Source of the DNA: a virus
Virus record (IMG/VR): IMGVR_UViG_3300029922_000007
Span: 64,001 to 128,000 of that record
Length of the DNA: 64,000 bases
Direction: 5' to 3' (one strand)
Each line of letters starts with the position of its first letter. Positions within the stretch are counted from its first letter, which is position 1. A model generated the notes under the pieces. The model saw only the letters and a list, made by a program, of their open reading frames with translations. It made no database searches and was not told the DNA's origin. A program made the translations under genes and the position numbers. Shown here piece after piece: positions 1 to 64,000 of this stretch.

Positions 1-602
1 ATATGTAATTTATTGGGTACGAATATTTTGCAGAACCTTCTATGTCTTGCCGTAGGAAAAGATTTCTTAATTATTTTCAACAGGGTCTTTTCCGCTGACG
101 ACGAACCGTTAGAGGGTTTCATAGCCTTACAAATCTTGCTGAAGAATTCCTCCCCTCTTGATCGCGCGGTTTGATAACAACTAAAGTTTCCTTTTGCGAA
201 CTCACCGCGAGTTGGGTATCCATTCGCACAATTTTCGATCTTTTCGTCTGTCCATTTGAACCACGCATTGTTCTCCCCAGATCTATCGCACCATTTAGGC
301 ATGTGGGAGCAGACTTTATCCAAAAAAGCTTCTCCCTTTTTCCATGCTGCATTGTAATGAGAAGGAGAATTCGAGGAAAAGTCGGTGCGCCTGGTATACT
401 TGTTTGATTCAGATCGAATTTCTTGTTCCGAATAGGCCTCCGACTCTGAAGGGTCCATATGAGAACATATGCGGTCCAAGAACTCCTTGCCTAGGACGCA
501 AGCGGCCTGATAAGCACCGGAACTACCCTTACGGAAGTGACCTCGCTTCCCGTATTTCTTGGCTTCTTTCGGCAATGTCTGCTCGTTCCAGAGTTTCTTC
601 AT
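1..602 (-). CDS. Putative homing endonuclease with tandem N-terminal DNA-binding repeats; runs off the left edge, absent from the ORF track
   Basis: Manual translation from ATG at 602: MKKLWNEQTLPKEAKKYGKRGHFRKGSSGAYQAACVLGKEFLDRICSHM..., with three copies of E..KY..R..F......Y..A...G..FL..ICSHM, then SSSAEKTLL; no stop before position 1. Confidence 0.7.
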   Translation of the reverse strand, partial: MKKLWNEQTLPKEAKKYGKRGHFRKGSSGAYQAACVLGKEFLDRICSHMDPSESEAYSEQEIRSESNKYTRRTDFSSNSPSHYNAAWKKGEAFLDKVCSHMPKWCDRSGENNAWFKWTDEKIENCANGYPTRGEFAKGNFSCYQTARSRGEEFFSKICKAMKPSNGSSSAEKTLLKIIKKSFPTARHRRFCKIFVPNKLH

Positions 603-607
603 ACTAC

Positions 608-615
608 TAAGATTG
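608..615 (-). promoter_or_regulatory. CAATCTTA candidate late promoter
   Basis: 5 nt upstream of ATG at 602; same octamer recurs upstream of other - strand genes. Confidence 0.6.
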
Positions 616-711
616 TAGCACTTTATAGGAGTATGTAAGGACCAATTCTCCCATAAAATGTAAGGATGGCCCTATGATATAACCCTGTAAGACTACAAGG
701 AGTTACACTTT

Positions 712-1749
712 ATGGCTAAAAAAACAAAGCCCTTTCGAGACAGTCACGATCCAATGTTCAGTACCTTAGCGAAACAGGTCGCGTACAACATCTCCATCTA
801 TAAAGACGGCAAGAGCAACAAAGAGCACTTTGAGGAGCTAGTAGCCGCTGAGAAGGCTTTTCATGAACATCTCCTTAGCAATACGAAGTTATCTACTGAG
901 ATCTATAAGCGTTTTATTCAAGAAATTCGCTTAGTTAACAAGAATATCCTGTCCGCTAGACCGTATTTTAGGGAAACAGCGGACAACTTCTCCCTAAATA
1001 TTACCCCTGCACTTAAGCTGGACAATCCAGATGCCATGAAACCCTTTCAAATTAACTTTCATTTTGTTAAGTTCGCCAAAGACAAATGGAAGGGTCTTTG
1101 GACTAAAAAATGTGACACCTTATTCAAACGAGTAGAGCACTGTAGGACGGTACTGATCGCCTTAAATTTTCCCCTGGTCATAAATCGCGCCAAACTATTT
1201 TTTCGTAAAACTCCTAAGGGCCACCTTACGTTTATGGATATGATTGAAGTGTCATCTTTAGGTCTATGCGCTGGAATCGACAAGTATTGTGGAATTTACC
1301 GCGCCAACTTTATTGGCGTTTGCATCGGCAGAATTGTTGGAAACCTCATTGACGCTTTCAGTGAGACCCAATTGCATTTTTACCCTAACGACCGCCGTAT
1401 CCTCTATAGGGCTAATAGTATTAGGGGTAGAAGGGGTATTACTGACATCCCAGAGCTATGCAGAGCAGTCAACGACACCTTCGCCCAGGACCTTCTAGAG
1501 GGTAAGACAGCACCCCCAGTTATTACAGAGTCTAATCTCGCCTATCTAATGGCTGCAGCCTCTCCGATCTCTTCAGACTCCAACGTTGGGGAGGAGGGGT
1601 TTGGAGTTTACGACTTCACTTCAGACGGTAAGGAAAATGCAGAGGAAATGTTAAGCAGTAGGCAAGAAACTCAAACTATGGTTGTATTGGCACGAAAATT
1701 GCCTATTCTTAACCGTAAAGTTTTGAGGCTTAAGGGAATTGAGATTTGA
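712..1749 (+). CDS. Phage RNA polymerase sigma-70-like factor, region 4 truncated
   Basis: LIALNFPLVINRAKLF...LTFMDMIEVSSLGLCAGIDKY matches sigma regions 2.1/2.2; ends at LPILNRKVLRLKG (start of region 4.1); SD AAGGAG. Confidence 0.75.
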   Translation: MAKKTKPFRDSHDPMFSTLAKQVAYNISIYKDGKSNKEHFEELVAAEKAFHEHLLSNTKLSTEIYKRFIQEIRLVNKNILSARPYFRETADNFSLNITPALKLDNPDAMKPFQINFHFVKFAKDKWKGLWTKKCDTLFKRVEHCRTVLIALNFPLVINRAKLFFRKTPKGHLTFMDMIEVSSLGLCAGIDKYCGIYRANFIGVCIGRIVGNLIDAFSETQLHFYPNDRRILYRANSIRGRRGITDIPELCRAVNDTFAQDLLEGKTAPPVITESNLAYLMAAASPISSDSNVGEEGFGVYDFTSDGKENAEEMLSSRQETQTMVVLARKLPILNRKVLRLKGIEI

Positions 1750-1773
1750 CTTCTAGTTTAGGTGTGGTATAGT
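1746..1773 (+). promoter_or_regulatory. Sigma-70-type promoter
   Basis: TTGACT-16-TATAGT with TGn extension; SD AGGAGA before ATG 1790. Confidence 0.65.
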
Positions 1774-1789
1774 TTCTACAGGAGATTTT

Positions 1790-2101
1790 ATGACTTTTTC
1801 ACTCAACAATCGACTCGTTCTAGAAGCTTATGTTAAAGACGGTCTCAGGGCCAAAGTTCAAAACGGTATCGCTACTCCTGGCCAACGGGACGGCTTGAAA
1901 GGACTCCGGGTTCTAGTTGGCACAGTTCTTGCCGATGGGCGTCATATCCCCAAGGGCTCTACGGCCTACATCCGAGAAGAAACCTTGCATAATGCTGCTT
2001 GGGCTGCTAAACTCCTTACCTGTGACTTCCTAACCGAAAAGTTCATCTTGGCTAACCTTCAGGATATTGAACTGATCTCAACCCCAGACGAGGCTGCTTA
2101 A
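1790..2101 (+). CDS. groES: GroES/Cpn10-like co-chaperonin
   Basis: SLNNRLVLE...KVQNGIATPG...VLVGTVLADG...KGSTAYI...FILANLQDIELI parallels GroES PLHDRVIV/GGIVLP/VKVGD/IMSESDILA; 103 aa. Confidence 0.55.
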   Translation: MTFSLNNRLVLEAYVKDGLRAKVQNGIATPGQRDGLKGLRVLVGTVLADGRHIPKGSTAYIREETLHNAAWAAKLLTCDFLTEKFILANLQDIELISTPDEAA

Positions 2102-2102
2102 T

Positions 2103-2297
2103 ATGTCACTTCTTATTGTCCTTTTTACCATGCTTTCCATTTTTCTCGTAGTCGCTTCCTTCATTCTTCAGGCCTATGGTACAGTTCTTTGTTTTAAAAA
2201 GAAGTGGTATATGGGATTGGCCGCTTTGGCTGTTCCTGGATTTGCACTGGTAGTCGGTGCAGCTAAGGCTTTCTTTAAAAAGGACCTCCTTACGTGA
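2103..2297 (+). CDS. Small membrane protein (two TM segments)
   Basis: Two hydrophobic stretches; operon-coupled. Confidence 0.6.
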   Translation: MSLLIVLFTMLSIFLVVASFILQAYGTVLCFKKKWYMGLAALAVPGFALVVGAAKAFFKKDLLT

Positions 2298-2476
2298 GAA
2301 TCGGTAGGCTCGACATTCACTGGTCCCCTGTACGGCGCTTCTACTACGATGTAGGAGTGTGCGGATGCAGGTTCGTGAATTTTGGGCTCCTATACGCCAC
2401 GTGGATTAGCGAACAATGTAAGTGCGGCATCTGTCGGCAATACGTTTGTTCTTGCCCTGAGGATCACTTTCAATGA
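2294..2476 (+). CDS. Small Cys-rich hypothetical protein
   Basis: 4-nt overlaps on both sides; CGC/CKCGIC/CSC. Confidence 0.55.
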   Translation: MRIGRLDIHWSPVRRFYYDVGVCGCRFVNFGLLYATWISEQCKCGICRQYVCSCPEDHFQ

Positions 2477-4431
2477 AGATACTTCGTTTAGGCGATCCCC
2501 ACGTTAAGGTCTCCAACATAAAAGAGTCAGAAGCTCTCATGCAGTTCGTCCTATTCACGGCTACGGAACGAAAAGTGGATCGGATTGAAATTCTCGGAGA
2601 TCAGTTCGACAACCATAGCATTCTGAGACTAGAGGTTCTTGAGTTCTGGCAACGTTGGCTTTGGAACTTAAGCGATAGAGCTTATTCTTTCGATACGTAC
2701 GTTCTAACTGGAAATCACGACATTTCCGGCGATAATACCAATAACTATAGTGCCTTACAGGTTTTTAATGACATAGAGTTCGTAAACATCGTTAGTTCCC
2801 CTGTGGTGGTTGGAGCGATAGGGTATGCACCATATATCCACGATAATGCCAAATTCGTAGAGGAAGCCAATAAACTTGCTGATCAAGGAGCTAAAATCCT
2901 CGTTTCCCATACTACCTACCAGGGGTCCAAGTATGATAATGGTATGTACGCTCCAGATGGGGTAGATCCAGATCTTTTGGATCCTAGGCTTACTCATCTT
3001 ATTTCTGGTCACGTTCACTGTTACTCTTCCGACACAGAGTTTTTGACCGAAACCGGTTGGAAAACTTACGAAAACGTAAAAAGCGAAGACAACTTAATAA
3101 CCTTTGACATAAAAGAAAATTTATTGAAGCGGTCCCCTATTCTTGGACGGATAAGTAAGAATGTAAAAGAAGATTTGATTCGAATAAAAAACCAACACGT
3201 GGACCTTCTTCTTACGGATGGTCATAACGTCATCCTTAAACGTATCTTACCTGAAAGAGAAATAACCGATTTTGAAAAGTATAGGGCAGATAGTATCCCA
3301 GGATATGCATGTAAAATGCCGGTTAGCGCAAGGCTTGACCGTAGCGGAATCCCACTTTCTAACGACGAAATCAGACTTATCGTTTGGCTGATTACTGACG
3401 GAACTATAGAATTCAAAAACAAAGAAACCGAAAGATGTCAGATTAGATGGCACCTAAAAAAAGAACGAAAAATTTCTCGATTATCGAATCTCCTAGATAG
3501 GCTTAACATAAAGTACAGCAAAAATTTACAAAAATCTGGCACAACAAAAATAAATATCCTTTCGGACAACCACTATAAGGATAAGCTGCTGGAATGGTGT
3601 CTTTTAAATAGAACTAAGCAGATCCCCCTCTTCTTAAGAGACATGTCATTCGAACAATTCAACGCATTTATAGAAGAGTACGCTAATACTGATGGCAATT
3701 ACGGAACCTTCAGTGATAGGGTCGTTCAAATATCTACATCGAAAAAGAACGAAGCCGATCTCATACAGGAAATTTGTCACACGAACGGCGCTTCATGCAA
3801 AATAAGAGCTAAAAAGGGTAAGATCTCCCATAACATGCTTTATGTTAACTTAGATAGGGTAGATACAGAATTTGTAAGATGTAATAATGTTACTCGTGAA
3901 TCATACGAAGGACGCGTTGTTTGTTTTACCGTAAAAGAAGGTACTCTCTTAGTAAGAAGGAATGGAATGGTTTCGATATCTGGAAACTGCGAACAAGAGT
4001 TTGGACGCGTTTCCTATCCAGGAACAGCTCGATGGCTTTCTAAAAGTTGCGCTAATCGTCGGAAGGGCATTTGGATGGTCGAACACGACGATGTTACTGG
4101 AGCTATCCTATCTAAAGAATTTATCTCTACGGAAAATGTTTGCCAGCCCATCGTATCCATCAAGTGGAGCGAAGGTGAGGATAAACCTGAGATTCCTGAA
4201 AGTTCTAAGGTTGACATTGAGCTTGTGGGATCTTCCGAGTGGGTTTTAGCGCAGAAAAAGGAACTTAAGGGAACAGTTTCAGTGAGTTCCAAGATCACAG
4301 ACATCAAAAAATCAAAAACTCGTAAGGCCGGAAAATCTCTTTTCGAATTTCTTTCCGAGCACTATCAGGCCTCTCCAGAAAAACGCGACAAACTGATTCA
4401 ATACATGAAGGAGCAAAAATTGCTTGGCTGA
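2473..4431 (+). CDS. Mre11/SbcD (gp47-like) metallophosphoesterase nuclease containing an intein
   Basis: GDPH, GDQFD, GNHD, SH and GHVH motifs, YPGT after the intein; partner SbcC gene at 6903. Confidence 0.88.
   Translation: MKILRLGDPHVKVSNIKESEALMQFVLFTATERKVDRIEILGDQFDNHSILRLEVLEFWQRWLWNLSDRAYSFDTYVLTGNHDISGDNTNNYSALQVFNDIEFVNIVSSPVVVGAIGYAPYIHDNAKFVEEANKLADQGAKILVSHTTYQGSKYDNGMYAPDGVDPDLLDPRLTHLISGHVHCYSSDTEFLTETGWKTYENVKSEDNLITFDIKENLLKRSPILGRISKNVKEDLIRIKNQHVDLLLTDGHNVILKRILPEREITDFEKYRADSIPGYACKMPVSARLDRSGIPLSNDEIRLIVWLITDGTIEFKNKETERCQIRWHLKKERKISRLSNLLDRLNIKYSKNLQKSGTTKINILSDNHYKDKLLEWCLLNRTKQIPLFLRDMSFEQFNAFIEEYANTDGNYGTFSDRVVQISTSKKNEADLIQEICHTNGASCKIRAKKGKISHNMLYVNLDRVDTEFVRCNNVTRESYEGRVVCFTVKEGTLLVRRNGMVSISGNCEQEFGRVSYPGTARWLSKSCANRRKGIWMVEHDDVTGAILSKEFISTENVCQPIVSIKWSEGEDKPEIPESSKVDIELVGSSEWVLAQKKELKGTVSVSSKITDIKKSKTRKAGKSLFEFLSEHYQASPEKRDKLIQYMKEQKLLG
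3019..3987 (+). mobile_element. Intein (323 aa) with LAGLIDADG endonuclease
   Basis: Starts CYSSDTEFLTETGW right after GHVH; block B LLTDGHNV; IVWLITDG and EYANTDG LAGLIDADG motifs; ends VCFTVKEGTLLVRRNG...SGN before Cys+1. Confidence 0.92.
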
Positions 4432-4750
4432 AGAAAACCCTCCCATTGGTGATTTGACCAAACTCATGATGTTTTTTGGCCGTATATCTGAAGTTCACAT
4501 GAAAAATCTTCAGTCGTACCCTTACATTTTCTTTAACGAGATCGAAGCAGCCCAACTGGACTATAACGTGGCTACTGCTGATAAGTCCGAACCTACCATT
4601 TTCTCCTATACCCTCCTTTTGAACCTAGAAGCTAACGACCAACTCGAAAAACGTTACAAGGCCTTGGAAGATGCTGTCCGTAAGCTCTTCTGGAAAGAAG
4701 CTCGTATTAAAGTAACCGTTAACATGGAAGAGGTATACGAGAGTGAGTGA
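4424..4750 (+). CDS. Hypothetical protein
   Basis: Coupled ORF; SD AAGGAG. Confidence 0.6.
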   Translation: MAEENPPIGDLTKLMMFFGRISEVHMKNLQSYPYIFFNEIEAAQLDYNVATADKSEPTIFSYTLLLNLEANDQLEKRYKALEDAVRKLFWKEARIKVTVNMEEVYESE

Positions 4751-5480
4751 TAACCTACCCGCAAAGATCAAGAATCCAAATGGTGATTTTACGCTTTCTG
4801 ACCTTGATAAGATCAAGGATTTCAAGGAAAAGGGCATGCCTGGACTCCACACTCTGGATGTGGACCACGTCGAACGCGCTATGGCCCTCTATTTGGGTGG
4901 TAAGAGCTATCGCCAAATCTGTAATATCCTTAAGGTACCTAAAACCATCATTTTGTTCTTATCCGACAAGTTCAATTGGTATGAACTTAGGTGGAACTAC
5001 CTCGACGAACTCAAAGAAACGATGGCACCTAAGATTATCGAATCCAAACTCCAATCCCAAGAGTTTTTGCTCCACCTCTCATTGGCCTATAGGAAGAGGA
5101 TTGGCACGAATATCGATCGATTTCTTAGAACTGATGACGCTAAGCACTTTGATGAGATAGACGGTAAAGATGTCACTAACTTACTCAAGATTGAAGAAAT
5201 GCTTCATAAGCTTAGTTCAGAGAATTATAGTCCTGGACAAGGAGATAAGTCTCTGATAGCATTGAACGGTATGGGCGAAGGTATGACTATTACCAAAACT
5301 AGCAATAATAGCGTTGAAATTACCCCTAAAAATACATTTGCGTCCAAGCTTAAACAATTTGCAGATCTTAAACGTGCCCAAGAAGAAGCAGACAAGCCCA
5401 TCCCCAAAGAAGCTCATGATATAAAGAGTGAAGTAGTTAACCCTAACCCCGAGAAAAAAGATGAAAAAACTCCTGTTTAG
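4743..5480 (+). CDS. HTH DNA-binding protein (possibly terminase-small-subunit-like)
   Basis: AMALYLGGKSYRQICNILKVPKTII..NW HTH pattern. Confidence 0.5.
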   Translation: MSDNLPAKIKNPNGDFTLSDLDKIKDFKEKGMPGLHTLDVDHVERAMALYLGGKSYRQICNILKVPKTIILFLSDKFNWYELRWNYLDELKETMAPKIIESKLQSQEFLLHLSLAYRKRIGTNIDRFLRTDDAKHFDEIDGKDVTNLLKIEEMLHKLSSENYSPGQGDKSLIALNGMGEGMTITKTSNNSVEITPKNTFASKLKQFADLKRAQEEADKPIPKEAHDIKSEVVNPNPEKKDEKTPV

Positions 5481-6318
5481 CCTTACAGTCCTTATGTTGC
5501 TTCTGATCCCCGGTACTTCCATTTCTAAGAGTAATGTCCCTGAAACTATTGTCATCACTGGCGACAATCTTCTCACTCTTAGCGGAGAAGTTAACGGAGA
5601 TAGCGTTGGTCCAATCATCATGAGGGCTAAGGAGCTTGACGCCAAGCTTTCCTCAGGTAAAATTACGCACGATCATACGACGCCACTCTATCTGTACATT
5701 AACAGTCCCGGTGGTAGCGTTCAAAGTGGCCTGGAAATGATCGAGGCTCTTAAAGGTCTCGGTCGTCCGGTACATACAATTACAGCGTTCGGGGCGTCTA
5801 TGGCGTGGCAGACTGTTCAAAATTTGGACGAACGGTACGTGCTCAAATCAGGTATTTTGATGAGTCATCGCGCTGCCGGTCAGTTTTCCGGTTCTTTTGG
5901 CGGAACTGCCCCCTCCCAGCTGGATAGTCGTGTTCGTTTGTGGACGCAGATCACTAAGGAAATGGATGAAGCTACGGTAGCCCGCACCAATGGTAAACAG
6001 ACCCTTAGTAGCTATCAGGCAGCCTATAGCCCAGAACTTTGGGTTACCGGACAGGAAGCTGTAAATCAGGGGTATGCTGATGCGGTCGTTAAGGTTAAGT
6101 GCGGAAAGGATCTCACCGGCACTACGAAACATGAGACAGAATTTTTAGGTCTTCCGGTTTCTTACGAGCTTGATGCTTGCCCACTGAATAGCTCTCCGAT
6201 GAACATCCACTTTGGATTTATCTTTGGTGTTTCACAGGACTACATTGATCGAGTAAAAGAACAGTTCCTATCTGGATACCAAATGAAGATGAGCACTCCC
6301 CTTCCACTGGTGTTCTAA
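5461..6318 (+). CDS. ClpP-family (S14) protease with N-terminal signal peptide
   Basis: LYINSPGGSV, GASMA (catalytic Ser), LMSH (His), EAVNQGYADAV; MKK+hydrophobic leader. Confidence 0.85.
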   Translation: MKKLLFSLTVLMLLLIPGTSISKSNVPETIVITGDNLLTLSGEVNGDSVGPIIMRAKELDAKLSSGKITHDHTTPLYLYINSPGGSVQSGLEMIEALKGLGRPVHTITAFGASMAWQTVQNLDERYVLKSGILMSHRAAGQFSGSFGGTAPSQLDSRVRLWTQITKEMDEATVARTNGKQTLSSYQAAYSPELWVTGQEAVNQGYADAVVKVKCGKDLTGTTKHETEFLGLPVSYELDACPLNSSPMNIHFGFIFGVSQDYIDRVKEQFLSGYQMKMSTPLPLVF

Positions 6319-6570
6319 GTGCCTCTCATCTCCTATTCTTGCATCTGTGGTGAAACTACTAAGAAGTATCTGAAGCTGGCTAAGGATGCGGCCTCTTCAG
6401 TTACGTGTAAGTGCGGGTTAGAAGCGAAGAAGGTCTTTGGAACCACCTCAAATAGCTATAAAGTAACCATCGATCTTCCAGGCATGAGTAGGGCCATCGA
6501 AGTGCTTCCCGATATCCAAGAGATCAATGACGAGAGGTCAGCCAGGGACTACACCGAAGACCAGGATTGA
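6319..6570 (+). CDS. FmdB-like zinc-ribbon protein
   Basis: MPLISYSCICG...CKCG. Confidence 0.6.
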   Translation: MPLISYSCICGETTKKYLKLAKDAASSVTCKCGLEAKKVFGTTSNSYKVTIDLPGMSRAIEVLPDIQEINDERSARDYTEDQD

Positions 6571-6601
6571 CAAACTCTTCCTTTTATGAGAGGATGGCTA
6601 G

Positions 6602-6754
6602 ATGACGCTCGAATGCTTAGACCCAACTCGCTGCACCCCCTCTGATTTTCTCTCCATGTGTCCCAATTGCATGCTTAACCTGGAGAAATTGGCGATAATG
6701 AATGCTGCCAATATGGGGGTGCCAGATTATTTCTACATCACGTTGACCACATAG
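6602..6754 (+). CDS. Small hypothetical protein (50 aa)
   Basis: [11 protein letters not shown]...CPNC... downstream of TTGACA-17-GAGGAT (6567-6595). Confidence 0.4.
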
Positions 6755-6855
6755 AGGCGCTGCGAGGGAAGAATGTGTGCGGGCTTCATGTTCCTTGGAA
6801 TCTACAAATTTTGACCGCAAAAGAAAACATGAGTAAGGGCAATAGAGGCTCTTGA
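6736..6855 (+). pseudogene. HNH endonuclease C-terminal remnant
   Basis: Frame reads [36 protein letters not shown]; in-frame TAA at 6676 and no ATG/GTG/TTG start between. Confidence 0.75.
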
Positions 6856-6902
6856 GTAGAACCTACAAAGACACAAGATATACTTAATAGGACAAACCCT
6901 TA

Positions 6903-9236
6903 ATGTTGATCCCCAAATCTCTCACTCTAGCAAATATTGGCCGGTTCGTAGAACCCCAAACTGTAGACTTTACGAAACTTGGATCGCTCGTTCAAGTTGA
7001 GGGTATCAACAATAATACAAATGGCAGTTCGGGCGCAGCCAAAAGCACTTTATTTAAATCTTTCAATTGGTTATTAGGACTTGACGGCCCCTCAACTACT
7101 ATTTTACAATCTCGCCTAACTAAAGAGCATATTGAAGTCTCGGGAATATTCGACTATGACGGTCAACCCCTCAAGATCTCTCGCGGTCGTAAACTTTCGA
7201 TCGAACTGAATGGCGTATTAACTACCGGTAGCTCCAAGCTAACAGAAGAGCTTCTAGATTCAATCATTGGAATGGATCGAGATCTATTCTCTAAAATCTT
7301 GCATAAGAAGCAGGGTTCAGGCGGATTTTTTTTGGAACTTGGACCAAGTAAAACCTACGAATTTTTGACCAAATGCCTTAGCCTGGACAAAGAGCAGGCA
7401 AAGATCACAACACTAGACCTTCGCCTGGACACTCTCGCCAAAAAGGAAGCTTCCCTAAAATCCGATATCGAATCTAACAAGTCAGGCCTTGAAGCCACTC
7501 AAAACGCCATTTTTAGCCTTGGCTCTGCTCCCAGTGGTCCAAATCCCGATTCGTTAGCGCTTCTCAAACAAGCTCACGTTCAAGCAACTGATACCCATCG
7601 GCTAGTGGTCGAGAGTCTAAAAGTTCAAATGGAAGAGCTTGAGAAGTCTAGGCCTCAAGTCACCGTTACTCCATACGATCGGTCCAAAATCGTCCAACTG
7701 GAACTAGAAATCGACCAAGTAAAGACACACGTAGCCCAACTCGAAAAAGCAGAGCATGATAGGCAATCCGAAGTCAAATCTAAGATCTCAGAGCTTCAGA
7801 TCCTGGCTTCCAAACTAGGACAATCTGAGATTACTAGGCAAAACGACATTAAGACCCAAATTTCCAGTCTTAGGGTAGAGATCGCCAAACTTCAGGGGTT
7901 GGAGCAAAGTAGGCAAAGTAACGCTAAGTCTTTCGTTTCAGCTCTACAGATCGAGCTGATCAAGGCCCAAGCTCTGGTAGCGCAAGGAGTTAAGGCTAAG
8001 GAAGAGGCTACAACCCTTGCTAAGGAGCTGCAGAAAGTAAAGACAGCTCTGTGCCCTACCTGTGAACGCGGCGATTGGGTTAACGATGCTTGTAAGGCCA
8101 AGGAAGCGGAGATCCTTGGTAAGCTGCTAGAATATAAGAAAACGATCATTGCTGGGACTGAAGCTTCCGGTAAGATAACTACCATTAACGAGCAGTTGGA
8201 ATTCTATAAAGAAGGGGCTAAACCTAGGCATCCTACTGATCAGATCGATCTTACTAAGAAAATCGCTGAATTAGAGGAAGATGCGAATCCTAGGGTGATC
8301 CCGGAAGTGTCCGAGCTTAGCTATCAGGTAGAGCATCTTAAGAGCGAACTTAGCCCCAAGATAGACCCGAAAGTTGTAGATTTGGGCCATACTCTTACCG
8401 CAACCACAGCCGTCCTTGGACATGAAAGGGCCTTCGAAAGAGACCACCAGTTTAAAGAGAACGCTAAATCACAACTTATACTTGTTAATTACGCGCAAAA
8501 ACAAACCGAACTCCGTAAAGAGCACCAATTTGCAGTGAAGTTCGCGCAAGACGCTGAGCAAAAGGCTCTCCATAGTCTTCGGGAAGTAGAATACGCCTTT
8601 AAGTCTTTTAAGGAAGCTAAGGCTAAGTTCGACCAATCCCAGGTGATGTTGGGGATGCAAGCTTCCACCTACCAGAACGAGATTGAACGGATTACTACCG
8701 AGTTACAGTATACCAATGAAGAACTTGAACTTGCCTTTTGGTCGAAAGAGGCCGTTAAGTCATATCTCTCCTGTTCCTTTGAAAGCGCCCTAGAAAGCAT
8801 TGGAGATGAGGCTACTCGAAGAATCCGTAGGCTCCCAAATATGCAGACTGCCACTTTGCAATTTGATGGACTAAAAGAGAATAAGGACGGTAAGGTTAAA
8901 GAAGAGGTGAATGCCATTCTTTCCATGGACGGGGAATTGGGGATACCCGTAAAGAGTCTGTCTGGCGGGGAGAGGTCTTCTGTGGACTTAGCCGTAGATC
9001 TTAGTGTGGTCAGGTTTATCGAAGAGACCACCGGTAAGGGGATTAACGTGATGTTGCTTGACGAATTCACGAACGGCCTGGATACTGTCAATATTATTGA
9101 AGCCCTTGAAATGTTAAGGGATAGCAATCCGGATAAGCAAATTCTTTTAATCGAACATAGTCCGGTAGCATCTCAATTTATTGACTGTAAGTTGATAGTA
9201 GTAAGAGACGGATCAACGAGTAAGATTACTCAATAG
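6903..9236 (+). CDS. Rad50/SbcC (gp46-like) ATPase
   Basis: Walker A GSSGAAKST, coiled coil with CPTC zinc hook, LSGGE signature, LLDE Walker B, IEH. Confidence 0.92.
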   Translation: MLIPKSLTLANIGRFVEPQTVDFTKLGSLVQVEGINNNTNGSSGAAKSTLFKSFNWLLGLDGPSTTILQSRLTKEHIEVSGIFDYDGQPLKISRGRKLSIELNGVLTTGSSKLTEELLDSIIGMDRDLFSKILHKKQGSGGFFLELGPSKTYEFLTKCLSLDKEQAKITTLDLRLDTLAKKEASLKSDIESNKSGLEATQNAIFSLGSAPSGPNPDSLALLKQAHVQATDTHRLVVESLKVQMEELEKSRPQVTVTPYDRSKIVQLELEIDQVKTHVAQLEKAEHDRQSEVKSKISELQILASKLGQSEITRQNDIKTQISSLRVEIAKLQGLEQSRQSNAKSFVSALQIELIKAQALVAQGVKAKEEATTLAKELQKVKTALCPTCERGDWVNDACKAKEAEILGKLLEYKKTIIAGTEASGKITTINEQLEFYKEGAKPRHPTDQIDLTKKIAELEEDANPRVIPEVSELSYQVEHLKSELSPKIDPKVVDLGHTLTATTAVLGHERAFERDHQFKENAKSQLILVNYAQKQTELRKEHQFAVKFAQDAEQKALHSLREVEYAFKSFKEAKAKFDQSQVMLGMQASTYQNEIERITTELQYTNEELELAFWSKEAVKSYLSCSFESALESIGDEATRRIRRLPNMQTATLQFDGLKENKDGKVKEEVNAILSMDGELGIPVKSLSGGERSSVDLAVDLSVVRFIEETTGKGINVMLLDEFTNGLDTVNIIEALEMLRDSNPDKQILLIEHSPVASQFIDCKLIVVRDGSTSKITQ

Positions 9237-9238
9237 CT

Positions 9239-10036
9239 ATGAAAATTTGCAAGGGATGTAAGGAAAATAAAGAATCGTATGAGTTCTGCAAAGAAAGCAG
9301 AGTTCGTGATGGGCTTCAAGCTAAATGTAGGAAATGCGTTAATGAACGCGCTAGGTTAAAGGCATCAGCTCTTTCCCCAAAAAAGACCCCTCTTCCCATC
9401 GATTTAAAGAGGTGTTCTAAGTGTAGTATAATTAAGCACATAAATGAATTCGGTAAAAGCAATGGTAAGCCGATATCTAAGTGTAAAGAGTGCGCTAATA
9501 GTGACTCTAAAATCAGGAGATTGAAAAATCCGCAAAAGTGTCGCGAAATCGACAAGAAAAGCTACAGAAATCGTAAAATTAAGAAATCTCAATTACCAGA
9601 AATAAAGGCGTACCAGAAGGAATACTCCACAAAGAATAGGCGAAAAATCACCAAACAACAATCTCAAAGACTAAACGAAGATCCTACCTTAAAGCTAAGT
9701 AAAAATTTAAGGAATCGATTATTGCAAGCCATTAAAGGAGAGTATAGGTCTGGATCCGCCGTAGATGATTTGGGTTGTACGATTAAAGAGCTTAAAATAC
9801 ACATAGAGTCTCTTTTTTACCCTCACCCTATTACCAACGAACCAATGACATGGGAAAATTGGGGAAGGCTTTCTGGAAAATGGCAAATAGATCATATAAT
9901 GGCGCTACTAAACTTCGATCTTACCGACAGAACTCAATTTTTAAAAGCAAGCCACTATACGAACCTACAACCCTTATGGTTTGAAGATCATGTCAGAAAA
10001 ACCGCTACAGATTTTATAAGTCGAGACGGTAGATGA
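9239..10036 (+). CDS. HNH homing endonuclease with Zn-finger repeats
   Basis: CxxC repeats; WQIDHIMAL...HYTNLQPLW. Confidence 0.85.
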   Translation: MKICKGCKENKESYEFCKESRVRDGLQAKCRKCVNERARLKASALSPKKTPLPIDLKRCSKCSIIKHINEFGKSNGKPISKCKECANSDSKIRRLKNPQKCREIDKKSYRNRKIKKSQLPEIKAYQKEYSTKNRRKITKQQSQRLNEDPTLKLSKNLRNRLLQAIKGEYRSGSAVDDLGCTIKELKIHIESLFYPHPITNEPMTWENWGRLSGKWQIDHIMALLNFDLTDRTQFLKASHYTNLQPLWFEDHVRKTATDFISRDGR

Positions 10037-10094
10037 ACAGGTCCGCTATCATCCATCCATCGAGCGCAGGGTGATTCTTAGATAACGATATTAA

Positions 10095-10550
10095 GTGGAC
10101 TTACCTCTAGAATCGTGCAACAATAGAAAAATGGGCAAAATGGTCATTCTTGAACTCACAGAAAAAGAAGCAGAGCTGGTTCAAAAACTAGCATTGAATT
10201 ATGGCCTTATTCCTAGAAATAAGGAAGTTGAAGATTTTACCGATTATGAGCGTAGGATCGATAACACAAAAAATATCTCCGATAAGGTAGATCTAGCTCT
10301 TAAGTCTCAACCCGAATTCCCCATCACAGACAAAGACCTAATGCACATTATATCTATGGCCAAAGATCAGTATCTGGCCTTACCAGCAGATCTGCATATT
10401 TCTAACAAAAAAGTGAGAGAAGACGATTTTAAGCACATTTCTCTTGCTTCTGCGGTCGTAGTGTGGCTTAATAGTAAAAACCTGCTAAAGAGACTCGCAG
10501 GATTTGAATTTACGGATCACGCTTACGATTTTGAAGATACTAACGAATAA
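10095..10550 (+). CDS. Hypothetical protein (start may be ATG 10131)
   Basis: ORF in operon context. Confidence 0.55.
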   Translation: MDLPLESCNNRKMGKMVILELTEKEAELVQKLALNYGLIPRNKEVEDFTDYERRIDNTKNISDKVDLALKSQPEFPITDKDLMHIISMAKDQYLALPADLHISNKKVREDDFKHISLASAVVVWLNSKNLLKRLAGFEFTDHAYDFEDTNE

Positions 10551-10559
10551 GGAGACTAT

Positions 10560-10772
10560 ATGTTTGATACGCACAAACTTAACGAAAAAGGCTTTGAACA
10601 AGTAAAGGCATTCAAGACTCTTATGTCCGATGCGGTATATCGGGCACTTACCTATTTGCCAGAGAGTCGAGAAAAGTCTATCTTCGTAACTAAGCTTGAA
10701 GAAGCCATGTTCTTCGGAACTAAGGCTATCGCATCCAATCCTGAAAACCACACTGAAGTAACCAAATACTAG
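10560..10772 (+). CDS. Acb2/Tad1-like helical-hairpin protein (candidate anti-defence nucleotide sponge)
   Basis: PESREKSIFVTKLEEAMFFGTKAIA resembles the RExSLAxTxLEEAxxWxxxAIA pattern; SD AAGGAG. Confidence 0.6.
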   Translation: MFDTHKLNEKGFEQVKAFKTLMSDAVYRALTYLPESREKSIFVTKLEEAMFFGTKAIASNPENHTEVTKY

Positions 10773-10781
10773 GAGAATCGA

Positions 10782-11096
10782 ATGGCACGTCCAAAAGGTA
10801 GTAAGAATACTGGCCCTCTCACTGAACTGCAGAAGCTCGCAAAGAAGATCGGTCCTGACGGAGATGACGTCATTGCTGAACTTGAAGCGGCAGACGTTGA
10901 GGCCTTGAATAAGCGCATTGCACAAGCTAATCAAAGCATCTCAGACACTAAGGCTGAACTGGAGTTGAACGAAGACTACCAACAGGCCAAATCCGATGTT
11001 AAGCTTCTTTCCTCTGGGCTGTCCGAAGTGAAGAAGCGGCAAAACTCGATTATTGCTGTGGCTGTATCTTTCCGGAAAGCTAAAGGGGCAGCATGA
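10782..11096 (+). CDS. AT-hook-like/coiled-coil protein
   Basis: MARPKGSKN N-terminus; heptad-rich. Confidence 0.6.
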   Translation: MARPKGSKNTGPLTELQKLAKKIGPDGDDVIAELEAADVEALNKRIAQANQSISDTKAELELNEDYQQAKSDVKLLSSGLSEVKKRQNSIIAVAVSFRKAKGAA

Positions 11097-11392
11097 TCCC
11101 AAAAGCTGAAGATTCCAGGAAAATGTCGGAAAACATTCGGAAGGCCGTGTATAGCCTGGAAAAGATCCTTGAAAGAGCCGAAAATGTAATCGCGCACGCA
11201 ACTAACGCCGGATATTGCGCTGCAAGTCTATCCAGTGACGATATTGCACGATTCGATCAAAAAACGCTAGAGCAATTGGAAAAAGAACTTATATCCTTAG
11301 GGTACATCGTATACAAATATAGTACCTCCTTTGGAGAAACACCTAAATGGGATAACGTCTCTTATGTCGGAATTAATTGGGACAAAGTATGA
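11093..11392 (+). CDS. Hypothetical protein
   Basis: ATGA-coupled ORF. Confidence 0.6.
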   Translation: MIPKAEDSRKMSENIRKAVYSLEKILERAENVIAHATNAGYCAASLSSDDIARFDQKTLEQLEKELISLGYIVYKYSTSFGETPKWDNVSYVGINWDKV

Positions 11393-11505
11393 TCTTTTGG
11401 ACTATCAACCAGGATGCTGGTCTATTTACTTGGTTGACCTACGGTGTCTCAATGGTTCCGCTTGCTTTAATAGCATTAGCTCTCATATTAAGCTGTAGAA
11501 AATGA
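11389..11505 (+). CDS. Small membrane protein (38 aa)
   Basis: MIFWTINQDAGLFTWLTYGVSMVPLALIALALILSCRK; ATGA overlaps at both ends. Confidence 0.55.
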   Translation: MIFWTINQDAGLFTWLTYGVSMVPLALIALALILSCRK

Positions 11506-12185
11506 TTGAAAAGGAACGTATTTTATCAATAGATATGAGTACAAAAACGGGCTGGTCTTCCGTAGTAAGTACCGTAGATGGAGTGGAACTAGAGGAATAC
11601 GGTACTATTCCAGCTATCCACCAGCCCAAAGGGGAATACCCCGGAGTATTCGTAGACTGGGCTGAATTGGTGTTTACTAAGATCGACGAACTCGTTAAGC
11701 GCTTTAAACCAGATGTCTTAGTGATCGAAGAAACATGTGCTGGCTCCAAAGGTGTGTACACGCAAAAAATACTTGAATTTTCCCATTTTTTGCTTGCAAA
11801 ATTCATTAGAGATAGTAAGATCAAATCAGTGTATTTGTTGACTGGTGCCTGGAGAAGTGAAGTTGGATCTAAAATGACCAAAGAGGAATCTGCCCATAAT
11901 AAGTACGTTAAGGAATACAAGGAAAAGCACAATTCTAAGTTCGCATACGATATAAACGGTAAACTGATCGGTAAACTTACTAAGAAGCACATCAACGTTA
12001 GACGAGCAAACGAGGTATTTGGTAAGTTTCTGAAAAAACCTCTTATCAAAAAAGACGAAGATCAGGCAGATTCTCTCTTACTTTCATATTGTTATCATCT
12101 TCGCCGTTTGAAAACCTTAGAACGCCTTAAAAAGTTTGAAGAAATTGATCTATTTGAAGATAACTACGACAAGGAGACAGAATGA
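11502..12185 (+). CDS. ruvC: RuvC-like Holliday junction resolvase
   Basis: ILSIDMSTKTGWS, PDVLVIEE, DQADS acidic catalytic set. Confidence 0.8.
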   Translation: MIEKERILSIDMSTKTGWSSVVSTVDGVELEEYGTIPAIHQPKGEYPGVFVDWAELVFTKIDELVKRFKPDVLVIEETCAGSKGVYTQKILEFSHFLLAKFIRDSKIKSVYLLTGAWRSEVGSKMTKEESAHNKYVKEYKEKHNSKFAYDINGKLIGKLTKKHINVRRANEVFGKFLKKPLIKKDEDQADSLLLSYCYHLRRLKTLERLKKFEEIDLFEDNYDKETE

Positions 12186-12271
12186 CTTTAGGACAACTTG
12201 TATCTGGATTCATCGTCTCCGTAGTGGCCTTATTTGTGGTTTTGTACATTACTGGGAGAGAAGATAAATGA
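12182..12271 (+). CDS. Small membrane protein (29 aa)
   Basis: MTLGQLVSGFIVSVVALFVVLYITGREDK; SD AAGGAG; ATGA overlaps. Confidence 0.55.
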   Translation: MTLGQLVSGFIVSVVALFVVLYITGREDK

Positions 12272-12384
12272 CTCTTTACGGATTAATTGATGCTCATTTT
12301 CAAGATTTTTGTTTTATGACATGTATTGTATCGTCTGCTATTGCGGGAGCATTTTGTTTCTGTTTTTATTGGAGTAAGCAATGA
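12268..12384 (+). CDS. Small membrane protein (38 aa)
   Basis: MTLYGLIDAHFQDFCFMTCIVSSAIAGAFCFCFYWSKQ; ATGA overlaps. Confidence 0.5.
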   Translation: MTLYGLIDAHFQDFCFMTCIVSSAIAGAFCFCFYWSKQ

Positions 12385-13238
12385 GTGGATTTTGGGATAA
12401 AAAAGCAATTACTACTCAAGAAACTGCCTACCAGCAGGCCCAACAGGCACTTCCAGCTCAACCAATCGTTTTGGATGAGGAAGCCTTAGCTGAAATTCAG
12501 GAAAATGAAGAATATGACGTATTTGAGGAAGAAGACGACGACATGTCTTCGGTCCTTTCTGATGCCAACCTTCGCCTAGAGCAAGGGCGTCTCTACCAAA
12601 TGATCATGAACTCTGATATCTTTGGAGAAACTGACGCTGACCCAAAAGCTATCAAGAACGTTAGCCGGGAAATGAGAAAATTCGCTAGGGATCGAATGGA
12701 AACCATGCTTGGTATGCGCCAGGAAGAAGCGACACAGAAAACTATCGTTTCTTCTCCCTTTAACGACATGGAAGTAACAGTCCTCAAGCTTTTGGCCTCA
12801 AAAATGTCTAAAGGTGCCACTGAAGAACAAGCTCCGGTGCAACCTCTGATTCAGGCTCCTCCTAAAAAGGATGGAATTACAGCTATCTCTGGAACTACAA
12901 GACCTAAGGCACCAGCGCCTCTCAAACGTGAATCTAAGCCTATCCAAAGGGCTCCACAACCTAAGATGACTGCTAAGCCTACTGCGACCTCTGCTATCAA
13001 ATCCGAAGAAGATACTAGACTTACTAAAGCTATTTCTGAAATGACTCCAGCCGAACTTGCCGAGTACGATAAAAAAGCATCTGAAATTCACGCTAGGAAG
13101 CACTCTGCCATGCCGCCAAATCTGATCCCGCATCCTAGCCCACAACAACTCGAAGCTATCTATACTGCCCACGCAAATCAATTATCTGGTCCAGGAAGTG
13201 CCCTAGGCAATGTCATGGCCCTGATGAATAAACGCTGA
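12381..13238 (+). CDS. Hypothetical protein
   Basis: 285 aa ORF with acidic and Pro/Lys-rich segments. Confidence 0.7.
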   Translation: MSGFWDKKAITTQETAYQQAQQALPAQPIVLDEEALAEIQENEEYDVFEEEDDDMSSVLSDANLRLEQGRLYQMIMNSDIFGETDADPKAIKNVSREMRKFARDRMETMLGMRQEEATQKTIVSSPFNDMEVTVLKLLASKMSKGATEEQAPVQPLIQAPPKKDGITAISGTTRPKAPAPLKRESKPIQRAPQPKMTAKPTATSAIKSEEDTRLTKAISEMTPAELAEYDKKASEIHARKHSAMPPNLIPHPSPQQLEAIYTAHANQLSGPGSALGNVMALMNKR

Positions 13239-13273
13239 AATGTCTGAAAATAACCAAACCTAAGGAGCCCTAA

Positions 13274-14014
13274 ATGTCTGAAAATAAAGCCGATACTCGT
13301 ACTGCTACTCAACGTATTGAAGATCTTGAAAAAGTCCTCACTGTTCTTTATCAAGCTGCCCAGCGCCACGAAGACATTCTTGGTGGACTCGGTGGTCTGA
13401 AGAACGATATGACTCTCGTAAAGGATGCGCTTAAGCTCATCAATAAACGGACTGATGCTATCATTCAATCCGCAAGCTCTGACAGTGGAATCACGTCTGC
13501 ATCTGTCGATACTCTCGTAATCCAAATGAACGTTGCCGAACTCGTTCAACAGACTGCAAACTATGTTACTGCTGGCCATCTTGCCCCTACCGATACTATC
13601 GTTGACAACACGTTTGTTGTCTGTGAAGAGCATAATTCGGACGGTAAGGTGATCAATCCTCGTATTCAGTTCAAGTTGGATACGCAAGATCCTGCTACTC
13701 AGGAATCTCTTAAGGGTAAGAAAGCCGGGGACACTGTTTCCTTCGGGGAAAATAAGTTCACAGTTAAGGTCCTGGAGGTTTACAGCCTTTTGGATCCAAA
13801 CGCCCCTAAAGCTGCGGACCCAGCTCCTGAGGCTCCTGCACCAGATAATTCTACGGGCTCTACAGAGCCTACGACTACGGCTGAAACGACTCCAGAAGCC
13901 CCTGCAGAGCAAGCAGCGCCCGCTGCAGCCACTGAAGCTAATCCTCTTCCTCCTGAGACCCCAGTTGTCCAATTCGTCCCTTCTGAACCTGGTATGATGG
14001 TTACGGCGCAATAA
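13274..14014 (+). CDS. Hypothetical protein with GreA/FKBP-like C-terminal motif and Pro/Ala/Thr tail
   Basis: SLKGKKAGDTVSFG...VKVLEVY; SD TAAGGAG. Confidence 0.6.
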   Translation: MSENKADTRTATQRIEDLEKVLTVLYQAAQRHEDILGGLGGLKNDMTLVKDALKLINKRTDAIIQSASSDSGITSASVDTLVIQMNVAELVQQTANYVTAGHLAPTDTIVDNTFVVCEEHNSDGKVINPRIQFKLDTQDPATQESLKGKKAGDTVSFGENKFTVKVLEVYSLLDPNAPKAADPAPEAPAPDNSTGSTEPTTTAETTPEAPAEQAAPAAATEANPLPPETPVVQFVPSEPGMMVTAQ

Positions 14015-14473
14015 ATGGCTAAGAAAAAAACCGCCCCAACTTGTAATTTTAAGGGATGTAAAACCGCCCGTAAATCTAGTACGAACGGTAGTTGGGGCGG
14101 ATTTTGTGGGTTTCATACTAGGAAGGCGACCATAAACGCTTTCTTAGGAGAACTATACAGCCGTATCCTCTCCAGAACGAGAGGAAAAAAAACAAAGAGA
14201 CCAGACCTTTATTTTAAGCTTCCTATTATGTCTAAAGAGGTCTTCATGAGTTGGTCTAAAAACCATCCCGATTTTCTAAGGCTCTATAAACAGTGGAAAA
14301 CTAGCGATTTCGATCGTAGACTTACCCCCACAGTCAATAGGATGAATTCTAGCAAGGGGTATACGCTCGACAATGTGGAATGGCTTACTAATTCACAAAA
14401 CTGTGGCCTATCTGGATCTGTAAGGCAAGCCAAAAACAGACAAGCTGTCTACGAACTTTTAGGAGTAAAATAA
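14015..14473 (+). CDS. Degenerate HNH-type endonuclease
   Basis: PTVNRMNSSKGYTLDNVEWLTNSQN, compare SIDRIDxxKGYxxxNxxWxxxxxN. Confidence 0.6.
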   Translation: MAKKKTAPTCNFKGCKTARKSSTNGSWGGFCGFHTRKATINAFLGELYSRILSRTRGKKTKRPDLYFKLPIMSKEVFMSWSKNHPDFLRLYKQWKTSDFDRRLTPTVNRMNSSKGYTLDNVEWLTNSQNCGLSGSVRQAKNRQAVYELLGVK

Positions 14474-15225
14474 TGTCCAAATCTACCAAACTTGAAAAAA
14501 TTCTTCTCATCCCCGATTGCCATCACCCATACGTAGATAAAAATGCCTGGAATTTGATGCTTAAAGCTGCCAGGGAATTTAAGCCACAACACGTTGTTAT
14601 CATGGGAGATTTTGCGGATTTCTATGGAGTCTCAAGCCATAGCAAAGATCCTAATCGGGCTCTTAAGCTTAAAGAAGAAATCGAAGCCACCAAAGACGCT
14701 TTGGACGAAGTTAAAAAACTGGGAGCCAAGAACTACCACTTTGTTTCCGGTAACCACGAAGACCGTCTTGAACGATACCTGCGTGATAAGGCTCCAGAAC
14801 TGTTTAACTTCATCTCCATCCCTAAGATCCTGGAGCTTAAGGAAAAGGGTTTCTCTTACACTCCCTATAAGCAATCTCTCAAGATCGGTAAGCTGAATAT
14901 TACCCACGATACGGGAACTGCTGGTCGTTACGCCCACTACAAGTCTTTGGATGCATTTCAATCCAATGTGGTTATCGGACATACTCATCGCATTGGATAT
15001 GTGGTCGAAGGCAATGCAAGCGGCGAGCGCCATATGGGCGCAATGTTGGGCTGGTTAGGAGATATTAATGAGATCGATTATCTCCATCAAATTAAGGCCC
15101 GGAAGGACTGGTCACATGGATTTGGGGTTGCCTATCTAGATCCTAAAACTCAAGCCGTTTACGTGGTTCCAACCCCTATTGTTAATGGGACCGTTGTTAT
15201 CGAAGGAAAGCTTGTTTCTCTTTAA
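14473..15225 (+). CDS. Calcineurin-like metallophosphoesterase
   Basis: PDCHHP, GDFAD, GNHE, TH, GHTHR. Confidence 0.88.
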   Translation: MSKSTKLEKILLIPDCHHPYVDKNAWNLMLKAAREFKPQHVVIMGDFADFYGVSSHSKDPNRALKLKEEIEATKDALDEVKKLGAKNYHFVSGNHEDRLERYLRDKAPELFNFISIPKILELKEKGFSYTPYKQSLKIGKLNITHDTGTAGRYAHYKSLDAFQSNVVIGHTHRIGYVVEGNASGERHMGAMLGWLGDINEIDYLHQIKARKDWSHGFGVAYLDPKTQAVYVVPTPIVNGTVVIEGKLVSL

Positions 15226-15267
15226 CAATCTCTTGTGATATACTAAGTTTAGGAGTCAAACCTAAAC

Positions 15268-15657
15268 ATGGGCCTCACAACAGATCTAGATAAGCTCAGT
15301 CGTGCTATCAAAGATGCCGATATTAGCCTTTTCTCTGTCAAAGCTCGTATAGAGCAACTAGACAAGGAAATCGCTATATTAGCTCCTCGTAAGAACGAAC
15401 TTGAACAAAATATAGAATTTCTTAAAAAGCAGGATACTATTCCTCTAGCTCAGGAATTTAAGAAATCCAAGGCTGAACTCGCTAAGACATCATCTAGGCT
15501 TAATATTATCGTATCTGAACGAGTAAAGGTTTATCAGGCATCTTTAGATATAGAGATGGCCATTGCCAAGTTTAAGCGAGACCACGACCAATTGATTATT
15601 GGTAGTGAAAACAATATTTTGAAGATTGATTTCGGGGGCAAACGTGGAAAAAGATGA
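15268..15657 (+). CDS. Coiled-coil hypothetical protein
   Basis: SD AGGAG; TGATATACT upstream. Confidence 0.65.
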   Translation: MGLTTDLDKLSRAIKDADISLFSVKARIEQLDKEIAILAPRKNELEQNIEFLKKQDTIPLAQEFKKSKAELAKTSSRLNIIVSERVKVYQASLDIEMAIAKFKRDHDQLIIGSENNILKIDFGGKRGKR

Positions 15658-15883
15658 ACTAAAGCAAAAAATCATGGAAGATGAAGATTTTATCAAAGCG
15701 CCTAAATACGCAAACAGCTTGAATAGATTTTTAGCCAAGAACGAACGAAAGCTTGACAATGGGGCCATAGGTAGGTTACTCTTGATTACGGAAGAAGAGG
15801 TAGACCAGCTCTACGAACAATCCATAGTCGAGTTGCGCAAGGAGATGGTAGATGGTGAAGACGGAGAAGGTAGTCGCGAGTAA
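15626..15883 (+). CDS. Small protein with sigma region-4-like HTH (start probably GTG ~15644)
   Basis: LDNGAIGRLLLITEEEVDQLYEQSIVELRK resembles T..EIG..L.lsrERV.Qi...Al.kLR. Confidence 0.45.
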   Translation: MISGANVEKDELKQKIMEDEDFIKAPKYANSLNRFLAKNERKLDNGAIGRLLLITEEEVDQLYEQSIVELRKEMVDGEDGEGSRE

Positions 15884-16046
15884 CGGTGATACGATCCTAA
15901 CGCTCCGTTACGAACTTGGACATCTCTATATCCGCGATCCAGAGGAGGGATGGTCCTCCGATCTTTGGCCAGATCAAGTAGAGCAGCTTTATAGCGCTTT
16001 AGGTAGATTTTTGGGCAAAGAATCATCTCCTGGAGAGCCATCTTGA
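15852..16046 (+). CDS. Hypothetical protein
   Basis: SD AAGGAG; coupled to the RNase H gene. Confidence 0.5.
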   Translation: MVKTEKVVASNGDTILTLRYELGHLYIRDPEEGWSSDLWPDQVEQLYSALGRFLGKESSPGEPS

Positions 16047-16681
16047 AAATAGATCTATACTCTGATGGTTCCGCTCAAACCAAGGCCACCAATGGCGGTT
16101 GGGGTTGGGTGATGGTCGTAGACGGTATTAAGTATTCAGAAGGATCTGGACACGAGAAGAATGTCACCAACAACGATATGGAGCTAGCTGGCGCAATTCA
16201 AGGCCTAGCTGAAGTCCTTAAATTCGTTAATAGAAGTAGAGAGGCCAACGCCGAAACTTCTCAGGTAGATTTCGATGTAACACTCTGTTCCGATAGCCAA
16301 ATCGTCCTTGGTTGGGCAGACGGATCTTTTCGCTTCAAACAAGAAGAGAAAATGGAGAAATTCAAACAACTCCAATTTCTGGTCAAACGTCTAAACATTA
16401 AAACTCGTTGGGTAAAAGGCCATAGTGGAGACCCTAACAATAGTAGATGCGACCGGCTTGCTAATTTGGCTCGTAAGCAGATTAAAGAAGCGGCCTCAGA
16501 TCAAGTTGAGAACAAAACGCAATCAGCCATTGGAACTAAGCGCACCGACGTTGTAAGTTTGTGGTACAAGGGTCTTTTAAAAATCATTGACTTTGAGACT
16601 GGAGTAATAGAAGATTATAGCCGGGAAGCTCACGGTAAACGTGGATCCGTACTTGAGATTAGAGAGGCAAAAGAACGATGA
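16043..16681 (+). CDS. rnhA: Ribonuclease HI
   Basis: YSDGS, GGWG, TNNDMEL, SDSQ, WVKGHSG, NSRCDRLA. Confidence 0.92.
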   Translation: MKIDLYSDGSAQTKATNGGWGWVMVVDGIKYSEGSGHEKNVTNNDMELAGAIQGLAEVLKFVNRSREANAETSQVDFDVTLCSDSQIVLGWADGSFRFKQEEKMEKFKQLQFLVKRLNIKTRWVKGHSGDPNNSRCDRLANLARKQIKEAASDQVENKTQSAIGTKRTDVVSLWYKGLLKIIDFETGVIEDYSREAHGKRGSVLEIREAKER

Positions 16682-16848
16682 AAAAGCATTACCATATTTT
16701 TAAAATAGCGTTAGGTCTATTTTTGACCATAAATGCCGTTATTACCGTGAATAAAGACAATACTACAGTAAATCTAGTAACCGGCATTATTTGGTGTTTT
16801 CTAACATCCCTTTTTATCGACAATCTTTTGGAGAGTAAGCGTAAATGA
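16678..16848 (+). CDS. Small two-TM membrane protein (56 aa)
   Basis: MKKHYHIFKIALGLFLTINAVITV...LVTGIIWCFLTSLFID...; ATGA overlaps on both sides. Confidence 0.55.
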   Translation: MKKHYHIFKIALGLFLTINAVITVNKDNTTVNLVTGIIWCFLTSLFIDNLLESKRK

Positions 16849-17480
16849 GCGATCAATACTTTTGTTGCATGGACAGCGAAACTGGTGGGCTCCGAGCTAA
16901 GCAAAATGACATCTTAACTCTGTACATGGCCATGACTGACGAAAACCTTAAGGTCTTGGAAGAGCTAGATCTAAAGCTCAAACCTAACGATAGGTTGCCA
17001 GTATGTGATCCGCAGGCGATGGCCGTGAACCACATCGACCTTCAAAAACATTTATCCGACCCAAACACTGTGACCTACGCTGAAGCTAAGGTCAAAATCA
17101 TCGCTTTTGCTAAGAAGTATCTCAAGAAGCGTGGGCGCTATAGTAACCTCATTGTTCTTGGTCAAAATGTTATGTTTGACTTGAAGTTCATTTGGGAGTA
17201 CATTATTCCAGAAGAGGAGTGGGAAGGATTGTTCTCCTATAATGTGGAAGATACGAAGACATCGGCCCTATTCCTGAAACGATGTGGGTGGCTGCCCAAG
17301 GAAATCGGTACGTTGAAGAGCATGGTTGAATACTTCAATATTCCACGCCGGGAAGCTCATGAAGCGAAGGGAGACGTGCATATGACAATCGATGTATACA
17401 AAGCCATGCTTTCTTTGATGGATTCAAAGAAAAATGGTGGGTCTACTCAGGACATTATTTCCTTGCTGGAGGCAGAATGA
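16845..17480 (+). CDS. DEDDh 3'-5' exonuclease (DnaQ/epsilon-like)
   Basis: DSETGG, QNVMFD, HEAKGD motifs. Confidence 0.88.
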   Translation: MSDQYFCCMDSETGGLRAKQNDILTLYMAMTDENLKVLEELDLKLKPNDRLPVCDPQAMAVNHIDLQKHLSDPNTVTYAEAKVKIIAFAKKYLKKRGRYSNLIVLGQNVMFDLKFIWEYIIPEEEWEGLFSYNVEDTKTSALFLKRCGWLPKEIGTLKSMVEYFNIPRREAHEAKGDVHMTIDVYKAMLSLMDSKKNGGSTQDIISLLEAE

Positions 17481-17668
17481 AAACTGGATACTATATTCCC
17501 ATTTATAGTTGGGGACCAAACCCTTCTGAAGTAGCGGGATCTAGTACTGGCGCTACTTTATACTGGGAGCTTAAGGATCTTTGGGGCTTTGAACCAGATG
17601 CGGTGGGATATTTCGAAGTTTTTGGCAATATTCCTACTCAGGAAGAGTTCGAGGAAAGCCAAAAATGA
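17477..17668 (+). CDS. Hypothetical protein
   Basis: Coupled ORF. Confidence 0.55.
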   Translation: MKTGYYIPIYSWGPNPSEVAGSSTGATLYWELKDLWGFEPDAVGYFEVFGNIPTQEEFEESQK

Positions 17669-17952
17669 AACTCCTATTCGATTGGTGCCATCTCTTCAAA
17701 GACGACGATTGGAATTGTAAACTCGGCCTTGATTGGTACGGGTTTGAGCCGATTGTAGGCTGTAGAAAGGACCTAGAAGGTTCTAAGGGCTTCACTGTCG
17801 TTCTCTACGCCGTTTGGTGGCGCTATTCCTTGACGTGGATTCATGACTATGCTAAATATAGTGCTAGGATGAATTATAGACATTCAGACACCATCAAACG
17901 CATATCGGACTTAAAAGAGCGAATCGAAGCTAAGAGAGCGAAAAAAGAATGA
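17665..17952 (+). CDS. Hypothetical protein
   Basis: Coupled ORF. Confidence 0.55.
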   Translation: MKLLFDWCHLFKDDDWNCKLGLDWYGFEPIVGCRKDLEGSKGFTVVLYAVWWRYSLTWIHDYAKYSARMNYRHSDTIKRISDLKERIEAKRAKKE

Positions 17953-20900
17953 CCCTAAAAGTTTCGCCGCATCAGCACGTAGAGTCAGCCCTTAGCGGTT
18001 CTACTCTTTCCTCAATGATTTCTAGAGCCATAGAGCTTAAACGAGAATACTTCTCCTATACAGATCTAGGACACCTCAGCTCTGCGCTCAAAACCTACCA
18101 ATCAGTTAAAAAGGCTGGACTTAAGCCTATCCTTGGCCTCGAATTCTACCTAAAGGACCCCTTGGACGAACTAATTCAAGGAACCCCCGCAGATCGGTGT
18201 AAATACTTCACTTCTACTATCTATGCCAAGGACCAAGTTGCATACCAAGAATTGTGCCGTACTGTTTCTCGCACTGACTTTCCCACTATCGAAATTCAGG
18301 GTGAAGTTCAGTCCCTATTTGATTGGAAAACCCTAGAACACCTTTCTAAGTTCAACACCCTTCTCGTTCTTGGTGGACCTCACGATTTGGTAGGGAAATG
18401 CTTGCTCGCATCAGACGCAAATCTTGCGGAGCAAGTCTTTCTTAATCTCCGCAAAATGTTCGGTGACAGGCTATCGGTTTCATTGATCTGCGAACCCTGG
18501 AGTAAGAAATTTACGTCTGTCGTAAAAATCGATTTTCAAGACGGCAGTAGCGATTCCCTCCTAGCCACGGACATGGTCAAGACGGATAAGGCCCGAAATA
18601 TTAAAGCTATTGACCTGGTAATTCGGTCTGGACATGCCAAGATCGAATCCAAGATTTCAAATGGGGTCTACCACAATGTCGGCAAGTGGATCGATAAGGT
18701 AAAAGAGCACCGTGGATTTCTTCCTTTGCCTGTGGATGTGACACTAGAAATCAATAAATTTTTACTTGAAATGTCCAAAAAGCACAGTGTTCTGGTATTG
18801 GCTTCAGATTACGCCTTTTACTCTGAGAAGAGCGATAAGATCGTCCAAACGATGATTTTGGCCGGAAATGGAATTCTTAAGTCTGACCTTCATATGAAAA
18901 CTGAAGAGGAATTTTCAGGGTATCTATTGAAAGAGATGGGTCTAACTCAGGAAAAAACTTCCGAGATCTTATCTAACAACAATGATTGGGCTAAGAACTT
19001 TGATAGCTTCGAGCTGAAATATGAGTGGCGTTTGGCCGACAGCGATGGTAACGCTCTCCAACAGTGCATGGAAATTATCAAAGCCAAGGGGCTAATGCGC
19101 TGGCAAGACCCCATCTGGACTTCGAGACTAAAGGAGGAAGTCCTCGTTATCGCTAAAAATAAAGTAAAGGATCTCTCCCCCTACTTTCTCCCCATTCATG
19201 ACGTTATCTCCCACTACGAAGAAAACGGCAGACTTTCTGGGCCAGGCCGTGGGTCTTCGGCTGGAAGTTTGATTGCATACCTTATGGGTATTACGAAAGT
19301 TCCCCCTTTTAAGTATGACCTCAGCTTTGGTCGTTTTTATTCTACCGATCGAATCGAAGCCCTTAAATTGGCCGACATCGATAGCGATCTTGAGTCTCGC
19401 GATCTCCTAACCGGGGAGGACGGTAAGAGCGGATACCTCTACCATCGATGGGGAAACAAAGCAGCGCAGATCTCTACGAGAGGAATGTCCAGGCTAAAAT
19501 CTTCCATTAAAGACGTAAATCGCTATTTTAAAGGCTCTGTCGAAAAAGAAATCGAACAACTCTGTAAGAAGCTTCCAGATGCAGGACAGGGGATTACGGA
19601 TGAACAGTTCCTATTTGGCTTCCAGGACGAAGATGAAAACCATATCGATGGACTATTTGAGACATCTGACGCCTTAAAGAACTATGCCGCCACTCGTCCA
19701 GCAGAGTGGGACGTGGTGCAAAAAACATTAGGAATTACGAGAAATTTTTCGGTCCATGCTTGCGCTTTTGTGGTTGCTGATAAGCCTATTTCAGATTTTG
19801 TTCCACTCAAAGAAGGCCATATAACTCAATATACCGCTTCCGAAGTGGAGACGGCTGGACTCGTTAAGTATGATTTCCTCGTTGTTTCTAACTTAAAAGA
19901 TATTCGTGTATGTCTAGATCTCATCAATAAGAAGAACGGCGAAAACAATAAGGTTGGCCACTTCACTCACAAGGGCAATCCAACCTATATTTGGGACCTT
20001 CCAGAAGATCAGGAAGCCTATAAGAGTGTTTGGGATGGAGCTACAGAGTCTTGCTTTCAGATCAATACCCAGACGATGACCCCCTTTGTCAAAGAGATCA
20101 TGCCTAAGAATATGGAAGACCTCTCCATCATTCTATCTCTGGTTCGTCCAGGCCCTCTCGATTACGTTATTGAAGAGACTGGTCGTAACATGGCGGAAGA
20201 GTACGTTTATCGTCGTAACGGTAATTCGTATGAAGATATTCCGATCCTAAAGGAGCTAATTCCTGAAACGTATTCAGTTCTTGTGTACCAAGAGCAAATC
20301 ACCAAACTTGCAAAGCAGCTCGCTGGCTTTAGTGGTTCTGCTGCAGAAAATCTCAGAGAGGCCATTGGTAAGAAGAAACGCGCTGCCATGCTCAAGATCA
20401 AGCCCGAATTCATTAACGGATGTCTCAAATCCGGTAAAGTTACGGAAGATGAAGCCCAGCAACTTTGGGACCGAATTGTAACGTTTGGACGCTATGCTTT
20501 TAATAAGAGTCATGGAATTTCATATAGCTATATTACCTATGCTTGTATGTTCCTTAAGCATCACTACTTCCTTGAGTGGTGGACTGCAATTCTTTCCAAT
20601 GCTACCCAGAAAGAAATCTCGGGAAAGCTTTGGCCTCACGTTAAGCACTTAATTACCAGTCCTGACATTAACCTCTCTACAGACCAAATGGAGATCGACT
20701 ACGCCAATGGGAAGATCCGATCGAAGTTGGGGATGGTCCGAGGAATGCAAGAAAAGACCATTGACCCTATCATCGCTGGTAGGCCTTACTTGAGCATCCA
20801 AGATTTCGTCAATCGGGACGTTGCCGGGGCGGCTCTTTCACGTAAGCTCATCCACGTTGGTGTCTTGGATTCTCTTTTTCCTCCCAAGTCTAAGCTCCTG

Positions 20901-21518
20901 GATAAGTTACAGCTATTCGAAGACGCGGTGGAAATCCAGAAATACAATGAAAAGGTCGCAAAAGCTGCCAAAGAAGGTAAACTTATCAAGGCCTTGGAAC
21001 CTAAAAAGGGTGAAATTCCAGAACAGTACCTTACCATAGAACAAGACCCTCTTAAAAATGCCGCTATTCAAAAGTCGATCCTTCCAAGCTTACTTGTGGG
21101 CCTTTATCATCTCGGACAGAACCATTCTAAGTGTATCCTAGGCCGCTCTAAGCCCTCTAAAATCATGACCAATCCTAATACGGGCTTGGAGACTCTTTTA
21201 GTATCTGGAGAGGTCCTACAGCGCTTAAATGAGCTTCCAGGAGAGGCCGTATCTGAGGATAAGATGGTAGCCGTTTCCGCCTTTATCGTAGATACTAAGG
21301 TTCAGGACTATAAGAACAATACCAAGCAAATGCTCAAGGTTGTAGCTGACTACGACGGATACGTTAAGGAGATGGTCGCTTGGCCAGATTACTTCAGCGG
21401 TGTTTTGTCGTATCCCCCAGAACTTAAGAAGGGGCAGATTGTAACCGTATTCCTTAAGAAGCGCGCCGGTAAGGACGGAGACTGCTCCATTCAGGATATT
21501 GTGATTGAAAGTAGTTGA
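17949..21518 (+). CDS. dnaE: DNA polymerase III alpha subunit (family C)
   Basis: PHP-like N-terminus (KPILGLEFY), GPGRGSSAGSL, DIDSD, GLVKYDFL, RPGP, VYQEQ, YAFNKSH. Confidence 0.96.
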   Translation: MTLKVSPHQHVESALSGSTLSSMISRAIELKREYFSYTDLGHLSSALKTYQSVKKAGLKPILGLEFYLKDPLDELIQGTPADRCKYFTSTIYAKDQVAYQELCRTVSRTDFPTIEIQGEVQSLFDWKTLEHLSKFNTLLVLGGPHDLVGKCLLASDANLAEQVFLNLRKMFGDRLSVSLICEPWSKKFTSVVKIDFQDGSSDSLLATDMVKTDKARNIKAIDLVIRSGHAKIESKISNGVYHNVGKWIDKVKEHRGFLPLPVDVTLEINKFLLEMSKKHSVLVLASDYAFYSEKSDKIVQTMILAGNGILKSDLHMKTEEEFSGYLLKEMGLTQEKTSEILSNNNDWAKNFDSFELKYEWRLADSDGNALQQCMEIIKAKGLMRWQDPIWTSRLKEEVLVIAKNKVKDLSPYFLPIHDVISHYEENGRLSGPGRGSSAGSLIAYLMGITKVPPFKYDLSFGRFYSTDRIEALKLADIDSDLESRDLLTGEDGKSGYLYHRWGNKAAQISTRGMSRLKSSIKDVNRYFKGSVEKEIEQLCKKLPDAGQGITDEQFLFGFQDEDENHIDGLFETSDALKNYAATRPAEWDVVQKTLGITRNFSVHACAFVVADKPISDFVPLKEGHITQYTASEVETAGLVKYDFLVVSNLKDIRVCLDLINKKNGENNKVGHFTHKGNPTYIWDLPEDQEAYKSVWDGATESCFQINTQTMTPFVKEIMPKNMEDLSIILSLVRPGPLDYVIEETGRNMAEEYVYRRNGNSYEDIPILKELIPETYSVLVYQEQITKLAKQLAGFSGSAAENLREAIGKKKRAAMLKIKPEFINGCLKSGKVTEDEAQQLWDRIVTFGRYAFNKSHGISYSYITYACMFLKHHYFLEWWTAILSNATQKEISGKLWPHVKHLITSPDINLSTDQMEIDYANGKIRSKLGMVRGMQEKTIDPIIAGRPYLSIQDFVNRDVAGAALSRKLIHVGVLDSLFPPKSKLLDKLQLFEDAVEIQKYNEKVAKAAKEGKLIKALEPKKGEIPEQYLTIEQDPLKNAAIQKSILPSLLVGLYHLGQNHSKCILGRSKPSKIMTNPNTGLETLLVSGEVLQRLNELPGEAVSEDKMVAVSAFIVDTKVQDYKNNTKQMLKVVADYDGYVKEMVAWPDYFSGVLSYPPELKKGQIVTVFLKKRAGKDGDCSIQDIVIESS

Positions 21519-21543
21519 CTTTGGTCTCTATTAAGAGTAGGAT
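21515..21543 (+). promoter_or_regulatory. Sigma-70-type promoter, probably leaderless
   Basis: TTGACT-17-TAGGAT; ATG 21550 follows after 6 nt. Confidence 0.6.
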
Positions 21544-21549
21544 TTAGCT

Positions 21550-22293
21550 ATGAAGAAGTTCTTTCCGTTTATCCTTCTAATTCTGCTTTCAACCCTAGGA
21601 TATGCGTCCCTAAAGACTCACTTTCATCGTAGCCATAAACCGCACAAGAAGATCCATGTTGCTATAGTGGACACGGGCTTAGATCTGAAAGATCCACGGT
21701 TTAAGGACCATCTCTGTCCTACTGGACATAAGAACTTTGTGCCGGGTGAGACTTTGGACGATATTAACAACCATGGGACTTTTGTGGCTGGACTTATTCA
21801 GAGATATGCGGACAATTCCGACTTCTGTCTGCTGATATATAAGTACTATTCAAATGCTGCCTCTGGAGAACAAAACCTACAACGAGAAGCCTTGGCCATG
21901 CAAGAAGCAGTCTCAAATGGTGCGGATATTGTTAACTATTCCGGAGGCGGACCAGAATTTAATGAAGAGGAGTTTTTGATTATTCGTAACCACCCTAAAA
22001 CTATTTTCGTTGTAGCTGCTGGGAATGAACATCAAAGTCTAGACGTGTCCGGAAATGAGTTCTACCCCGCTTCTTATTTTCTGAAAAATGAGCACGTTGT
22101 TAGCGCCAACGCTATCGATGGATTCCGCCTAGGTTCTTCTAATTGGGGTAGTCGAGTAACGGATTCTGAACTTGGCGATAGTGTTCTATCCTTTCTTCCT
22201 AACGACCTTATAGGGATCATGTCAGGTACTTCGATGGCCTGCGCAATTTTTTCTGGGAAACTTGTTGACAGGATGTCACGAGATGTGCAATAG
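21550..22293 (+). CDS. Subtilisin-like S8 serine protease with signal peptide
   Basis: VAIVDTG, HGT, AAGN, GTSMA; MKKFF+hydrophobic leader. Confidence 0.92.
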   Translation: MKKFFPFILLILLSTLGYASLKTHFHRSHKPHKKIHVAIVDTGLDLKDPRFKDHLCPTGHKNFVPGETLDDINNHGTFVAGLIQRYADNSDFCLLIYKYYSNAASGEQNLQREALAMQEAVSNGADIVNYSGGGPEFNEEEFLIIRNHPKTIFVVAAGNEHQSLDVSGNEFYPASYFLKNEHVVSANAIDGFRLGSSNWGSRVTDSELGDSVLSFLPNDLIGIMSGTSMACAIFSGKLVDRMSRDVQ

Positions 22294-22313
22294 TTAGTCA
22301 TCGAGGTTATCCA

Positions 22314-22571
22314 ATGGCAGTTACTGGAACAGATTTCAAAGTAATGAAAGAAAAGAAATTGGACAAGGATACAACCCTAGTCATTAAGAAGAACGTAATG
22401 AACGGTCGTATCTTCGTAGAATTTACCTCTAGCAATCCACGAATTGTCTTGCAAAAGAACTTCCAAGACAACTATGATGGTAAGAACCTATCTGAAGCTT
22501 TTGCAAAAAGTATAAAGAGTACAGAGCAGCTTAGAGCGTATTTTGGAATCAAAAATAAGGAGAACGAATAA
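22314..22571 (+). CDS. Hypothetical protein
   Basis: SD GAGG. Confidence 0.6.
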   Translation: MAVTGTDFKVMKEKKLDKDTTLVIKKNVMNGRIFVEFTSSNPRIVLQKNFQDNYDGKNLSEAFAKSIKSTEQLRAYFGIKNKENE

Positions 22572-23374
22572 TGTCATTGTCTACTATTCTGAAAGAAATT
22601 GAAACCCATCGTCCTAATTCCCTGATCGATGTCGATAAGGGGCCAAAAGAAATGTATGGTGGTCGTAGGGGTCTCAAACTCAATGCCACCGAATCAATCA
22701 AGCGCCTTCGCCTTCAGTTTCGCACCGAATTGATGGCCCAAGTAGCTTTTATCGTGGTTACTGGTTCCAATAGGGACAAGTTTACGGAAGTGGCTTCCAC
22801 CGATGAATTTGGATGTTTCTCTGTAGATCCAGACGACTTCTTTAAGGATCTCACGTCTCGTATCGACAAGACCCTTTTTGGCCGTGAAACCACTCGGAAT
22901 CTCTTCAACATTGCTACCAATGTCTTGGAAGATAAGGCCCTTGAGCTTGATATCAATTCGTATCCCATGTTGCACTTCGGCGAGAAGTACAATACTACCG
23001 CTCGTACTCCTGAAGAATTTGTTCCTATTGTTCGTAATGCCGTAACCGAACAAGTTGGTTCTGAATTGGTTGGGGTTAGCGCTGTATATTCCGTAGTGGA
23101 CAAAGCTATCGAAAAAGGATACAATGCAACTGTAACTCCAATTATCCTGAATACTCCGGATGAACAGTTCGCGCTGGATTTGTTTAAGAATCTTAAGAAA
23201 CATACCCATACGGACGGTATGAGTCGAGGATTGACTTCAAAGGTCTTCCTGGTAGCGGCTGGGAAAACTTCAAAAGAGCTTAAGGGTACCTTGGGAGCTT
23301 TTGCGGTTAAGGATGCCAACGAAAGTTCTGTTGGCCAGACCTTGACTGCTATCCGTTCTAAAATTGTGAGCTGA
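22571..23374 (+). CDS. Hypothetical protein (possibly degenerate NMP-kinase fold)
   Basis: FIVVTGS...; SD AAGGAG. Confidence 0.55.
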   Translation: MSLSTILKEIETHRPNSLIDVDKGPKEMYGGRRGLKLNATESIKRLRLQFRTELMAQVAFIVVTGSNRDKFTEVASTDEFGCFSVDPDDFFKDLTSRIDKTLFGRETTRNLFNIATNVLEDKALELDINSYPMLHFGEKYNTTARTPEEFVPIVRNAVTEQVGSELVGVSAVYSVVDKAIEKGYNATVTPIILNTPDEQFALDLFKNLKKHTHTDGMSRGLTSKVFLVAAGKTSKELKGTLGAFAVKDANESSVGQTLTAIRSKIVS

Positions 23375-23375
23375 T

Positions 23376-23618
23376 ATGAAATTGACTACCAAAAACACTA
23401 AGGGTAAGATAGTAAAAATCAAAGACTGTATGGGGAGATACATTCCACACTGTTTTGCCTATAATACCTTAACTCGGGAAGCCAGCCTGTTTATCCATGC
23501 AAAAGCTGGGAAAAAGGACAGTATCGTTACTGCTCGAAAAAACGATAAAGGGTATGTTTTGAAAGTTAAGGTAGTAATTCCAGGTTCTTACGCTGAAGTT
23601 AATGGTAAACGATTTTAA
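23376..23618 (+). CDS. Basic hypothetical protein
   Basis: Operon context. Confidence 0.55.
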   Translation: MKLTTKNTKGKIVKIKDCMGRYIPHCFAYNTLTREASLFIHAKAGKKDSIVTARKNDKGYVLKVKVVIPGSYAEVNGKRF

Positions 23619-23638
23619 TTAAAATAAAGGAAAATATT

Positions 23639-24754
23639 ATGTCAGATTTTTTTGGTACCCCAGCTTATGGTCAGAATGGTAATAGCAAATTCAAGAAAAA
23701 GGTCTTCTTTAGTTTGGACACTGGAGACGAAGCCTTCCGCATCTTGCCTCCTATGGGCGCTCTCCGAGAAAAGAATGTTTGGAGCCGTTATTTTTCAGTA
23801 AACTACGGCTACAAGAACATGGCCGGTAAGATGCGCAGCTTCTTGAGCACTCAGGCCAAGAAAGATAAGGTTATTGTCAACCGAGATGCAGCATTGGACC
23901 GCTTGAATACCCTTAAGGAAGCATTGGAGAAGATCAAGCTGGAACCGACTAATCCACAATTCCCTACGCTCTTCGCTCTGGTTGGACAAGGAAAGGGTCA
24001 TAAACCGGTCTATAATGTCGATAACAATCACCACATGTGGGTAGTCGATCTCAATGGGACTATTGGCATTCTTAAGCTTAAGCATAAGACCAAAGTGAAG
24101 TTGGATAATGAGATTGACAAGCTTCGTGCTGAAGGGATTGACCCTCTTTCTGTTGAAAACGGTCGATTCTTCGTGTTTAATCGGGTCGTTGCTGGTCGTG
24201 ATACCGACGTGTCTATCAAGGTCTATAAAGAAAAGGTCGACGTCCCAGGATTTGGTAAAGTTGAACGAGATTTTGTTCATTCCATCACCCCCGATTTGGA
24301 AATGAAGCTTCGGTCTGAAGTGGTTAGCCTAGATACCCTCTATCAGGTCATCACCGCCGAAGAAGTGGCTCAGATTGTCGCCGAATCGGACCTTAAGACC
24401 GGTAAAAGCCCTGCTTGTGACCGCATCTTTGATGCTCGTTGGAAGGCAGAAGCTGACGCTCGTAAGGCAGCTGCCACTCCAAATGCTGGCGTTGTTGCTC
24501 CGTTGGCCTCCCCAGTGGCTCCTAAGGCCCTACCAGCAGCTCTAGAGACATTGGATGAGCCGGATGAAGGGTACACCCCTCCAGCGGTGACCGCCACGGT
24601 AAAGCCTGTTAATAACCTTCCTACTACTTTGGCTGTTGTAGCTAAGGCTGCTCCCGCTACCGTTGTGACGGTCGCCACTCCTCAGACTCAGGCCCAATAC
24701 ATTGCGGAGCAACCCGATAAGGACTTCTTCGCTTCTATTGGGGTTGAGGTCTAA
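23639..24754 (+). CDS. gp32-like single-stranded DNA-binding protein
   Basis: FRILPP motif, low-complexity linker, DKDFFASI tail; sits before UvsY-like and recA genes. Confidence 0.65.
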   Translation: MSDFFGTPAYGQNGNSKFKKKVFFSLDTGDEAFRILPPMGALREKNVWSRYFSVNYGYKNMAGKMRSFLSTQAKKDKVIVNRDAALDRLNTLKEALEKIKLEPTNPQFPTLFALVGQGKGHKPVYNVDNNHHMWVVDLNGTIGILKLKHKTKVKLDNEIDKLRAEGIDPLSVENGRFFVFNRVVAGRDTDVSIKVYKEKVDVPGFGKVERDFVHSITPDLEMKLRSEVVSLDTLYQVITAEEVAQIVAESDLKTGKSPACDRIFDARWKAEADARKAAATPNAGVVAPLASPVAPKALPAALETLDEPDEGYTPPAVTATVKPVNNLPTTLAVVAKAAPATVVTVATPQTQAQYIAEQPDKDFFASIGVEV

Positions 24755-25129
24755 ATGGAATTAAATCCAGAAACTGATCTGTCCATTGATGTTGCGAATT
24801 TAAGCTCTGAGTTTAAAGTATTTCCCTTGAAATTCTATCGATATTGCCTTCATAAGGCTAAGGTGGAACTTCAAAGGGACGTAGCTAAGGCTAAACTTAA
24901 GGAAGCAAGGGCCGTCACCTATAAGAGGATTAAGGGCGATACCACCAAAAAATGGACCGAGAACAGTATGGAAGCCGAAATCGACACCGATCCAGTAGTT
25001 CTGGCTGCTCAACTTACCTTTATGAGAGCCGAACACGATGCTGCCACTTGGTGTGGTGCGGTAGATTCAATGAAAGCTAAAAAGGATATGTTGATGCAAA
25101 TAGGGGCCGACGCTAGAAAAGAAAAATAG
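24755..25129 (+). CDS. UvsY-like recombination mediator
   Basis: Helical 124 aa, KWTENSMEAEIDTD...SMKAKKDML; between SSB and RecA. Confidence 0.6.
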   Translation: MELNPETDLSIDVANLSSEFKVFPLKFYRYCLHKAKVELQRDVAKAKLKEARAVTYKRIKGDTTKKWTENSMEAEIDTDPVVLAAQLTFMRAEHDAATWCGAVDSMKAKKDMLMQIGADARKEK

Positions 25130-25131
25130 GT

Positions 25132-25761
25132 ATGATTAAAGAAAAGGAAGTTGAGATTATAGTGTCTCAAAATATGATAAAATACCTAAAAGATTTGGGG
25201 TACGAACTGCCTACCCATATCTATAGAGGAGTAGTGAAAACTATTCAAAACGTTCCATTTACCATAAAAGTAGAGCATTTGAAACCAAAATCTAGTGTAA
25301 AAATTACTAGGATTTGTGACAATTGTAAAGAAGAAAGAATTGTTTCTCGCGCTAAATATAAACCTCTTTGTTTTAAGTGCTCCACCTATAAAATAGGGTT
25401 AGCGCTAACCGGAGAAAATAATGGGATGTTTGGTAAAAAGGGGGAATTATCTCCCAGATGGAATCCAAATATAAGTTCTGAAGAAAAACTAAATAACCGT
25501 AGAAGATTTTATTCAAAAGAGCTTCAACGTTGGTCTAAATGGGTAAAGGAGTTGTACGATTTTACTTGTCAGAAATGTAAGATTAGAGGCGGAGCATTAG
25601 TCTCCCATCACATAGAATCTTGGGATGCTTGTATTGAGTTAAGACACGATATTTCAAACGGTATTTGTTTTTGTAACGAGTGCCACCTGGATTTTCATAG
25701 AATTTATGGAAAAGGTAATAACAGTAGAAAACAGCTGATAGAATTTTTAGAGGAAAAATAA
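25132..25761 (+). CDS. HNH homing endonuclease
   Basis: CQKC...SHHIE...NGICFCNECHLDFH; GENNGMFGK NUMOD3-like motif. Confidence 0.88.
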   Translation: MIKEKEVEIIVSQNMIKYLKDLGYELPTHIYRGVVKTIQNVPFTIKVEHLKPKSSVKITRICDNCKEERIVSRAKYKPLCFKCSTYKIGLALTGENNGMFGKKGELSPRWNPNISSEEKLNNRRRFYSKELQRWSKWVKELYDFTCQKCKIRGGALVSHHIESWDACIELRHDISNGICFCNECHLDFHRIYGKGNNSRKQLIEFLEEK

Positions 25762-25762
25762 A

Positions 25763-26665
25763 ATGGCAAAAGAACAAGTGTCCTTGGTAGATCGTATTCG
25801 CAATCGTCTGAATGAAAGTAGCGGCAAAGAACTGGTTAAGACTTTCGGTGAGGGGGATGAACTTCTCCAGGTTAAGTCTTGGATTCCTTTGAAGCCTTTC
25901 TTTAAGCTTGGAACTGGTGGGGATGGGTTTCCTTGCGGCCACATCACCCAGATCATCGGTAAGCCAGATTCTGGAAAATCTACCCTCGCGATGGAGGGAA
26001 TGGTTTCATGTCAAAAACTTGGTGGACAAGTATTTCTTCTTGATTCAGAGCATAAGTTCTCTATGGGTCGTCTCAAGTTGATGGGTGGCAAGCCAGAAGA
26101 GGTGATGGTTGTTCAGACCAATACTCTTGAGGAAGCTTGGGACGGATTCGAGAAAATCTTGCAAGAAGTAACTACCCTGCGAGAAGAAGGCGTTAAGACG
26201 CCAATGATGCTCGTGTGGGATTCAGTGGCCGCTTCCGTACCAGAATCGATTATGACTTCGGAATCTGGAGACTTTCATGTGGCAGTTGAAGCTAAGATGA
26301 ACAATAAAAACGTTCGTAGGCTTCGTCAGCTAATTGAGAAGACTGAACTTGCTTGCGTATTCATCAACCACTACTATATGACTCAGCCAAAATCAAAGTA
26401 CGAGCAGGCGGAACTAATTATTAAGGGTGGAGAGGAACTTGCCTTTCTTTCAACTTTGATCTTGCGTACCAAACAGGGCGCTAAGATTATGCGTACGGTT
26501 CTGGGCGAGGAACAACAGATTGGACGTGTTACCCGGTTCTTTGTCCATAAAGGACACTTCCATGGTCGGACCATTACAAAGGATGTCAATGTAGTGGACC
26601 TTGGAATCTTGGAGAGTGCGGAAGAATTGGCAGCATATCAAAAATCTCTTAGAGGAACACTTTAA
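25763..26665 (+). CDS. recA: RecA/UvsX recombinase
   Basis: GKPDSGKST, LDSEH, VWDSVA, VFINH, GG motifs. Confidence 0.92.
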   Translation: MAKEQVSLVDRIRNRLNESSGKELVKTFGEGDELLQVKSWIPLKPFFKLGTGGDGFPCGHITQIIGKPDSGKSTLAMEGMVSCQKLGGQVFLLDSEHKFSMGRLKLMGGKPEEVMVVQTNTLEEAWDGFEKILQEVTTLREEGVKTPMMLVWDSVAASVPESIMTSESGDFHVAVEAKMNNKNVRRLRQLIEKTELACVFINHYYMTQPKSKYEQAELIIKGGEELAFLSTLILRTKQGAKIMRTVLGEEQQIGRVTRFFVHKGHFHGRTITKDVNVVDLGILESAEELAAYQKSLRGTL

Positions 26666-27165
26666 GGGTTGGTCGGGTCGCTACCGGCCTGAACTGAGGA
26701 CTTGCAGGTTAGCTCAGCTAGATTGACAAATCCTGCACATTTTTAAAGTTTTAAGATAGGGCGAGCACAAAAGGGCGAAACAATGTTCCTCTCCGCAACT
26801 CGTGCAATGGCGAAATGACTACTTCGTGAGGAAGTAAGGTACAGCGGAATTAAGCCGCGTGGGCAATCCCCAAGTCAGAGTAGGTCTCAGTCTTATCTTA
26901 AAAAGGGTTCCCAGGTTGCCCGAATCGATCTGGTCTAAGGAAGTTGCTAACAGTTGAAGCTTAGACGACGTGGGAACCGAGTCGTAAATCGGACCAAAAT
27001 TAAGCGAAACCATTAGTGATACGGGTGGGAGTAGCATGTGCCATGAAAGACCTTAGAATTGCTGTACACAGTGACCCTCTAAGAAAATCTTCCTCTGGCT
27101 TCGGGTAGGCGCTCATGGTAGTATGGGGTTAAAGCACAGGCCTGTTTGGCAGCCTACTTTTTAAA
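26666..27165 (+). ncRNA. Candidate large structured ncRNA of unidentified family
   Basis: Gene-free ~510 nt; stems 26749-26762/26890-26903, 26816-20/26873-77, 26906-13/26971-78, 26933-39/26960-66, 27035-46/27113-25 with G-U pairs on the + strand; GNRA-like and cUUCGg loops. Confidence 0.75.
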
Positions 27166-27176
27166 AAGGAGTTTAT

Positions 27177-27359
27177 GTGAGCAAGTTTAGGAATTGGCTT
27201 ATAAATAATTTTACAGATCTAACCAATAAACTATCTCCTTGTAAATGCTGTCCTAATCGAACTGAGCTTAGCGTATGTCGCAATAAAGCTCTTAAAGAGA
27301 ATTGGGAAAGTATCCAAAGACTTGTAGCTCCATTTCATAAAAGGGAAAACATCAAATGA
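27177..27359 (+). CDS. Hypothetical protein
   Basis: SD AAGGAG, GTG start. Confidence 0.55.
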   Translation: MSKFRNWLINNFTDLTNKLSPCKCCPNRTELSVCRNKALKENWESIQRLVAPFHKRENIK

Positions 27360-28264
27360 ACTACGGCACTATAGAAAGACCTAAAGCTCCTGATAAAAAG
27401 ATCAATACTTCCAATGACTTCGAACTCTGTTTGTTGCGCCACCAATACTTCCGCAGAGCTAACTACAATCCTACTGAAGCTGAAATGCAGCCATTCATGC
27501 GAATCGTAGAACATTTCACTAAAAACACCTTCTTCACCTATTTCAATCTCTTTCGCGCTGTTGGCCTATACCACGACGACGTGCTTAACATTGGTAGAGT
27601 GCATCTGGTTTCATTTCTAGGCCTGTATTCTCTAGATCGCACTCCCGATAAGAAACTTGCTTTTGAACAGATTTTTACCAATAATAATTTCAAGTTGCCT
27701 GAAGAAAAGAACTACCTAGATAAGAATAAGGCGAATTTCACCCTATTCTTTAAGCAACGAATGGAAGATCTAGTACGGGTTTGTCGTCAAAAGGTCAGGA
27801 ATATTAAAGGACAACCCTCTGAAGAGTTCATCGTTTTCTGTGGAGAAGCTAAGCCTCCAAGGTACCATAGGAAGATTTTGAGAGAGCATTCGGAATTAGG
27901 ATATAGGAAGATCGATTTTGCCGTATTTAAAAGTATCCGTAAAAAGGCAAACGTAAATTTTGACGCCACTATCTTTGAATTCGCAGGTCTCTGGTACGTA
28001 GCCATTCCTTTGGATCAAAAACCGCTCGCCTTAGAGGATATCGTTGGATCTGGAGCAGATCCATATCAAAACCAACATAATAGGCAACCGAACGAACTTT
28101 TGGAGGAAAAAGAGTTTGAAACTCTGTCCACTCTATTCCAAGGTAAGACCAACGACAAAAAGGTGAAGGTCATCCGAAAATTCATTGCAAAAAACAAGAA
28201 CTCAGGGCAGTATAGGGAAGAGATCTATACCGCTAGAAAATTGCTTCGCGAACTTGGGGCTTAA
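27356..28264 (+). CDS. Hypothetical protein (weak sigma region-2 resemblance)
   Basis: 302 aa ORF; GLYHDDVLNIGRVHLVSFLGLYS. Confidence 0.6.
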   Translation: MNYGTIERPKAPDKKINTSNDFELCLLRHQYFRRANYNPTEAEMQPFMRIVEHFTKNTFFTYFNLFRAVGLYHDDVLNIGRVHLVSFLGLYSLDRTPDKKLAFEQIFTNNNFKLPEEKNYLDKNKANFTLFFKQRMEDLVRVCRQKVRNIKGQPSEEFIVFCGEAKPPRYHRKILREHSELGYRKIDFAVFKSIRKKANVNFDATIFEFAGLWYVAIPLDQKPLALEDIVGSGADPYQNQHNRQPNELLEEKEFETLSTLFQGKTNDKKVKVIRKFIAKNKNSGQYREEIYTARKLLRELGA

Positions 28265-28761
28265 TGAGAACCGTTGATCGAATCCTTAAAGACTGGAAGA
28301 ACGCGGTAGGCACCCTTAAAACCGGTAAGAATAGCCAATACGTTGCTATTGAGTTTAAGGAAAGAACTACCCTCCTTCTGATGTTGGCTCAGACCATGCT
28401 GGATGAAGGGCACGATGAGAATGTCGTCCTATCTCCTTCTACACAAGTTAAGGTCGTAGACTGCTGCACTCCATCAAAAGAAGTCCCAATTCCAGCCAAA
28501 AATATTAAGAAGTGGAAGGCGATAGTAACCCAAGAATGGGACTATGCTAGGGATAAGGTCGTGGGGACTAAGATTTCTAAGTATGAGGAGAAGAAGGTTG
28601 TTACTGAAGCCCCTAAACCTGAAAAATCGATTAAAAATCTTGAATTAAATCCCACAGATAGAATTAAAGTGGATACTTCTGAGTACGTAGAGTCGGAAAT
28701 AGACATGGACTTTCTCAAAGAAATTGGTGCCGATCTGACTATTTTTGGTGAAACCGAATGA
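28264..28761 (+). CDS. Hypothetical protein
   Basis: Coupled ORF before the helicase. Confidence 0.6.
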   Translation: MRTVDRILKDWKNAVGTLKTGKNSQYVAIEFKERTTLLLMLAQTMLDEGHDENVVLSPSTQVKVVDCCTPSKEVPIPAKNIKKWKAIVTQEWDYARDKVVGTKISKYEEKKVVTEAPKPEKSIKNLELNPTDRIKVDTSEYVESEIDMDFLKEIGADLTIFGETE

Positions 28762-29939
28762 GTGATATTACGCCCCAAAAAACTGTGTCTCAAGCATTAG
28801 AAGAGCTTAATGCTCAACTCGAAAAAGATATCATCGTAGATAAGCGTAAGAAAGACGTAGCCGAAAAAGATCTCATTCTTAGAGAGAATAGGGTTAATAG
28901 AGAGCTAAATGAACTCGTTAAAAATACCTCTGAACTAGAACAGGCTAAAAATGTTTCATTTGGTAAGATGACCGATGAAAACATTGAACAATTAGTCTTA
29001 GACAACGACTCCTACATGGAGGCTGCGAAACACTCCATGCAATTTATCAACTCTGAGTTTAAAGGGGTTGTACCATTTTTTAAGCATAACCTAATCTTAG
29101 TTGGGGGGGATACCGGAGACGGAAAATCTACAACTGTGAGCGGGATTGTGTATAGTGTTATCTCTCGAAAGGATCCAATAACTGGACTACCTGGAAGAGC
29201 GTTGATTTTGACCAACGAGGAGCATCCTTCCGATTTCTTCAATAGAATCACATGCTTAATCAAGAATTGGAAGTATACTAACCATGACCAGTTTACCGAG
29301 GAGCAGAAAAAGACATTCAGCGAACATATCCCTATTCTAGCAAAAGATGGTCGCTTAACGGTAATTGGAGATGTATATGATGGTGTTCCCGGTTGGACTA
29401 CTACTCCAGAGGGCATCGAAGCTATTTTTAACAATCTGATTCGGGACAAACAGTATTACAACTGCATCATTTTGGACTACTACCAAAATGTTAAGACTTC
29501 TAAACTTAATCCTAAATTGGCGGAATGGGAGTGTCAGCAAAAACTATGCGGCATCCTAGATCAGATGAAAATTCGCTATCCCGCACCGATTGTTATCATG
29601 GCGCAAATGGCTAAACTTACAGACGAAGACGACTCGACACCGTTCAATGTTCGCCTAAAAGGAAGAAAAATTCTTTGCGATAAGGCTACGATGATTTTAG
29701 AGTTGATTCCTGAGCGTCCCCTATTGAGAAGTAAGTGGAAGGTCTGGAAAAGCCGTTTTACCGATTCTGTTGGAAAATGCATATATACTGGATACGATAG
29801 GGGAAAATTTGTTCCTTATTCTGTCGAATTCCAAAAAAATGTAGCTAAGTTGGTAGAAAAAAATCTAGAAAGAGACAGAGAACAACAGCTTGGTCTTGGT
29901 GGAGACAACGAAAATAATGGCGAAGAAACGAACGATTGA
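28758..29939 (+). CDS. DnaB-like (SF4) replicative helicase
   Basis: GGDTGDGKST, LTNEE, ILDYYQ, VIMAQ, KSRF. Confidence 0.85.
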   Translation: MSDITPQKTVSQALEELNAQLEKDIIVDKRKKDVAEKDLILRENRVNRELNELVKNTSELEQAKNVSFGKMTDENIEQLVLDNDSYMEAAKHSMQFINSEFKGVVPFFKHNLILVGGDTGDGKSTTVSGIVYSVISRKDPITGLPGRALILTNEEHPSDFFNRITCLIKNWKYTNHDQFTEEQKKTFSEHIPILAKDGRLTVIGDVYDGVPGWTTTPEGIEAIFNNLIRDKQYYNCIILDYYQNVKTSKLNPKLAEWECQQKLCGILDQMKIRYPAPIVIMAQMAKLTDEDDSTPFNVRLKGRKILCDKATMILELIPERPLLRSKWKVWKSRFTDSVGKCIYTGYDRGKFVPYSVEFQKNVAKLVEKNLERDREQQLGLGGDNENNGEETND

Positions 29940-31062
29940 CGATATGCACAGAACAGCCTCAGAACGTGGAGGCTATTGTCGTTCCACAGCATACAAGGGG
30001 CAGAATCACGACCTAGATTGGGAATGTGGGGTGGGCCATTCTTGGTCTGCTGCTCCAGGAAATGTTTGTAAGACAAACGGAACTTGGTGCCCGTATTGTA
30101 AGGCTCCTAGGGGGGAGCGTATTTGTCGTGCCTATTTTGAGTACATATTCAACAAAAAATTCCCCAAGATTAGACCTCTTTGGCTTAAAATGGAAAGTGG
30201 CAGTAGGTTAGAACTAGATGGCTATTGTGAAGAACTTGGGATAGCCTTTGAGCATCAAGGGTATCAACATTACAAAAAAGCTCATTATTCTAATACCGAT
30301 AAGAAATTCGGTGACATATTAAAAAGAGACGCACGGAAGAAATTCCTGTGTCGGAAAAACGGAGTCGTATTGATCCTAATTCCAGAGATAGGGACTTTAA
30401 CTAAAATAAAAAATCTCAAAGCCTTCCTATCGAAAGAATTTAAAAAGAACGCTATAGATATCCCTAACGTACCGGAAATACGTATCGATTGGAACGCTAT
30501 TTATAGTCCTAAGGACGTAGAGTCTTTTAGTAAGTTAAAGGACGTGATAACCTCTAAAGGAGGTAAACTAAAGTCCAAAGAATTCTTAGGGTTAAGAGAA
30601 AAATACCTTATAGAGTGTAAAAATGGACATGAATGGAAGGCTTGCGGCAACGACATAGTGTTTGGAAATCAGACGTGGTGCGGAATTTGTTCTAAACGCG
30701 TTCCTCATGGGATCGAAAAACTTACAAAATTTGTAGAATCTAAGGGCGGAAAATTTCTCTCAAAAAGATACCATAACGCACACTTTAAATACCGAATTGA
30801 ATGCGAAAATGGACATGAGTGGAAAGCCACTGCCTCAAATCTATTGAATAGGGGGTATTGGTGTCCCGACTGCGCTATATTGGCTTCAGAAGATAAGTGC
30901 TGTAAGGCAATTATATGCTTAGAGACCGGTATCGTATATAAGTCGGCAGCAGAGGCAGCAAGAAAGCTTAAGATAGGTAGGCCCAATATCAGCAACACAG
31001 CTCTTGGCAACAGAGATAATGCGGGAGGCTTTCATTTTGAGTTCCATAAGAAAAACTCTTGA
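29890..31062 (+). CDS. Homing endonuclease with zinc-ribbon repeats, PD-(D/E)XK/Vsr-like core and NUMOD1 (start probably ATG 29917)
   Basis: Three ECxxGHxW...WCxxC repeats; LELDGYCEELGIAFEHQGYQHY; YKSAAEAARKL...AGGFHF. Confidence 0.82.
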   Translation: MVLVETTKIMAKKRTIDDMHRTASERGGYCRSTAYKGQNHDLDWECGVGHSWSAAPGNVCKTNGTWCPYCKAPRGERICRAYFEYIFNKKFPKIRPLWLKMESGSRLELDGYCEELGIAFEHQGYQHYKKAHYSNTDKKFGDILKRDARKKFLCRKNGVVLILIPEIGTLTKIKNLKAFLSKEFKKNAIDIPNVPEIRIDWNAIYSPKDVESFSKLKDVITSKGGKLKSKEFLGLREKYLIECKNGHEWKACGNDIVFGNQTWCGICSKRVPHGIEKLTKFVESKGGKFLSKRYHNAHFKYRIECENGHEWKATASNLLNRGYWCPDCAILASEDKCCKAIICLETGIVYKSAAEAARKLKIGRPNISNTALGNRDNAGGFHFEFHKKNS

Positions 31063-31087
31063 CCCCTTCTCCCACTTCTGCTACAGT
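31059..31087 (+). promoter_or_regulatory. Sigma-70-type promoter
   Basis: TTGACC-17-TACAGT with TG; SD TAAGGAG before ATG 31107. Confidence 0.6.
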
Positions 31088-31106
31088 CTTACTTAAGGAG
31101 CCTCAA

Positions 31107-31406
31107 ATGACCCACCAAGAACGCCAGGAACTCAATACTCTTTCGAAACAATGCTTTGGAACCGCCTCAAGATGGAAGAAGATCACAGACTATGGCGTGA
31201 TCGATACAATGTCTAGGGATCGCGAAGTTGTCATTCCTGGCCCTTCTGGACTTAAGACTGAAATTTTTAAGGATACTAAGTATGTCACCAAGCACTATTC
31301 TGTGGAAGAAGTAAAGAAGCTCATGACGGAGATCTTGGCCGATAGGGTTAAACATACAGTAGTTCAGGAAGTTCCTGCAGAGGCTTCACTTCAGAGCGAC
31401 AAATGA
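31107..31406 (+). CDS. Hypothetical protein
   Basis: SD-supported ATG within the track ORF 31059..31406. Confidence 0.6.
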   Translation: MTHQERQELNTLSKQCFGTASRWKKITDYGVIDTMSRDREVVIPGPSGLKTEIFKDTKYVTKHYSVEEVKKLMTEILADRVKHTVVQEVPAEASLQSDK

Positions 31407-31597
31407 GACAGGTTTGTGACGAAACCGGTGCAGTTATCCAGAAAGGTGATATCATTCGAGTATTTCACTTCATTGGAGCACGCAGGAAAAAGCACTACAT
31501 GTATAAGTACGTAATAGTAAAACATGACGAGCTTTATGCGCTTCACACCGGAACCCTTTCGCCAACAGAATCAGAGGACAGTTTGGAACAGAGATAG
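31403..31597 (+). CDS. Hypothetical protein (YopX-like DxTG..I..GDII motif)
   Basis: DETGAVIQKGDIIRVFHF. Confidence 0.5.
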   Translation: MRQVCDETGAVIQKGDIIRVFHFIGARRKKHYMYKYVIVKHDELYALHTGTLSPTESEDSLEQR

Positions 31598-31609
31598 AGG
31601 AGTCCCCAA

Positions 31610-31819
31610 ATGAAAACAAGAAAAAATGAGCCTCTTTCTAAGGAAACCGAAGAATTCATTGCAAGAATGTTTGTTTGCGAACCGCCATGTGATTCCTATG
31701 GAATATGTGAAGCTTGCATGGAAGAAACTATTTTCCTAGCCGGGTACAACTTTGGATACCGAGCCTCAGAGAAAAGAGTTCCTGGTAAGCAGCCAGATGG
31801 CTCGGAATGGTACCCATGA
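31610..31819 (+). CDS. Hypothetical protein
   Basis: SD GAGGAG. Confidence 0.55.
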   Translation: MKTRKNEPLSKETEEFIARMFVCEPPCDSYGICEACMEETIFLAGYNFGYRASEKRVPGKQPDGSEWYP

Positions 31820-32115
31820 ACGAAACAGTATTCCTAGTCGCATTTTTTAAGTTTGATAATCGTGGCCCCGAATGGGGATTCAAACGTATCGATCTAGAGG
31901 TTATATTTAAGACCGAGCAAGAAGCCCTACGCAACATTTCTTTTTGTGATGAAGCCGGTTGGTACGAGGGTGCCTTGATTGAGGAACGCATGTTAGGATA
32001 CCACGATACGGTATTTCGAGGCAAACGGATATGGTTGATCCAGAACTCAGAGGGGGTTCTCCAGCCCATTCATGAGCCTCGTACTTTTAAAAACGTCACT
32101 CATTTAATAGGATAA
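31807..32115 (+). CDS. Hypothetical protein
   Basis: Coupled ORF. Confidence 0.55.
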   Translation: MVPMNETVFLVAFFKFDNRGPEWGFKRIDLEVIFKTEQEALRNISFCDEAGWYEGALIEERMLGYHDTVFRGKRIWLIQNSEGVLQPIHEPRTFKNVTHLIG

Positions 32116-32117
32116 GA

Positions 32118-32309
32118 ATGACCCCTCCCAATATGTCCCAAATTCTAGCCCAAGCCGCTAATGACCGAAAAGAACGTATCCGGCTAGAAGAAGCTTTAAA
32201 AGCTTTAGATATGATGCTATATTGTAAGGACAAGGAGATTCTACTCCTAAGGAATCGATATCTTTATGGACCAAACCGGGCAAAAATTATTGAAATTGAT
32301 GTTCAATGA
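32118..32309 (+). CDS. Hypothetical protein
   Basis: Coupled ORF. Confidence 0.45.
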   Translation: MTPPNMSQILAQAANDRKERIRLEEALKALDMMLYCKDKEILLLRNRYLYGPNRAKIIEIDVQ

Positions 32310-33132
32310 AGGCGAAAGCGTTTGCGTTAGCCCAAATCAATTTGGCTACCATTCTATTCCCATTGATAATGTCGTAGAGGGTCGCATAAACTTAGTATCC
32401 GAGGACCCAAAACTACCTTTAAGACAGTGCGATTCCTCCGAACTCCTCCTCTTGGCCATCAATCCAATCCGGGGGTTTCGCAAGGATGCAAATGTCCAAA
32501 AGTACAGATCTTTCCTTTTCGAGTGCGATACCGGCAGCACAAAAGAGCAGCTTGGCTACTTTAAACATCTTGGCGTCCCGCTCTCAGCTCAGATTTTCAG
32601 TGGGAACAAATCAGTCCATTCTTTGGTAGTTTTGGACACGGACGGACTAGACGAGAAGACCTATAGACTACTCTATGTTTGGGCCTTAAGTATCCTTACT
32701 ATGTGCGATCAGGCCTGTAAAAATGCCTCAAGATCCATAAGAATTCCGGGTACTTACAGAGAACCAGGTAAAAAACAAAGGCTCATTTGGATGGGCGAAA
32801 GAGTTAAGCTAGAAAACTTCATGGCTTGGCTTAACCGTTTCCCCCATCTTAGACCCCAAGCTAAGCCTCCAAGAAAAAGGTTGCAAGGAGAGCCAGACTA
32901 CGGTAGGCTATCTCCATGGGCTCGAAAGATGCTTAAAGATGGTATCGACTTCAAGACTGGTCGAAATCAGGGCTGGTTTGGACTCGCTTACGATTTCGCC
33001 TTGGCTGGATTTACACAGGATCAGGCTACTGAGATCCTTCTAAGTAAATTCGAAGAAGAACACGATTTTAAGGAAAAAGAGCTTTTAGTTTGTATCAATT
33101 CGGCTTTTAAAAATGTAGAAGAGAACAAATGA
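32266..33132 (+). CDS. AEP/RepB-type DNA primase with PriCT-like C-terminus
   Basis: FLFECD, FSGNKSVH, DQACKNASRSIRIPG, GRNQGWF. Confidence 0.75.
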   Translation: MDQTGQKLLKLMFNEGESVCVSPNQFGYHSIPIDNVVEGRINLVSEDPKLPLRQCDSSELLLLAINPIRGFRKDANVQKYRSFLFECDTGSTKEQLGYFKHLGVPLSAQIFSGNKSVHSLVVLDTDGLDEKTYRLLYVWALSILTMCDQACKNASRSIRIPGTYREPGKKQRLIWMGERVKLENFMAWLNRFPHLRPQAKPPRKRLQGEPDYGRLSPWARKMLKDGIDFKTGRNQGWFGLAYDFALAGFTQDQATEILLSKFEEEHDFKEKELLVCINSAFKNVEENK

Positions 33133-33623
33133 TCAGAGATAGTGAAATTAATCGCCTAATCAAGTACGCCCAAGGTCTAGGGCTGTCCGTGCATTTTAAG
33201 CCCTACGTTAAGGGCTCAAATGTGGGAGGTGGTTGGGTCGTTGACGGTTCCGAAATCGTAATCTACGTTATTCCAAATGAGCCAAAGATCAATAAGGTCC
33301 TATACTTAATCCATGAAATCGCCCATATGAAGGGGTTTATTGAGAACAAAAGGACCATAGATCCAAAGGTTATGGAAGCCTTGAACGACGAGGAAGAGAA
33401 GAAGAGAAGTCGCAAAAGGATCTATCTGGATGAGGTAAATGACACCCAATACTGGGAGCAAATTTATCATGACACTAACTGCGGATTTCCTATTGAAAAA
33501 CTTTATCGAGAACGAGACTACGATATTTGGACATATGAAAGGTACTACCTAGATGGCAAATTCCCAAAAGTTAAAGAAAAACGTGAAAAAATCAAAGAAC
33601 TCAAAGAAAAATATCGAAAATAG
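33129..33623 (+). CDS. HExxH metallopeptidase-like protein
   Basis: LIHEIAHM. Confidence 0.55.
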   Translation: MIRDSEINRLIKYAQGLGLSVHFKPYVKGSNVGGGWVVDGSEIVIYVIPNEPKINKVLYLIHEIAHMKGFIENKRTIDPKVMEALNDEEEKKRSRKRIYLDEVNDTQYWEQIYHDTNCGFPIEKLYRERDYDIWTYERYYLDGKFPKVKEKREKIKELKEKYRK

Positions 33624-33792
33624 GACAGTCAAAGTCGATAAGAACGGATTCGTCGTTCTATCCGATTTTGATGGACTGCTTCCTACGGAACGGGTATCGT
33701 ACTACGAAGCTACGGCTAACAAGGACGGCACTGTGGATTTAAAATTCTATGACAAAAATATGAAAATGGTGAAGCCTTATGCCAGTACCTGA
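33553..33792 (+). CDS. Hypothetical protein
   Basis: Overlapping ORF that fills the gap before 33779. Confidence 0.45.
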   Translation: MANSQKLKKNVKKSKNSKKNIENRTVKVDKNGFVVLSDFDGLLPTERVSYYEATANKDGTVDLKFYDKNMKMVKPYAST

Positions 33793-34069
33793 TGATATCT
33801 ATGCTATCTCCGGAAGAGTGAAGAATTTTATGGCTAGAGAAGATCTTGGCTTAACGCCTGCTGGGGAGATCCTTAGTAACACCTTCTCATTATTTTTAAA
33901 GGACCTATACTCCTTTTCAGATACTCTTCCAGAACCATATAAGACTCAACTTTGGAACATCGCTTACGATAGGGAGAATCTTCCCTGTTACATCATTCGG
34001 CTCTGTACCCCTAAGCCCAATCCAGAGGCCCATCTCTATGGGGCAGAGCTTCCGGAGTATGACGAATGA
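33779..34069 (+). CDS. Hypothetical protein
   Basis: ORF. Confidence 0.55.
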   Translation: MPVPDDIYAISGRVKNFMAREDLGLTPAGEILSNTFSLFLKDLYSFSDTLPEPYKTQLWNIAYDRENLPCYIIRLCTPKPNPEAHLYGAELPEYDE

Positions 34070-34209
34070 TCTCTAAATGCGAAAGAGTATTCTACCTATT
34101 GACTATTGCAGTGCTACTGTCGTTTATGTCCTATGAATTTCAGTTTTTTGTTAAGCACTACACATACTTAGAACAGCTAAACTCCTTTATCTTTAAGAGG
34201 TGCCGATGA
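34066..34209 (+). CDS. Small membrane protein (47 aa)
   Basis: MISKCERVFYLLTIAVLLSFMSYEF...; ATGA overlap. Confidence 0.45.
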   Translation: MISKCERVFYLLTIAVLLSFMSYEFQFFVKHYTYLEQLNSFIFKRCR

Positions 34210-34499
34210 AACTAGTACAATCTCTGGCAGCAGACTATTGGCTTGAAAACTCAGAACAGATCTATAAGGAAGATCTTCACGTATCTACCCCAGTCATGGA
34301 AGCGTATGAGGCGGGATTTAGGAAAGCTATTGAACTGTGTCTTAGTCATGGCGAGATACGCTTCCCTAATATTGCAGACCGAGATGATGGTTTTGGGCCA
34401 AGTCTGCACGATCAGGTTATGGCGGAAGATTTTTTCGTGTACGATGAGTTAGGATATCTTGGAAGGTTTTTTCGTTGGGCTATTAACCTATTTAAATAA
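34200..34499 (+). CDS. Hypothetical protein
   Basis: AYEAGF motif common in phage accessory proteins. Confidence 0.55.
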   Translation: MPMKLVQSLAADYWLENSEQIYKEDLHVSTPVMEAYEAGFRKAIELCLSHGEIRFPNIADRDDGFGPSLHDQVMAEDFFVYDELGYLGRFFRWAINLFK

Positions 34500-34508
34500 G
34501 GAGTTACC

Positions 34509-35060
34509 ATGTCATTGAAAGTAAAGTTGATCAGTCAGTTTAAGGCTTTGTTGGATCGGCGTCTGTTAGGTGCGGATAAATCGGGGAAAAAAGCTCTTAG
34601 GAGCAAGCATAGCATTCTGGATTTCTTCCTGAAGAATGAACGTTGGCCCAGCCGATTGAGTCGATACAAAAACGAAAAGAGCTTAGGGTATCGATTTGAA
34701 AACTTTATGTCTAAAGAAAGTGCCTCATTTGATCCAGAATTCAGAAAACTAGTTATGGCCAATGGACGAAAGACGAATAATAAGCGCAAACATAAGGTAA
34801 AACAATTCAAGAAGGATATTATAGCCTTTATGGAAGAACATGGACGAGCACCAGCAACCCACAGGGCGTATGAAGCTACCGAGGGAGAAAGCCTACTTCG
34901 AAGCCGGTTGGACTACTATACCGAAAAGTGCAACGATACAACCCTTCTTGGAGAAGTCTATTCATTGGATCCATGCCATAAATCTGGAATTCCGTTGAAG
35001 TACCGTGCTCTGATTAATAAGGATTTGAATGTTCAGAAACCATTGATCCGATTGGTGTAA
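34509..35060 (+). CDS. Protein with two helicase-associated-like repeats
   Basis: FFLKNERWPS...EKSLG and FMEEHGRAP...ESLLR. Confidence 0.55.
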   Translation: MSLKVKLISQFKALLDRRLLGADKSGKKALRSKHSILDFFLKNERWPSRLSRYKNEKSLGYRFENFMSKESASFDPEFRKLVMANGRKTNNKRKHKVKQFKKDIIAFMEEHGRAPATHRAYEATEGESLLRSRLDYYTEKCNDTTLLGEVYSLDPCHKSGIPLKYRALINKDLNVQKPLIRLV

Positions 35061-35062
35061 AC

Positions 35063-35278
35063 ATGGATCACCCGAAATTCACATTGATCTACGACAACAA
35101 TAGTTTCACCCCCTATCAAATAATGGAGTTCATCCCATGTAAAGAGGGAGTTTTAAGTCGAGTTCATTCATCCTTTCAGTCTTTTGATGAAGCCGTGTAC
35201 AGTCTTGGATACCTCTGTAAGAAGCCAATTATTCTAGCTATCTCTGAAGATAAGATGGATGGGGTATTTGAGGTATGA
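35063..35278 (+). CDS. Hypothetical protein
   Basis: ORF. Confidence 0.5.
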   Translation: MDHPKFTLIYDNNSFTPYQIMEFIPCKEGVLSRVHSSFQSFDEAVYSLGYLCKKPIILAISEDKMDGVFEV

Positions 35279-35637
35279 GTGAACCCTTTACGATAGCAGA
35301 AGCTAAATTTACAATTGCTGAACTTAAAGCTCTAAGCCTAAAACCAGGAGATGTGCTGACTGTAAAGCTCGTGGACAGTACAGGACTAGAGATTTTTACA
35401 CAGCAAGACATGCTTTCTCTTCGAGCAAAACTCAAGAAGGTCTTTAAAGACAACGAAGTAATGGTTTTTGCCATGCCTCAGAATACAGATATTGTATTTG
35501 AGGCGGTTAGTCCGGAAGTTAAGAGCGATTGCTCTCCATATAGTTCGGCTAGTATTGGATACTGCTCTGATTGTGGCTGTGGTAAGAAAGAGGCTTTCTT
35601 GGCTAATCCGGAGAATCTTGGGAATGATGGATCGTGA
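35275..35637 (+). CDS. Hypothetical protein
   Basis: LKPGDVL; CSDCGC. Confidence 0.55.
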   Translation: MSEPFTIAEAKFTIAELKALSLKPGDVLTVKLVDSTGLEIFTQQDMLSLRAKLKKVFKDNEVMVFAMPQNTDIVFEAVSPEVKSDCSPYSSASIGYCSDCGCGKKEAFLANPENLGNDGS

Positions 35638-35867
35638 GTGAAGTAGAGCATCTAGTCCAAGCCCAGCAAAAGCAGATCGAAACCCTAATCCAAGAGGTAG
35701 CTGATCTAAAAAGCCATATTGAGGACTTTGAGCGCATTGCACATGTCTGGAAAAAGAGTTATCAAGACATGGAAGCGAAGTACCGGATCCAATTAGGAAA
35801 CGCTGCACAATCAATCTCGCAACTCGAAGAGGAGTTGCGAGATTTTAAGACTAATCGCGATTATTGA
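35634..35867 (+). CDS. Coiled-coil hypothetical protein
   Basis: Last gene of the + arm; overlaps the convergent gene by 7 nt. Confidence 0.55.
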   Translation: MSEVEHLVQAQQKQIETLIQEVADLKSHIEDFERIAHVWKKSYQDMEAKYRIQLGNAAQSISQLEEELRDFKTNRDY

Positions 35868-36913
35868 TAGAATTCTTCTACAATAATGTAGCCTGAACCA
35901 CCTGCACCCCCGGCATTTCCTCCGGTTCCAGCGCCGCCTGCACCGCCCGCTGAACCTATTGAATAAGAATACGAAGTTGTCGGCGAAGTAATAAGTGCAT
36001 CTACGAATCCGCCCGATCCTCCGCCAGATCCTCCGATAGTTGTCGCAGCAGCACCCGAACCGCCTGCGCCGCCTCCAGACCCGGAGTTTGCTGCTGCCGC
36101 ACCGCCGGTATTATTATAATTTGCACCCGCACCCGCGCCGCCGAAAGGCGATGCACCGCCGGAGCCACCTGAAGCCTGCCCAACGGAGCCTTGTTCTAAA
36201 CTTCCGCCTTGACCACCTGAACCCGTAACGGCAGTCCCGAGGGGACCTGATCCTAAAGACGCCGTACCGCCTGCGCCAGCTACGCCTTGCCAACTGCCAG
36301 CCGAACCCCCATTAGCAACAAGCAAAGAGGTTCCAAAAGTAGTATTACCACCGCTTGTCGGCGCGGTTCCTGGAGTAGCACTTCCGCCTCCGCTACCGCC
36401 TCCGCCGCCGCCGACCATTCTAACCCTTAAGTAAAGGGGGGTTCTAGGAGATGTAGGGGTGGTATATGTTGCAGCTGTTCCCGTAGTAAGCGTACGAACT
36501 GTGGGTGCAATAAATGTTGCCGTAGTAACATTTGAAGAAGTAATGGTACCGCTAATAGTAGTTGCTGTTCCAAGAGAAGAAATTACGGCCCAAGTTCCGG
36601 CACTAGTCCCGTTAGTCTGAAGTTGGATATAAAGCGAAGATCCCGTTAAGATAGTACCATAAGCATTTCCGGCTGCATCGGTAAATGAACCACCCCCATT
36701 AAAATGTAGCGTCAATGATCCAGTGGACTGATTTACTATTTCGAACTTCTGCCCGACAAACATGGTCGTAGCATTAGGCAAAACTACGGTTTGGGTAGTA
36801 GACCCAGTAAACACTTGAATTTGGTGTGAAGTGACCGTAAGCGTAGTTGTTCCCGCTGCCGTAGCGGTAGTCGCTAATTGTTCTGTAATTCCGCCTGCTT
36901 GAAAACTTGCCAT
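35861..36913 (-). CDS. Glycine-rich tail fibre/adhesin-like virion protein
   Basis: TVVLPNAT N-domain; VRMVGGGGGG...GGAGGSGYIIVEEF glycine-rich domain. Confidence 0.75.
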   Translation of the reverse strand: MASFQAGGITEQLATTATAAGTTTLTVTSHQIQVFTGSTTQTVVLPNATTMFVGQKFEIVNQSTGSLTLHFNGGGSFTDAAGNAYGTILTGSSLYIQLQTNGTSAGTWAVISSLGTATTISGTITSSNVTTATFIAPTVRTLTTGTAATYTTPTSPRTPLYLRVRMVGGGGGGSGGGSATPGTAPTSGGNTTFGTSLLVANGGSAGSWQGVAGAGGTASLGSGPLGTAVTGSGGQGGSLEQGSVGQASGGSGGASPFGGAGAGANYNNTGGAAAANSGSGGGAGGSGAAATTIGGSGGGSGGFVDALITSPTTSYSYSIGSAGGAGGAGTGGNAGGAGGSGYIIVEEFYQ

Positions 36914-36933
36914 GATAACTCCTCGTTATACTA

Positions 36934-36941
36934 TAAGATTG
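36934..36941 (-). promoter_or_regulatory. CAATCTTA candidate late promoter
   Basis: 20 nt upstream of ATG 36913, followed by SD GAGGAG. Confidence 0.6.
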
Positions 36942-36945
36942 CCGG

Positions 36946-37800
36946 TTATACGGCAGTTGTTGAGATGGCGAAATAGGTCAAAATGTAATTCGCCGAAGAC
37001 GTGGGTGCATTGAAAGAAACAGTAAATTGTGAAGAAGTCTGAGCTGTTACAAGCAAGGGCTGAAATTGAGGGTAAGTATCCGTAACATCACTTAAAGACG
37101 CTACAACAGTGAAGCCGGTACTTCCATAGGCTATGGGAAGGGGAACAACTACAGAAGTAACTCCAGATCCAACTGCTACTTGGGCTGTAGGGTTGTCGAT
37201 CCAGACTAACTGGTAGTTGGCACTACTAGTTGGGGCATTGAATGAATCCGTAAAACTCGTACTCGTTTGAGCGGTAATAAGGGCGGTTTGAAATTGAGGA
37301 TACGTATCCACTAAATTCTGAGTTACTCCAATAATTCCATAACTTGGACCGTTTTGTGGAATGTTTAGGGCAGCCGTCACACTGGTAGACGCGCTAGGGA
37401 TAGAGGTTTCACCGCCCTGCGTTGGAAGGGCCGGAATGATGAAATTTATTAGGTAATTTGAAGATGAAAGAGGAGCATTCCACTCGAAAATGAAGCCCGT
37501 GGTAGACTTAGAAACTACTTCGACTTGCTGATATTGTGGGGTTGAATCGACGGTATTTTGCATCATAGCTAAAACTACATAAGACAGATCTGGCCTGGCG
37601 GGAATAGTGACGGTATAGGAAGTAGTTCCAGCGGTTAAGGCTACGCTATTGGCAATATAGGAACTATTGCTGGTCAGGCCACCTAAAATAGCGTTGATTC
37701 TATTGAATATATCGTCAAGAGTATCATTGGCTGGAGAACCAATATTCGATAAAGCTAAACGGTTTACAACTTGACGATCGTCCAAAGGCTTATATGACAT
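36946..37800 (-). CDS. Virion protein with three tandem beta-rich repeats
   Basis: Three copies of D..PQ(F/Y)Q....(A/S)....F...NAP.SS.NY. Confidence 0.7.
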   Translation of the reverse strand: MSYKPLDDRQVVNRLALSNIGSPANDTLDDIFNRINAILGGLTSNSSYIANSVALTAGTTSYTVTIPARPDLSYVVLAMMQNTVDSTPQYQQVEVVSKSTTGFIFEWNAPLSSSNYLINFIIPALPTQGGETSIPSASTSVTAALNIPQNGPSYGIIGVTQNLVDTYPQFQTALITAQTSTSFTDSFNAPTSSANYQLVWIDNPTAQVAVGSGVTSVVVPLPIAYGSTGFTVVASLSDVTDTYPQFQPLLVTAQTSSQFTVSFNAPTSSANYILTYFAISTTAV

Positions 37801-37820
37801 ACGTTCCTTATATCATCTGA

Positions 37821-38636
37821 TTAATTGTTAAGAATAGCTTGCCAGTTTAACACATAATTCGCCGTTAAAGTGTTAACGTTCCAGCTTGCCGTAAAGCCAG
37901 TTGCAGATTGTGCAGTAACGACAATTGGTTGAAACTGAGGAGAGCTATCGGTTGTGTTCACCATATTAACCGTAACCGCATAACTTGTACTTCCAAGAGT
38001 AGAACTAAAAGTCACTGCTTGAGTGGCAACCCCAGAAGAGATAGAAGTTTGCCCAGCCCTAATCCCCAATGAAGTCAGGGTTGGCGCTGCTGGAAGAGAT
38101 TGAAAGGTAGGAGCCGTAGTCGTTCCAGTTGCGGTCAAGACCTGTCCAGAAGTACCGCCTGCAACCTGAGCTAAAGCGCCGGTGGAAGTAGTGCCCCCAA
38201 TAATAACTTGGTTAACGGTAAACGAAGTATCGCCAGTACCGCCGTTTGCAACAGGAATTGGGCCTAACATTGATAGTACTTGTGCTACAGTCAAATCTAA
38301 AGGAGCACCAGAAGCGCCTATATTGTTGCCCTTAATGGTATTTGCAGGCATTACGGCCAATTGAGTATTAGTGATTGAGTGAGGAAGAACGTACAGCTTA
38401 TTGGCACTGACTCCAATAGTAGAGTTATCTACCTGGACATCTAAGCCGGATGCGTTTACGATAAGAGCGCTAGCTACGGGGATAAGAATCCCAACAGTAG
38501 TTCCGCTGCCGCCAGTGATACCTCCGCTAGAGTTGAACGTGGTTGAAACGATCTTATTCTGGTCTACAGAATTAGATGCCATCTTAGCTAAGGTAATTGC
38601 ACTATTCAAAATAAACTTTGTAGAAATTTGGCTCAT
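37821..38636 (-). CDS. Tail fibre protein
   Basis: PVANGGTG repeat; C-domain shared with 36946..37800. Confidence 0.75.
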   Translation of the reverse strand: MSQISTKFILNSAITLAKMASNSVDQNKIVSTTFNSSGGITGGSGTTVGILIPVASALIVNASGLDVQVDNSTIGVSANKLYVLPHSITNTQLAVMPANTIKGNNIGASGAPLDLTVAQVLSMLGPIPVANGGTGDTSFTVNQVIIGGTTSTGALAQVAGGTSGQVLTATGTTTAPTFQSLPAAPTLTSLGIRAGQTSISSGVATQAVTFSSTLGSTSYAVTVNMVNTTDSSPQFQPIVVTAQSATGFTASWNVNTLTANYVLNWQAILNN

Positions 38637-38701
38637 ACGTTTTTGAAGTTCCTAACTTCGGAGGTATCCACCCCCAGCTTCGATATTTCAATCGGTAATT
38701 A

Positions 38702-38723
38702 GGGGCAGACTTTCATCTGCCCC
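38702..38723. terminator. GC-rich hairpin (terminator, attenuator or processing site)
   Basis: GGGGCAGA/TCTGCCCC stem, GAAA loop on the - strand, just after stop 38735; no strong U tract. Confidence 0.5.
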
Positions 38724-38734
38724 ACTATTTTAAA

Positions 38735-40465
38735 TTAATACGCGTATTTGATCATGAGAATGTCGCCCGAGACCAAGGCAGCATTGCCGCCAGTAGCTAG
38801 ATCCCCAGCAAATGTAATTCTAGTAACCCCACCAGCACCACCGGTCAAGGAAACGGTATAGTCCACTCCCTTGAGTTGTTCTGGTCCACCAACAACATTA
38901 AGAGAAATGCTGTTTACGGTAGCGCTAGAACCTTGAGCTGGGTGAAGAAGATCTACGAACTGATTAGTTATATCTCCAGACACCAGAGTCTTGATGTCTT
39001 CGGTAACGGTCAGAGCGCTAGCAGTTGCTTGCCACGTTGGAGCAGCAGTGGCTCCATTGGAGGTCAACACGAATCCGGACGATGCGCCAGCAACTTGAGC
39101 CAGTGGTCCCGTTGAGGTAGTCCCACCAATAACGACTTGGTTGGCCGTGAAAGAAGAATCTCCAGTGCCACCGTTAGCTACTGGAAGGACTCCGGTAACG
39201 CCGCTAGTCAGTGGCAGGCCGGTAGCGTTCGTAAGAACCGCAGCGCTAGGAGTTCCCAATGCTGGGGTTACGAGCGTTGGGCTCGTGGCCAAAACCACAT
39301 TCCCAGAGCCGGTAGTTGAAGCCGCACTGATTGCAGTTCCATTGCCTTGCAGAATACCGGTAATAGTCGTAGAAACTGTTAGTGCTGTACCGCTGTAGGT
39401 TCCAGCGAATCCATTGGCAGAAGCCATCGACATGACTACGGAACCTTGAGCCCCATTAACGAAGCTAACACCGGCAGCAGGAGTCGTTAATACCCATTTA
39501 GTCCCATTGTAGATTACCAGATCGCCAATTTGGAAGTTGACCATCGAGGGATCTGTCAACCCAGCAACCGTTCCAGTATCGGCAGCACTTACCCAATAAG
39601 TAAAACCGGTAGTTCCTGTACCATCAACCAAGGTAGGGGTATTGGTATTTGGATTCCAATTACCTTGGAATTCCATGAGGGTAGATGGAAGCTGCGAAAG
39701 AGGGACTTTTCCGCCGCCATCCAAAGTGGCTACTCCACCCGCTGAACCTGCAAATGATAAATCTCCTACGACAATAGCACGAGGGGTCATTGCCCCAGCG
39801 GAACCATTTGGAGAAGCCAAGAATAAATTTGCTGCTTCAGAAGTACCGGTAATGGCCAGAGTTCCAGAAGTGGTAATTGGGGAGCCGGTAACCGTCAACC
39901 AAGAAGGGGTCGTCAAGGCAACAGAGGTTACCGTTCCAGTAGAAGCAGTTTGCCAAGTAGGGGCTGCGGTCGTTCCGTTAGAGGTCAGAACGGTACCGGT
40001 AGCTCCTCCTGCAACAGCAGTGAATGGATTGGTAGAAGTCGTACCAGCGATAATAACCTGGTTAGCGCTGAAAGAACCAGAGCCGGTTCCACCATTGGCA
40101 ACAGGGAGAATACCTGCTACTTGGGTCGTTAAACTAACAGTACCCGTCAGTTGGGACGTAGCAATCGAGAGCCCTGAACCGCCAGTAACGCCTACTGGAA
40201 GAACTCCGCTAAGGTTAGCCGCTGCCAAATTGGTTAAAGCCGATCCATTGACCGCTCCGAATGTACCTCCCGATACTTGTGAGCCAGAAATGGAAATACC
40301 CGAAACATCTCCAGAAGCAATCGCCCTAAAAGTTGTACCGCCAGATCCATCAGAAAAAAGAGCCGTGGTAGCCGCAGCCGCTCCAGAACCGATTTTACCG
40401 TGGGCTGCAGATGATCCTGAAGTTACCGCTAAGTCTTTGATAAATTTTGTTACGATTTGGCTCAT
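38735..40465 (-). CDS. Tail fibre protein
   Basis: Repeated GxLPVANGGTG, TVTSVALT...SPITTSGTLAI, VATLDGGGKVPLSQLP, TSPTLVTPALGTP. Confidence 0.82.
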   Translation of the reverse strand: MSQIVTKFIKDLAVTSGSSAAHGKIGSGAAAATTALFSDGSGGTTFRAIASGDVSGISISGSQVSGGTFGAVNGSALTNLAAANLSGVLPVGVTGGSGLSIATSQLTGTVSLTTQVAGILPVANGGTGSGSFSANQVIIAGTTSTNPFTAVAGGATGTVLTSNGTTAAPTWQTASTGTVTSVALTTPSWLTVTGSPITTSGTLAITGTSEAANLFLASPNGSAGAMTPRAIVVGDLSFAGSAGGVATLDGGGKVPLSQLPSTLMEFQGNWNPNTNTPTLVDGTGTTGFTYWVSAADTGTVAGLTDPSMVNFQIGDLVIYNGTKWVLTTPAAGVSFVNGAQGSVVMSMASANGFAGTYSGTALTVSTTITGILQGNGTAISAASTTGSGNVVLATSPTLVTPALGTPSAAVLTNATGLPLTSGVTGVLPVANGGTGDSSFTANQVVIGGTTSTGPLAQVAGASSGFVLTSNGATAAPTWQATASALTVTEDIKTLVSGDITNQFVDLLHPAQGSSATVNSISLNVVGGPEQLKGVDYTVSLTGGAGGVTRITFAGDLATGGNAALVSGDILMIKYAY

Positions 40466-40474
40466 AAAAATTCC

Positions 40475-41497
40475 TTAATTGTATTGAACTACGAGCATAT
40501 CGCCCGAAACTAAAACCCCATCTAAGAATAATCCACTCCAACTAAGCTGAGAGCCGGAAACTGTGTAATCTGCCCCATACGATTGCATAGGGCCGCCAAT
40601 AACTGTAAGAATGGTATCGGCGGCTGTATCTGGAGCGGAACTAAGTGTTACAAATTTATTGGTAATGTCTGTACCAGACAAAGTAAATAAATTAACATTA
40701 TAAGAAGATGCCAACATCGAATTAGTGATAGCGCCATTTGCGATACTTGTAGCATTACCAACACTTGTAACTACACCAGTAAGATTAGCGTTTGTGGTGA
40801 CGGTCCCGGCATTACCGGTAATACTCCCAGTAGGAATAACGTAATCTGTTCCAGCGGTGGCTGCTGAAACGGCTGTACCGTTACCTTTAAGGAGCCCAGA
40901 GATAGTAGTCGAGATTGTGATAGCAGGGGTAGTAGTAGCTGTAGCTACGGTCCCCGCAAAACCGTTTGCAGAAACAACTGAGACAGAAGATACCGTACCT
41001 GATCCAGCTGCAGGAGTCATCCATGCGGGTAGACCAGAAACAACAGTTAGGACTTGTCCTGCAGACCCAATCGGCAATCTAGCCGCTGCTGGAGTCGCAT
41101 TTTCAAAAAGTATATCTCCAGCGGTAGTTAAAGGAGATAGAGCATTAAAAGAAGAAGACGTAGAAGTTTGGCCCGTTCCACCATTAGCTACTGGAAGAGC
41201 AGTTCCAGAAAGGGTTACTGCTAGGGTACCAGTGCTGGTGATGGGAGATCCTGAAACACTCAAGAAAGATGGTACAGTTAATGCAACAGATGTGACTGTT
41301 CCAGAACCACTACCAGGACTCCAACTCAGATTCCCAGCTCCATCGTTGGTCAGAACGTAACCGGAAGAGGCGGCTTGGGCTGGAGGCCAGAAAATAGAAT
41401 ACGTTGTAGTTACTGCGGAAGCAAATTGAGTTATAGAGCCAGAAGTGGCTCCGCTTAGTTGAGATTTAGCGCTAGTAGAAGATGGATTGTATGACAT
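40475..41497 (-). CDS. Tail fibre protein
   Basis: Same repeat modules; C-domain shared with 38735..40465. Confidence 0.8.
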   Translation of the reverse strand: MSYNPSSTSAKSQLSGATSGSITQFASAVTTTYSIFWPPAQAASSGYVLTNDGAGNLSWSPGSGSGTVTSVALTVPSFLSVSGSPITSTGTLAVTLSGTALPVANGGTGQTSTSSSFNALSPLTTAGDILFENATPAAARLPIGSAGQVLTVVSGLPAWMTPAAGSGTVSSVSVVSANGFAGTVATATTTPAITISTTISGLLKGNGTAVSAATAGTDYVIPTGSITGNAGTVTTNANLTGVVTSVGNATSIANGAITNSMLASSYNVNLFTLSGTDITNKFVTLSSAPDTAADTILTVIGGPMQSYGADYTVSGSQLSWSGLFLDGVLVSGDMLVVQYN

Positions 41498-41498
41498 A

Positions 41499-44447
41499 TT
41501 ACAGAATATCCCATCCTGAGCCGTTGGAAGCTAAAGTAAACGATTCGTACTGAACATTTTCATATTGGGCGCTGAATCCATCGATTAAATCCGATCCAAA
41601 CGCGTTGATGTTTAGGTAATTTGACGTACTGTCAACCTTTTTTAGGTAGAAAATTCTTCCAGTTACGGTAGAAGCGGCTGGTAAATCAAAGTTAACTACT
41701 CCAGCAGTGCAATCCGCGCGTAAAATACAGTCGCCTGTAAGAACAGCGTAGGTAGTTGGACCGAACTTAGTGGAAACAGAAACGGGAGTCATGCTTCCGT
41801 TCAGTCCTGGAGCGCCAGGAGCACCAGCCGGACCAGCAGGACCGACAGCGTTAGCTCCATTGCCTCCTCCGCCACCAAGCCTAATTTCAACTTCGTCCCC
41901 AATAACTAAGCCGCCGCCAGGAAGAGTAAGAATCTGAATTTGATTAGAAGGAGTTCCAGGTGCGCCAACTTCAGCGTAAGCTCCGGACTCCAAATCCATG
42001 AACTGACCGTTCAAGAATAAGAGGAGCGACCCTGCTCCAACAGTATACTGTTGTGGGATATTTCCTTCTCTGCTATTGTTAGGAAGAGTAAGGAAACTTC
42101 CATTAGCAACGGGACCATTCAAACTGGTCGGTGGGGTTGCGCCTGATGCGACTATCTCGATAACTTCATCGTACGAAGGAGAATCCAAGAGGGCTTGGAT
42201 ATTCCCAATAGCTTTATCTAGCTCTTTGATAGCTAAGGTCAAACTATCGGAGTCATGTATAACGTAGTTACCAGTGCCAGTCCCGGATTGAGAAGTAGTG
42301 ATCGCAAATGGAGCGCCAACGTTTACATTGCTAGCACCATTCGAAGTTCCTGCAGATGTATTGGTTACTACAAGTGTGCCAACCCCAGAAGTAGCTGAAA
42401 AGTCTCCAAATGGAGCTGAATTCAGAGCAAGAGCCAACTTTGTTGCAACTTGAGTGGCTGTATCTCCAGTTAAGATGTCCACTTCAATAATAGCATTCGT
42501 ATTTGGAGCTACAGGAGCACTACCTACACCGCTAACTTTGAACCAAACAGCGTATTCGCGAGCGTCTGCAGAAGAGCTAATGAGGAAATACTGACCGCCA
42601 GTAATAGTTGATCCACCACCAGTGGTAAAATCGGAGATCTGAACGGTAGATCCTGGATTCATAGCCGCTACATATTGTGGCTTAGAAGATGACGCCGATG
42701 GAGAACCGATATATTGCAGAAGCTCAAGAGAGGTAGTTCCGGAAACAGATACACTCTCGCCATTATCAAGTTCTTGTGATAGGAAGCGAATGTAAACTTT
42801 AGGATTTCCCCCATTGTCTTCTCGCAGGAACAGCCAGAAAACATCGGCCCCTACTGGAACAGAGGCGCGGGACGAAATTTGAATAGCGCGGGTATCGCCA
42901 ACTGGAGATGGCGAAGCATGATAAGAGCCAAACGCATACTGGGCTTGAGATCCGCCAGCACCAGAATTGTCCCCAGCCGAAACATTGCTCGTAAGGGTAA
43001 CTTGAGATCCAGAATTGACTGTCAAGATCTGGTAATAACCGGAAGAAGTATTTGAAGCGACCTTAATAAAGTCACCGGGAAGTAGTCCAGAAGTCCAGGT
43101 TACAGCGCCAACAGAATTGACAGTTGGGGAACCTGAAACAAAAATCAGGTTTGGAGCGATAGGGACTTCTCTATTAAGGAGAATATAGGCTACTTCATCA
43201 TCCGTAAGTGTTATATCGGTAGAAGAAGGATTAGCAGCAATAGTATAGGTGAGGGAAGATCCGATGACACGAATTTCAATCGGTTGATCCCAATTGATCT
43301 GCCCTGGAGAAGTGATAGCGCTCGGACTATAGAAACTTACGCCAATTCCAGTACCGTTTAGGGTAGCTGGTTGGGACATGGTAATCGTAGACCCAGCGAT
43401 AGAAAGTATGGTAGCCCCTTGAGGAATACCAGTACCGAAGATGAAGTCCCCATTAACTAATCCAGCAGTAGAAGCTAGAGAGGTTAACTGATTGCTAGTG
43501 ACAGCTATATTTCCGGTGGTAACTAGGATAGGATCAGAATTAGGTAGAATCCCGTTAGAAATTTCACCACTGCCGGTAATAACAGTATTCCCGAGATCCT
43601 GGAAAAGACTTTGCAGGGAGGGAATTGGACCACCTCCACCGCCGCCTGCTCCTGAGAACCAATAGGGCGTGCCCTTGATTCCAAGAAGTTCGGACATGAT
43701 GGCGTTCATCCAAGATTTCAGGCTGTCTAGTTGTTTATCGCCGCCTATAAAGGGGTTAGCGGAGCTATTAGTAGCACTGATGGTTACTGGAGACTGGGTT
43801 TGCCCTTGGCTCCAAGGATAGGTGAAGTTAGGGTTAGGGCTAATTCCACCAGTTTCGAGGGAATAGAGCATCCAGCGGGGATCGGTGATAGTTAGGACGT
43901 TTCCGTTAGAATCTGTGGTTACGATAGCTGCTGGGAGGACGTTTTGAGCCCAAGGAGAGGTCGTGATGATGATTTTGTAGGTGAGGGTTTGGGCTTCAGG
44001 TGCTATCTCAGTTATTTCGTCGTTGGCGGTTGCGTTCCAGATGTACTTGGTTACGTCTGTGCTAGGATCAGCGAATCGATTGTAATCAATACCCACATAG
44101 TTCGTGCTGGAAGCTGTGAAGGATCCGGAAACATTAGGATTTGTGGCTGCATTTAGGACCTGGTTAGCGGTCCCAAGTGGTACCTGGAAAACGGTGCCGC
44201 TGGCCGACGCATCAATATTTAAAATAGAGCCTGGGTCTACGATCATCTGTAGGCCGTTTGCGGCGGAGCCAATAGCTCCGGACGTAACCAGTGAGAACCC
44301 GCGAATGATGTAACCCTGCGAAGTTCCAGTAATAATGGCGGTTACTGCAGCATCCCAATCAGAACGGGAAGCGCTTTCGATGCGCCTAAGGCTGCTCACA
44401 TCCAGGCGTTGCTCGCTCAAAATGTTAAGAGTGCTTAATACTGCCAT
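41499..44447 (-). CDS. Large tail/baseplate-associated structural protein
   Basis: 982 aa S/T/G-rich; short collagen-like GPAGPAGAPGAPG; C-terminal LPAA...KKVDS...SNGSGW. Confidence 0.75.
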   Translation of the reverse strand: MAVLSTLNILSEQRLDVSSLRRIESASRSDWDAAVTAIITGTSQGYIIRGFSLVTSGAIGSAANGLQMIVDPGSILNIDASASGTVFQVPLGTANQVLNAATNPNVSGSFTASSTNYVGIDYNRFADPSTDVTKYIWNATANDEITEIAPEAQTLTYKIIITTSPWAQNVLPAAIVTTDSNGNVLTITDPRWMLYSLETGGISPNPNFTYPWSQGQTQSPVTISATNSSANPFIGGDKQLDSLKSWMNAIMSELLGIKGTPYWFSGAGGGGGGPIPSLQSLFQDLGNTVITGSGEISNGILPNSDPILVTTGNIAVTSNQLTSLASTAGLVNGDFIFGTGIPQGATILSIAGSTITMSQPATLNGTGIGVSFYSPSAITSPGQINWDQPIEIRVIGSSLTYTIAANPSSTDITLTDDEVAYILLNREVPIAPNLIFVSGSPTVNSVGAVTWTSGLLPGDFIKVASNTSSGYYQILTVNSGSQVTLTSNVSAGDNSGAGGSQAQYAFGSYHASPSPVGDTRAIQISSRASVPVGADVFWLFLREDNGGNPKVYIRFLSQELDNGESVSVSGTTSLELLQYIGSPSASSSKPQYVAAMNPGSTVQISDFTTGGGSTITGGQYFLISSSADAREYAVWFKVSGVGSAPVAPNTNAIIEVDILTGDTATQVATKLALALNSAPFGDFSATSGVGTLVVTNTSAGTSNGASNVNVGAPFAITTSQSGTGTGNYVIHDSDSLTLAIKELDKAIGNIQALLDSPSYDEVIEIVASGATPPTSLNGPVANGSFLTLPNNSREGNIPQQYTVGAGSLLLFLNGQFMDLESGAYAEVGAPGTPSNQIQILTLPGGGLVIGDEVEIRLGGGGGNGANAVGPAGPAGAPGAPGLNGSMTPVSVSTKFGPTTYAVLTGDCILRADCTAGVVNFDLPAASTVTGRIFYLKKVDSTSNYLNINAFGSDLIDGFSAQYENVQYESFTLASNGSGWDIL

Positions 44448-45327
44448 AAATATTTGATTTCCTAGGCCTTTTCTTCAATTTATTGGATCTACGGCCTATA
44501 ACCTTAGTACCATTAAAGGTGGCGATAGCGTATAGGTATCGCTCTTCTAATAAGATTGTGGGTTGGTCCTCATCTGCAAAAACCCAAACATGCTGTCCAG
44601 CGGACTTACTCTCCTTGAATAGGCAAGCCCCTCTTATTGCTGTAGAATGAGCGTCGATAGTTTTTTGGGCTACGAAACAGGACGGAAATTCTATAATTGA
44701 GCCATCGACTAAAGACTTACCTATAATAGCCCTGGATTGGTCATTGTTTCCGCGTTTTTTGGCCATTAATCTTCTTCGTTCCATCTCCTCCACATTAAAT
44801 TCGGATTTATGCATCCAAACCCAGCCACCGCAAGAAATTGCCTGCTGAGTTCTCTTCCCACAAATAGAAACCGATAGTAGACAACATTTTCCGATATTTT
44901 TATAGTTAAACCCATCTAGGGCCGTATCTTTCCCACACGAGTATTCTTTAATCTCACCAGTCTCTATAGACATTCCTATAATTGGTTTCTTAGAGGATTC
45001 TCCTATTTTTCTTTTTGCCTCTTCCGTATGCTTTACTGGGGGAGCGTCATAGCCGCCCTTTTTAAGGTTATATAGGCGATGTTTTTCGTTTTCTAAGGTA
45101 AATATTTCTGCGGCTTCCATCTCCGCAATAGTTGAGAATTTCTGCCTTATGTGATACTTAAAAGCGCCTACTCCGAATTCGTTGTATGCTTCTTGCAACT
45201 TATAGTTGTAGTGTTCATTTCTTTCCAATGATTTTCTGTGGGCAGACCAACGTCGTTCGATCCTACCCTTGGTAATTCCGGCGTAGCCCATTCCGTTAAC
45301 AGTATTCGTAATCTCGTATAGAAACAT
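44425..45327 (-). CDS. GIY-YIG homing endonuclease with NUMOD repeats
   Basis: FLYEITNTVNGMGYAGIT..RRWSAHR..E..YN; KHTEEAKRKIG. Confidence 0.88.
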   Translation of the reverse strand: MFLYEITNTVNGMGYAGITKGRIERRWSAHRKSLERNEHYNYKLQEAYNEFGVGAFKYHIRQKFSTIAEMEAAEIFTLENEKHRLYNLKKGGYDAPPVKHTEEAKRKIGESSKKPIIGMSIETGEIKEYSCGKDTALDGFNYKNIGKCCLLSVSICGKRTQQAISCGGWVWMHKSEFNVEEMERRRLMAKKRGNNDQSRAIIGKSLVDGSIIEFPSCFVAQKTIDAHSTAIRGACLFKESKSAGQHVWVFADEDQPTILLEERYLYAIATFNGTKVIGRRSNKLKKRPRKSNIYGSIKHS

Positions 45328-45386
45328 ACCCTTACTATATCATATCTCTCCTTGATTTCACTACAATCTTGTAGTAGAGTACGAAT

Positions 45387-45779
45387 ATGAGGTGCGATTT
45401 GGGTAAAATCCGTCGTGGGTCAAAAGAATATTCTAAAGAACAGAGATTGATCAGAGAAAACAAACAGTTGAAGAAAGAGCTGGGTCACCTACGCAAGCAA
45501 ATTGCTAGAATCGACCTCGACCGATACGAAACTGTTACGCAAATGTGCGCGGACTATCAAGAATCTGAGAGATTTCAGGAAAATATGGCTGATACCACTT
45601 CAAATGTGGACGATTTGAAGAAGGAATGGGCCTGTAATTCCTGTAGTTCCGGATACTTAGAGATTTTCTTGTACTCCAAGATGGGCGAAACGCACTACTA
45701 TAGACGGTGCAACGGCTGTCAACATAGGACCCACGGAAAAAGATATTCGGCACAAGTCAAAGGAATTTTACATCAATGA
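45387..45779 (+). CDS. Coiled-coil plus zinc-ribbon hypothetical protein
   Basis: CNSC...CNGC; TTGATT-17-TAGAGT upstream (45352-45380). Confidence 0.6.
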   Translation: MRCDLGKIRRGSKEYSKEQRLIRENKQLKKELGHLRKQIARIDLDRYETVTQMCADYQESERFQENMADTTSNVDDLKKEWACNSCSSGYLEIFLYSKMGETHYYRRCNGCQHRTHGKRYSAQVKGILHQ

Positions 45780-46000
45780 GTGATTATTTTAAAGAAGGCT
45801 CTGTGGTAATTGTAGATACCGGCCAATCGGGTTGTCTTACCCATCTGGACGGTAACGAAGCTTCTGTTCTACTTCTAAACCTAGAAATGTGGCACGGAAT
45901 GACCAATAGGCTTAGACTGCCTCAGAACCAGGAAGATTTAAGCGCGTGCCCTCTTAATGTTGAAAAAGAGATCCCTCTTAAGCGTATTTCTAGGGATTAG
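45776..46000 (+). CDS. Small KOW/SH3-like hypothetical protein
   Basis: FKEGSVVIVDTGQSG. Confidence 0.5.
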   Translation: MSDYFKEGSVVIVDTGQSGCLTHLDGNEASVLLLNLEMWHGMTNRLRLPQNQEDLSACPLNVEKEIPLKRISRD

Positions 46001-46737
46001 CTTACCCAGTACTTAATGAATGGATGTCCGGACTGGTAATAAGCTTGAGCAACCCCATTCATTTCGGCATCCCCATAGTCTTTTTTTAAACGCCAATACC
46101 AAATAAAAGAAGCTACGTAGCACATGAAGGATGTTTGGTAAGTATTCTGCATAAGATGCCAACTTAAGCGTCTTGGGTCTGCCTGATTGATGGGCGTATT
46201 CGTGCAGCTAATCGCTATGGATGCTGCTGCTATAAAAAATAAGGGCATCGCCATAACCCTAACCAAAAGATGAAGTGGGTTCCAGAAAGACGGGAACGCA
46301 GCTGAAACCATAGCTGCTAATAGTTGAGGCTGTCTGACCAAAAAACTTTGAGTGGTCCACTGACCTGGGCTAACATTGTTCAACGCTCCGAGATATCGAA
46401 AAACAGCCCAAAGAAATTTTCTGGGTATTTTAGTGTTTCCTAAGTATGAGCAAGCATTTAGGACGGCATAGTAGTCGTCCGGACCTTCTTGACCATCTGA
46501 TTGACTAGTTGGAACCCTATTGAGCATACCCTGTGAGTTTATGCAGTTTTGTATCGTTTTATCGAAAGTTACACAATCATCTTGCGTTAATTGATTAGAT
46601 TTTGCTAAGATAGTGTAATATTCGGACGTAAACATTGGGCCGTTGTCACTAGCAGAAAGCGTTCCGGGTGTAACTAGATTTGGTGAAATCAATCCGTTAC
46701 CATCTATATAAGGCTTAATGTCGTCTCTAATACTCAT
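45997..46737 (-). CDS. Hypothetical protein, probably late-expressed
   Basis: 246 aa; CAATCTTA 5 nt upstream of ATG. Confidence 0.7.
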   Translation of the reverse strand: MSIRDDIKPYIDGNGLISPNLVTPGTLSASDNGPMFTSEYYTILAKSNQLTQDDCVTFDKTIQNCINSQGMLNRVPTSQSDGQEGPDDYYAVLNACSYLGNTKIPRKFLWAVFRYLGALNNVSPGQWTTQSFLVRQPQLLAAMVSAAFPSFWNPLHLLVRVMAMPLFFIAAASIAISCTNTPINQADPRRLSWHLMQNTYQTSFMCYVASFIWYWRLKKDYGDAEMNGVAQAYYQSGHPFIKYWVS

Positions 46738-46742
46738 ACTAG

Positions 46743-46776
46743 TAAGATTGACATTAGAATTTTGGCATGGTAGAGT
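46743..46776. promoter_or_regulatory. Overlapping divergent promoters
   Basis: - strand CAATCTTA (46743-46750) overlaps + strand TTGACA-17-TAGAGT (46748-46776). Confidence 0.65.
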
Positions 46777-46782
46777 CTAGAA

Positions 46783-47229
46783 ATGGAAGTAATGACCCTT
46801 ATTATGTCTGCGGCTAAGGCGGTTGGAGTATCTGGAACCCTGTTGCTTGCTATTTGCAACCATGAATCTGGGGGGTTTAGGCAAAATTATGCCCCTTTTG
46901 ATAAGGGCACACCAAGTTATGGTTCTTGCCAGCTAAAGGAAGATACGGCCTTAATGTTTAACTTTCAGGGTCTCCCCTTTGAACTTAACGATCCCAAAGA
47001 AAATGCCAAATATTCCGCCTTATATCTGAAATATCAGCAGGATAGATACGGTGAAGACTGGGTTAAGATGACAGCGGCCTATAATAGTGGCACGTTTTTT
47101 GAAAGTAAGAGGGTTCCTGGCTGTCCGCGCAACCTCCGATACGTCAATCTGGTAAAGGCCAAGCTGCCCTTGGATTTGCAAGGAAGGCTGAATTGTGGCT
47201 TTTCTAGCAATTTTGCGGAGGCAGAATGA
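46783..47229 (+). CDS. Lytic transglycosylase (SLT domain)
   Basis: LLAICNHESG, SYGSCQL, AAYNSG, YV..V. Confidence 0.85.
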   Translation: MEVMTLIMSAAKAVGVSGTLLLAICNHESGGFRQNYAPFDKGTPSYGSCQLKEDTALMFNFQGLPFELNDPKENAKYSALYLKYQQDRYGEDWVKMTAAYNSGTFFESKRVPGCPRNLRYVNLVKAKLPLDLQGRLNCGFSSNFAEAE

Positions 47230-47420
47230 TTAAGTTTTGTTGGCTGTGCAGCAAGAAACTCTGGGGTCGTCACAAAGAAGTCTTGATAATTGATTACTAT
47301 CCTAGGACCCTCCACAAGTCTTGTGCTAAGGACATTAAGCGAGAATCTGACTACCAGAAGGACAGAGATGGAAGCTATCACTCCATGCATTGGGAGCCTA
47401 TGGGCGCTTTTACGGATTAG
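47226..47420 (+). CDS. Hypothetical protein
   Basis: Coupled ORF; CxxC...HxxC. Confidence 0.5.
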   Translation: MIKFCWLCSKKLWGRHKEVLIIDYYPRTLHKSCAKDIKRESDYQKDRDGSYHSMHWEPMGAFTD

Positions 47421-47422
47421 GA

Positions 47423-47477
47423 TTGACTCTTTAAGGTAGGTGTGATACTGTCTTTTTAGGTAGAAAGCCTAGAAAGA
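47423..47477 (+). promoter_or_regulatory. Sigma-70 promoter and hairpin before an endonuclease gene
   Basis: TTGACT-17-TACTGT with TG; stem TCTTTTTAGG/CCTAGAAAGA at 47451-47477. Confidence 0.55.
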
Positions 47478-47485
47478 GTTGATCC

Positions 47486-48736
47486 GTGGGAGTAAGTAGG
47501 ATATCTGATAAACAACATTACGAAAACTTAAAAGATTGTGTTGAAAAACGCGGTGGTAAGCTAGTATCTGAAAAATACTTAGGATCTAGAATAAAGCTAA
47601 CCATAGACTGCGGTAAGGGGCACGAATGGGACTCTATACCCCGAAATATAATCGTTCTGAAGTCTTGGTGTCCGTTTTGCGCTAAAACCAGAACTCCTGG
47701 GATTGAAGGTATGCAGGAATTGGCTCAAGGTCAGAATCTTGTGTGCTTAAATAAATTTAAAAAGGGGGAAGAAAACACTTTTCAGTGGAAATGTTTGTTG
47801 TGTGGCGACACCTTCATAAGAAGGTTGAGCCATATTAGAAGCAGACCCGGTTGTTCCAATTGTAAGGCTAGAAATTTAGGCGAAAGGGTTTGTAGGCTAT
47901 CTTTTGAGGCAATCTTTGAATCGAAATTCCCCAATACACACATGTCATGGCTTATAAACAATAACGGAAATACGCTAACCCTAGATGGGGTTAATACCGA
48001 TCTTAAGATAGCATTTGAGCATCAAGGAGAACAGCATTTTAAATTTAAAAAACACTTTCATAGAAAGGAAGGCGCTCTAGAAGATATTATACGGAGGGAT
48101 AATTTGAAGATTAAGCTTTGTGAGGAAAATGGATATAAATTAGCAATAGTGCCAGACCTAATCTGTGTAGGAAAAATATTTTCCTCTATAGAGTCAGGAC
48201 AATCCCTTATCCCCATTCCCGAACCGATTTTATTGGCCTGTAAGAACGCTGGAATAATACTACCAGACAGCGTAAGATCGATACTGTTGGACTTAAAGAA
48301 AATTACCGGAAAAGAAAGCGATCAAATACTGGAATCTCTCAAAATTCATGCAAAAAATGGTGGGTTTAGTATACCTGACTGTCTTATTTATAGCATGCAC
48401 GATACTCCAATAAAAGCTATTTGCTATAAGTGTGAGTACGAGTGGAACACAACACCTACAAGAATAAAAGTGGGAAAGGCGTGTCCTAGATGTGCTGGGA
48501 CGTTAAGGCTAGAAATAGGTTGGTTCAAACAAGAAGCGGAAAGGCGCGGCGATGTCCTTTTATCTACTCAGTACAACGGCCTATCGAGCTTTATCGAAGT
48601 AAAATGCGGCAAATGTAGCCATATTAGGAAAGTGCTAGCGCAAAGCTTTAGAAAGGGGCATGGTTGCAAAAAGTGTTCAGATAAAGAAGGCGCCAAGAAA
48701 AGATTAGCAAATCAGCTCAGGTCAAGAGGCCAATAA
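47486..48736 (+). CDS. Homing endonuclease, same family as 29890..31062
   Basis: CGKGHEW...WCPFC repeats; GERVCR; LTLDG...IAFEHQGEQHF. Confidence 0.82.
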   Translation: MGVSRISDKQHYENLKDCVEKRGGKLVSEKYLGSRIKLTIDCGKGHEWDSIPRNIIVLKSWCPFCAKTRTPGIEGMQELAQGQNLVCLNKFKKGEENTFQWKCLLCGDTFIRRLSHIRSRPGCSNCKARNLGERVCRLSFEAIFESKFPNTHMSWLINNNGNTLTLDGVNTDLKIAFEHQGEQHFKFKKHFHRKEGALEDIIRRDNLKIKLCEENGYKLAIVPDLICVGKIFSSIESGQSLIPIPEPILLACKNAGIILPDSVRSILLDLKKITGKESDQILESLKIHAKNGGFSIPDCLIYSMHDTPIKAICYKCEYEWNTTPTRIKVGKACPRCAGTLRLEIGWFKQEAERRGDVLLSTQYNGLSSFIEVKCGKCSHIRKVLAQSFRKGHGCKKCSDKEGAKKRLANQLRSRGQ

Positions 48737-49143
48737 AGTACTTGGCCGATAAAAGAAAAGCTTACAGAGTAAACCCCCTTAGTCTGAACCGACTCAGAAA
48801 TATTCGATACTTGTGCCTTAGGAATTGACCAGATTGTCTCGCCGCTTTGGCGATCTTCGAGTCTAAGGCTGCAGTAATTTGTTGCGGCCAAATTCGAAAA
48901 TAAAGAGATCAAATTAGATCCCTGAAGTCCTCCGCTGTTGGTTATCCGCACTCCTTTACAGTTCCCCTTAACTACATTTTGTCCGCCAGTAGCTATTTCT
49001 TGCGGATAGGGAGAGTTGATCCCATAGATACTATAAGCGCCTTGATCCAACTCTATGGATACACTCTGAGTTATTGAAAAAATTTTATTGTTAACGTAGA
49101 GTCTACATCTAGCCCCAGTTATTACGAGCGATTGTTGCGCCAT
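48712..49143 (-). CDS. Tail-tube-like protein
   Basis: VITGARCRLYVNN...IYGINSPYPQEI; located in the baseplate cluster. Confidence 0.6.
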   Translation of the reverse strand: MAQQSLVITGARCRLYVNNKIFSITQSVSIELDQGAYSIYGINSPYPQEIATGGQNVVKGNCKGVRITNSGGLQGSNLISLFSNLAATNYCSLRLEDRQSGETIWSIPKAQVSNISESVQTKGVYSVSFSFIGQVLYWPLDLS

Positions 49144-49152
49144 ATGAACTCC

Positions 49153-51084
49153 TTATGGTCCGTAAACATAGTCAACTTCCGAGTAAACAGTTCCATATTT
49201 ACCCAATCCGATGTCGTTAGGATACAGGATCGTAAAATTTACCGTAACGCCAGCAGCCACAACCGAACCAATAATTGTTTGGCAGTAGGACCTAGCGTTC
49301 GCTGTGTCTGTGAGATATCCTTGATAGTAGGAGCCGTCGCTTGGCAAAACGATCGGCGCTTTAGAGGTAACCAAAAGAACCGAAGTTCCAACTGGATGAT
49401 CTTTTTGAATGAAATATGCTGGACTAACAAGAAGAGTCCCAGAACTTGGGGCAGCTATATAAGGAATGGGACCTTCCTGATTTTCTCCGCCATAGTCAAA
49501 AATAAAGTACCCGCTTGCGTCTGGGAATCCTACAGAAGACCCGACTGTAATGACGTGACTAGTCTCGCCGTTGACATCTTCTGTCAGGGTAGTGCTAGCG
49601 CCACCGATCGTAAAACCTTGGCTCGGATCAAAAATATAGGGTCCTAGCGTTATTGGCAAACTCGGTCCGGCATCTGCGATGGTAGTTGGATCGACCACAG
49701 TCATCGTAACGACGTTATCTACTACAGTATAGGTCAGAGTTGGAAGAACCGCACTAACAGCATCAAAAACCTTAGCGGCGACAGTGCCTGGCAAATCCTC
49801 GCTTCCAATATTGACTTCAATCCCAGTGTATCCATTTGGAGCAGGATCCGTATTTCCACCATCGACATTAAGCCAACCATAGTACTGGAACATCGACCCT
49901 AAATCGTCTATCAAATAGTAATCTGCTATACCGGTACTAGGATAGAAACTTCCTGCTTGCAGAACTAATTGTACCACGGGCTGTTCTGTAACCCCATGCA
50001 GGTGCATTGAACCGATCCTGCTTCTTTCGATTATCTTTGTTGTAGCGGGCAAAAATATCTGTAGGGTATTGGCCTGAACTTGATAAACTGCAGCATAGTA
50101 TTGCTTATTTAGGATAGTTTCTCTAACTGGTGTGTAGAATAAAACAGCAGTATCTGTTCCCTGCACTACAATTCCAGTACTTCCAAGTGGACTATAGATT
50201 TGAAAATACGCAATGTCTACAGCCCCACCTTGGGATGATATAATAGGATACGATCCTTCGTTACTAGAAGAAGCGAACCCTCCACCAAAAATATTCACGT
50301 ACTGCTGAGGTTCAACCACTCCAAGATTTGGGTCTGCTCCACCTGTCCAAGTAAATCTTAAATTCCCGCCTGGTTGTTGACTGATAGTCCACTGAGTTGA
50401 AAAATTGCCCCCAGCTGGGACTGTTGCACTAAATGAAAGTACGTTTTCTGCTCTACCACCTAAGACTGTAATGGAAGAAGAAGCTCCAATAGTGCTAGAT
50501 ACTAATTGAACATAGTTTCCATTGCCATCATTATTTACGATCGCACTACCAGAAACACCCAAACGGCTCAATCCAATAGAAATAGCGTTTGCGATTTCCT
50601 GCGCACTTGCTGCAGCGATACTAGTAAACTGACTTGCATGAAAAGTAACAGTACTGGTATTTGCGCCATCAAAGTTAACGATTAGGGTGTCGCCGTCTTG
50701 CAAATTATAGGGCTCTAAGTTTTGAGCGTTAGAGGTGGCTTTTACGAATTCATCGCCAAACACAATGTCCAGGATGTTATTGATTAGATCTCGTACTTGC
50801 TTTCTATTTTTAACTTGAATACCCAAAGCACTGAAGATGGTATCACTAAGCCCAATAGTAGGATCTCTGGTGATCCCATAGTTGGCCAAACGAAGGTCTA
50901 GAAAGGCTCCTTGGGCAGTACCGATATAGAGAGAATCGTTAACTGCAGCGGCTGAATTCACCAAATAAGTACTGCACGAGGATGCAATAGCATTAAGAAT
51001 TGCTGTAGTATTAGGCCCATTAATATATTGGCTAAGATACTGTCTTAACTTTTTATATTCTGTTGCTGTATCAGTGACTGCCAT
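49153..51084 (-). CDS. Baseplate wedge protein (gpI-like N-terminus)
   Basis: TAQGAFLDLRLANYGITR; ends VVAAGVTVNF; follows the J-like gene. Confidence 0.7.
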   Translation of the reverse strand: MAVTDTATEYKKLRQYLSQYINGPNTTAILNAIASSCSTYLVNSAAAVNDSLYIGTAQGAFLDLRLANYGITRDPTIGLSDTIFSALGIQVKNRKQVRDLINNILDIVFGDEFVKATSNAQNLEPYNLQDGDTLIVNFDGANTSTVTFHASQFTSIAAASAQEIANAISIGLSRLGVSGSAIVNNDGNGNYVQLVSSTIGASSSITVLGGRAENVLSFSATVPAGGNFSTQWTISQQPGGNLRFTWTGGADPNLGVVEPQQYVNIFGGGFASSSNEGSYPIISSQGGAVDIAYFQIYSPLGSTGIVVQGTDTAVLFYTPVRETILNKQYYAAVYQVQANTLQIFLPATTKIIERSRIGSMHLHGVTEQPVVQLVLQAGSFYPSTGIADYYLIDDLGSMFQYYGWLNVDGGNTDPAPNGYTGIEVNIGSEDLPGTVAAKVFDAVSAVLPTLTYTVVDNVVTMTVVDPTTIADAGPSLPITLGPYIFDPSQGFTIGGASTTLTEDVNGETSHVITVGSSVGFPDASGYFIFDYGGENQEGPIPYIAAPSSGTLLVSPAYFIQKDHPVGTSVLLVTSKAPIVLPSDGSYYQGYLTDTANARSYCQTIIGSVVAAGVTVNFTILYPNDIGLGKYGTVYSEVDYVYGP

Positions 51085-51093
51085 AAATTTCCC

Positions 51094-54000
51094 TTATGTT
51101 AGTAACGATACACTTATATCACTAAGTTGAACGACGAATGCTTTTTGGCCAGTAGCTAATACAATTTCGTCATTGTTTACATTATATGCTGGACTCACCA
51201 TCACAACGCTGGTCACACCAGGGATCAGCCTTACAGTTTCCACGATAGAACTCAAGTCAATACTAACTCCCAAGGGATTCGATTCAATCAAGGAGTACAC
51301 TGAAGCTTGGATCTGCTGAGTAATCTGGCTGAACGAAACACCAATATTAGTTCTTATGGCCAAAGAAACTTTAACTCTGAAATCGAGAGGTTCTCTGATA
51401 AAAATATTAGTACCAGCCGCCGAGACTCCTGGGTAGCTGATTGGATCACGTGGATCGCCATAGATTACTCGATTTGATTCACCGATCAAACCCGTATCGT
51501 AGTTATACGAATCTATTCCAAGTCTAATCGTTGTTGGAAAGTTTAATTTTCCAAGTGCAGTCATAGTAACACCAGCGCTCAGATCGATTTTTTCATATTG
51601 GGCAGATGTATTGAAAACGATATCGTTAAAGCTGGTAGTTCCTGGCTCAGATGCAACATATGCAACCTGTTTATAGCCGGTGTACTTGATACCTTCTTGC
51701 ACAGAGAGAGATGAAAAATTACCAGCAACATTCGTATCGTATTGAGTAGAAATTACACCAGATACAACGACAGATGTTGGACTCAAAACCTGCAAGATAT
51801 TATAGGTTCCAGAATTGCCTGCTCCAAGAACGGTTCCATTAACGACAAACTTATCTCCGGGAACGGCAGCTTCGTATGGATAGAATTGAATCTGAGGACG
51901 ATCTACGGAGAAAGTTACAGATGAGATTCCAGACTGTACCACAGCGGAAGGATTAACGACCGTCAAGAATGGGGTTTGTCCGGTTTGAGTTACCACAAAG
52001 CTGAATGCGGCAGGCATCGAAACATCAACAGGAACATGGGTCGCGGCTGCAACAGTAGCAGTTACAGTAACGACATTCCCACTTACAGAATGGGTCATCA
52101 AGGCCAAAGCTGAAAGGGCAGTATTGGTCTTAGTGGCAACCGTAGCTGCCGTATCTGGAGTAACACCACCAACGACGGTCACTTCGATACCAGTAAAACC
52201 AGCAGGAGCCGGATCAGTATTTGAGCCACCAGATACATTATACCAAACGTAGTACTTATTAGCGTTTCCACCGTTCCAAATTTCGAAGTAGTCTCCAGGA
52301 CCAGTCGATGGGAAGGTTATAGCTGGGGGCATTGTAAATTGAACAATTTGTTGCTGTGAAGGTCCAGATTGTTTTACAGTGAAGCTTCCTTGATTTGGGG
52401 TAGAGAAACCGGTTCCAAAAGTAACCACATCGCCTGGTTGGGCAACCCCTAAGAATGGAGCAGTTCCAGTTCCAGTCCAACTGAGAGTTTCGATCCCTCC
52501 AGAAACAGAAACATTAAATACAGTAGTAGCATCGTATCCAGTAGAAATAGTACCTGCAGTGCAGGTTACTTCTTCTTCTACAGAGTTAGCATTTTCATAC
52601 CAAACACTATCGTTGTTTTCACGAATGACTCGATATTCACCTTGATTGAGGGGGCTGAAGGGGGAAGCTAAAATCATCGTGTCGCCTTCAGAAACAGATG
52701 ATGTAGCGGTGAAGTCTCCAGCTAGTACAATAGTCCCATTTTCAACTACTACGGATGGATTAGAAACGGTAAAGGACAATCCATCTGGAGATACTCCAGT
52801 TACAAAGAATGTCCCGTTATTGCCAGCGTTCGCCATCCTCGTAATGGTAATCAAGTCTCCAATAGAGAGACCGGCAAAGTTGGCATTGCCAGCAGGTCCA
52901 GGAGGGGCTGACTGTGTGTTAATGGTTGCTGTATCGCTTAAGGTAACCGCTGCAGTCAAGGCGATTAGGGACCCATTTACGATGCCGCCAAGAGTGTTGA
53001 TGATGCTTGCCTGAGCTACAATATTACCTTCAAAGGTTCCAGCACTTCCACTATTAATGGTAGCAGATGAACCCACAATCCAGAAGATGTCTGCTGCAGT
53101 AGCCCCACCAGTCAAAACCATAGTTGGAACCCCACCAGCTCCAGTTGTGAGGGTAGACGCCGCATAAATGATGTATTGTCCTGCACCATTAAAAGTCAGG
53201 GTTGCAGGACCCGATGTGGCCAAGTTAAACGTCCCGCTAGATTCCTTATAATTCCCAGGAGTCAAAACTACTCCATCGAGATCTGCAGAAATAGCAGTTC
53301 CGGCCAACCCAAGAGTTTGCATGCTAGTATATGCTGCTAGAGCATCATTTTGGGCGGTATTTGCTGCTGAGTTAGCCAAGTTAGTAGAGCCAGTAACGGT
53401 AAAAGTGCCGGTAACAGTAGATCCAGGATATTCACCCAAATTCCCATTAACTACGCTGGTTCCAACACTATTAGTGATGGCAGAAGATGCCAAGATCCCA
53501 TAGGTAGCTGCTGACGCTAAAGGGCTTGGAGGTGGGGTTGGAGTTGGAACAGAGGTGTACGTACCATCAGAAGATACGTTTACGGTCCAATTCCCAGTAT
53601 CGTTAAAATTCACTGAAGAGCTAAAGTCGGGAGAAGTTCCAACCCCATTCCAGCTAAGGCAGGTCAACAATCCTTGTTTTTCTACCCTGAAAGTATCTCC
53701 TACAACCCTAATACCGCTTCTAGGAGCGCCAAAGTAGAGTTGCGCAGTTTCTTGGTTCAGGAGTATGATCGTAGATTGTCCATCTATCGGCGTATTTTGT
53801 AGAACGGTAACACTCGTGTTATTGCTGATCCCCGTATCTTTCGTTTGATAGTTTGCCGCTTGGAGTCTGAACCATTGATCGCTAGCTACTGCTTGACTGG
53901 CGATGCTGTTAGCGGAGATGGACATCTCATTGTTACCAAGTAGCTCCCCAGAAGTCAATACTGGAACGACATATTCGTTACCACTTCCGCCTACGATTTG

Positions 54001-57000
54001 GATAGCTCCGACAGATCCCAATGTTTCCGTTGCGAGTTGGAGTTTGGTTCCACGATCGACCACTTCTACAGTTCCAACGGTAGTAAACCCAGTTACAGCC
54101 AAGATAGACCAAAGCCTTTGGACTTGATCCATAGTAGTTGGAATAAGTCTGACTTCATCTCCACTTGTAAAGAAGCTATAACCTGTATCGCTAGGGTAGG
54201 TAAGTGGTTCTTTAAGGGTAAATTGTGGATTTCCAGTAACGTTGGAGCTTGCAATCCAGTTAATCCCATCTTTTAGGAAGTAGAATGGATGTGTAAATCC
54301 GCTATCTTCGAAAGTACTCAAAGCGATAATGCCAGATCCAGTAGTTCCGCCGTCATTTACGATCGTGGAAGTAAAGTACTGTTTTAGATTTGCATTGATA
54401 TAGGTATTTATTTGTGCTGCCGTAGTTGGGGTTGCAATATAAAAAGTAATCCCGTTTAGAATGGTAGTAACTACTCCAGTTTGATTTACGGCGGTACCGG
54501 TTGGGACTTGAACACTAAAGGATGTAGAAGTTGGAGTAAATCCTACTGCAGAAGATACCTTGAATGTTCCAGTGTTTGCGATGTTAAATCCGGTCGATGA
54601 CAAGATCGTAACGTACTCTCCACCAGACAAGAACAGGGCTGGGTTGCCAGGACCGGAAAGGGTAAAGGCCGAGAAAGCAATCGTAGAATCGCCAGTTCCG
54701 GAAGTCTTGGTTAAGATTCCAGACGCAAGAGGCGGCCCACCAGCGCTCATTGCCGTTATCGTCGTACCAACAAGCGTAACCTTAGTCGCGGTGACAGTGA
54801 ACGTTTGGCCATTACTCGTATAGGTCGCGCCAATAGTTGCAGCGGCTGCCGTTGGGACAGTGAAAGTATACACTCCGTCCCAATTATAGGTTACTTGATC
54901 TGTCCCAGCAGTAGGGGTATTAGGGGTTACCGTTACGTTCCAAAGAGTGCTTGGCGCAATAGAAGATGCAATTGGTGCTCCGGACTGTAGGCCGATCGAA
55001 ACACTTACTTCATTGTTAGAAGTGACAGTAACCGTAGAATTAATGGGTTGATTGGCAGAAGTAGGGTAGACATAGGAAACATTTACCGCTTCACCGCTTC
55101 GGCCCCAAAGGGTGGACCTGATCAAAAGCGCTGTTTGAGCATTTGATCCCTGAAGTACAAATTTTGGTTGCAATAGGACCTTGAAGTTTGAGAAATCAAA
55201 GCCAGCAAAGTTTGTGGCAAAGGAAGCAGTAGGGCCAGCATCCACATCGTATGCGTTGAAACTATAATCGTTAGCGGGCCAAGTGCTGTTAACTATGGCT
55301 CTCCTGTAAAGAGGCATAGTATAGGTTTCGCCAGCAGTATTGTTGTCTACGATGGTAACTACCGTATCGTTATATCCAAAGTCGAGTGGGTTGGCCACAT
55401 AGTACCTATCAGCGATTCTAAGACGTCTAACGTTTGGATACTCTGGGAGGATGGTAATTGCGGTTCCAGAAGTTGCCCACATTTGAACATTTTCTTCAGA
55501 AGGCTGTTCGTCATCAATAAGGCCAGTTCCAGCAGTAGTAAGGGTGGTTCCAGCTATGATGGTGGTACCTACCGTGAAGAAAATTCCGTTGTTAGAATAC
55601 ACAGCCCCGGAAGTTGCGTTTGCAGAGGTAGTCGTAAAGACAAATTGTCCTGGAGCAGGCGATGTAAACGCAGAGAAAGTAATCGTTGAATCTCCGGTTC
55701 CAGAAACTTTGGTAAGAACTGGGGATCCAGAAGAAGGCTGTGAGTTGACTACTGCTGCAGCGCTTAAAGTTACAGCGGCAGTCAAGGCAATTAAAGATCC
55801 GTTAACTGTTCCGCCGAGGGTATTGGTGATGGAGGCCTGCGCTATGATGTTACCTTGGAAGGTTCCAATATTCCCGCTATTGATGGTAGCTGAGCTGCCT
55901 ACAATCCAGAAGATGTTCTTTGCTAAAGCCCCACCAGAGAGGACCATGGTTGGAACGCCACCAGCACCGGTAGTAAGGGTAGAAGCGGTGATAATGATGT
56001 ACTGTCCTGCCCCATTAAATGTAAGAGTTGCAGGACCAGAGGTAGCTAAAGTCGCTGCACCGGAAGAGAAGCTATATACGCCTGGAGTCAGGGTTTGACC
56101 GTCCAAGGCGGAAGGAATGACAGTCCCTGGAGCTTCTGCTGCCATGGTAGTATAAGCGGCCAAGGCGTCGTTTTGGGCGGTATGGGCCGCGCCATTAGCT
56201 AAGTTTGTAGCTCCAGTAACCGTAAAAGAACCGGTAACGGTAGAGCCAGGATATTCACCCAAGCTGCCGTTAACAGTGCTAGTCCCGACGCTATTGGTGA
56301 TAGCGGAAGCCGCCAAGATACCATAATCGGCGGCTGAAGCTAGTGGGCTCGTAGAAGGACCGCCAGTAAGAGAGGGCGAGCTACCATATGGGTTCAGGAA
56401 ATTGATAATTTCATTTGGACCGAATTGACTCAAAGATCTGGTGGACGTGAAGTTGGTTAGATATGTATCGATAGGTTCAGCATAGGAATCAGCACTGATC
56501 GTAGAATGAAAGAAAAGTGGTAATTCGGCAGTAGTAGCCTGGGTTTCATAGAACGCTACAAGGGCGTCCTGACTAGAGCTATTAGCCTGAGTGGTAAATC
56601 CAAGAGCTTGTCCTTCGGCATCAGCCGTAACAATGGTAAGCTCGCCTTCAGTATTGAGGGTGTTGGTAGTAACTACGATATTCGTATTGTCGAATACAGT
56701 GAAGGTGGCTTCGTCCGTTTGAGCTTGGAGTTCAGCGGCAATAACATCCAATGTACTGGTCCCAGACGTTACTTCGAACTTCTGAGGAACGTTGTTGGTT
56801 CTAACAACTACTAAACCCTGAACATAGAGGGCGTTCGTTACTGGAGTTACCAGGGCAGCTTCAGCGGCTGTGACCTTAATAGTCAGAACGGATCCGGTTG
56901 CGGAATGAACTCTTCCTTCAAGTTGGTCAGTATCGGGAATTTCGGCAGACCAAATGATGACGTAGTCTCCGGGAAGAACATTCGAAAATGAATTAGCTCC

Positions 57001-59334
57001 AGAAGAAGTGTAGCTAACCAAATCTCCTGAGACAGAAACGGAAAGATTAGATCCGGATTGGATGGTTGGAATGATTACTTCTGGAGAATCGATTAGGATC
57101 CAAACATGGGCGTTAGAGGTGAGCGTTACTGATCCAGAAGGAATGGTGATGCCTTTAATGTTGGCTTGAGTTACGAGAGTGCCTGCGGAAAGCTTATCTC
57201 CTTTAACCAAGGGCTTGACCAACTGAATCTGAGCGGTATTTCTGTCCAAAATATAGTCTGAAGCTACCCCAGTGGAGGTGAGGTCGGTGACGCTGATCAT
57301 TCCCTTAGCAATCAAAGAGCTTGGATTAGCTACGGTATTTACGACCGTAACTTGAGCGCGATTTACCGCGCCAAGATTACTGGTGAATTCGATGGTGGAC
57401 CCAACAGGGGTAGCAGTAACACCGGTAAGAAGTTTATTGAAGACGTTGACCCAAGATTGAATGCTGTTTGAGGAAGAGACGGTTTGATAAGTACCTTCAG
57501 CGACAAATTCAGCATCGGTGACAGTATAGGTCGTTGGTTGGGTTCCATCTACTGAAAGACTGAGAGTTTCGCCATTAGCAATAGTAGCGGACCAAAGACT
57601 CTGTGACTCAGTAAAGATAGAAGCAGTAGATCCATCTTCAGTGAGAAGGATTCCGTTTTTGTAGAGTCTGAGAGTTTTGGCGACGTTGGACGGGAATTGG
57701 AGTGCGAGGTTTGCATCGGTTACCAGGGAAGAGCTTGGGGGTTTAACTTGGATAGTATTGATAGTTTGGGAAATAGGACGAATGACGACAAAAGTTCCGT
57801 CGCCAGAAGTAACCGCTTCATAGGCAAGTAGGGTGTCGGCATTAATGCTAGCGGTAACTTCGTAGGCCGTAGCAGATCCTGGATTCTGAAAGTCGGTGGA
57901 AGCGAAAGTGTGCTGATAAGTAACATTCCCAACGATAACTTCCAGGACTTCGCCACCAGAAAGGGCGAATGGGGATGGAGCAACAGTTTCAAGGAGAGCC
58001 TTAGTTACTGAAGTTTGGGTTCCACCAGTTACGAGTTGAAAATATTGTTCGCCGCCAAGAGCAGAATCTACGATGGACTCGATTCCAACACCTAACCACG
58101 TAGCTTCGTAGCCGGAGCCATCATCAACATAAACAATGGTATTGCCCGAAGAATTCAGGATATCCGTGCTAACGATGGTAGCCGAAGAATTAGGGTCTTG
58201 GACCCCGAGCAATGCGCTCTCGATTGCAGTTACGGTCCCTAAGCCAGTAGAAGAAAGTTGAAGCTTGATTCTAATCCTGTACGCATCATCTGTCTCTGTG
58301 TCGGCCCCGGTGGTAAAAGAAACGGGGTTAGTAACTGTAGCATTTGGGAAAGGAGCGCCTGCAAATTCATCAACGGCACCAGCAGGAGCGTTCCCTAGAG
58401 CGCCTGGAAGCATGGCCGTCACAGCCACATTAGTCACGGTCGTTTCGCCATCGAGAATGATGGCCTGCTGAGTTACTGAGAATTGAATGTCTGGAGTGGA
58501 CCCAACACCTGGATCGACTACGACAGTATTGACTGGGATAGTCCTAACGCCACCTTGAGCAAGAATAACGGATTCGTTCAGGTTGTGATACTTAGTGGTT
58601 GGGCTAACCAGGGTAATGGCCCAATAGGAGCCAACTCGAACTGGAGGGGTACTGAAGGTAAAGACGATCCCACCAGCAGTTGCGGTGGCCGGATTGCTGA
58701 TTGTAATTTGGCTACTAGAATCTACTGATTGGATGATGGATCCAGCTACAATGCCGATACCTGAAATAGGGAAGCCAGCGAGTAGGCCAAGAGTCGAAGA
58801 TAGGCCGGAAATGACGTTTGAGAGATTTGCAGTGCTACCAGTGGCAGAAAGGGTTCCGGTGCCATAGGTTAGAGGGCCTTCGATGTCGGAGGTGCCACGG
58901 CCAATATAGAGGCCTCCGGTGGCTGGGAAGAGGGAAGCGTCGGAAACATAGATGGTGGTAGAGCCAATGAGGGGTGGATTCAAGCCAGAATAGATCTTGG
59001 CAGAAATCTTCTGAAATGAAGTATCAATTACCGTTACAAATCCAGTAGTTACCTTGGCGGTAAGGCGTGGAATGCCGTATTCTACGCCAAGACGATCTAA
59101 ACTACTGCCCGTAGCCCTATCCAGGGAGAAATCTCGGAGGATAGAGAAGATGTCCCCGCTTGACCTAGCGGCTATCAAACTGACAATTTCAAAAAATTTT
59201 ACATTGGCAGCCGAAACGCTTTGATCGGAAATCCCCAACGATCCCGCATAGCTAGAGAGTGCATTGCCAAGAATCTGTTGGTAGCTCTGGGGCTGTGGGA
59301 GAGATCCATTTTGAGAAGTAGGGGTAGTGGCCAT
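51094..59334 (-). CDS. Giant baseplate J-like wedge protein (2746 aa) with two DUF3494 ice-binding-like domains
   Basis: ATGSSLDRLGVEYGIPRL, GADTETDDAYRIRI, C-terminal LGVSIDLSSIV...IPGVTSV; two inserted IBP-like domains. Confidence 0.85.
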   Translation of the reverse strand: MATTPTSQNGSLPQPQSYQQILGNALSSYAGSLGISDQSVSAANVKFFEIVSLIAARSSGDIFSILRDFSLDRATGSSLDRLGVEYGIPRLTAKVTTGFVTVIDTSFQKISAKIYSGLNPPLIGSTTIYVSDASLFPATGGLYIGRGTSDIEGPLTYGTGTLSATGSTANLSNVISGLSSTLGLLAGFPISGIGIVAGSIIQSVDSSSQITISNPATATAGGIVFTFSTPPVRVGSYWAITLVSPTTKYHNLNESVILAQGGVRTIPVNTVVVDPGVGSTPDIQFSVTQQAIILDGETTVTNVAVTAMLPGALGNAPAGAVDEFAGAPFPNATVTNPVSFTTGADTETDDAYRIRIKLQLSSTGLGTVTAIESALLGVQDPNSSATIVSTDILNSSGNTIVYVDDGSGYEATWLGVGIESIVDSALGGEQYFQLVTGGTQTSVTKALLETVAPSPFALSGGEVLEVIVGNVTYQHTFASTDFQNPGSATAYEVTASINADTLLAYEAVTSGDGTFVVIRPISQTINTIQVKPPSSSLVTDANLALQFPSNVAKTLRLYKNGILLTEDGSTASIFTESQSLWSATIANGETLSLSVDGTQPTTYTVTDAEFVAEGTYQTVSSSNSIQSWVNVFNKLLTGVTATPVGSTIEFTSNLGAVNRAQVTVVNTVANPSSLIAKGMISVTDLTSTGVASDYILDRNTAQIQLVKPLVKGDKLSAGTLVTQANIKGITIPSGSVTLTSNAHVWILIDSPEVIIPTIQSGSNLSVSVSGDLVSYTSSGANSFSNVLPGDYVIIWSAEIPDTDQLEGRVHSATGSVLTIKVTAAEAALVTPVTNALYVQGLVVVRTNNVPQKFEVTSGTSTLDVIAAELQAQTDEATFTVFDNTNIVVTTNTLNTEGELTIVTADAEGQALGFTTQANSSSQDALVAFYETQATTAELPLFFHSTISADSYAEPIDTYLTNFTSTRSLSQFGPNEIINFLNPYGSSPSLTGGPSTSPLASAADYGILAASAITNSVGTSTVNGSLGEYPGSTVTGSFTVTGATNLANGAAHTAQNDALAAYTTMAAEAPGTVIPSALDGQTLTPGVYSFSSGAATLATSGPATLTFNGAGQYIIITASTLTTGAGGVPTMVLSGGALAKNIFWIVGSSATINSGNIGTFQGNIIAQASITNTLGGTVNGSLIALTAAVTLSAAAVVNSQPSSGSPVLTKVSGTGDSTITFSAFTSPAPGQFVFTTTSANATSGAVYSNNGIFFTVGTTIIAGTTLTTAGTGLIDDEQPSEENVQMWATSGTAITILPEYPNVRRLRIADRYYVANPLDFGYNDTVVTIVDNNTAGETYTMPLYRRAIVNSTWPANDYSFNAYDVDAGPTASFATNFAGFDFSNFKVLLQPKFVLQGSNAQTALLIRSTLWGRSGEAVNVSYVYPTSANQPINSTVTVTSNNEVSVSIGLQSGAPIASSIAPSTLWNVTVTPNTPTAGTDQVTYNWDGVYTFTVPTAAAATIGATYTSNGQTFTVTATKVTLVGTTITAMSAGGPPLASGILTKTSGTGDSTIAFSAFTLSGPGNPALFLSGGEYVTILSSTGFNIANTGTFKVSSAVGFTPTSTSFSVQVPTGTAVNQTGVVTTILNGITFYIATPTTAAQINTYINANLKQYFTSTIVNDGGTTGSGIIALSTFEDSGFTHPFYFLKDGINWIASSNVTGNPQFTLKEPLTYPSDTGYSFFTSGDEVRLIPTTMDQVQRLWSILAVTGFTTVGTVEVVDRGTKLQLATETLGSVGAIQIVGGSGNEYVVPVLTSGELLGNNEMSISANSIASQAVASDQWFRLQAANYQTKDTGISNNTSVTVLQNTPIDGQSTIILLNQETAQLYFGAPRSGIRVVGDTFRVEKQGLLTCLSWNGVGTSPDFSSSVNFNDTGNWTVNVSSDGTYTSVPTPTPPPSPLASAATYGILASSAITNSVGTSVVNGNLGEYPGSTVTGTFTVTGSTNLANSAANTAQNDALAAYTSMQTLGLAGTAISADLDGVVLTPGNYKESSGTFNLATSGPATLTFNGAGQYIIYAASTLTTGAGGVPTMVLTGGATAADIFWIVGSSATINSGSAGTFEGNIVAQASIINTLGGIVNGSLIALTAAVTLSDTATINTQSAPPGPAGNANFAGLSIGDLITITRMANAGNNGTFFVTGVSPDGLSFTVSNPSVVVENGTIVLAGDFTATSSVSEGDTMILASPFSPLNQGEYRVIRENNDSVWYENANSVEEEVTCTAGTISTGYDATTVFNVSVSGGIETLSWTGTGTAPFLGVAQPGDVVTFGTGFSTPNQGSFTVKQSGPSQQQIVQFTMPPAITFPSTGPGDYFEIWNGGNANKYYVWYNVSGGSNTDPAPAGFTGIEVTVVGGVTPDTAATVATKTNTALSALALMTHSVSGNVVTVTATVAAATHVPVDVSMPAAFSFVVTQTGQTPFLTVVNPSAVVQSGISSVTFSVDRPQIQFYPYEAAVPGDKFVVNGTVLGAGNSGTYNILQVLSPTSVVVSGVISTQYDTNVAGNFSSLSVQEGIKYTGYKQVAYVASEPGTTSFNDIVFNTSAQYEKIDLSAGVTMTALGKLNFPTTIRLGIDSYNYDTGLIGESNRVIYGDPRDPISYPGVSAAGTNIFIREPLDFRVKVSLAIRTNIGVSFSQITQQIQASVYSLIESNPLGVSIDLSSIVETVRLIPGVTSVVMVSPAYNVNNDEIVLATGQKAFVVQLSDISVSLLT
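52915..53526 (-). repeat. DUF3494 ice-binding-like domain, copy 2
   Basis: YGILASSAITN..TSVVNGNLG..AQNDALAAY..LTPG.Y..IFWIVGSSAT..FEGNIVAQASI..NGSLIALTAAVTL. Confidence 0.88.
55745..56349 (-). repeat. DUF3494 ice-binding-like domain, copy 1
   Basis: YGILAASAITN..AQNDALAAY..LDGQTLTPGVY..NIFWIVGSSAT..FQGNIIAQASIT..NGSLIALTAAVTL. Confidence 0.88.
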
Positions 59335-59338
59335 ACAG

Positions 59339-59346
59339 TAAGATTG
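59339..59346 (-). promoter_or_regulatory. CAATCTTA candidate late promoter
   Basis: 4 nt upstream of ATG 59334; no SD. Confidence 0.6.
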
Positions 59347-59350
59347 GGGG

Positions 59351-60334
59351 TTAAAGGATCCCCATCTCCTTAAGTTTTTTCTTATCCCAAAGCTCAGAGT
59401 TTGGAAATTGGGTAAGAAACCAATCCCATTTAATTTGGGACTTCGGTCTCATATATCCCTTAATTTCTACCCACTTATTTTCATTAATTAGAAAAAGATC
59501 TGGTAGGTAGGTGGAAGTTTTGCCGGTTATAGCTGATGCCGGTAGGGTGAAGGTTTGAGGCTGCCATAGGAAATCTATTTTCCTCTCATTCAGATAATCA
59601 ACGACCTTAGGCTCGTAAGAGGCCTGACAAACAAGTTCTTCCCCTGTTTTCCAATGAAATTTTATGACGCTGTTGCTTTGTGTTCTAGCAGCTTTTAGGG
59701 AAACATCTTTATTTTGCATTGGATTGGGAAACCCGTACTTTTCCAAATTAGTTTTCATAAATTTTTGTCTAGTTCTAGCGGGATGTCCGTGTCCTTTAAA
59801 GGCGCTAGTGACTAAGCATTCGAAGGCCCCATGCTCTTTATCTATGAAAGATGCTTTGTCGTTGATTACGGTATAGGTATCCTCTACTATAGTAATGGTG
59901 TCTCCATGAACATCCGATATTCTTTTCCTTACTTCTGTAATGGGAATTCTGTACGTAAGCGGATGATTAGTGCCGTTAACTACTACGTTTTTAACTGAAG
60001 CGTCCCATGGACCGTGAGTTTTATTTATAAACGTTGCATCACTTCTTGAATTTTTGTAGGTCTCTTCGACTATTGTAACGTCCTCCCCATGCATTTTAAA
60101 AAGTCTACGTTTTACCTCTTCTATTTTTTGTGTTTTCTTTTCAGTGCTATCTTTGGGGTGGCCGTGACCGTCTAGGATATTCTTAACCCATGGATTCCAG
60201 GGTCCGTGTTTCTTATGTATGAAAGTTGCTTTAGCTAATATTTCCGTATAGGTGCTTTCCACTATGGAGATTGTGTCTCCATGTGCCCTGAATATCCTAT
60301 TTTTAATCTCTTCGATGGGGATCCTTTTACTCAT
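59351..60334 (-). CDS. Homing endonuclease with three N-terminal repeats and a PD-(D/E)XK core
   Basis: Three copies of HG...IVE.TY.....A.FI.K.HG; TNLEKYG; YLPDLFL...WVEIKGY. Confidence 0.85.
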   Translation of the reverse strand: MSKRIPIEEIKNRIFRAHGDTISIVESTYTEILAKATFIHKKHGPWNPWVKNILDGHGHPKDSTEKKTQKIEEVKRRLFKMHGEDVTIVEETYKNSRSDATFINKTHGPWDASVKNVVVNGTNHPLTYRIPITEVRKRISDVHGDTITIVEDTYTVINDKASFIDKEHGAFECLVTSAFKGHGHPARTRQKFMKTNLEKYGFPNPMQNKDVSLKAARTQSNSVIKFHWKTGEELVCQASYEPKVVDYLNERKIDFLWQPQTFTLPASAITGKTSTYLPDLFLINENKWVEIKGYMRPKSQIKWDWFLTQFPNSELWDKKKLKEMGIL

Positions 60335-60346
60335 ACGATCCTTATA

Positions 60347-63094
60347 TCATTGATTCGCTAGCTGATTACCTAGTTGGAATCCGATTGGAAAAACTCCGGC
60401 GACCCCCGCAATACCCACTGCAAGATTAATGCTAAGTGATGGACCTTGCTGGTTAATTTGTAGGCCCGTAATCCCACTAAATCTTGGATCAGAAGTAATA
60501 GCGTTCGTAATCGAATTATAGATATCTTGTGCTTTGAAGTCGGCGATACTGGATCCCGGCTTTACCGCAGCACCAAATGTTGGATTGGCGTAACTGGTCC
60601 CAGCAACACTGGACATGGTGGTCGTCAAAGCCTGCACGAGATTTGGGATCCCTGCTGCAAGTCTAAAATCTCCAGTATTGGTAACGGCAAGGTCCGCACC
60701 ACTTCCATTACTGTTGGGCTGTAAAAGCCAATCGACCTTCGAAAGTGCGACTAAATCCACATTTGCCACGGAAGTTGGAATTGATATTTGGTCGTAGGCT
60801 GGAGTTTGCAAATCTGAAGGGATAAAGATCACATTCGAACTATTGACGGTGCCAGGCAGGTACGCTTTCAGGTAGGCTCCGTCCGCGATTTTATAGATTT
60901 CCAGGTTCGCATCTCCATCTAAAGTCAACAAGAAGCTCGTCTGTGAAAGCGTAACGATATCCAGGATAGTTCTAGTGGTTGGGCTCTGAACCGAAGAATT
61001 GATGGAAACTAGCTGGCCTACAACTAAATTGGTACTGTCTCCGATGACTATATTCCTACCGTCGGCGTTGGATAGCAAATTATAAACAAAGCCCGTCTGA
61101 TCGATGTAGGGTTCGACTAAGTTATTTAGTGTTGCAATCTCAAGCCATCTCTGCGCATCTCCCAAATATCTGAGAGCGATCCCTTCCATATCCAAACCAA
61201 ACGGGACTGGCTGTTGAACCTTAGAATTCGGAATAGAGAATGGGATACCTGAAGCTTGAGCTAAACTCTGTACGTACTCCATGTTATTTAGGGTATCCTG
61301 ACTATCCAATTGTTGGGTTGCCGTCAGAATATCGTACGATTGCAGAAGCTCATAGAAAGTTTGCAGGATACTATATTGGTCTAAGGTGATAACCTGATTG
61401 CTAGTGTTTGGTGTAAATGGAGTATTATAGATTTTGCTATAGTACTGGTTTCCAGCCCCGAAAGAACTCTCAAGCTGCGTGACCATTGTTAGGATCGTTC
61501 CGCGCATTGCCTTGAGTTGTGCTACAGAAAATGAGTTTACCGTATCTACTTCGTTTTCTAGAGCCGCTTGTTGCTTTGAATTGAGTTTTAGGCTATTCAC
61601 TGGAACCTGGCTGAAAAGCATTGGATTTAGTTGTGGTTTAACGAAGATATTATAGGCTGGATCGACTACGGAGGCTGGAGAGATAGGAGAAGAGGTTACC
61701 CGCATTCTACCGCCTATATGAGGTTTCACGGGACCTGGCTGAGATCCTGCGAAGTTTTGTGGTGATAGCCCTTCGTTATCTCCAACAGAGGCCTTCAGAG
61801 CTTTAATTGCCCCGAGTACCCCTCCATTAGTGGCTCCAGCGCCCGTCAGGTTATTTAGGGTAAGCGTACTCATGAACTGAGTGATAGTGCTTGAAGCGTC
61901 GTTAATAAGCTGTGAGGGTAAGTCGGAAGCAGCAATGGCAACTCCGGCAAGATCTTTAACGAATAGTCCAGTTTGACGGATTATATTCAGGATATTGTCA
62001 ACATCGGAACGAACAGAGCCAATCAGAGCGGCAGAAGCTGCAGCAGTATTTTGTGCGGCAGTAATGGTTCCTAATATTTGTTGGAGAACACCTGGAGTGA
62101 TTGGAATCAAAGTGCTTGGAGTATTTGCAAAATAATTGTTTAGGTCAATTCTACGCCAAGCTTTCAGCTGGAGATTGTAATTGATCTCCATTGGCTTATT
62201 TACATTTTCGTTCCAGGTAAAGGCTACTGGCGAGACCACAAAGGATTGTTTTTGTTTAGGAATGTCAAAGACTAGCCGCCAACTTGCGTTTACCGGATTC
62301 TTTTTAGCTTCTGCATACTGTTCTAGAAATTGTTGAAGGGCTATGGCCTGATAATATCCGGTTAGTTGTAGACCGTTACCTTGATCGCCAGGATCGCCTG
62401 GACTTACCGTTTTTGGTTTATTTGCATTTCCGGTTAGAGCGCTAACCACTGATGAGAATTGGGTAGCTACGTTTTGGGCAGCAGCGATAGTACCTCCAAA
62501 GAGCGACTGCAGCCCGCTTGTTAGGGCGCTTGCAGGACTACCGGGAGGGGTAATGATGCTGTGTCTATTAGGCCAAACACCAAAAGTCCCCTGAATAGAT
62601 ATATTCTTAAATCTTACTCCGGAATGCTCTTCGAGGATACCCCTCAAGGTCGCCGACGTATTAATAGCATAATTATCGGTAATATTAAGTTGTTGTGGGG
62701 TAATTGGTAAATTAAAGATCCACTGTGAATCGTCGATTGGCGTGATTGAGAGAGTTGAAACTGATTCTCCGGGAAGGGCCGTTACTTGCACCGTAGGAGT
62801 AATTGTTCCTCCAACAACGCCCCCTTTACCCTTATTAGCTCCCGTATCCCACACTATAAGCCTATAAGGCAGTAGTTTGTTCCAAAGTGTCCCATCCGGC
62901 TTGAAAAAAGAAAAAAAGGCGCTTTGGACTAAGGTCTTCGAATTTTGCCAAGGAAAAGAGCTGCCTTTAGCGTTATGGATCTGCGCGGCACTAATGGACG
63001 CCACAGAAAGAGGATTAAGGGATTGTGGGTTTGGTAGGCGCGTTTGAATTGGCCCTGCGGTGAAGCCGAAATTACTGTCTGTGCCGATGGTCAT
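60347..63094 (-). CDS. Fused baseplate protein (tube-initiator-like, LysM-like and gp25-like domains)
   Basis: LPITPQQLNITD..TLRG; IALRYLGDAQRWLEIATLNNL; DFRLAAGIPNLVQAL...NPTFG...DPRF. Confidence 0.72.
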   Translation of the reverse strand: MTIGTDSNFGFTAGPIQTRLPNPQSLNPLSVASISAAQIHNAKGSSFPWQNSKTLVQSAFFSFFKPDGTLWNKLLPYRLIVWDTGANKGKGGVVGGTITPTVQVTALPGESVSTLSITPIDDSQWIFNLPITPQQLNITDNYAINTSATLRGILEEHSGVRFKNISIQGTFGVWPNRHSIITPPGSPASALTSGLQSLFGGTIAAAQNVATQFSSVVSALTGNANKPKTVSPGDPGDQGNGLQLTGYYQAIALQQFLEQYAEAKKNPVNASWRLVFDIPKQKQSFVVSPVAFTWNENVNKPMEINYNLQLKAWRRIDLNNYFANTPSTLIPITPGVLQQILGTITAAQNTAAASAALIGSVRSDVDNILNIIRQTGLFVKDLAGVAIAASDLPSQLINDASSTITQFMSTLTLNNLTGAGATNGGVLGAIKALKASVGDNEGLSPQNFAGSQPGPVKPHIGGRMRVTSSPISPASVVDPAYNIFVKPQLNPMLFSQVPVNSLKLNSKQQAALENEVDTVNSFSVAQLKAMRGTILTMVTQLESSFGAGNQYYSKIYNTPFTPNTSNQVITLDQYSILQTFYELLQSYDILTATQQLDSQDTLNNMEYVQSLAQASGIPFSIPNSKVQQPVPFGLDMEGIALRYLGDAQRWLEIATLNNLVEPYIDQTGFVYNLLSNADGRNIVIGDSTNLVVGQLVSINSSVQSPTTRTILDIVTLSQTSFLLTLDGDANLEIYKIADGAYLKAYLPGTVNSSNVIFIPSDLQTPAYDQISIPTSVANVDLVALSKVDWLLQPNSNGSGADLAVTNTGDFRLAAGIPNLVQALTTTMSSVAGTSYANPTFGAAVKPGSSIADFKAQDIYNSITNAITSDPRFSGITGLQINQQGPSLSINLAVGIAGVAGVFPIGFQLGNQLANQ

Positions 63095-63116
63095 ATTAAT
63101 CCTCTATATCGTATGA

Positions 63117-63124
63117 TAAGATTG
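63117..63124 (-). promoter_or_regulatory. CAATCTTA candidate late promoter
   Basis: 22 nt upstream of ATG 63094, followed by SD GAGGA. Confidence 0.6.
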
Positions 63125-63181
63125 ACGGTACTCAAGACACGTCAAATGCTATATAAACGACTTGAGCGAAAGGAATAATAG

Positions 63182-63209
63182 TTGACTTAGCCCTATTTTT
63201 CGATATACT
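63182..63209 (+). promoter_or_regulatory. Sigma-70-type promoter
   Basis: TTGACT-16-TATACT; SD AGGAG before 63228. Confidence 0.6.
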
Positions 63210-63227
63210 GACGTCAGGAGAACTGAG

Positions 63228-63500
63228 ATGGCCGAAAATACAAAGAAATTAGAGAATGAAATTAAAGAACTAAATGGAATGTTAAAAGTGGCAGAAGATG
63301 CCCTTAATGATGTGATGAAAGCGTCCTATCTACAGTCTTTGGATAAACGCGTTGAATCATCAGAATTTTCAGTTCACGAACATTACCGAAAAATTGCCAT
63401 GGATTCTTTGTACGCTATCAGTTTTAGGAAACTAGCCAATAAAGCCTTCCCGGATTGGACGGACGAGGATGAGCATAAGTGGGATGGAGTGAAAGTGTGA
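63228..63500 (+). CDS. Hypothetical protein
   Basis: Promoter and SD. Confidence 0.65.
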   Translation: MAENTKKLENEIKELNGMLKVAEDALNDVMKASYLQSLDKRVESSEFSVHEHYRKIAMDSLYAISFRKLANKAFPDWTDEDEHKWDGVKV

Positions 63501-63533
63501 AAACCGTAGAAGTGAGTGTCAGCGAGTAGAATT

Positions 63534-64000
63534 ATGCAGTTTTGCCGATACTTAGTAAACCTATCTCTTTTCGCGGTGTTGATCGCACTTTTGATCGATT
63601 GCTGTACCGTAGATGTACACTTTAGTAAGCCTGCGCCCGAATATAGCGGAGTTGACCCTAAGGTTGCCCAATATGTCAATGAATACTTGGAGTTAGCTAA
63701 AAGTAATGGAATTCGGTTTCATCATGTCGTTACCGTTGGATTTAAGAATATTCAGCAGGATTCCTCCAGCTACCGTACCATTGGATTAAGCAACTTTGGG
63801 ACTTACTTTCGCGAAATTGATCTGGACAAGACTTCCTGGGATAACGCTACTGGAATGGGTAGGATGATGCTTGTATTTCACGAAAGTTCTCATAGCTACT
63901 GTAGCAGAGAGCACGACTTTGGGACAGGTAAAAAATATGAAATCGGCAAAAAAGAACCAACTTTGGAAAACGGTTTTTACCCAGATAGGTGCCCTATATC
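63534..64000 (+). CDS. Exported metzincin-like zinc metalloprotease; runs off the right edge, absent from the ORF track
   Basis: Manual translation: MQFCRYLVNLSLFAVLIALLIDCC...RMMLVFHESSHSYCSREH...DRCP. Confidence 0.7.
   Translation, partial: MQFCRYLVNLSLFAVLIALLIDCCTVDVHFSKPAPEYSGVDPKVAQYVNEYLELAKSNGIRFHHVVTVGFKNIQQDSSSYRTIGLSNFGTYFREIDLDKTSWDNATGMGRMMLVFHESSHSYCSREHDFGTGKKYEIGKKEPTLENGFYPDRCPI

What the first reader, a model, noticed from the sequence alone, without database searches (positions are those of the whole stretch)
52915..56349. Two ice-binding-like (DUF3494) domains grafted into a phage baseplate wedge protein
Seen: two highly similar ~200 aa domains with the hallmark DUF3494 pattern (GILA.SAITN, AQ.D...AY, LTPG.Y, IFW.VGSSAT, F.GNI.AQ.SI, NG.L.A.TAAVTL). 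Each follows a Pro-rich linker (GPSTSP; PTPTPPPSP) inside the baseplate-J-like protein. Known: DUF3494 beta-solenoids are the commonest microbial ice-binding fold and are usually secreted or surface-anchored. Inference: the virion baseplate displays multiple copies, which could tether particles to ice, protect them through freeze-thaw, or be repurposed as a host or surface adhesin.
Basis: partly seen in the sequence, partly recalled or inferred. Interest (0 to 1): 0.82.

Follow-up and report, generated by a model that had tools for sequence, protein, structure and literature searches.

The report
Ice-binding-type domains on a phage tail
A 166-kb soil or peat phage related to Myxococcus phage Mx1 has two genuine ice-binding-type (DUF3494) domains spliced into its giant baseplate protein and more in its tail sheath, so the particle is studded with a fold known from microbial antifreeze proteins; whether it binds ice is untested.

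Summary
Window 51094-59334 (-) is one 2746-aa Baseplate-J/T4-gp6-like gene. It holds two PF11999 (DUF3494) domains, at aa 994-1204 and 1935-2146, each after a Pro-rich linker. An AlphaFold model (pLDDT 95) superposes on solved ice-binding proteins at TM about 0.8.

Both domains are lineage-specific inserts. Orthologues of 2189 aa in two related phages, and the 1925-aa orthologue in Myxococcus phage Mx1, lack them. Only 13 of 122 homologues carry them, at the same two sites. The two copies are old paralogues under purifying selection (76% aa, 70% nt, dN/dS 0.12).

The same genome also puts the domain into its tail sheath (fold-confirmed) and a 441-aa protein. The nearest relatives of the domain are almost all on phage contigs. 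The nearest relative of the gene comes from a boreal peat-bog virome.

Mapped onto the AnpIBP ice-binding site, the flat B-face is an all Ser/Thr/Ala/Gly surface with a conserved Thr ladder. Ice binding is therefore plausible but unproven; a non-ice adhesin role is nearly as likely. First-reader notes of this scan flagged similar virion DUF3494 domains in two other genomes. I found no paper describing DUF3494 in virion proteins; viral copies have only been called auxiliary metabolic genes.

The parts
51094..59334 (-). Giant baseplate J / T4 gp6-like wedge protein gene (2746 aa, P0001)
   Evidence: ORF. PHROG_6 baseplate wedge subunit E 1.7e-21. More than 200 homologues of 1760-2900 aa carry PF04865/PF26079 and gp47/JayE names. 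42.5% identical to the Mx1 'baseplate protein J-like protein'.
55723..56355 (-). DUF3494 (PF11999) domain 1, aa 994-1204
   Evidence: AF2 model pLDDT 95.2. Foldseek to 6EIO, 7BWX, 6BG8 and 3VN3 at TM about 0.8. phmmer to PDB ice-binding proteins, E 5.6e-20.
52897..53532 (-). DUF3494 (PF11999) domain 2, aa 1935-2146
   Evidence: 79% identical to domain 1. 89% identical to the site-2 domain of the closest relative P0004.
56344..56364 (-). Pro/Ser linker GGPSTSP before domain 1
53521..53547 (-). Pro-rich linker PTPTPPPSP before domain 2
55519..56379 (-). Insert 1 (aa 986-1272): linker, DUF3494 and a ~65-aa small module. Absent from the 2189-aa orthologues.
   Evidence: MAFFT gap block 986-1272 against P0002/P0003.
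52894..53559 (-). Insert 2 (aa ~1926-2147): linker, DUF3494 and a short tail. It replaces about 9 residues of the orthologue.
   Evidence: The flanks align to P0002 up to about aa 1490 and from aa 1500.
54631..54873 (-). Second copy (aa 1488-1568) of the ~65-aa 'TKxSGTGDSTIxFSAF' module. It is also lineage-specific and is shared with the tail sheath.
   Evidence: Gap block 1504-1568. Similar to the sheath protein aa 114-245. Permuted relative to the copy at 55519-55722.
58639..58851 (-). Lineage-specific insert aa 162-232. The module is shared with the 982-aa protein at 41499-44447.
57982..58551 (-). Conserved gp6/J-like core matched by PHROG_6 (aa 262-451)
52108..52404 (-). ~100-aa module (aa 2311-2409, 'YYVWYNVSGG...') shared with the stand-alone 441-aa DUF3494 protein of the same genome
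   Evidence: 57.6% identity over 99 aa.
60347..63094 (-). Upstream baseplate protein (915 aa), part of the same module
   Evidence: PHROG_975 baseplate protein E 6.3e-18. An equivalent 862-895-aa gene precedes the orthologues.
59351..60334 (-). Homing/HNH-type endonuclease gene wedged between the two baseplate genes (context only)
   Evidence: PHROG_681/559. Absent at this place in L006, L007 and L096.
49153..51084 (-). Conserved downstream 643-aa gene of the baseplate module
   Evidence: A 630-643-aa gene follows the orthologues. Only PHROG_15814, of unknown function.

Best explanation
Shown: the two segments are bona fide DUF3494 beta-solenoid domains. They were inserted through Pro-rich linkers into surface-permissive sites of a giant Baseplate-J/gp6-like wedge protein of an Mx1-like myovirus of about 166 kb. 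They belong to a virion-wide set: every tail-sheath subunit carries a circularly permuted copy, and a 441-aa protein carries another. All copies are kept by purifying selection, and the domain has been shuffled among virion proteins across a clade of peat or soil phages.

Inferred mechanism: the domains are outward-facing adhesion modules whose working surface is the flat, uncharged Ser/Thr/Ala/Gly B-face with a five-to-six-rung Thr ladder. In solved relatives this same face organises ice-like water and binds ice. If the T4 gp6/TssF stoichiometry of two per wedge holds, the baseplate would display about 24 domains and the sheath of the order of a hundred or more. The virion would then be a multivalent ice-binding particle.

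My committed reading is that in seasonally frozen peat this coat binds ice. It would either hold the particle at ice-vein surfaces or locally inhibit recrystallisation. That would protect the metastable sheath and baseplate from freeze-thaw damage. Fold and grafting: confidence about 0.95. Ice as the ligand: about 0.4.
For: Identity: PF11999 scores 175.7 bits in two stretches. The AF2 model has pLDDT 95.2. The 31 Foldseek PDB hits at E<=0.001 are all ice-binding or DUF3494 proteins, TM 0.64-0.81; the next hit has E 0.3.

Insert status: the 2189-aa orthologues lack both domains. Mx1 has no PF11999. 13 of 122 homologues carry the domain, always at the same two sites.

Selection: the two copies show dN/dS 0.12 at dS 1.57, similar to the scaffold at 0.08-0.18.

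Virion-wide display: PF11999 hits three genes of this genome. The 977-aa protein folds as a tail sheath, matching phi812, phiCD508, P1, Mu and T4 gp18 at E down to 6e-19, with an ice-binding-protein-like insert. 20 of 120 sheath homologues carry PF11999. At least 10 IMG/VR contigs hold two or more DUF3494 loci.

B-face: the rows are SAITNS, SGAATL, STLTTG, SSATIN, ASITNT and AAVTLS, plus the loop STVT. They map onto the published AnpIBP ice-binding-site rows. The residues equivalent to S153 and T156, whose Tyr mutants lose 83% of activity, are conserved. The Thr column is 61-100% conserved in 99 phage-type domains.

Habitat: the closest relative P0004 (81% identity, two domains) lies on JAFMOA010001147.1, a vOTU from the SPRUCE peat bog in northern Minnesota (PMC8626947).
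Against: No assay exists, and DUF3494 proteins also occur in non-freezing habitats where they are thought to bind other surfaces (PMC11645318, PMC12337378). The Thr/Ser/Ala face is equally conserved in the soil-bacterial branch of the family, so it does not discriminate ice from other ligands. It may also be partly structural. The face assignment rests on a sequence alignment to 7BWX and not on model coordinates. Habitat is verified for one relative only; the window's own sample is unknown. Most Mx1-like relatives in what appear to be similar environments do without the domain (109 of 122). The copy numbers per virion are inferred from other phages.
Confidence: 0.42

Rival explanations
1. Non-ice adhesin coat. 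The DUF3494 modules act like the Ig-like or Hoc-type decorations of other phages. They would weakly and multivalently bind a periodic non-ice surface, such as host exopolysaccharide or capsule, Sphagnum or plant polymers, humic or mineral particles. This would keep virions where hosts are.
For: DUF3494 is widespread in bacteria from non-freezing habitats and is proposed there to bind other substrates. Display on the sheath as well as the baseplate matches the pattern of general decoration domains and not of receptor-binding proteins. The domain is shuffled among many large proteins like other accessory modules. The nearest cultured relative, Mx1, infects an EPS-rich soil bacterium.
Against: No carbohydrate-binding or enzymatic fold similarity: the best non-ice-binding hits are tapirin and adhesin domains at E about 0.3. 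The face lacks the aromatic residues typical of sugar-binding sites and instead keeps the ice-binding-site residues of AnpIBP. The verified habitat freezes seasonally (plus general knowledge of northern Minnesota).
Confidence: 0.35
2. Host receptor-binding domains. The baseplate copies would recognise a specific host surface receptor and determine host range.
For: They sit in the periphery-forming C-terminal two-thirds of a baseplate protein. They are variable between relatives and exchanged with other genes, as receptor-binding modules are.
Against: The same domain type decorates every sheath subunit, which does not contact the receptor. The putative binding face is nearly invariant across 99 diverged phage domains, whereas receptor-binding surfaces usually diversify. 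dN/dS is 0.12.
Confidence: 0.1
3. Purely structural or stabilising inserts, or selectively near-neutral passenger domains, with no external ligand.
For: Most relatives function without them (109 of 122). The N and C termini of the fold lie together (PMC11645318), which makes the domain easy to insert without harm.
Against: There is strong purifying selection on old paralogues. The domain is retained at several sites and in three genes, recurs across a clade and keeps a conserved exposed face.
Confidence: 0.08
4. Auxiliary metabolic gene that cryoprotects the host cell. This is how PF11999 genes on viral contigs have been read in the literature.
For: PMC11515562 reports three PF11999 'AMGs' on Arctic vOTUs. 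Stand-alone phage genes of about 345 aa exist.
Against: Here the domains are internal parts of a baseplate protein and a sheath protein. They have no signal peptide and cannot be released into or out of the host as free ice-binding proteins.
Confidence: 0.03

Closest known systems
Solved DUF3494 ice-binding proteins: EfcIBP (6EIO), AnpIBP (7BWX), ColAFP (3WP9), FfIBP (4NU2), TisAFP (3VN3/5B5H), LeIBP (3UYU)
   Same: Same Pfam family and fold (34-25% identity, TM 0.73-0.81). [quoted passage not shown] The AnpIBP S153 and T156 equivalents are conserved.
   Different: Those are small secreted proteins of cold-adapted cells with measured ice activity. Here the domain is an internal insert of virion proteins, has no signal peptide and has not been assayed.
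Multidomain DUF3494 'ice adhesins': Shewanella frigidimarina SfIBP_1 (6BG8), Flavobacteriaceae IBPv with tandem DUF3494 (5UYT). By function only: the Marinomonas primoryensis 1.5-MDa RTX ice adhesin.
   Same: DUF3494, or another ice-binding domain, is carried on a large modular surface structure to stick the carrier to ice. Tandem or multiple copies occur.
   Different: The carrier there is a bacterial cell surface; here it is a phage baseplate and sheath. MpIBP uses an unrelated fold.
Baseplate J / gp47 / T4 gp6 family, in particular the 1925-aa 'baseplate protein J-like protein' of Myxococcus phage Mx1 (OR576727.2)
   Same: Orthologous scaffold (42.5% identity over aa 10-518), a similar genome size of about 166-170 kb and the same baseplate gene neighbourhood.
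   Different: Mx1 and most relatives have no DUF3494. This protein is about 800 aa longer because of at least four lineage-specific module inserts.
Phage virion decoration domains (Ig-like, FN3 and Hoc-type, 'bacteriophage adherence to mucus' type)
   Same: Accessory, non-essential, surface-exposed and shuffled modules displayed in many copies on capsid, tail or baseplate. This matches the distribution seen here.
   Different: Different fold. No DUF3494 example was found among named phages: BFVD held none from tailed phages, and Mx1 and S-SKS1 were negative for PF11999.
PF11999 'ice-binding-like AMGs' on Arctic viral contigs (PMC11515562) and DUF3494 proteins of the giant virus Hyperionvirus (BFVD)
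   Same: Virus-encoded DUF3494.
   Different: Those are treated as free proteins or host-benefit genes. Here the domain is part of the particle itself.

Membership tests
DUF3494 / PF11999 Ice_binding | Match to the Pfam HMM above the gathering score | tested here: met
   175.7 bits against 28.7, two stretches covering profile positions 1-207 of 208.
DUF3494 / PF11999 Ice_binding | Discontinuous triangular beta-solenoid with one long alpha-helix packed alongside | tested here: met
   AF2 pLDDT 95.2, helix at domain residues 59-76, about 20 short strands. TM about 0.8 to 6EIO and 7BWX.
DUF3494 / PF11999 Ice_binding | Flat B-face of small Thr/Ser/Ala residues (putative ice-binding site) | tested here: met
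   By alignment to the AnpIBP ice-binding-site rows. The rows are S/T/A/G/N apart from one Leu in the gapped beta-2 row, and the Thr column is 61-100% conserved. Not checked on coordinates.
Functional ice-binding proteins (IBP/AFP) | Measured thermal hysteresis, recrystallisation inhibition or ice adsorption | not testable with these tools
   Needs recombinant protein and ice assays.
Functional ice-binding proteins (IBP/AFP) | Export to the cell exterior (signal peptide or anchor), as in typical microbial ice-binding proteins | tested here: not met
   The domains are internal, at aa 994-1204 and 1935-2146 of a 2746-aa virion protein. Exposure would come through the virion instead.
Baseplate J / gp47 / T4 gp6 wedge protein | Profile match to the family | tested here: met
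   PHROG_6 E 1.7e-21. PF04865 is not detected in P0001 itself at E<=0.1 but is recorded for many homologues, including P0004 at 81% identity.
Baseplate J / gp47 / T4 gp6 wedge protein | Location in a baseplate gene module, and orthology to an annotated baseplate protein of a cultured phage | tested here: met
   The upstream gene hits PHROG_975 baseplate protein. Orthologue of the Mx1 baseplate J-like protein.
Baseplate J / gp47 / T4 gp6 wedge protein | Physical presence in the baseplate (proteomics or cryo-EM) | not testable with these tools
   Uncultured phage.
Contractile tail sheath (for the 977-aa companion protein outside the window) | Sheath fold | tested here: met
   AF2 pLDDT 82.9. Foldseek to the phi812, phiCD508, P1, Mu, A-1(L) and T4 sheaths, E 6e-19 to 1e-5. 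Sequence profiles alone were weak.

The most novel reading that the evidence does not exclude
Mx1-like peat phages build naturally multivalent ice-binding nanoparticles. Roughly a hundred or more DUF3494 faces on the sheath, plus about two dozen on the baseplate, would bind ice or quasi-liquid water. This would either shield the spring-loaded contractile tail from ice-induced triggering and freeze-thaw inactivation, or park virions on ice-vein walls where hosts concentrate in frozen peat. It would be the first structural, virion-borne antifreeze-type function in any virus, and a mechanism for phage overwintering in soil.
Probability: 0.33. Interest if true: 0.85.

Novelty: new variant of a known kind. 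Interest (0 to 1): 0.62.

Why it matters
DUF3494 is the commonest microbial ice-binding fold. In viruses it has so far been read only as a host-benefit accessory gene. Finding it built into the sheath and baseplate of a whole clade of boreal-peat phages gives a concrete, cheap-to-test hypothesis for how soil phage particles survive or exploit freezing. It also gives a natural example of multivalent display, which in engineered systems strongly boosts ice-binding activity. If the ligand is not ice, the same proteins offer a handle on the unknown function of the many DUF3494 proteins from non-freezing habitats. In addition, the locus documents unusually free module shuffling between virion proteins, including circular permutation.

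Tried and rejected
1. tblastn of the domain against 50,697 INPHARED phages gave nothing even at E<=1. Zero chance hits at that threshold suggests the low-complexity filter masked the Thr/Ser/Ala/Gly-rich query, so I do not count this as absence.

2. The claim in PMC11515562 of homologues in Synechococcus phage S-SKS1 was not reproduced. PF11999 found nothing in HQ633071 at E<=0.001.

3. Sequence-only identification of the 977-aa protein failed: PHROGs gave nothing, Pfam gave only PF11999, and a PDB profile search gave nothing. One of 40 homologues hit PF04984. The fold search settled it.

4. Habitat look-ups by run, sample and IMG identifiers found nothing except JAFMOA. From memory I associate SRR71514xx and several of the IMG sample numbers with Stordalen Mire. 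This is unverified and not used as evidence.

5. PHROGs on six long representative proteins that carry the closest domains returned nothing, so I do not claim they are virion proteins.

6. The depolymerase or tailspike-enzyme reading is rejected: no fold match other than ice-binding proteins below E 0.3.

7. The AMG reading is rejected for this locus because of the gene architecture.

8. The default MAFFT alignment misplaced insert 2. It was corrected with local BLASTP.

9. No complex prediction was run, because no protein-protein binding claim is made.


Full report
**What is there**

The finding lies inside a single ORF, window 51094-59334 on the minus strand, 2746 aa. Pfam gives one family, PF11999 Ice_binding, at 175.7 bits (cut-off 28.7) in two stretches. 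PHROGs gives phrog_6 'baseplate wedge subunit' at aa 262-451, E 1.7e-21.

A domain HMM built here places the two DUF3494 domains at aa 994-1204 (window 55723-56355) and aa 1935-2146 (window 52897-53532). The finding's coordinates correspond to aa 996-2140. The copies are 79% identical by BLASTP.

**Fold**

I used a 96-sequence alignment to model domain 1 with AlphaFold2. The model has pLDDT 95.2 and pTM 0.91, with one long helix and about twenty short strands. Foldseek against the PDB returns 31 hits at E<=0.001. All are ice-binding or DUF3494 proteins (6EIO, 7BWX, 6BG8, 3VN3, 4NU2, 3WP9, 3UYU and others), with TM 0.64-0.81. The next hit has E 0.3. Sequence search of the PDB agrees (6EIO, E 5.6e-20).

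**The domains are inserts**

Two IMG/VR contigs carry 2189-aa orthologues (52% identity over the aligned columns) that lack both domains.
- Insert 1 is a clean 287-aa block, aa 986-1272. It consists of the linker, DUF3494 and a small module of about 65 aa.
- Insert 2 is aa ~1926-2147. Its flanks align to orthologue residues ~1490 and 1500. The default multiple alignment had misplaced it.
- Two further lineage-specific blocks, aa 162-232 and 1504-1568, are modules shared with other virion proteins of the same genome.

In the 5.8-billion-protein collection this baseplate protein has more than 200 homologues of 1760-2900 aa, many on contigs of about 160 kb. Their names include gp47/JayE and baseplate J. 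Of the 122 examined, 13 carry DUF3494: nine at both sites and four at site 2 only.

The closest cultured phage is Myxococcus phage Mx1 (169.6 kb). Its 1925-aa 'baseplate protein J-like protein' is 42.5% identical over aa 10-518. Mx1 has no PF11999.

**Selection and history**

The two copies are 76% identical in protein but only 70% in DNA. Fewer than half of the identical residues use the same codon, and dN/dS is 0.12 at dS 1.57. This is comparable with the conserved scaffold compared with a relative (0.08-0.18). They are old paralogues, and both are maintained.

I built a tree of 138 domains (quick IQ-TREE with SH-aLRT support only). It has two parts:
- A large 'phage-type' clade of 99 rows. 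In it, baseplate site-1 domains, site-2 domains and stand-alone proteins of about 345 aa are intermixed.
- A separate branch of 39 rows with Big_5 or Big_3_5 domains. Some of these are named ice-binding family protein of Candidatus Angelobacter.

In this phage the site-1 domain groups with the site-2 type, and not with the site-1 cluster of its nearest relatives. The module has therefore been exchanged between sites and genes.

One stand-alone protein I checked sits among thymidylate synthase, dCMP deaminase and UDG genes on phage-like contigs.

**The coat is virion-wide**

The window is bases 64001-128000 of a 166,169-bp IMG/VR record that CheckV rates complete. PF11999 hits three genes in it. 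The other two are a 441-aa protein and a 977-aa protein.

The 977-aa protein gave no PHROG hit and no sheath Pfam or PDB hit by sequence. Its AlphaFold model (pLDDT 82.9) matches the tail sheaths of phi812, phiCD508, P1, Mu, A-1(L), T4 gp18 and pyocin at E down to 6e-19. It also matches ice-binding proteins over about 140 residues.

In this protein the DUF3494 HMM matches in permuted order. Profile positions 54-211 fall at aa 249-398, and the N-terminal part follows at aa 396-551. This agrees with an earlier first-reader note. Twenty of 120 sheath homologues carry PF11999.

Wider distribution:
- One peptide pattern recovered 167 stretches in IMG/VR, and at least ten contigs have two or more loci.
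- In the 78 loci kept, most domains lie in ORFs of sheath size (850-1100 aa) or larger.
- An exhaustive HMMER search of 1.84 billion representatives found 6871 relatives. The closest include many proteins of 1000-2400 aa. Six of these gave no PHROG hit, so I make no claim about them.

**The putative binding face**

The AnpIBP paper (PMC7277481) lists the B-face rows of the ice-binding site. It shows that S153Y and T156Y cut activity to 17% of wild type. Through the HMMER alignment to 7BWX, the corresponding rows in domain 1 are:
- SAITNS, SGAATL, STLTTG, SSATIN, ASITNT and AAVTLS
- the loop STVT

No residue in these rows is charged or aromatic. The S153 and T156 equivalents (S1147, T1150) are conserved, and the fourth column is a Thr ladder. 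Across 99 phage-type domains that column is 61-100% Thr.

There are caveats. The same holds for the bacterial branch. The face was assigned by alignment and not from coordinates. Conserved Thr residues can also be structural.

**Habitat**

The window's own sample could not be identified. The closest relative, P0004, is 81% identical over the first 960 aa and carries two DUF3494 domains. It lies on JAFMOA010001147.1. PMC8626947 identifies the JAFMOA01 set as vOTUs from the SPRUCE peat bog, Marcell Experimental Forest, northern Minnesota. That bog freezes in winter; this rests on general knowledge and not on a tool result. Names attached to other homologues, such as Sphagnum balticum assembly contamination and Methanoperedens or Leptolyngbyaceae MAG bins, fit wetland habitats.

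**Interpretation**

Shown: the fold, the insert status, purifying selection, multi-protein display and recurrence in a phage clade.

Inferred: the domains are outward-facing adhesion modules that work through the B-face. I favour ice as the ligand at about 0.4, for four reasons:
- The face retains experimentally defined ice-binding-site residues.
- The verified habitat freezes.
- The decorated parts are the metastable contractile machinery.
- Multivalent display is the arrangement that maximises ice affinity.

A non-ice adhesin role is almost as likely, at about 0.35. DUF3494 proteins are common in non-freezing habitats (PMC11645318, PMC12337378), and sheath and baseplate decorations in other phages are general adhesins.

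A specific receptor-binding role is less likely, given the sheath copies and the invariant face. A passenger role conflicts with the selection data. The published AMG reading (PMC11515562) does not fit internal domains of structural proteins.

**Novelty**

Full-text searches found no paper that links DUF3494 or ice-binding domains with phage baseplate, sheath or tail proteins. BFVD holds DUF3494 folds only from the giant virus Hyperionvirus. First-reader notes of this scan flagged similar virion DUF3494 domains in two other genomes; I did not check those.

I rate this a new variant of known kinds: a known fold, and the known habit of decorating virions, combined in a new way with a testable ecological hypothesis.

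Noticed in passing
window 55519-55722 and 54631-54873 (-); also sheath protein aa ~114-245 (L005:124-3057:-): A module of about 65 aa of unknown family occurs in two circularly permuted arrangements. The 'LTKxSGTGDSTIxFSAF' strand is first in one copy and last in the other. The module is shared between the baseplate and the sheath. There is no Pfam or PDB sequence match.
   Followed up: partly
G000 19060-21993 (-), 42 kb upstream of the window (L005:124-3057:-): The tail sheath (fold-confirmed) carries a circularly permuted DUF3494 insert. About one in six sheath homologues in the protein collection carry PF11999.
   Followed up: yes
G000 149914-151239 (-), beyond the window end (L001:1393-2718:-): A 441-aa protein has a complete DUF3494 domain embedded in the 'YYVWYNVSGG' module that also occurs at window 52108-52404. 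Its role in the virion is unknown.
   Followed up: partly
window 59351-60334 (-), 47486-48736 (+), 44425-45327 (-): Three homing-endonuclease genes (HNH and GIY-YIG types) are scattered through the baseplate and tail module. The one between the two baseplate genes is absent at that position in relatives.
   Followed up: no
window 41499-44447 (-) and 40475-41497 (-): Proteins of 982 aa and 340 aa with no PHROG or Pfam match lie in the tail module. The 982-aa protein shares a module of about 97 aa with baseplate aa 134-230. In a relative the equivalent position holds a 1403-aa DUF5122 protein.
   Followed up: no
L011-L013 (JGI 3300030044, 3300037434; ENA ERZ27249537): A stand-alone 346-aa DUF3494 protein is found on at least 23 contigs, next to thymidylate synthase, dCMP deaminase and UDG genes. 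Some homologues of this size are labelled 'VgrG' by JGI, which looks like a mis-annotation.
   Followed up: partly
phages collection, tblastn: A Thr/Ser/Ala/Gly-rich query gave no hit at all at E<=1 in 2.3 Gb. Nulls from this tool for such queries are probably filter artefacts.
   Followed up: no
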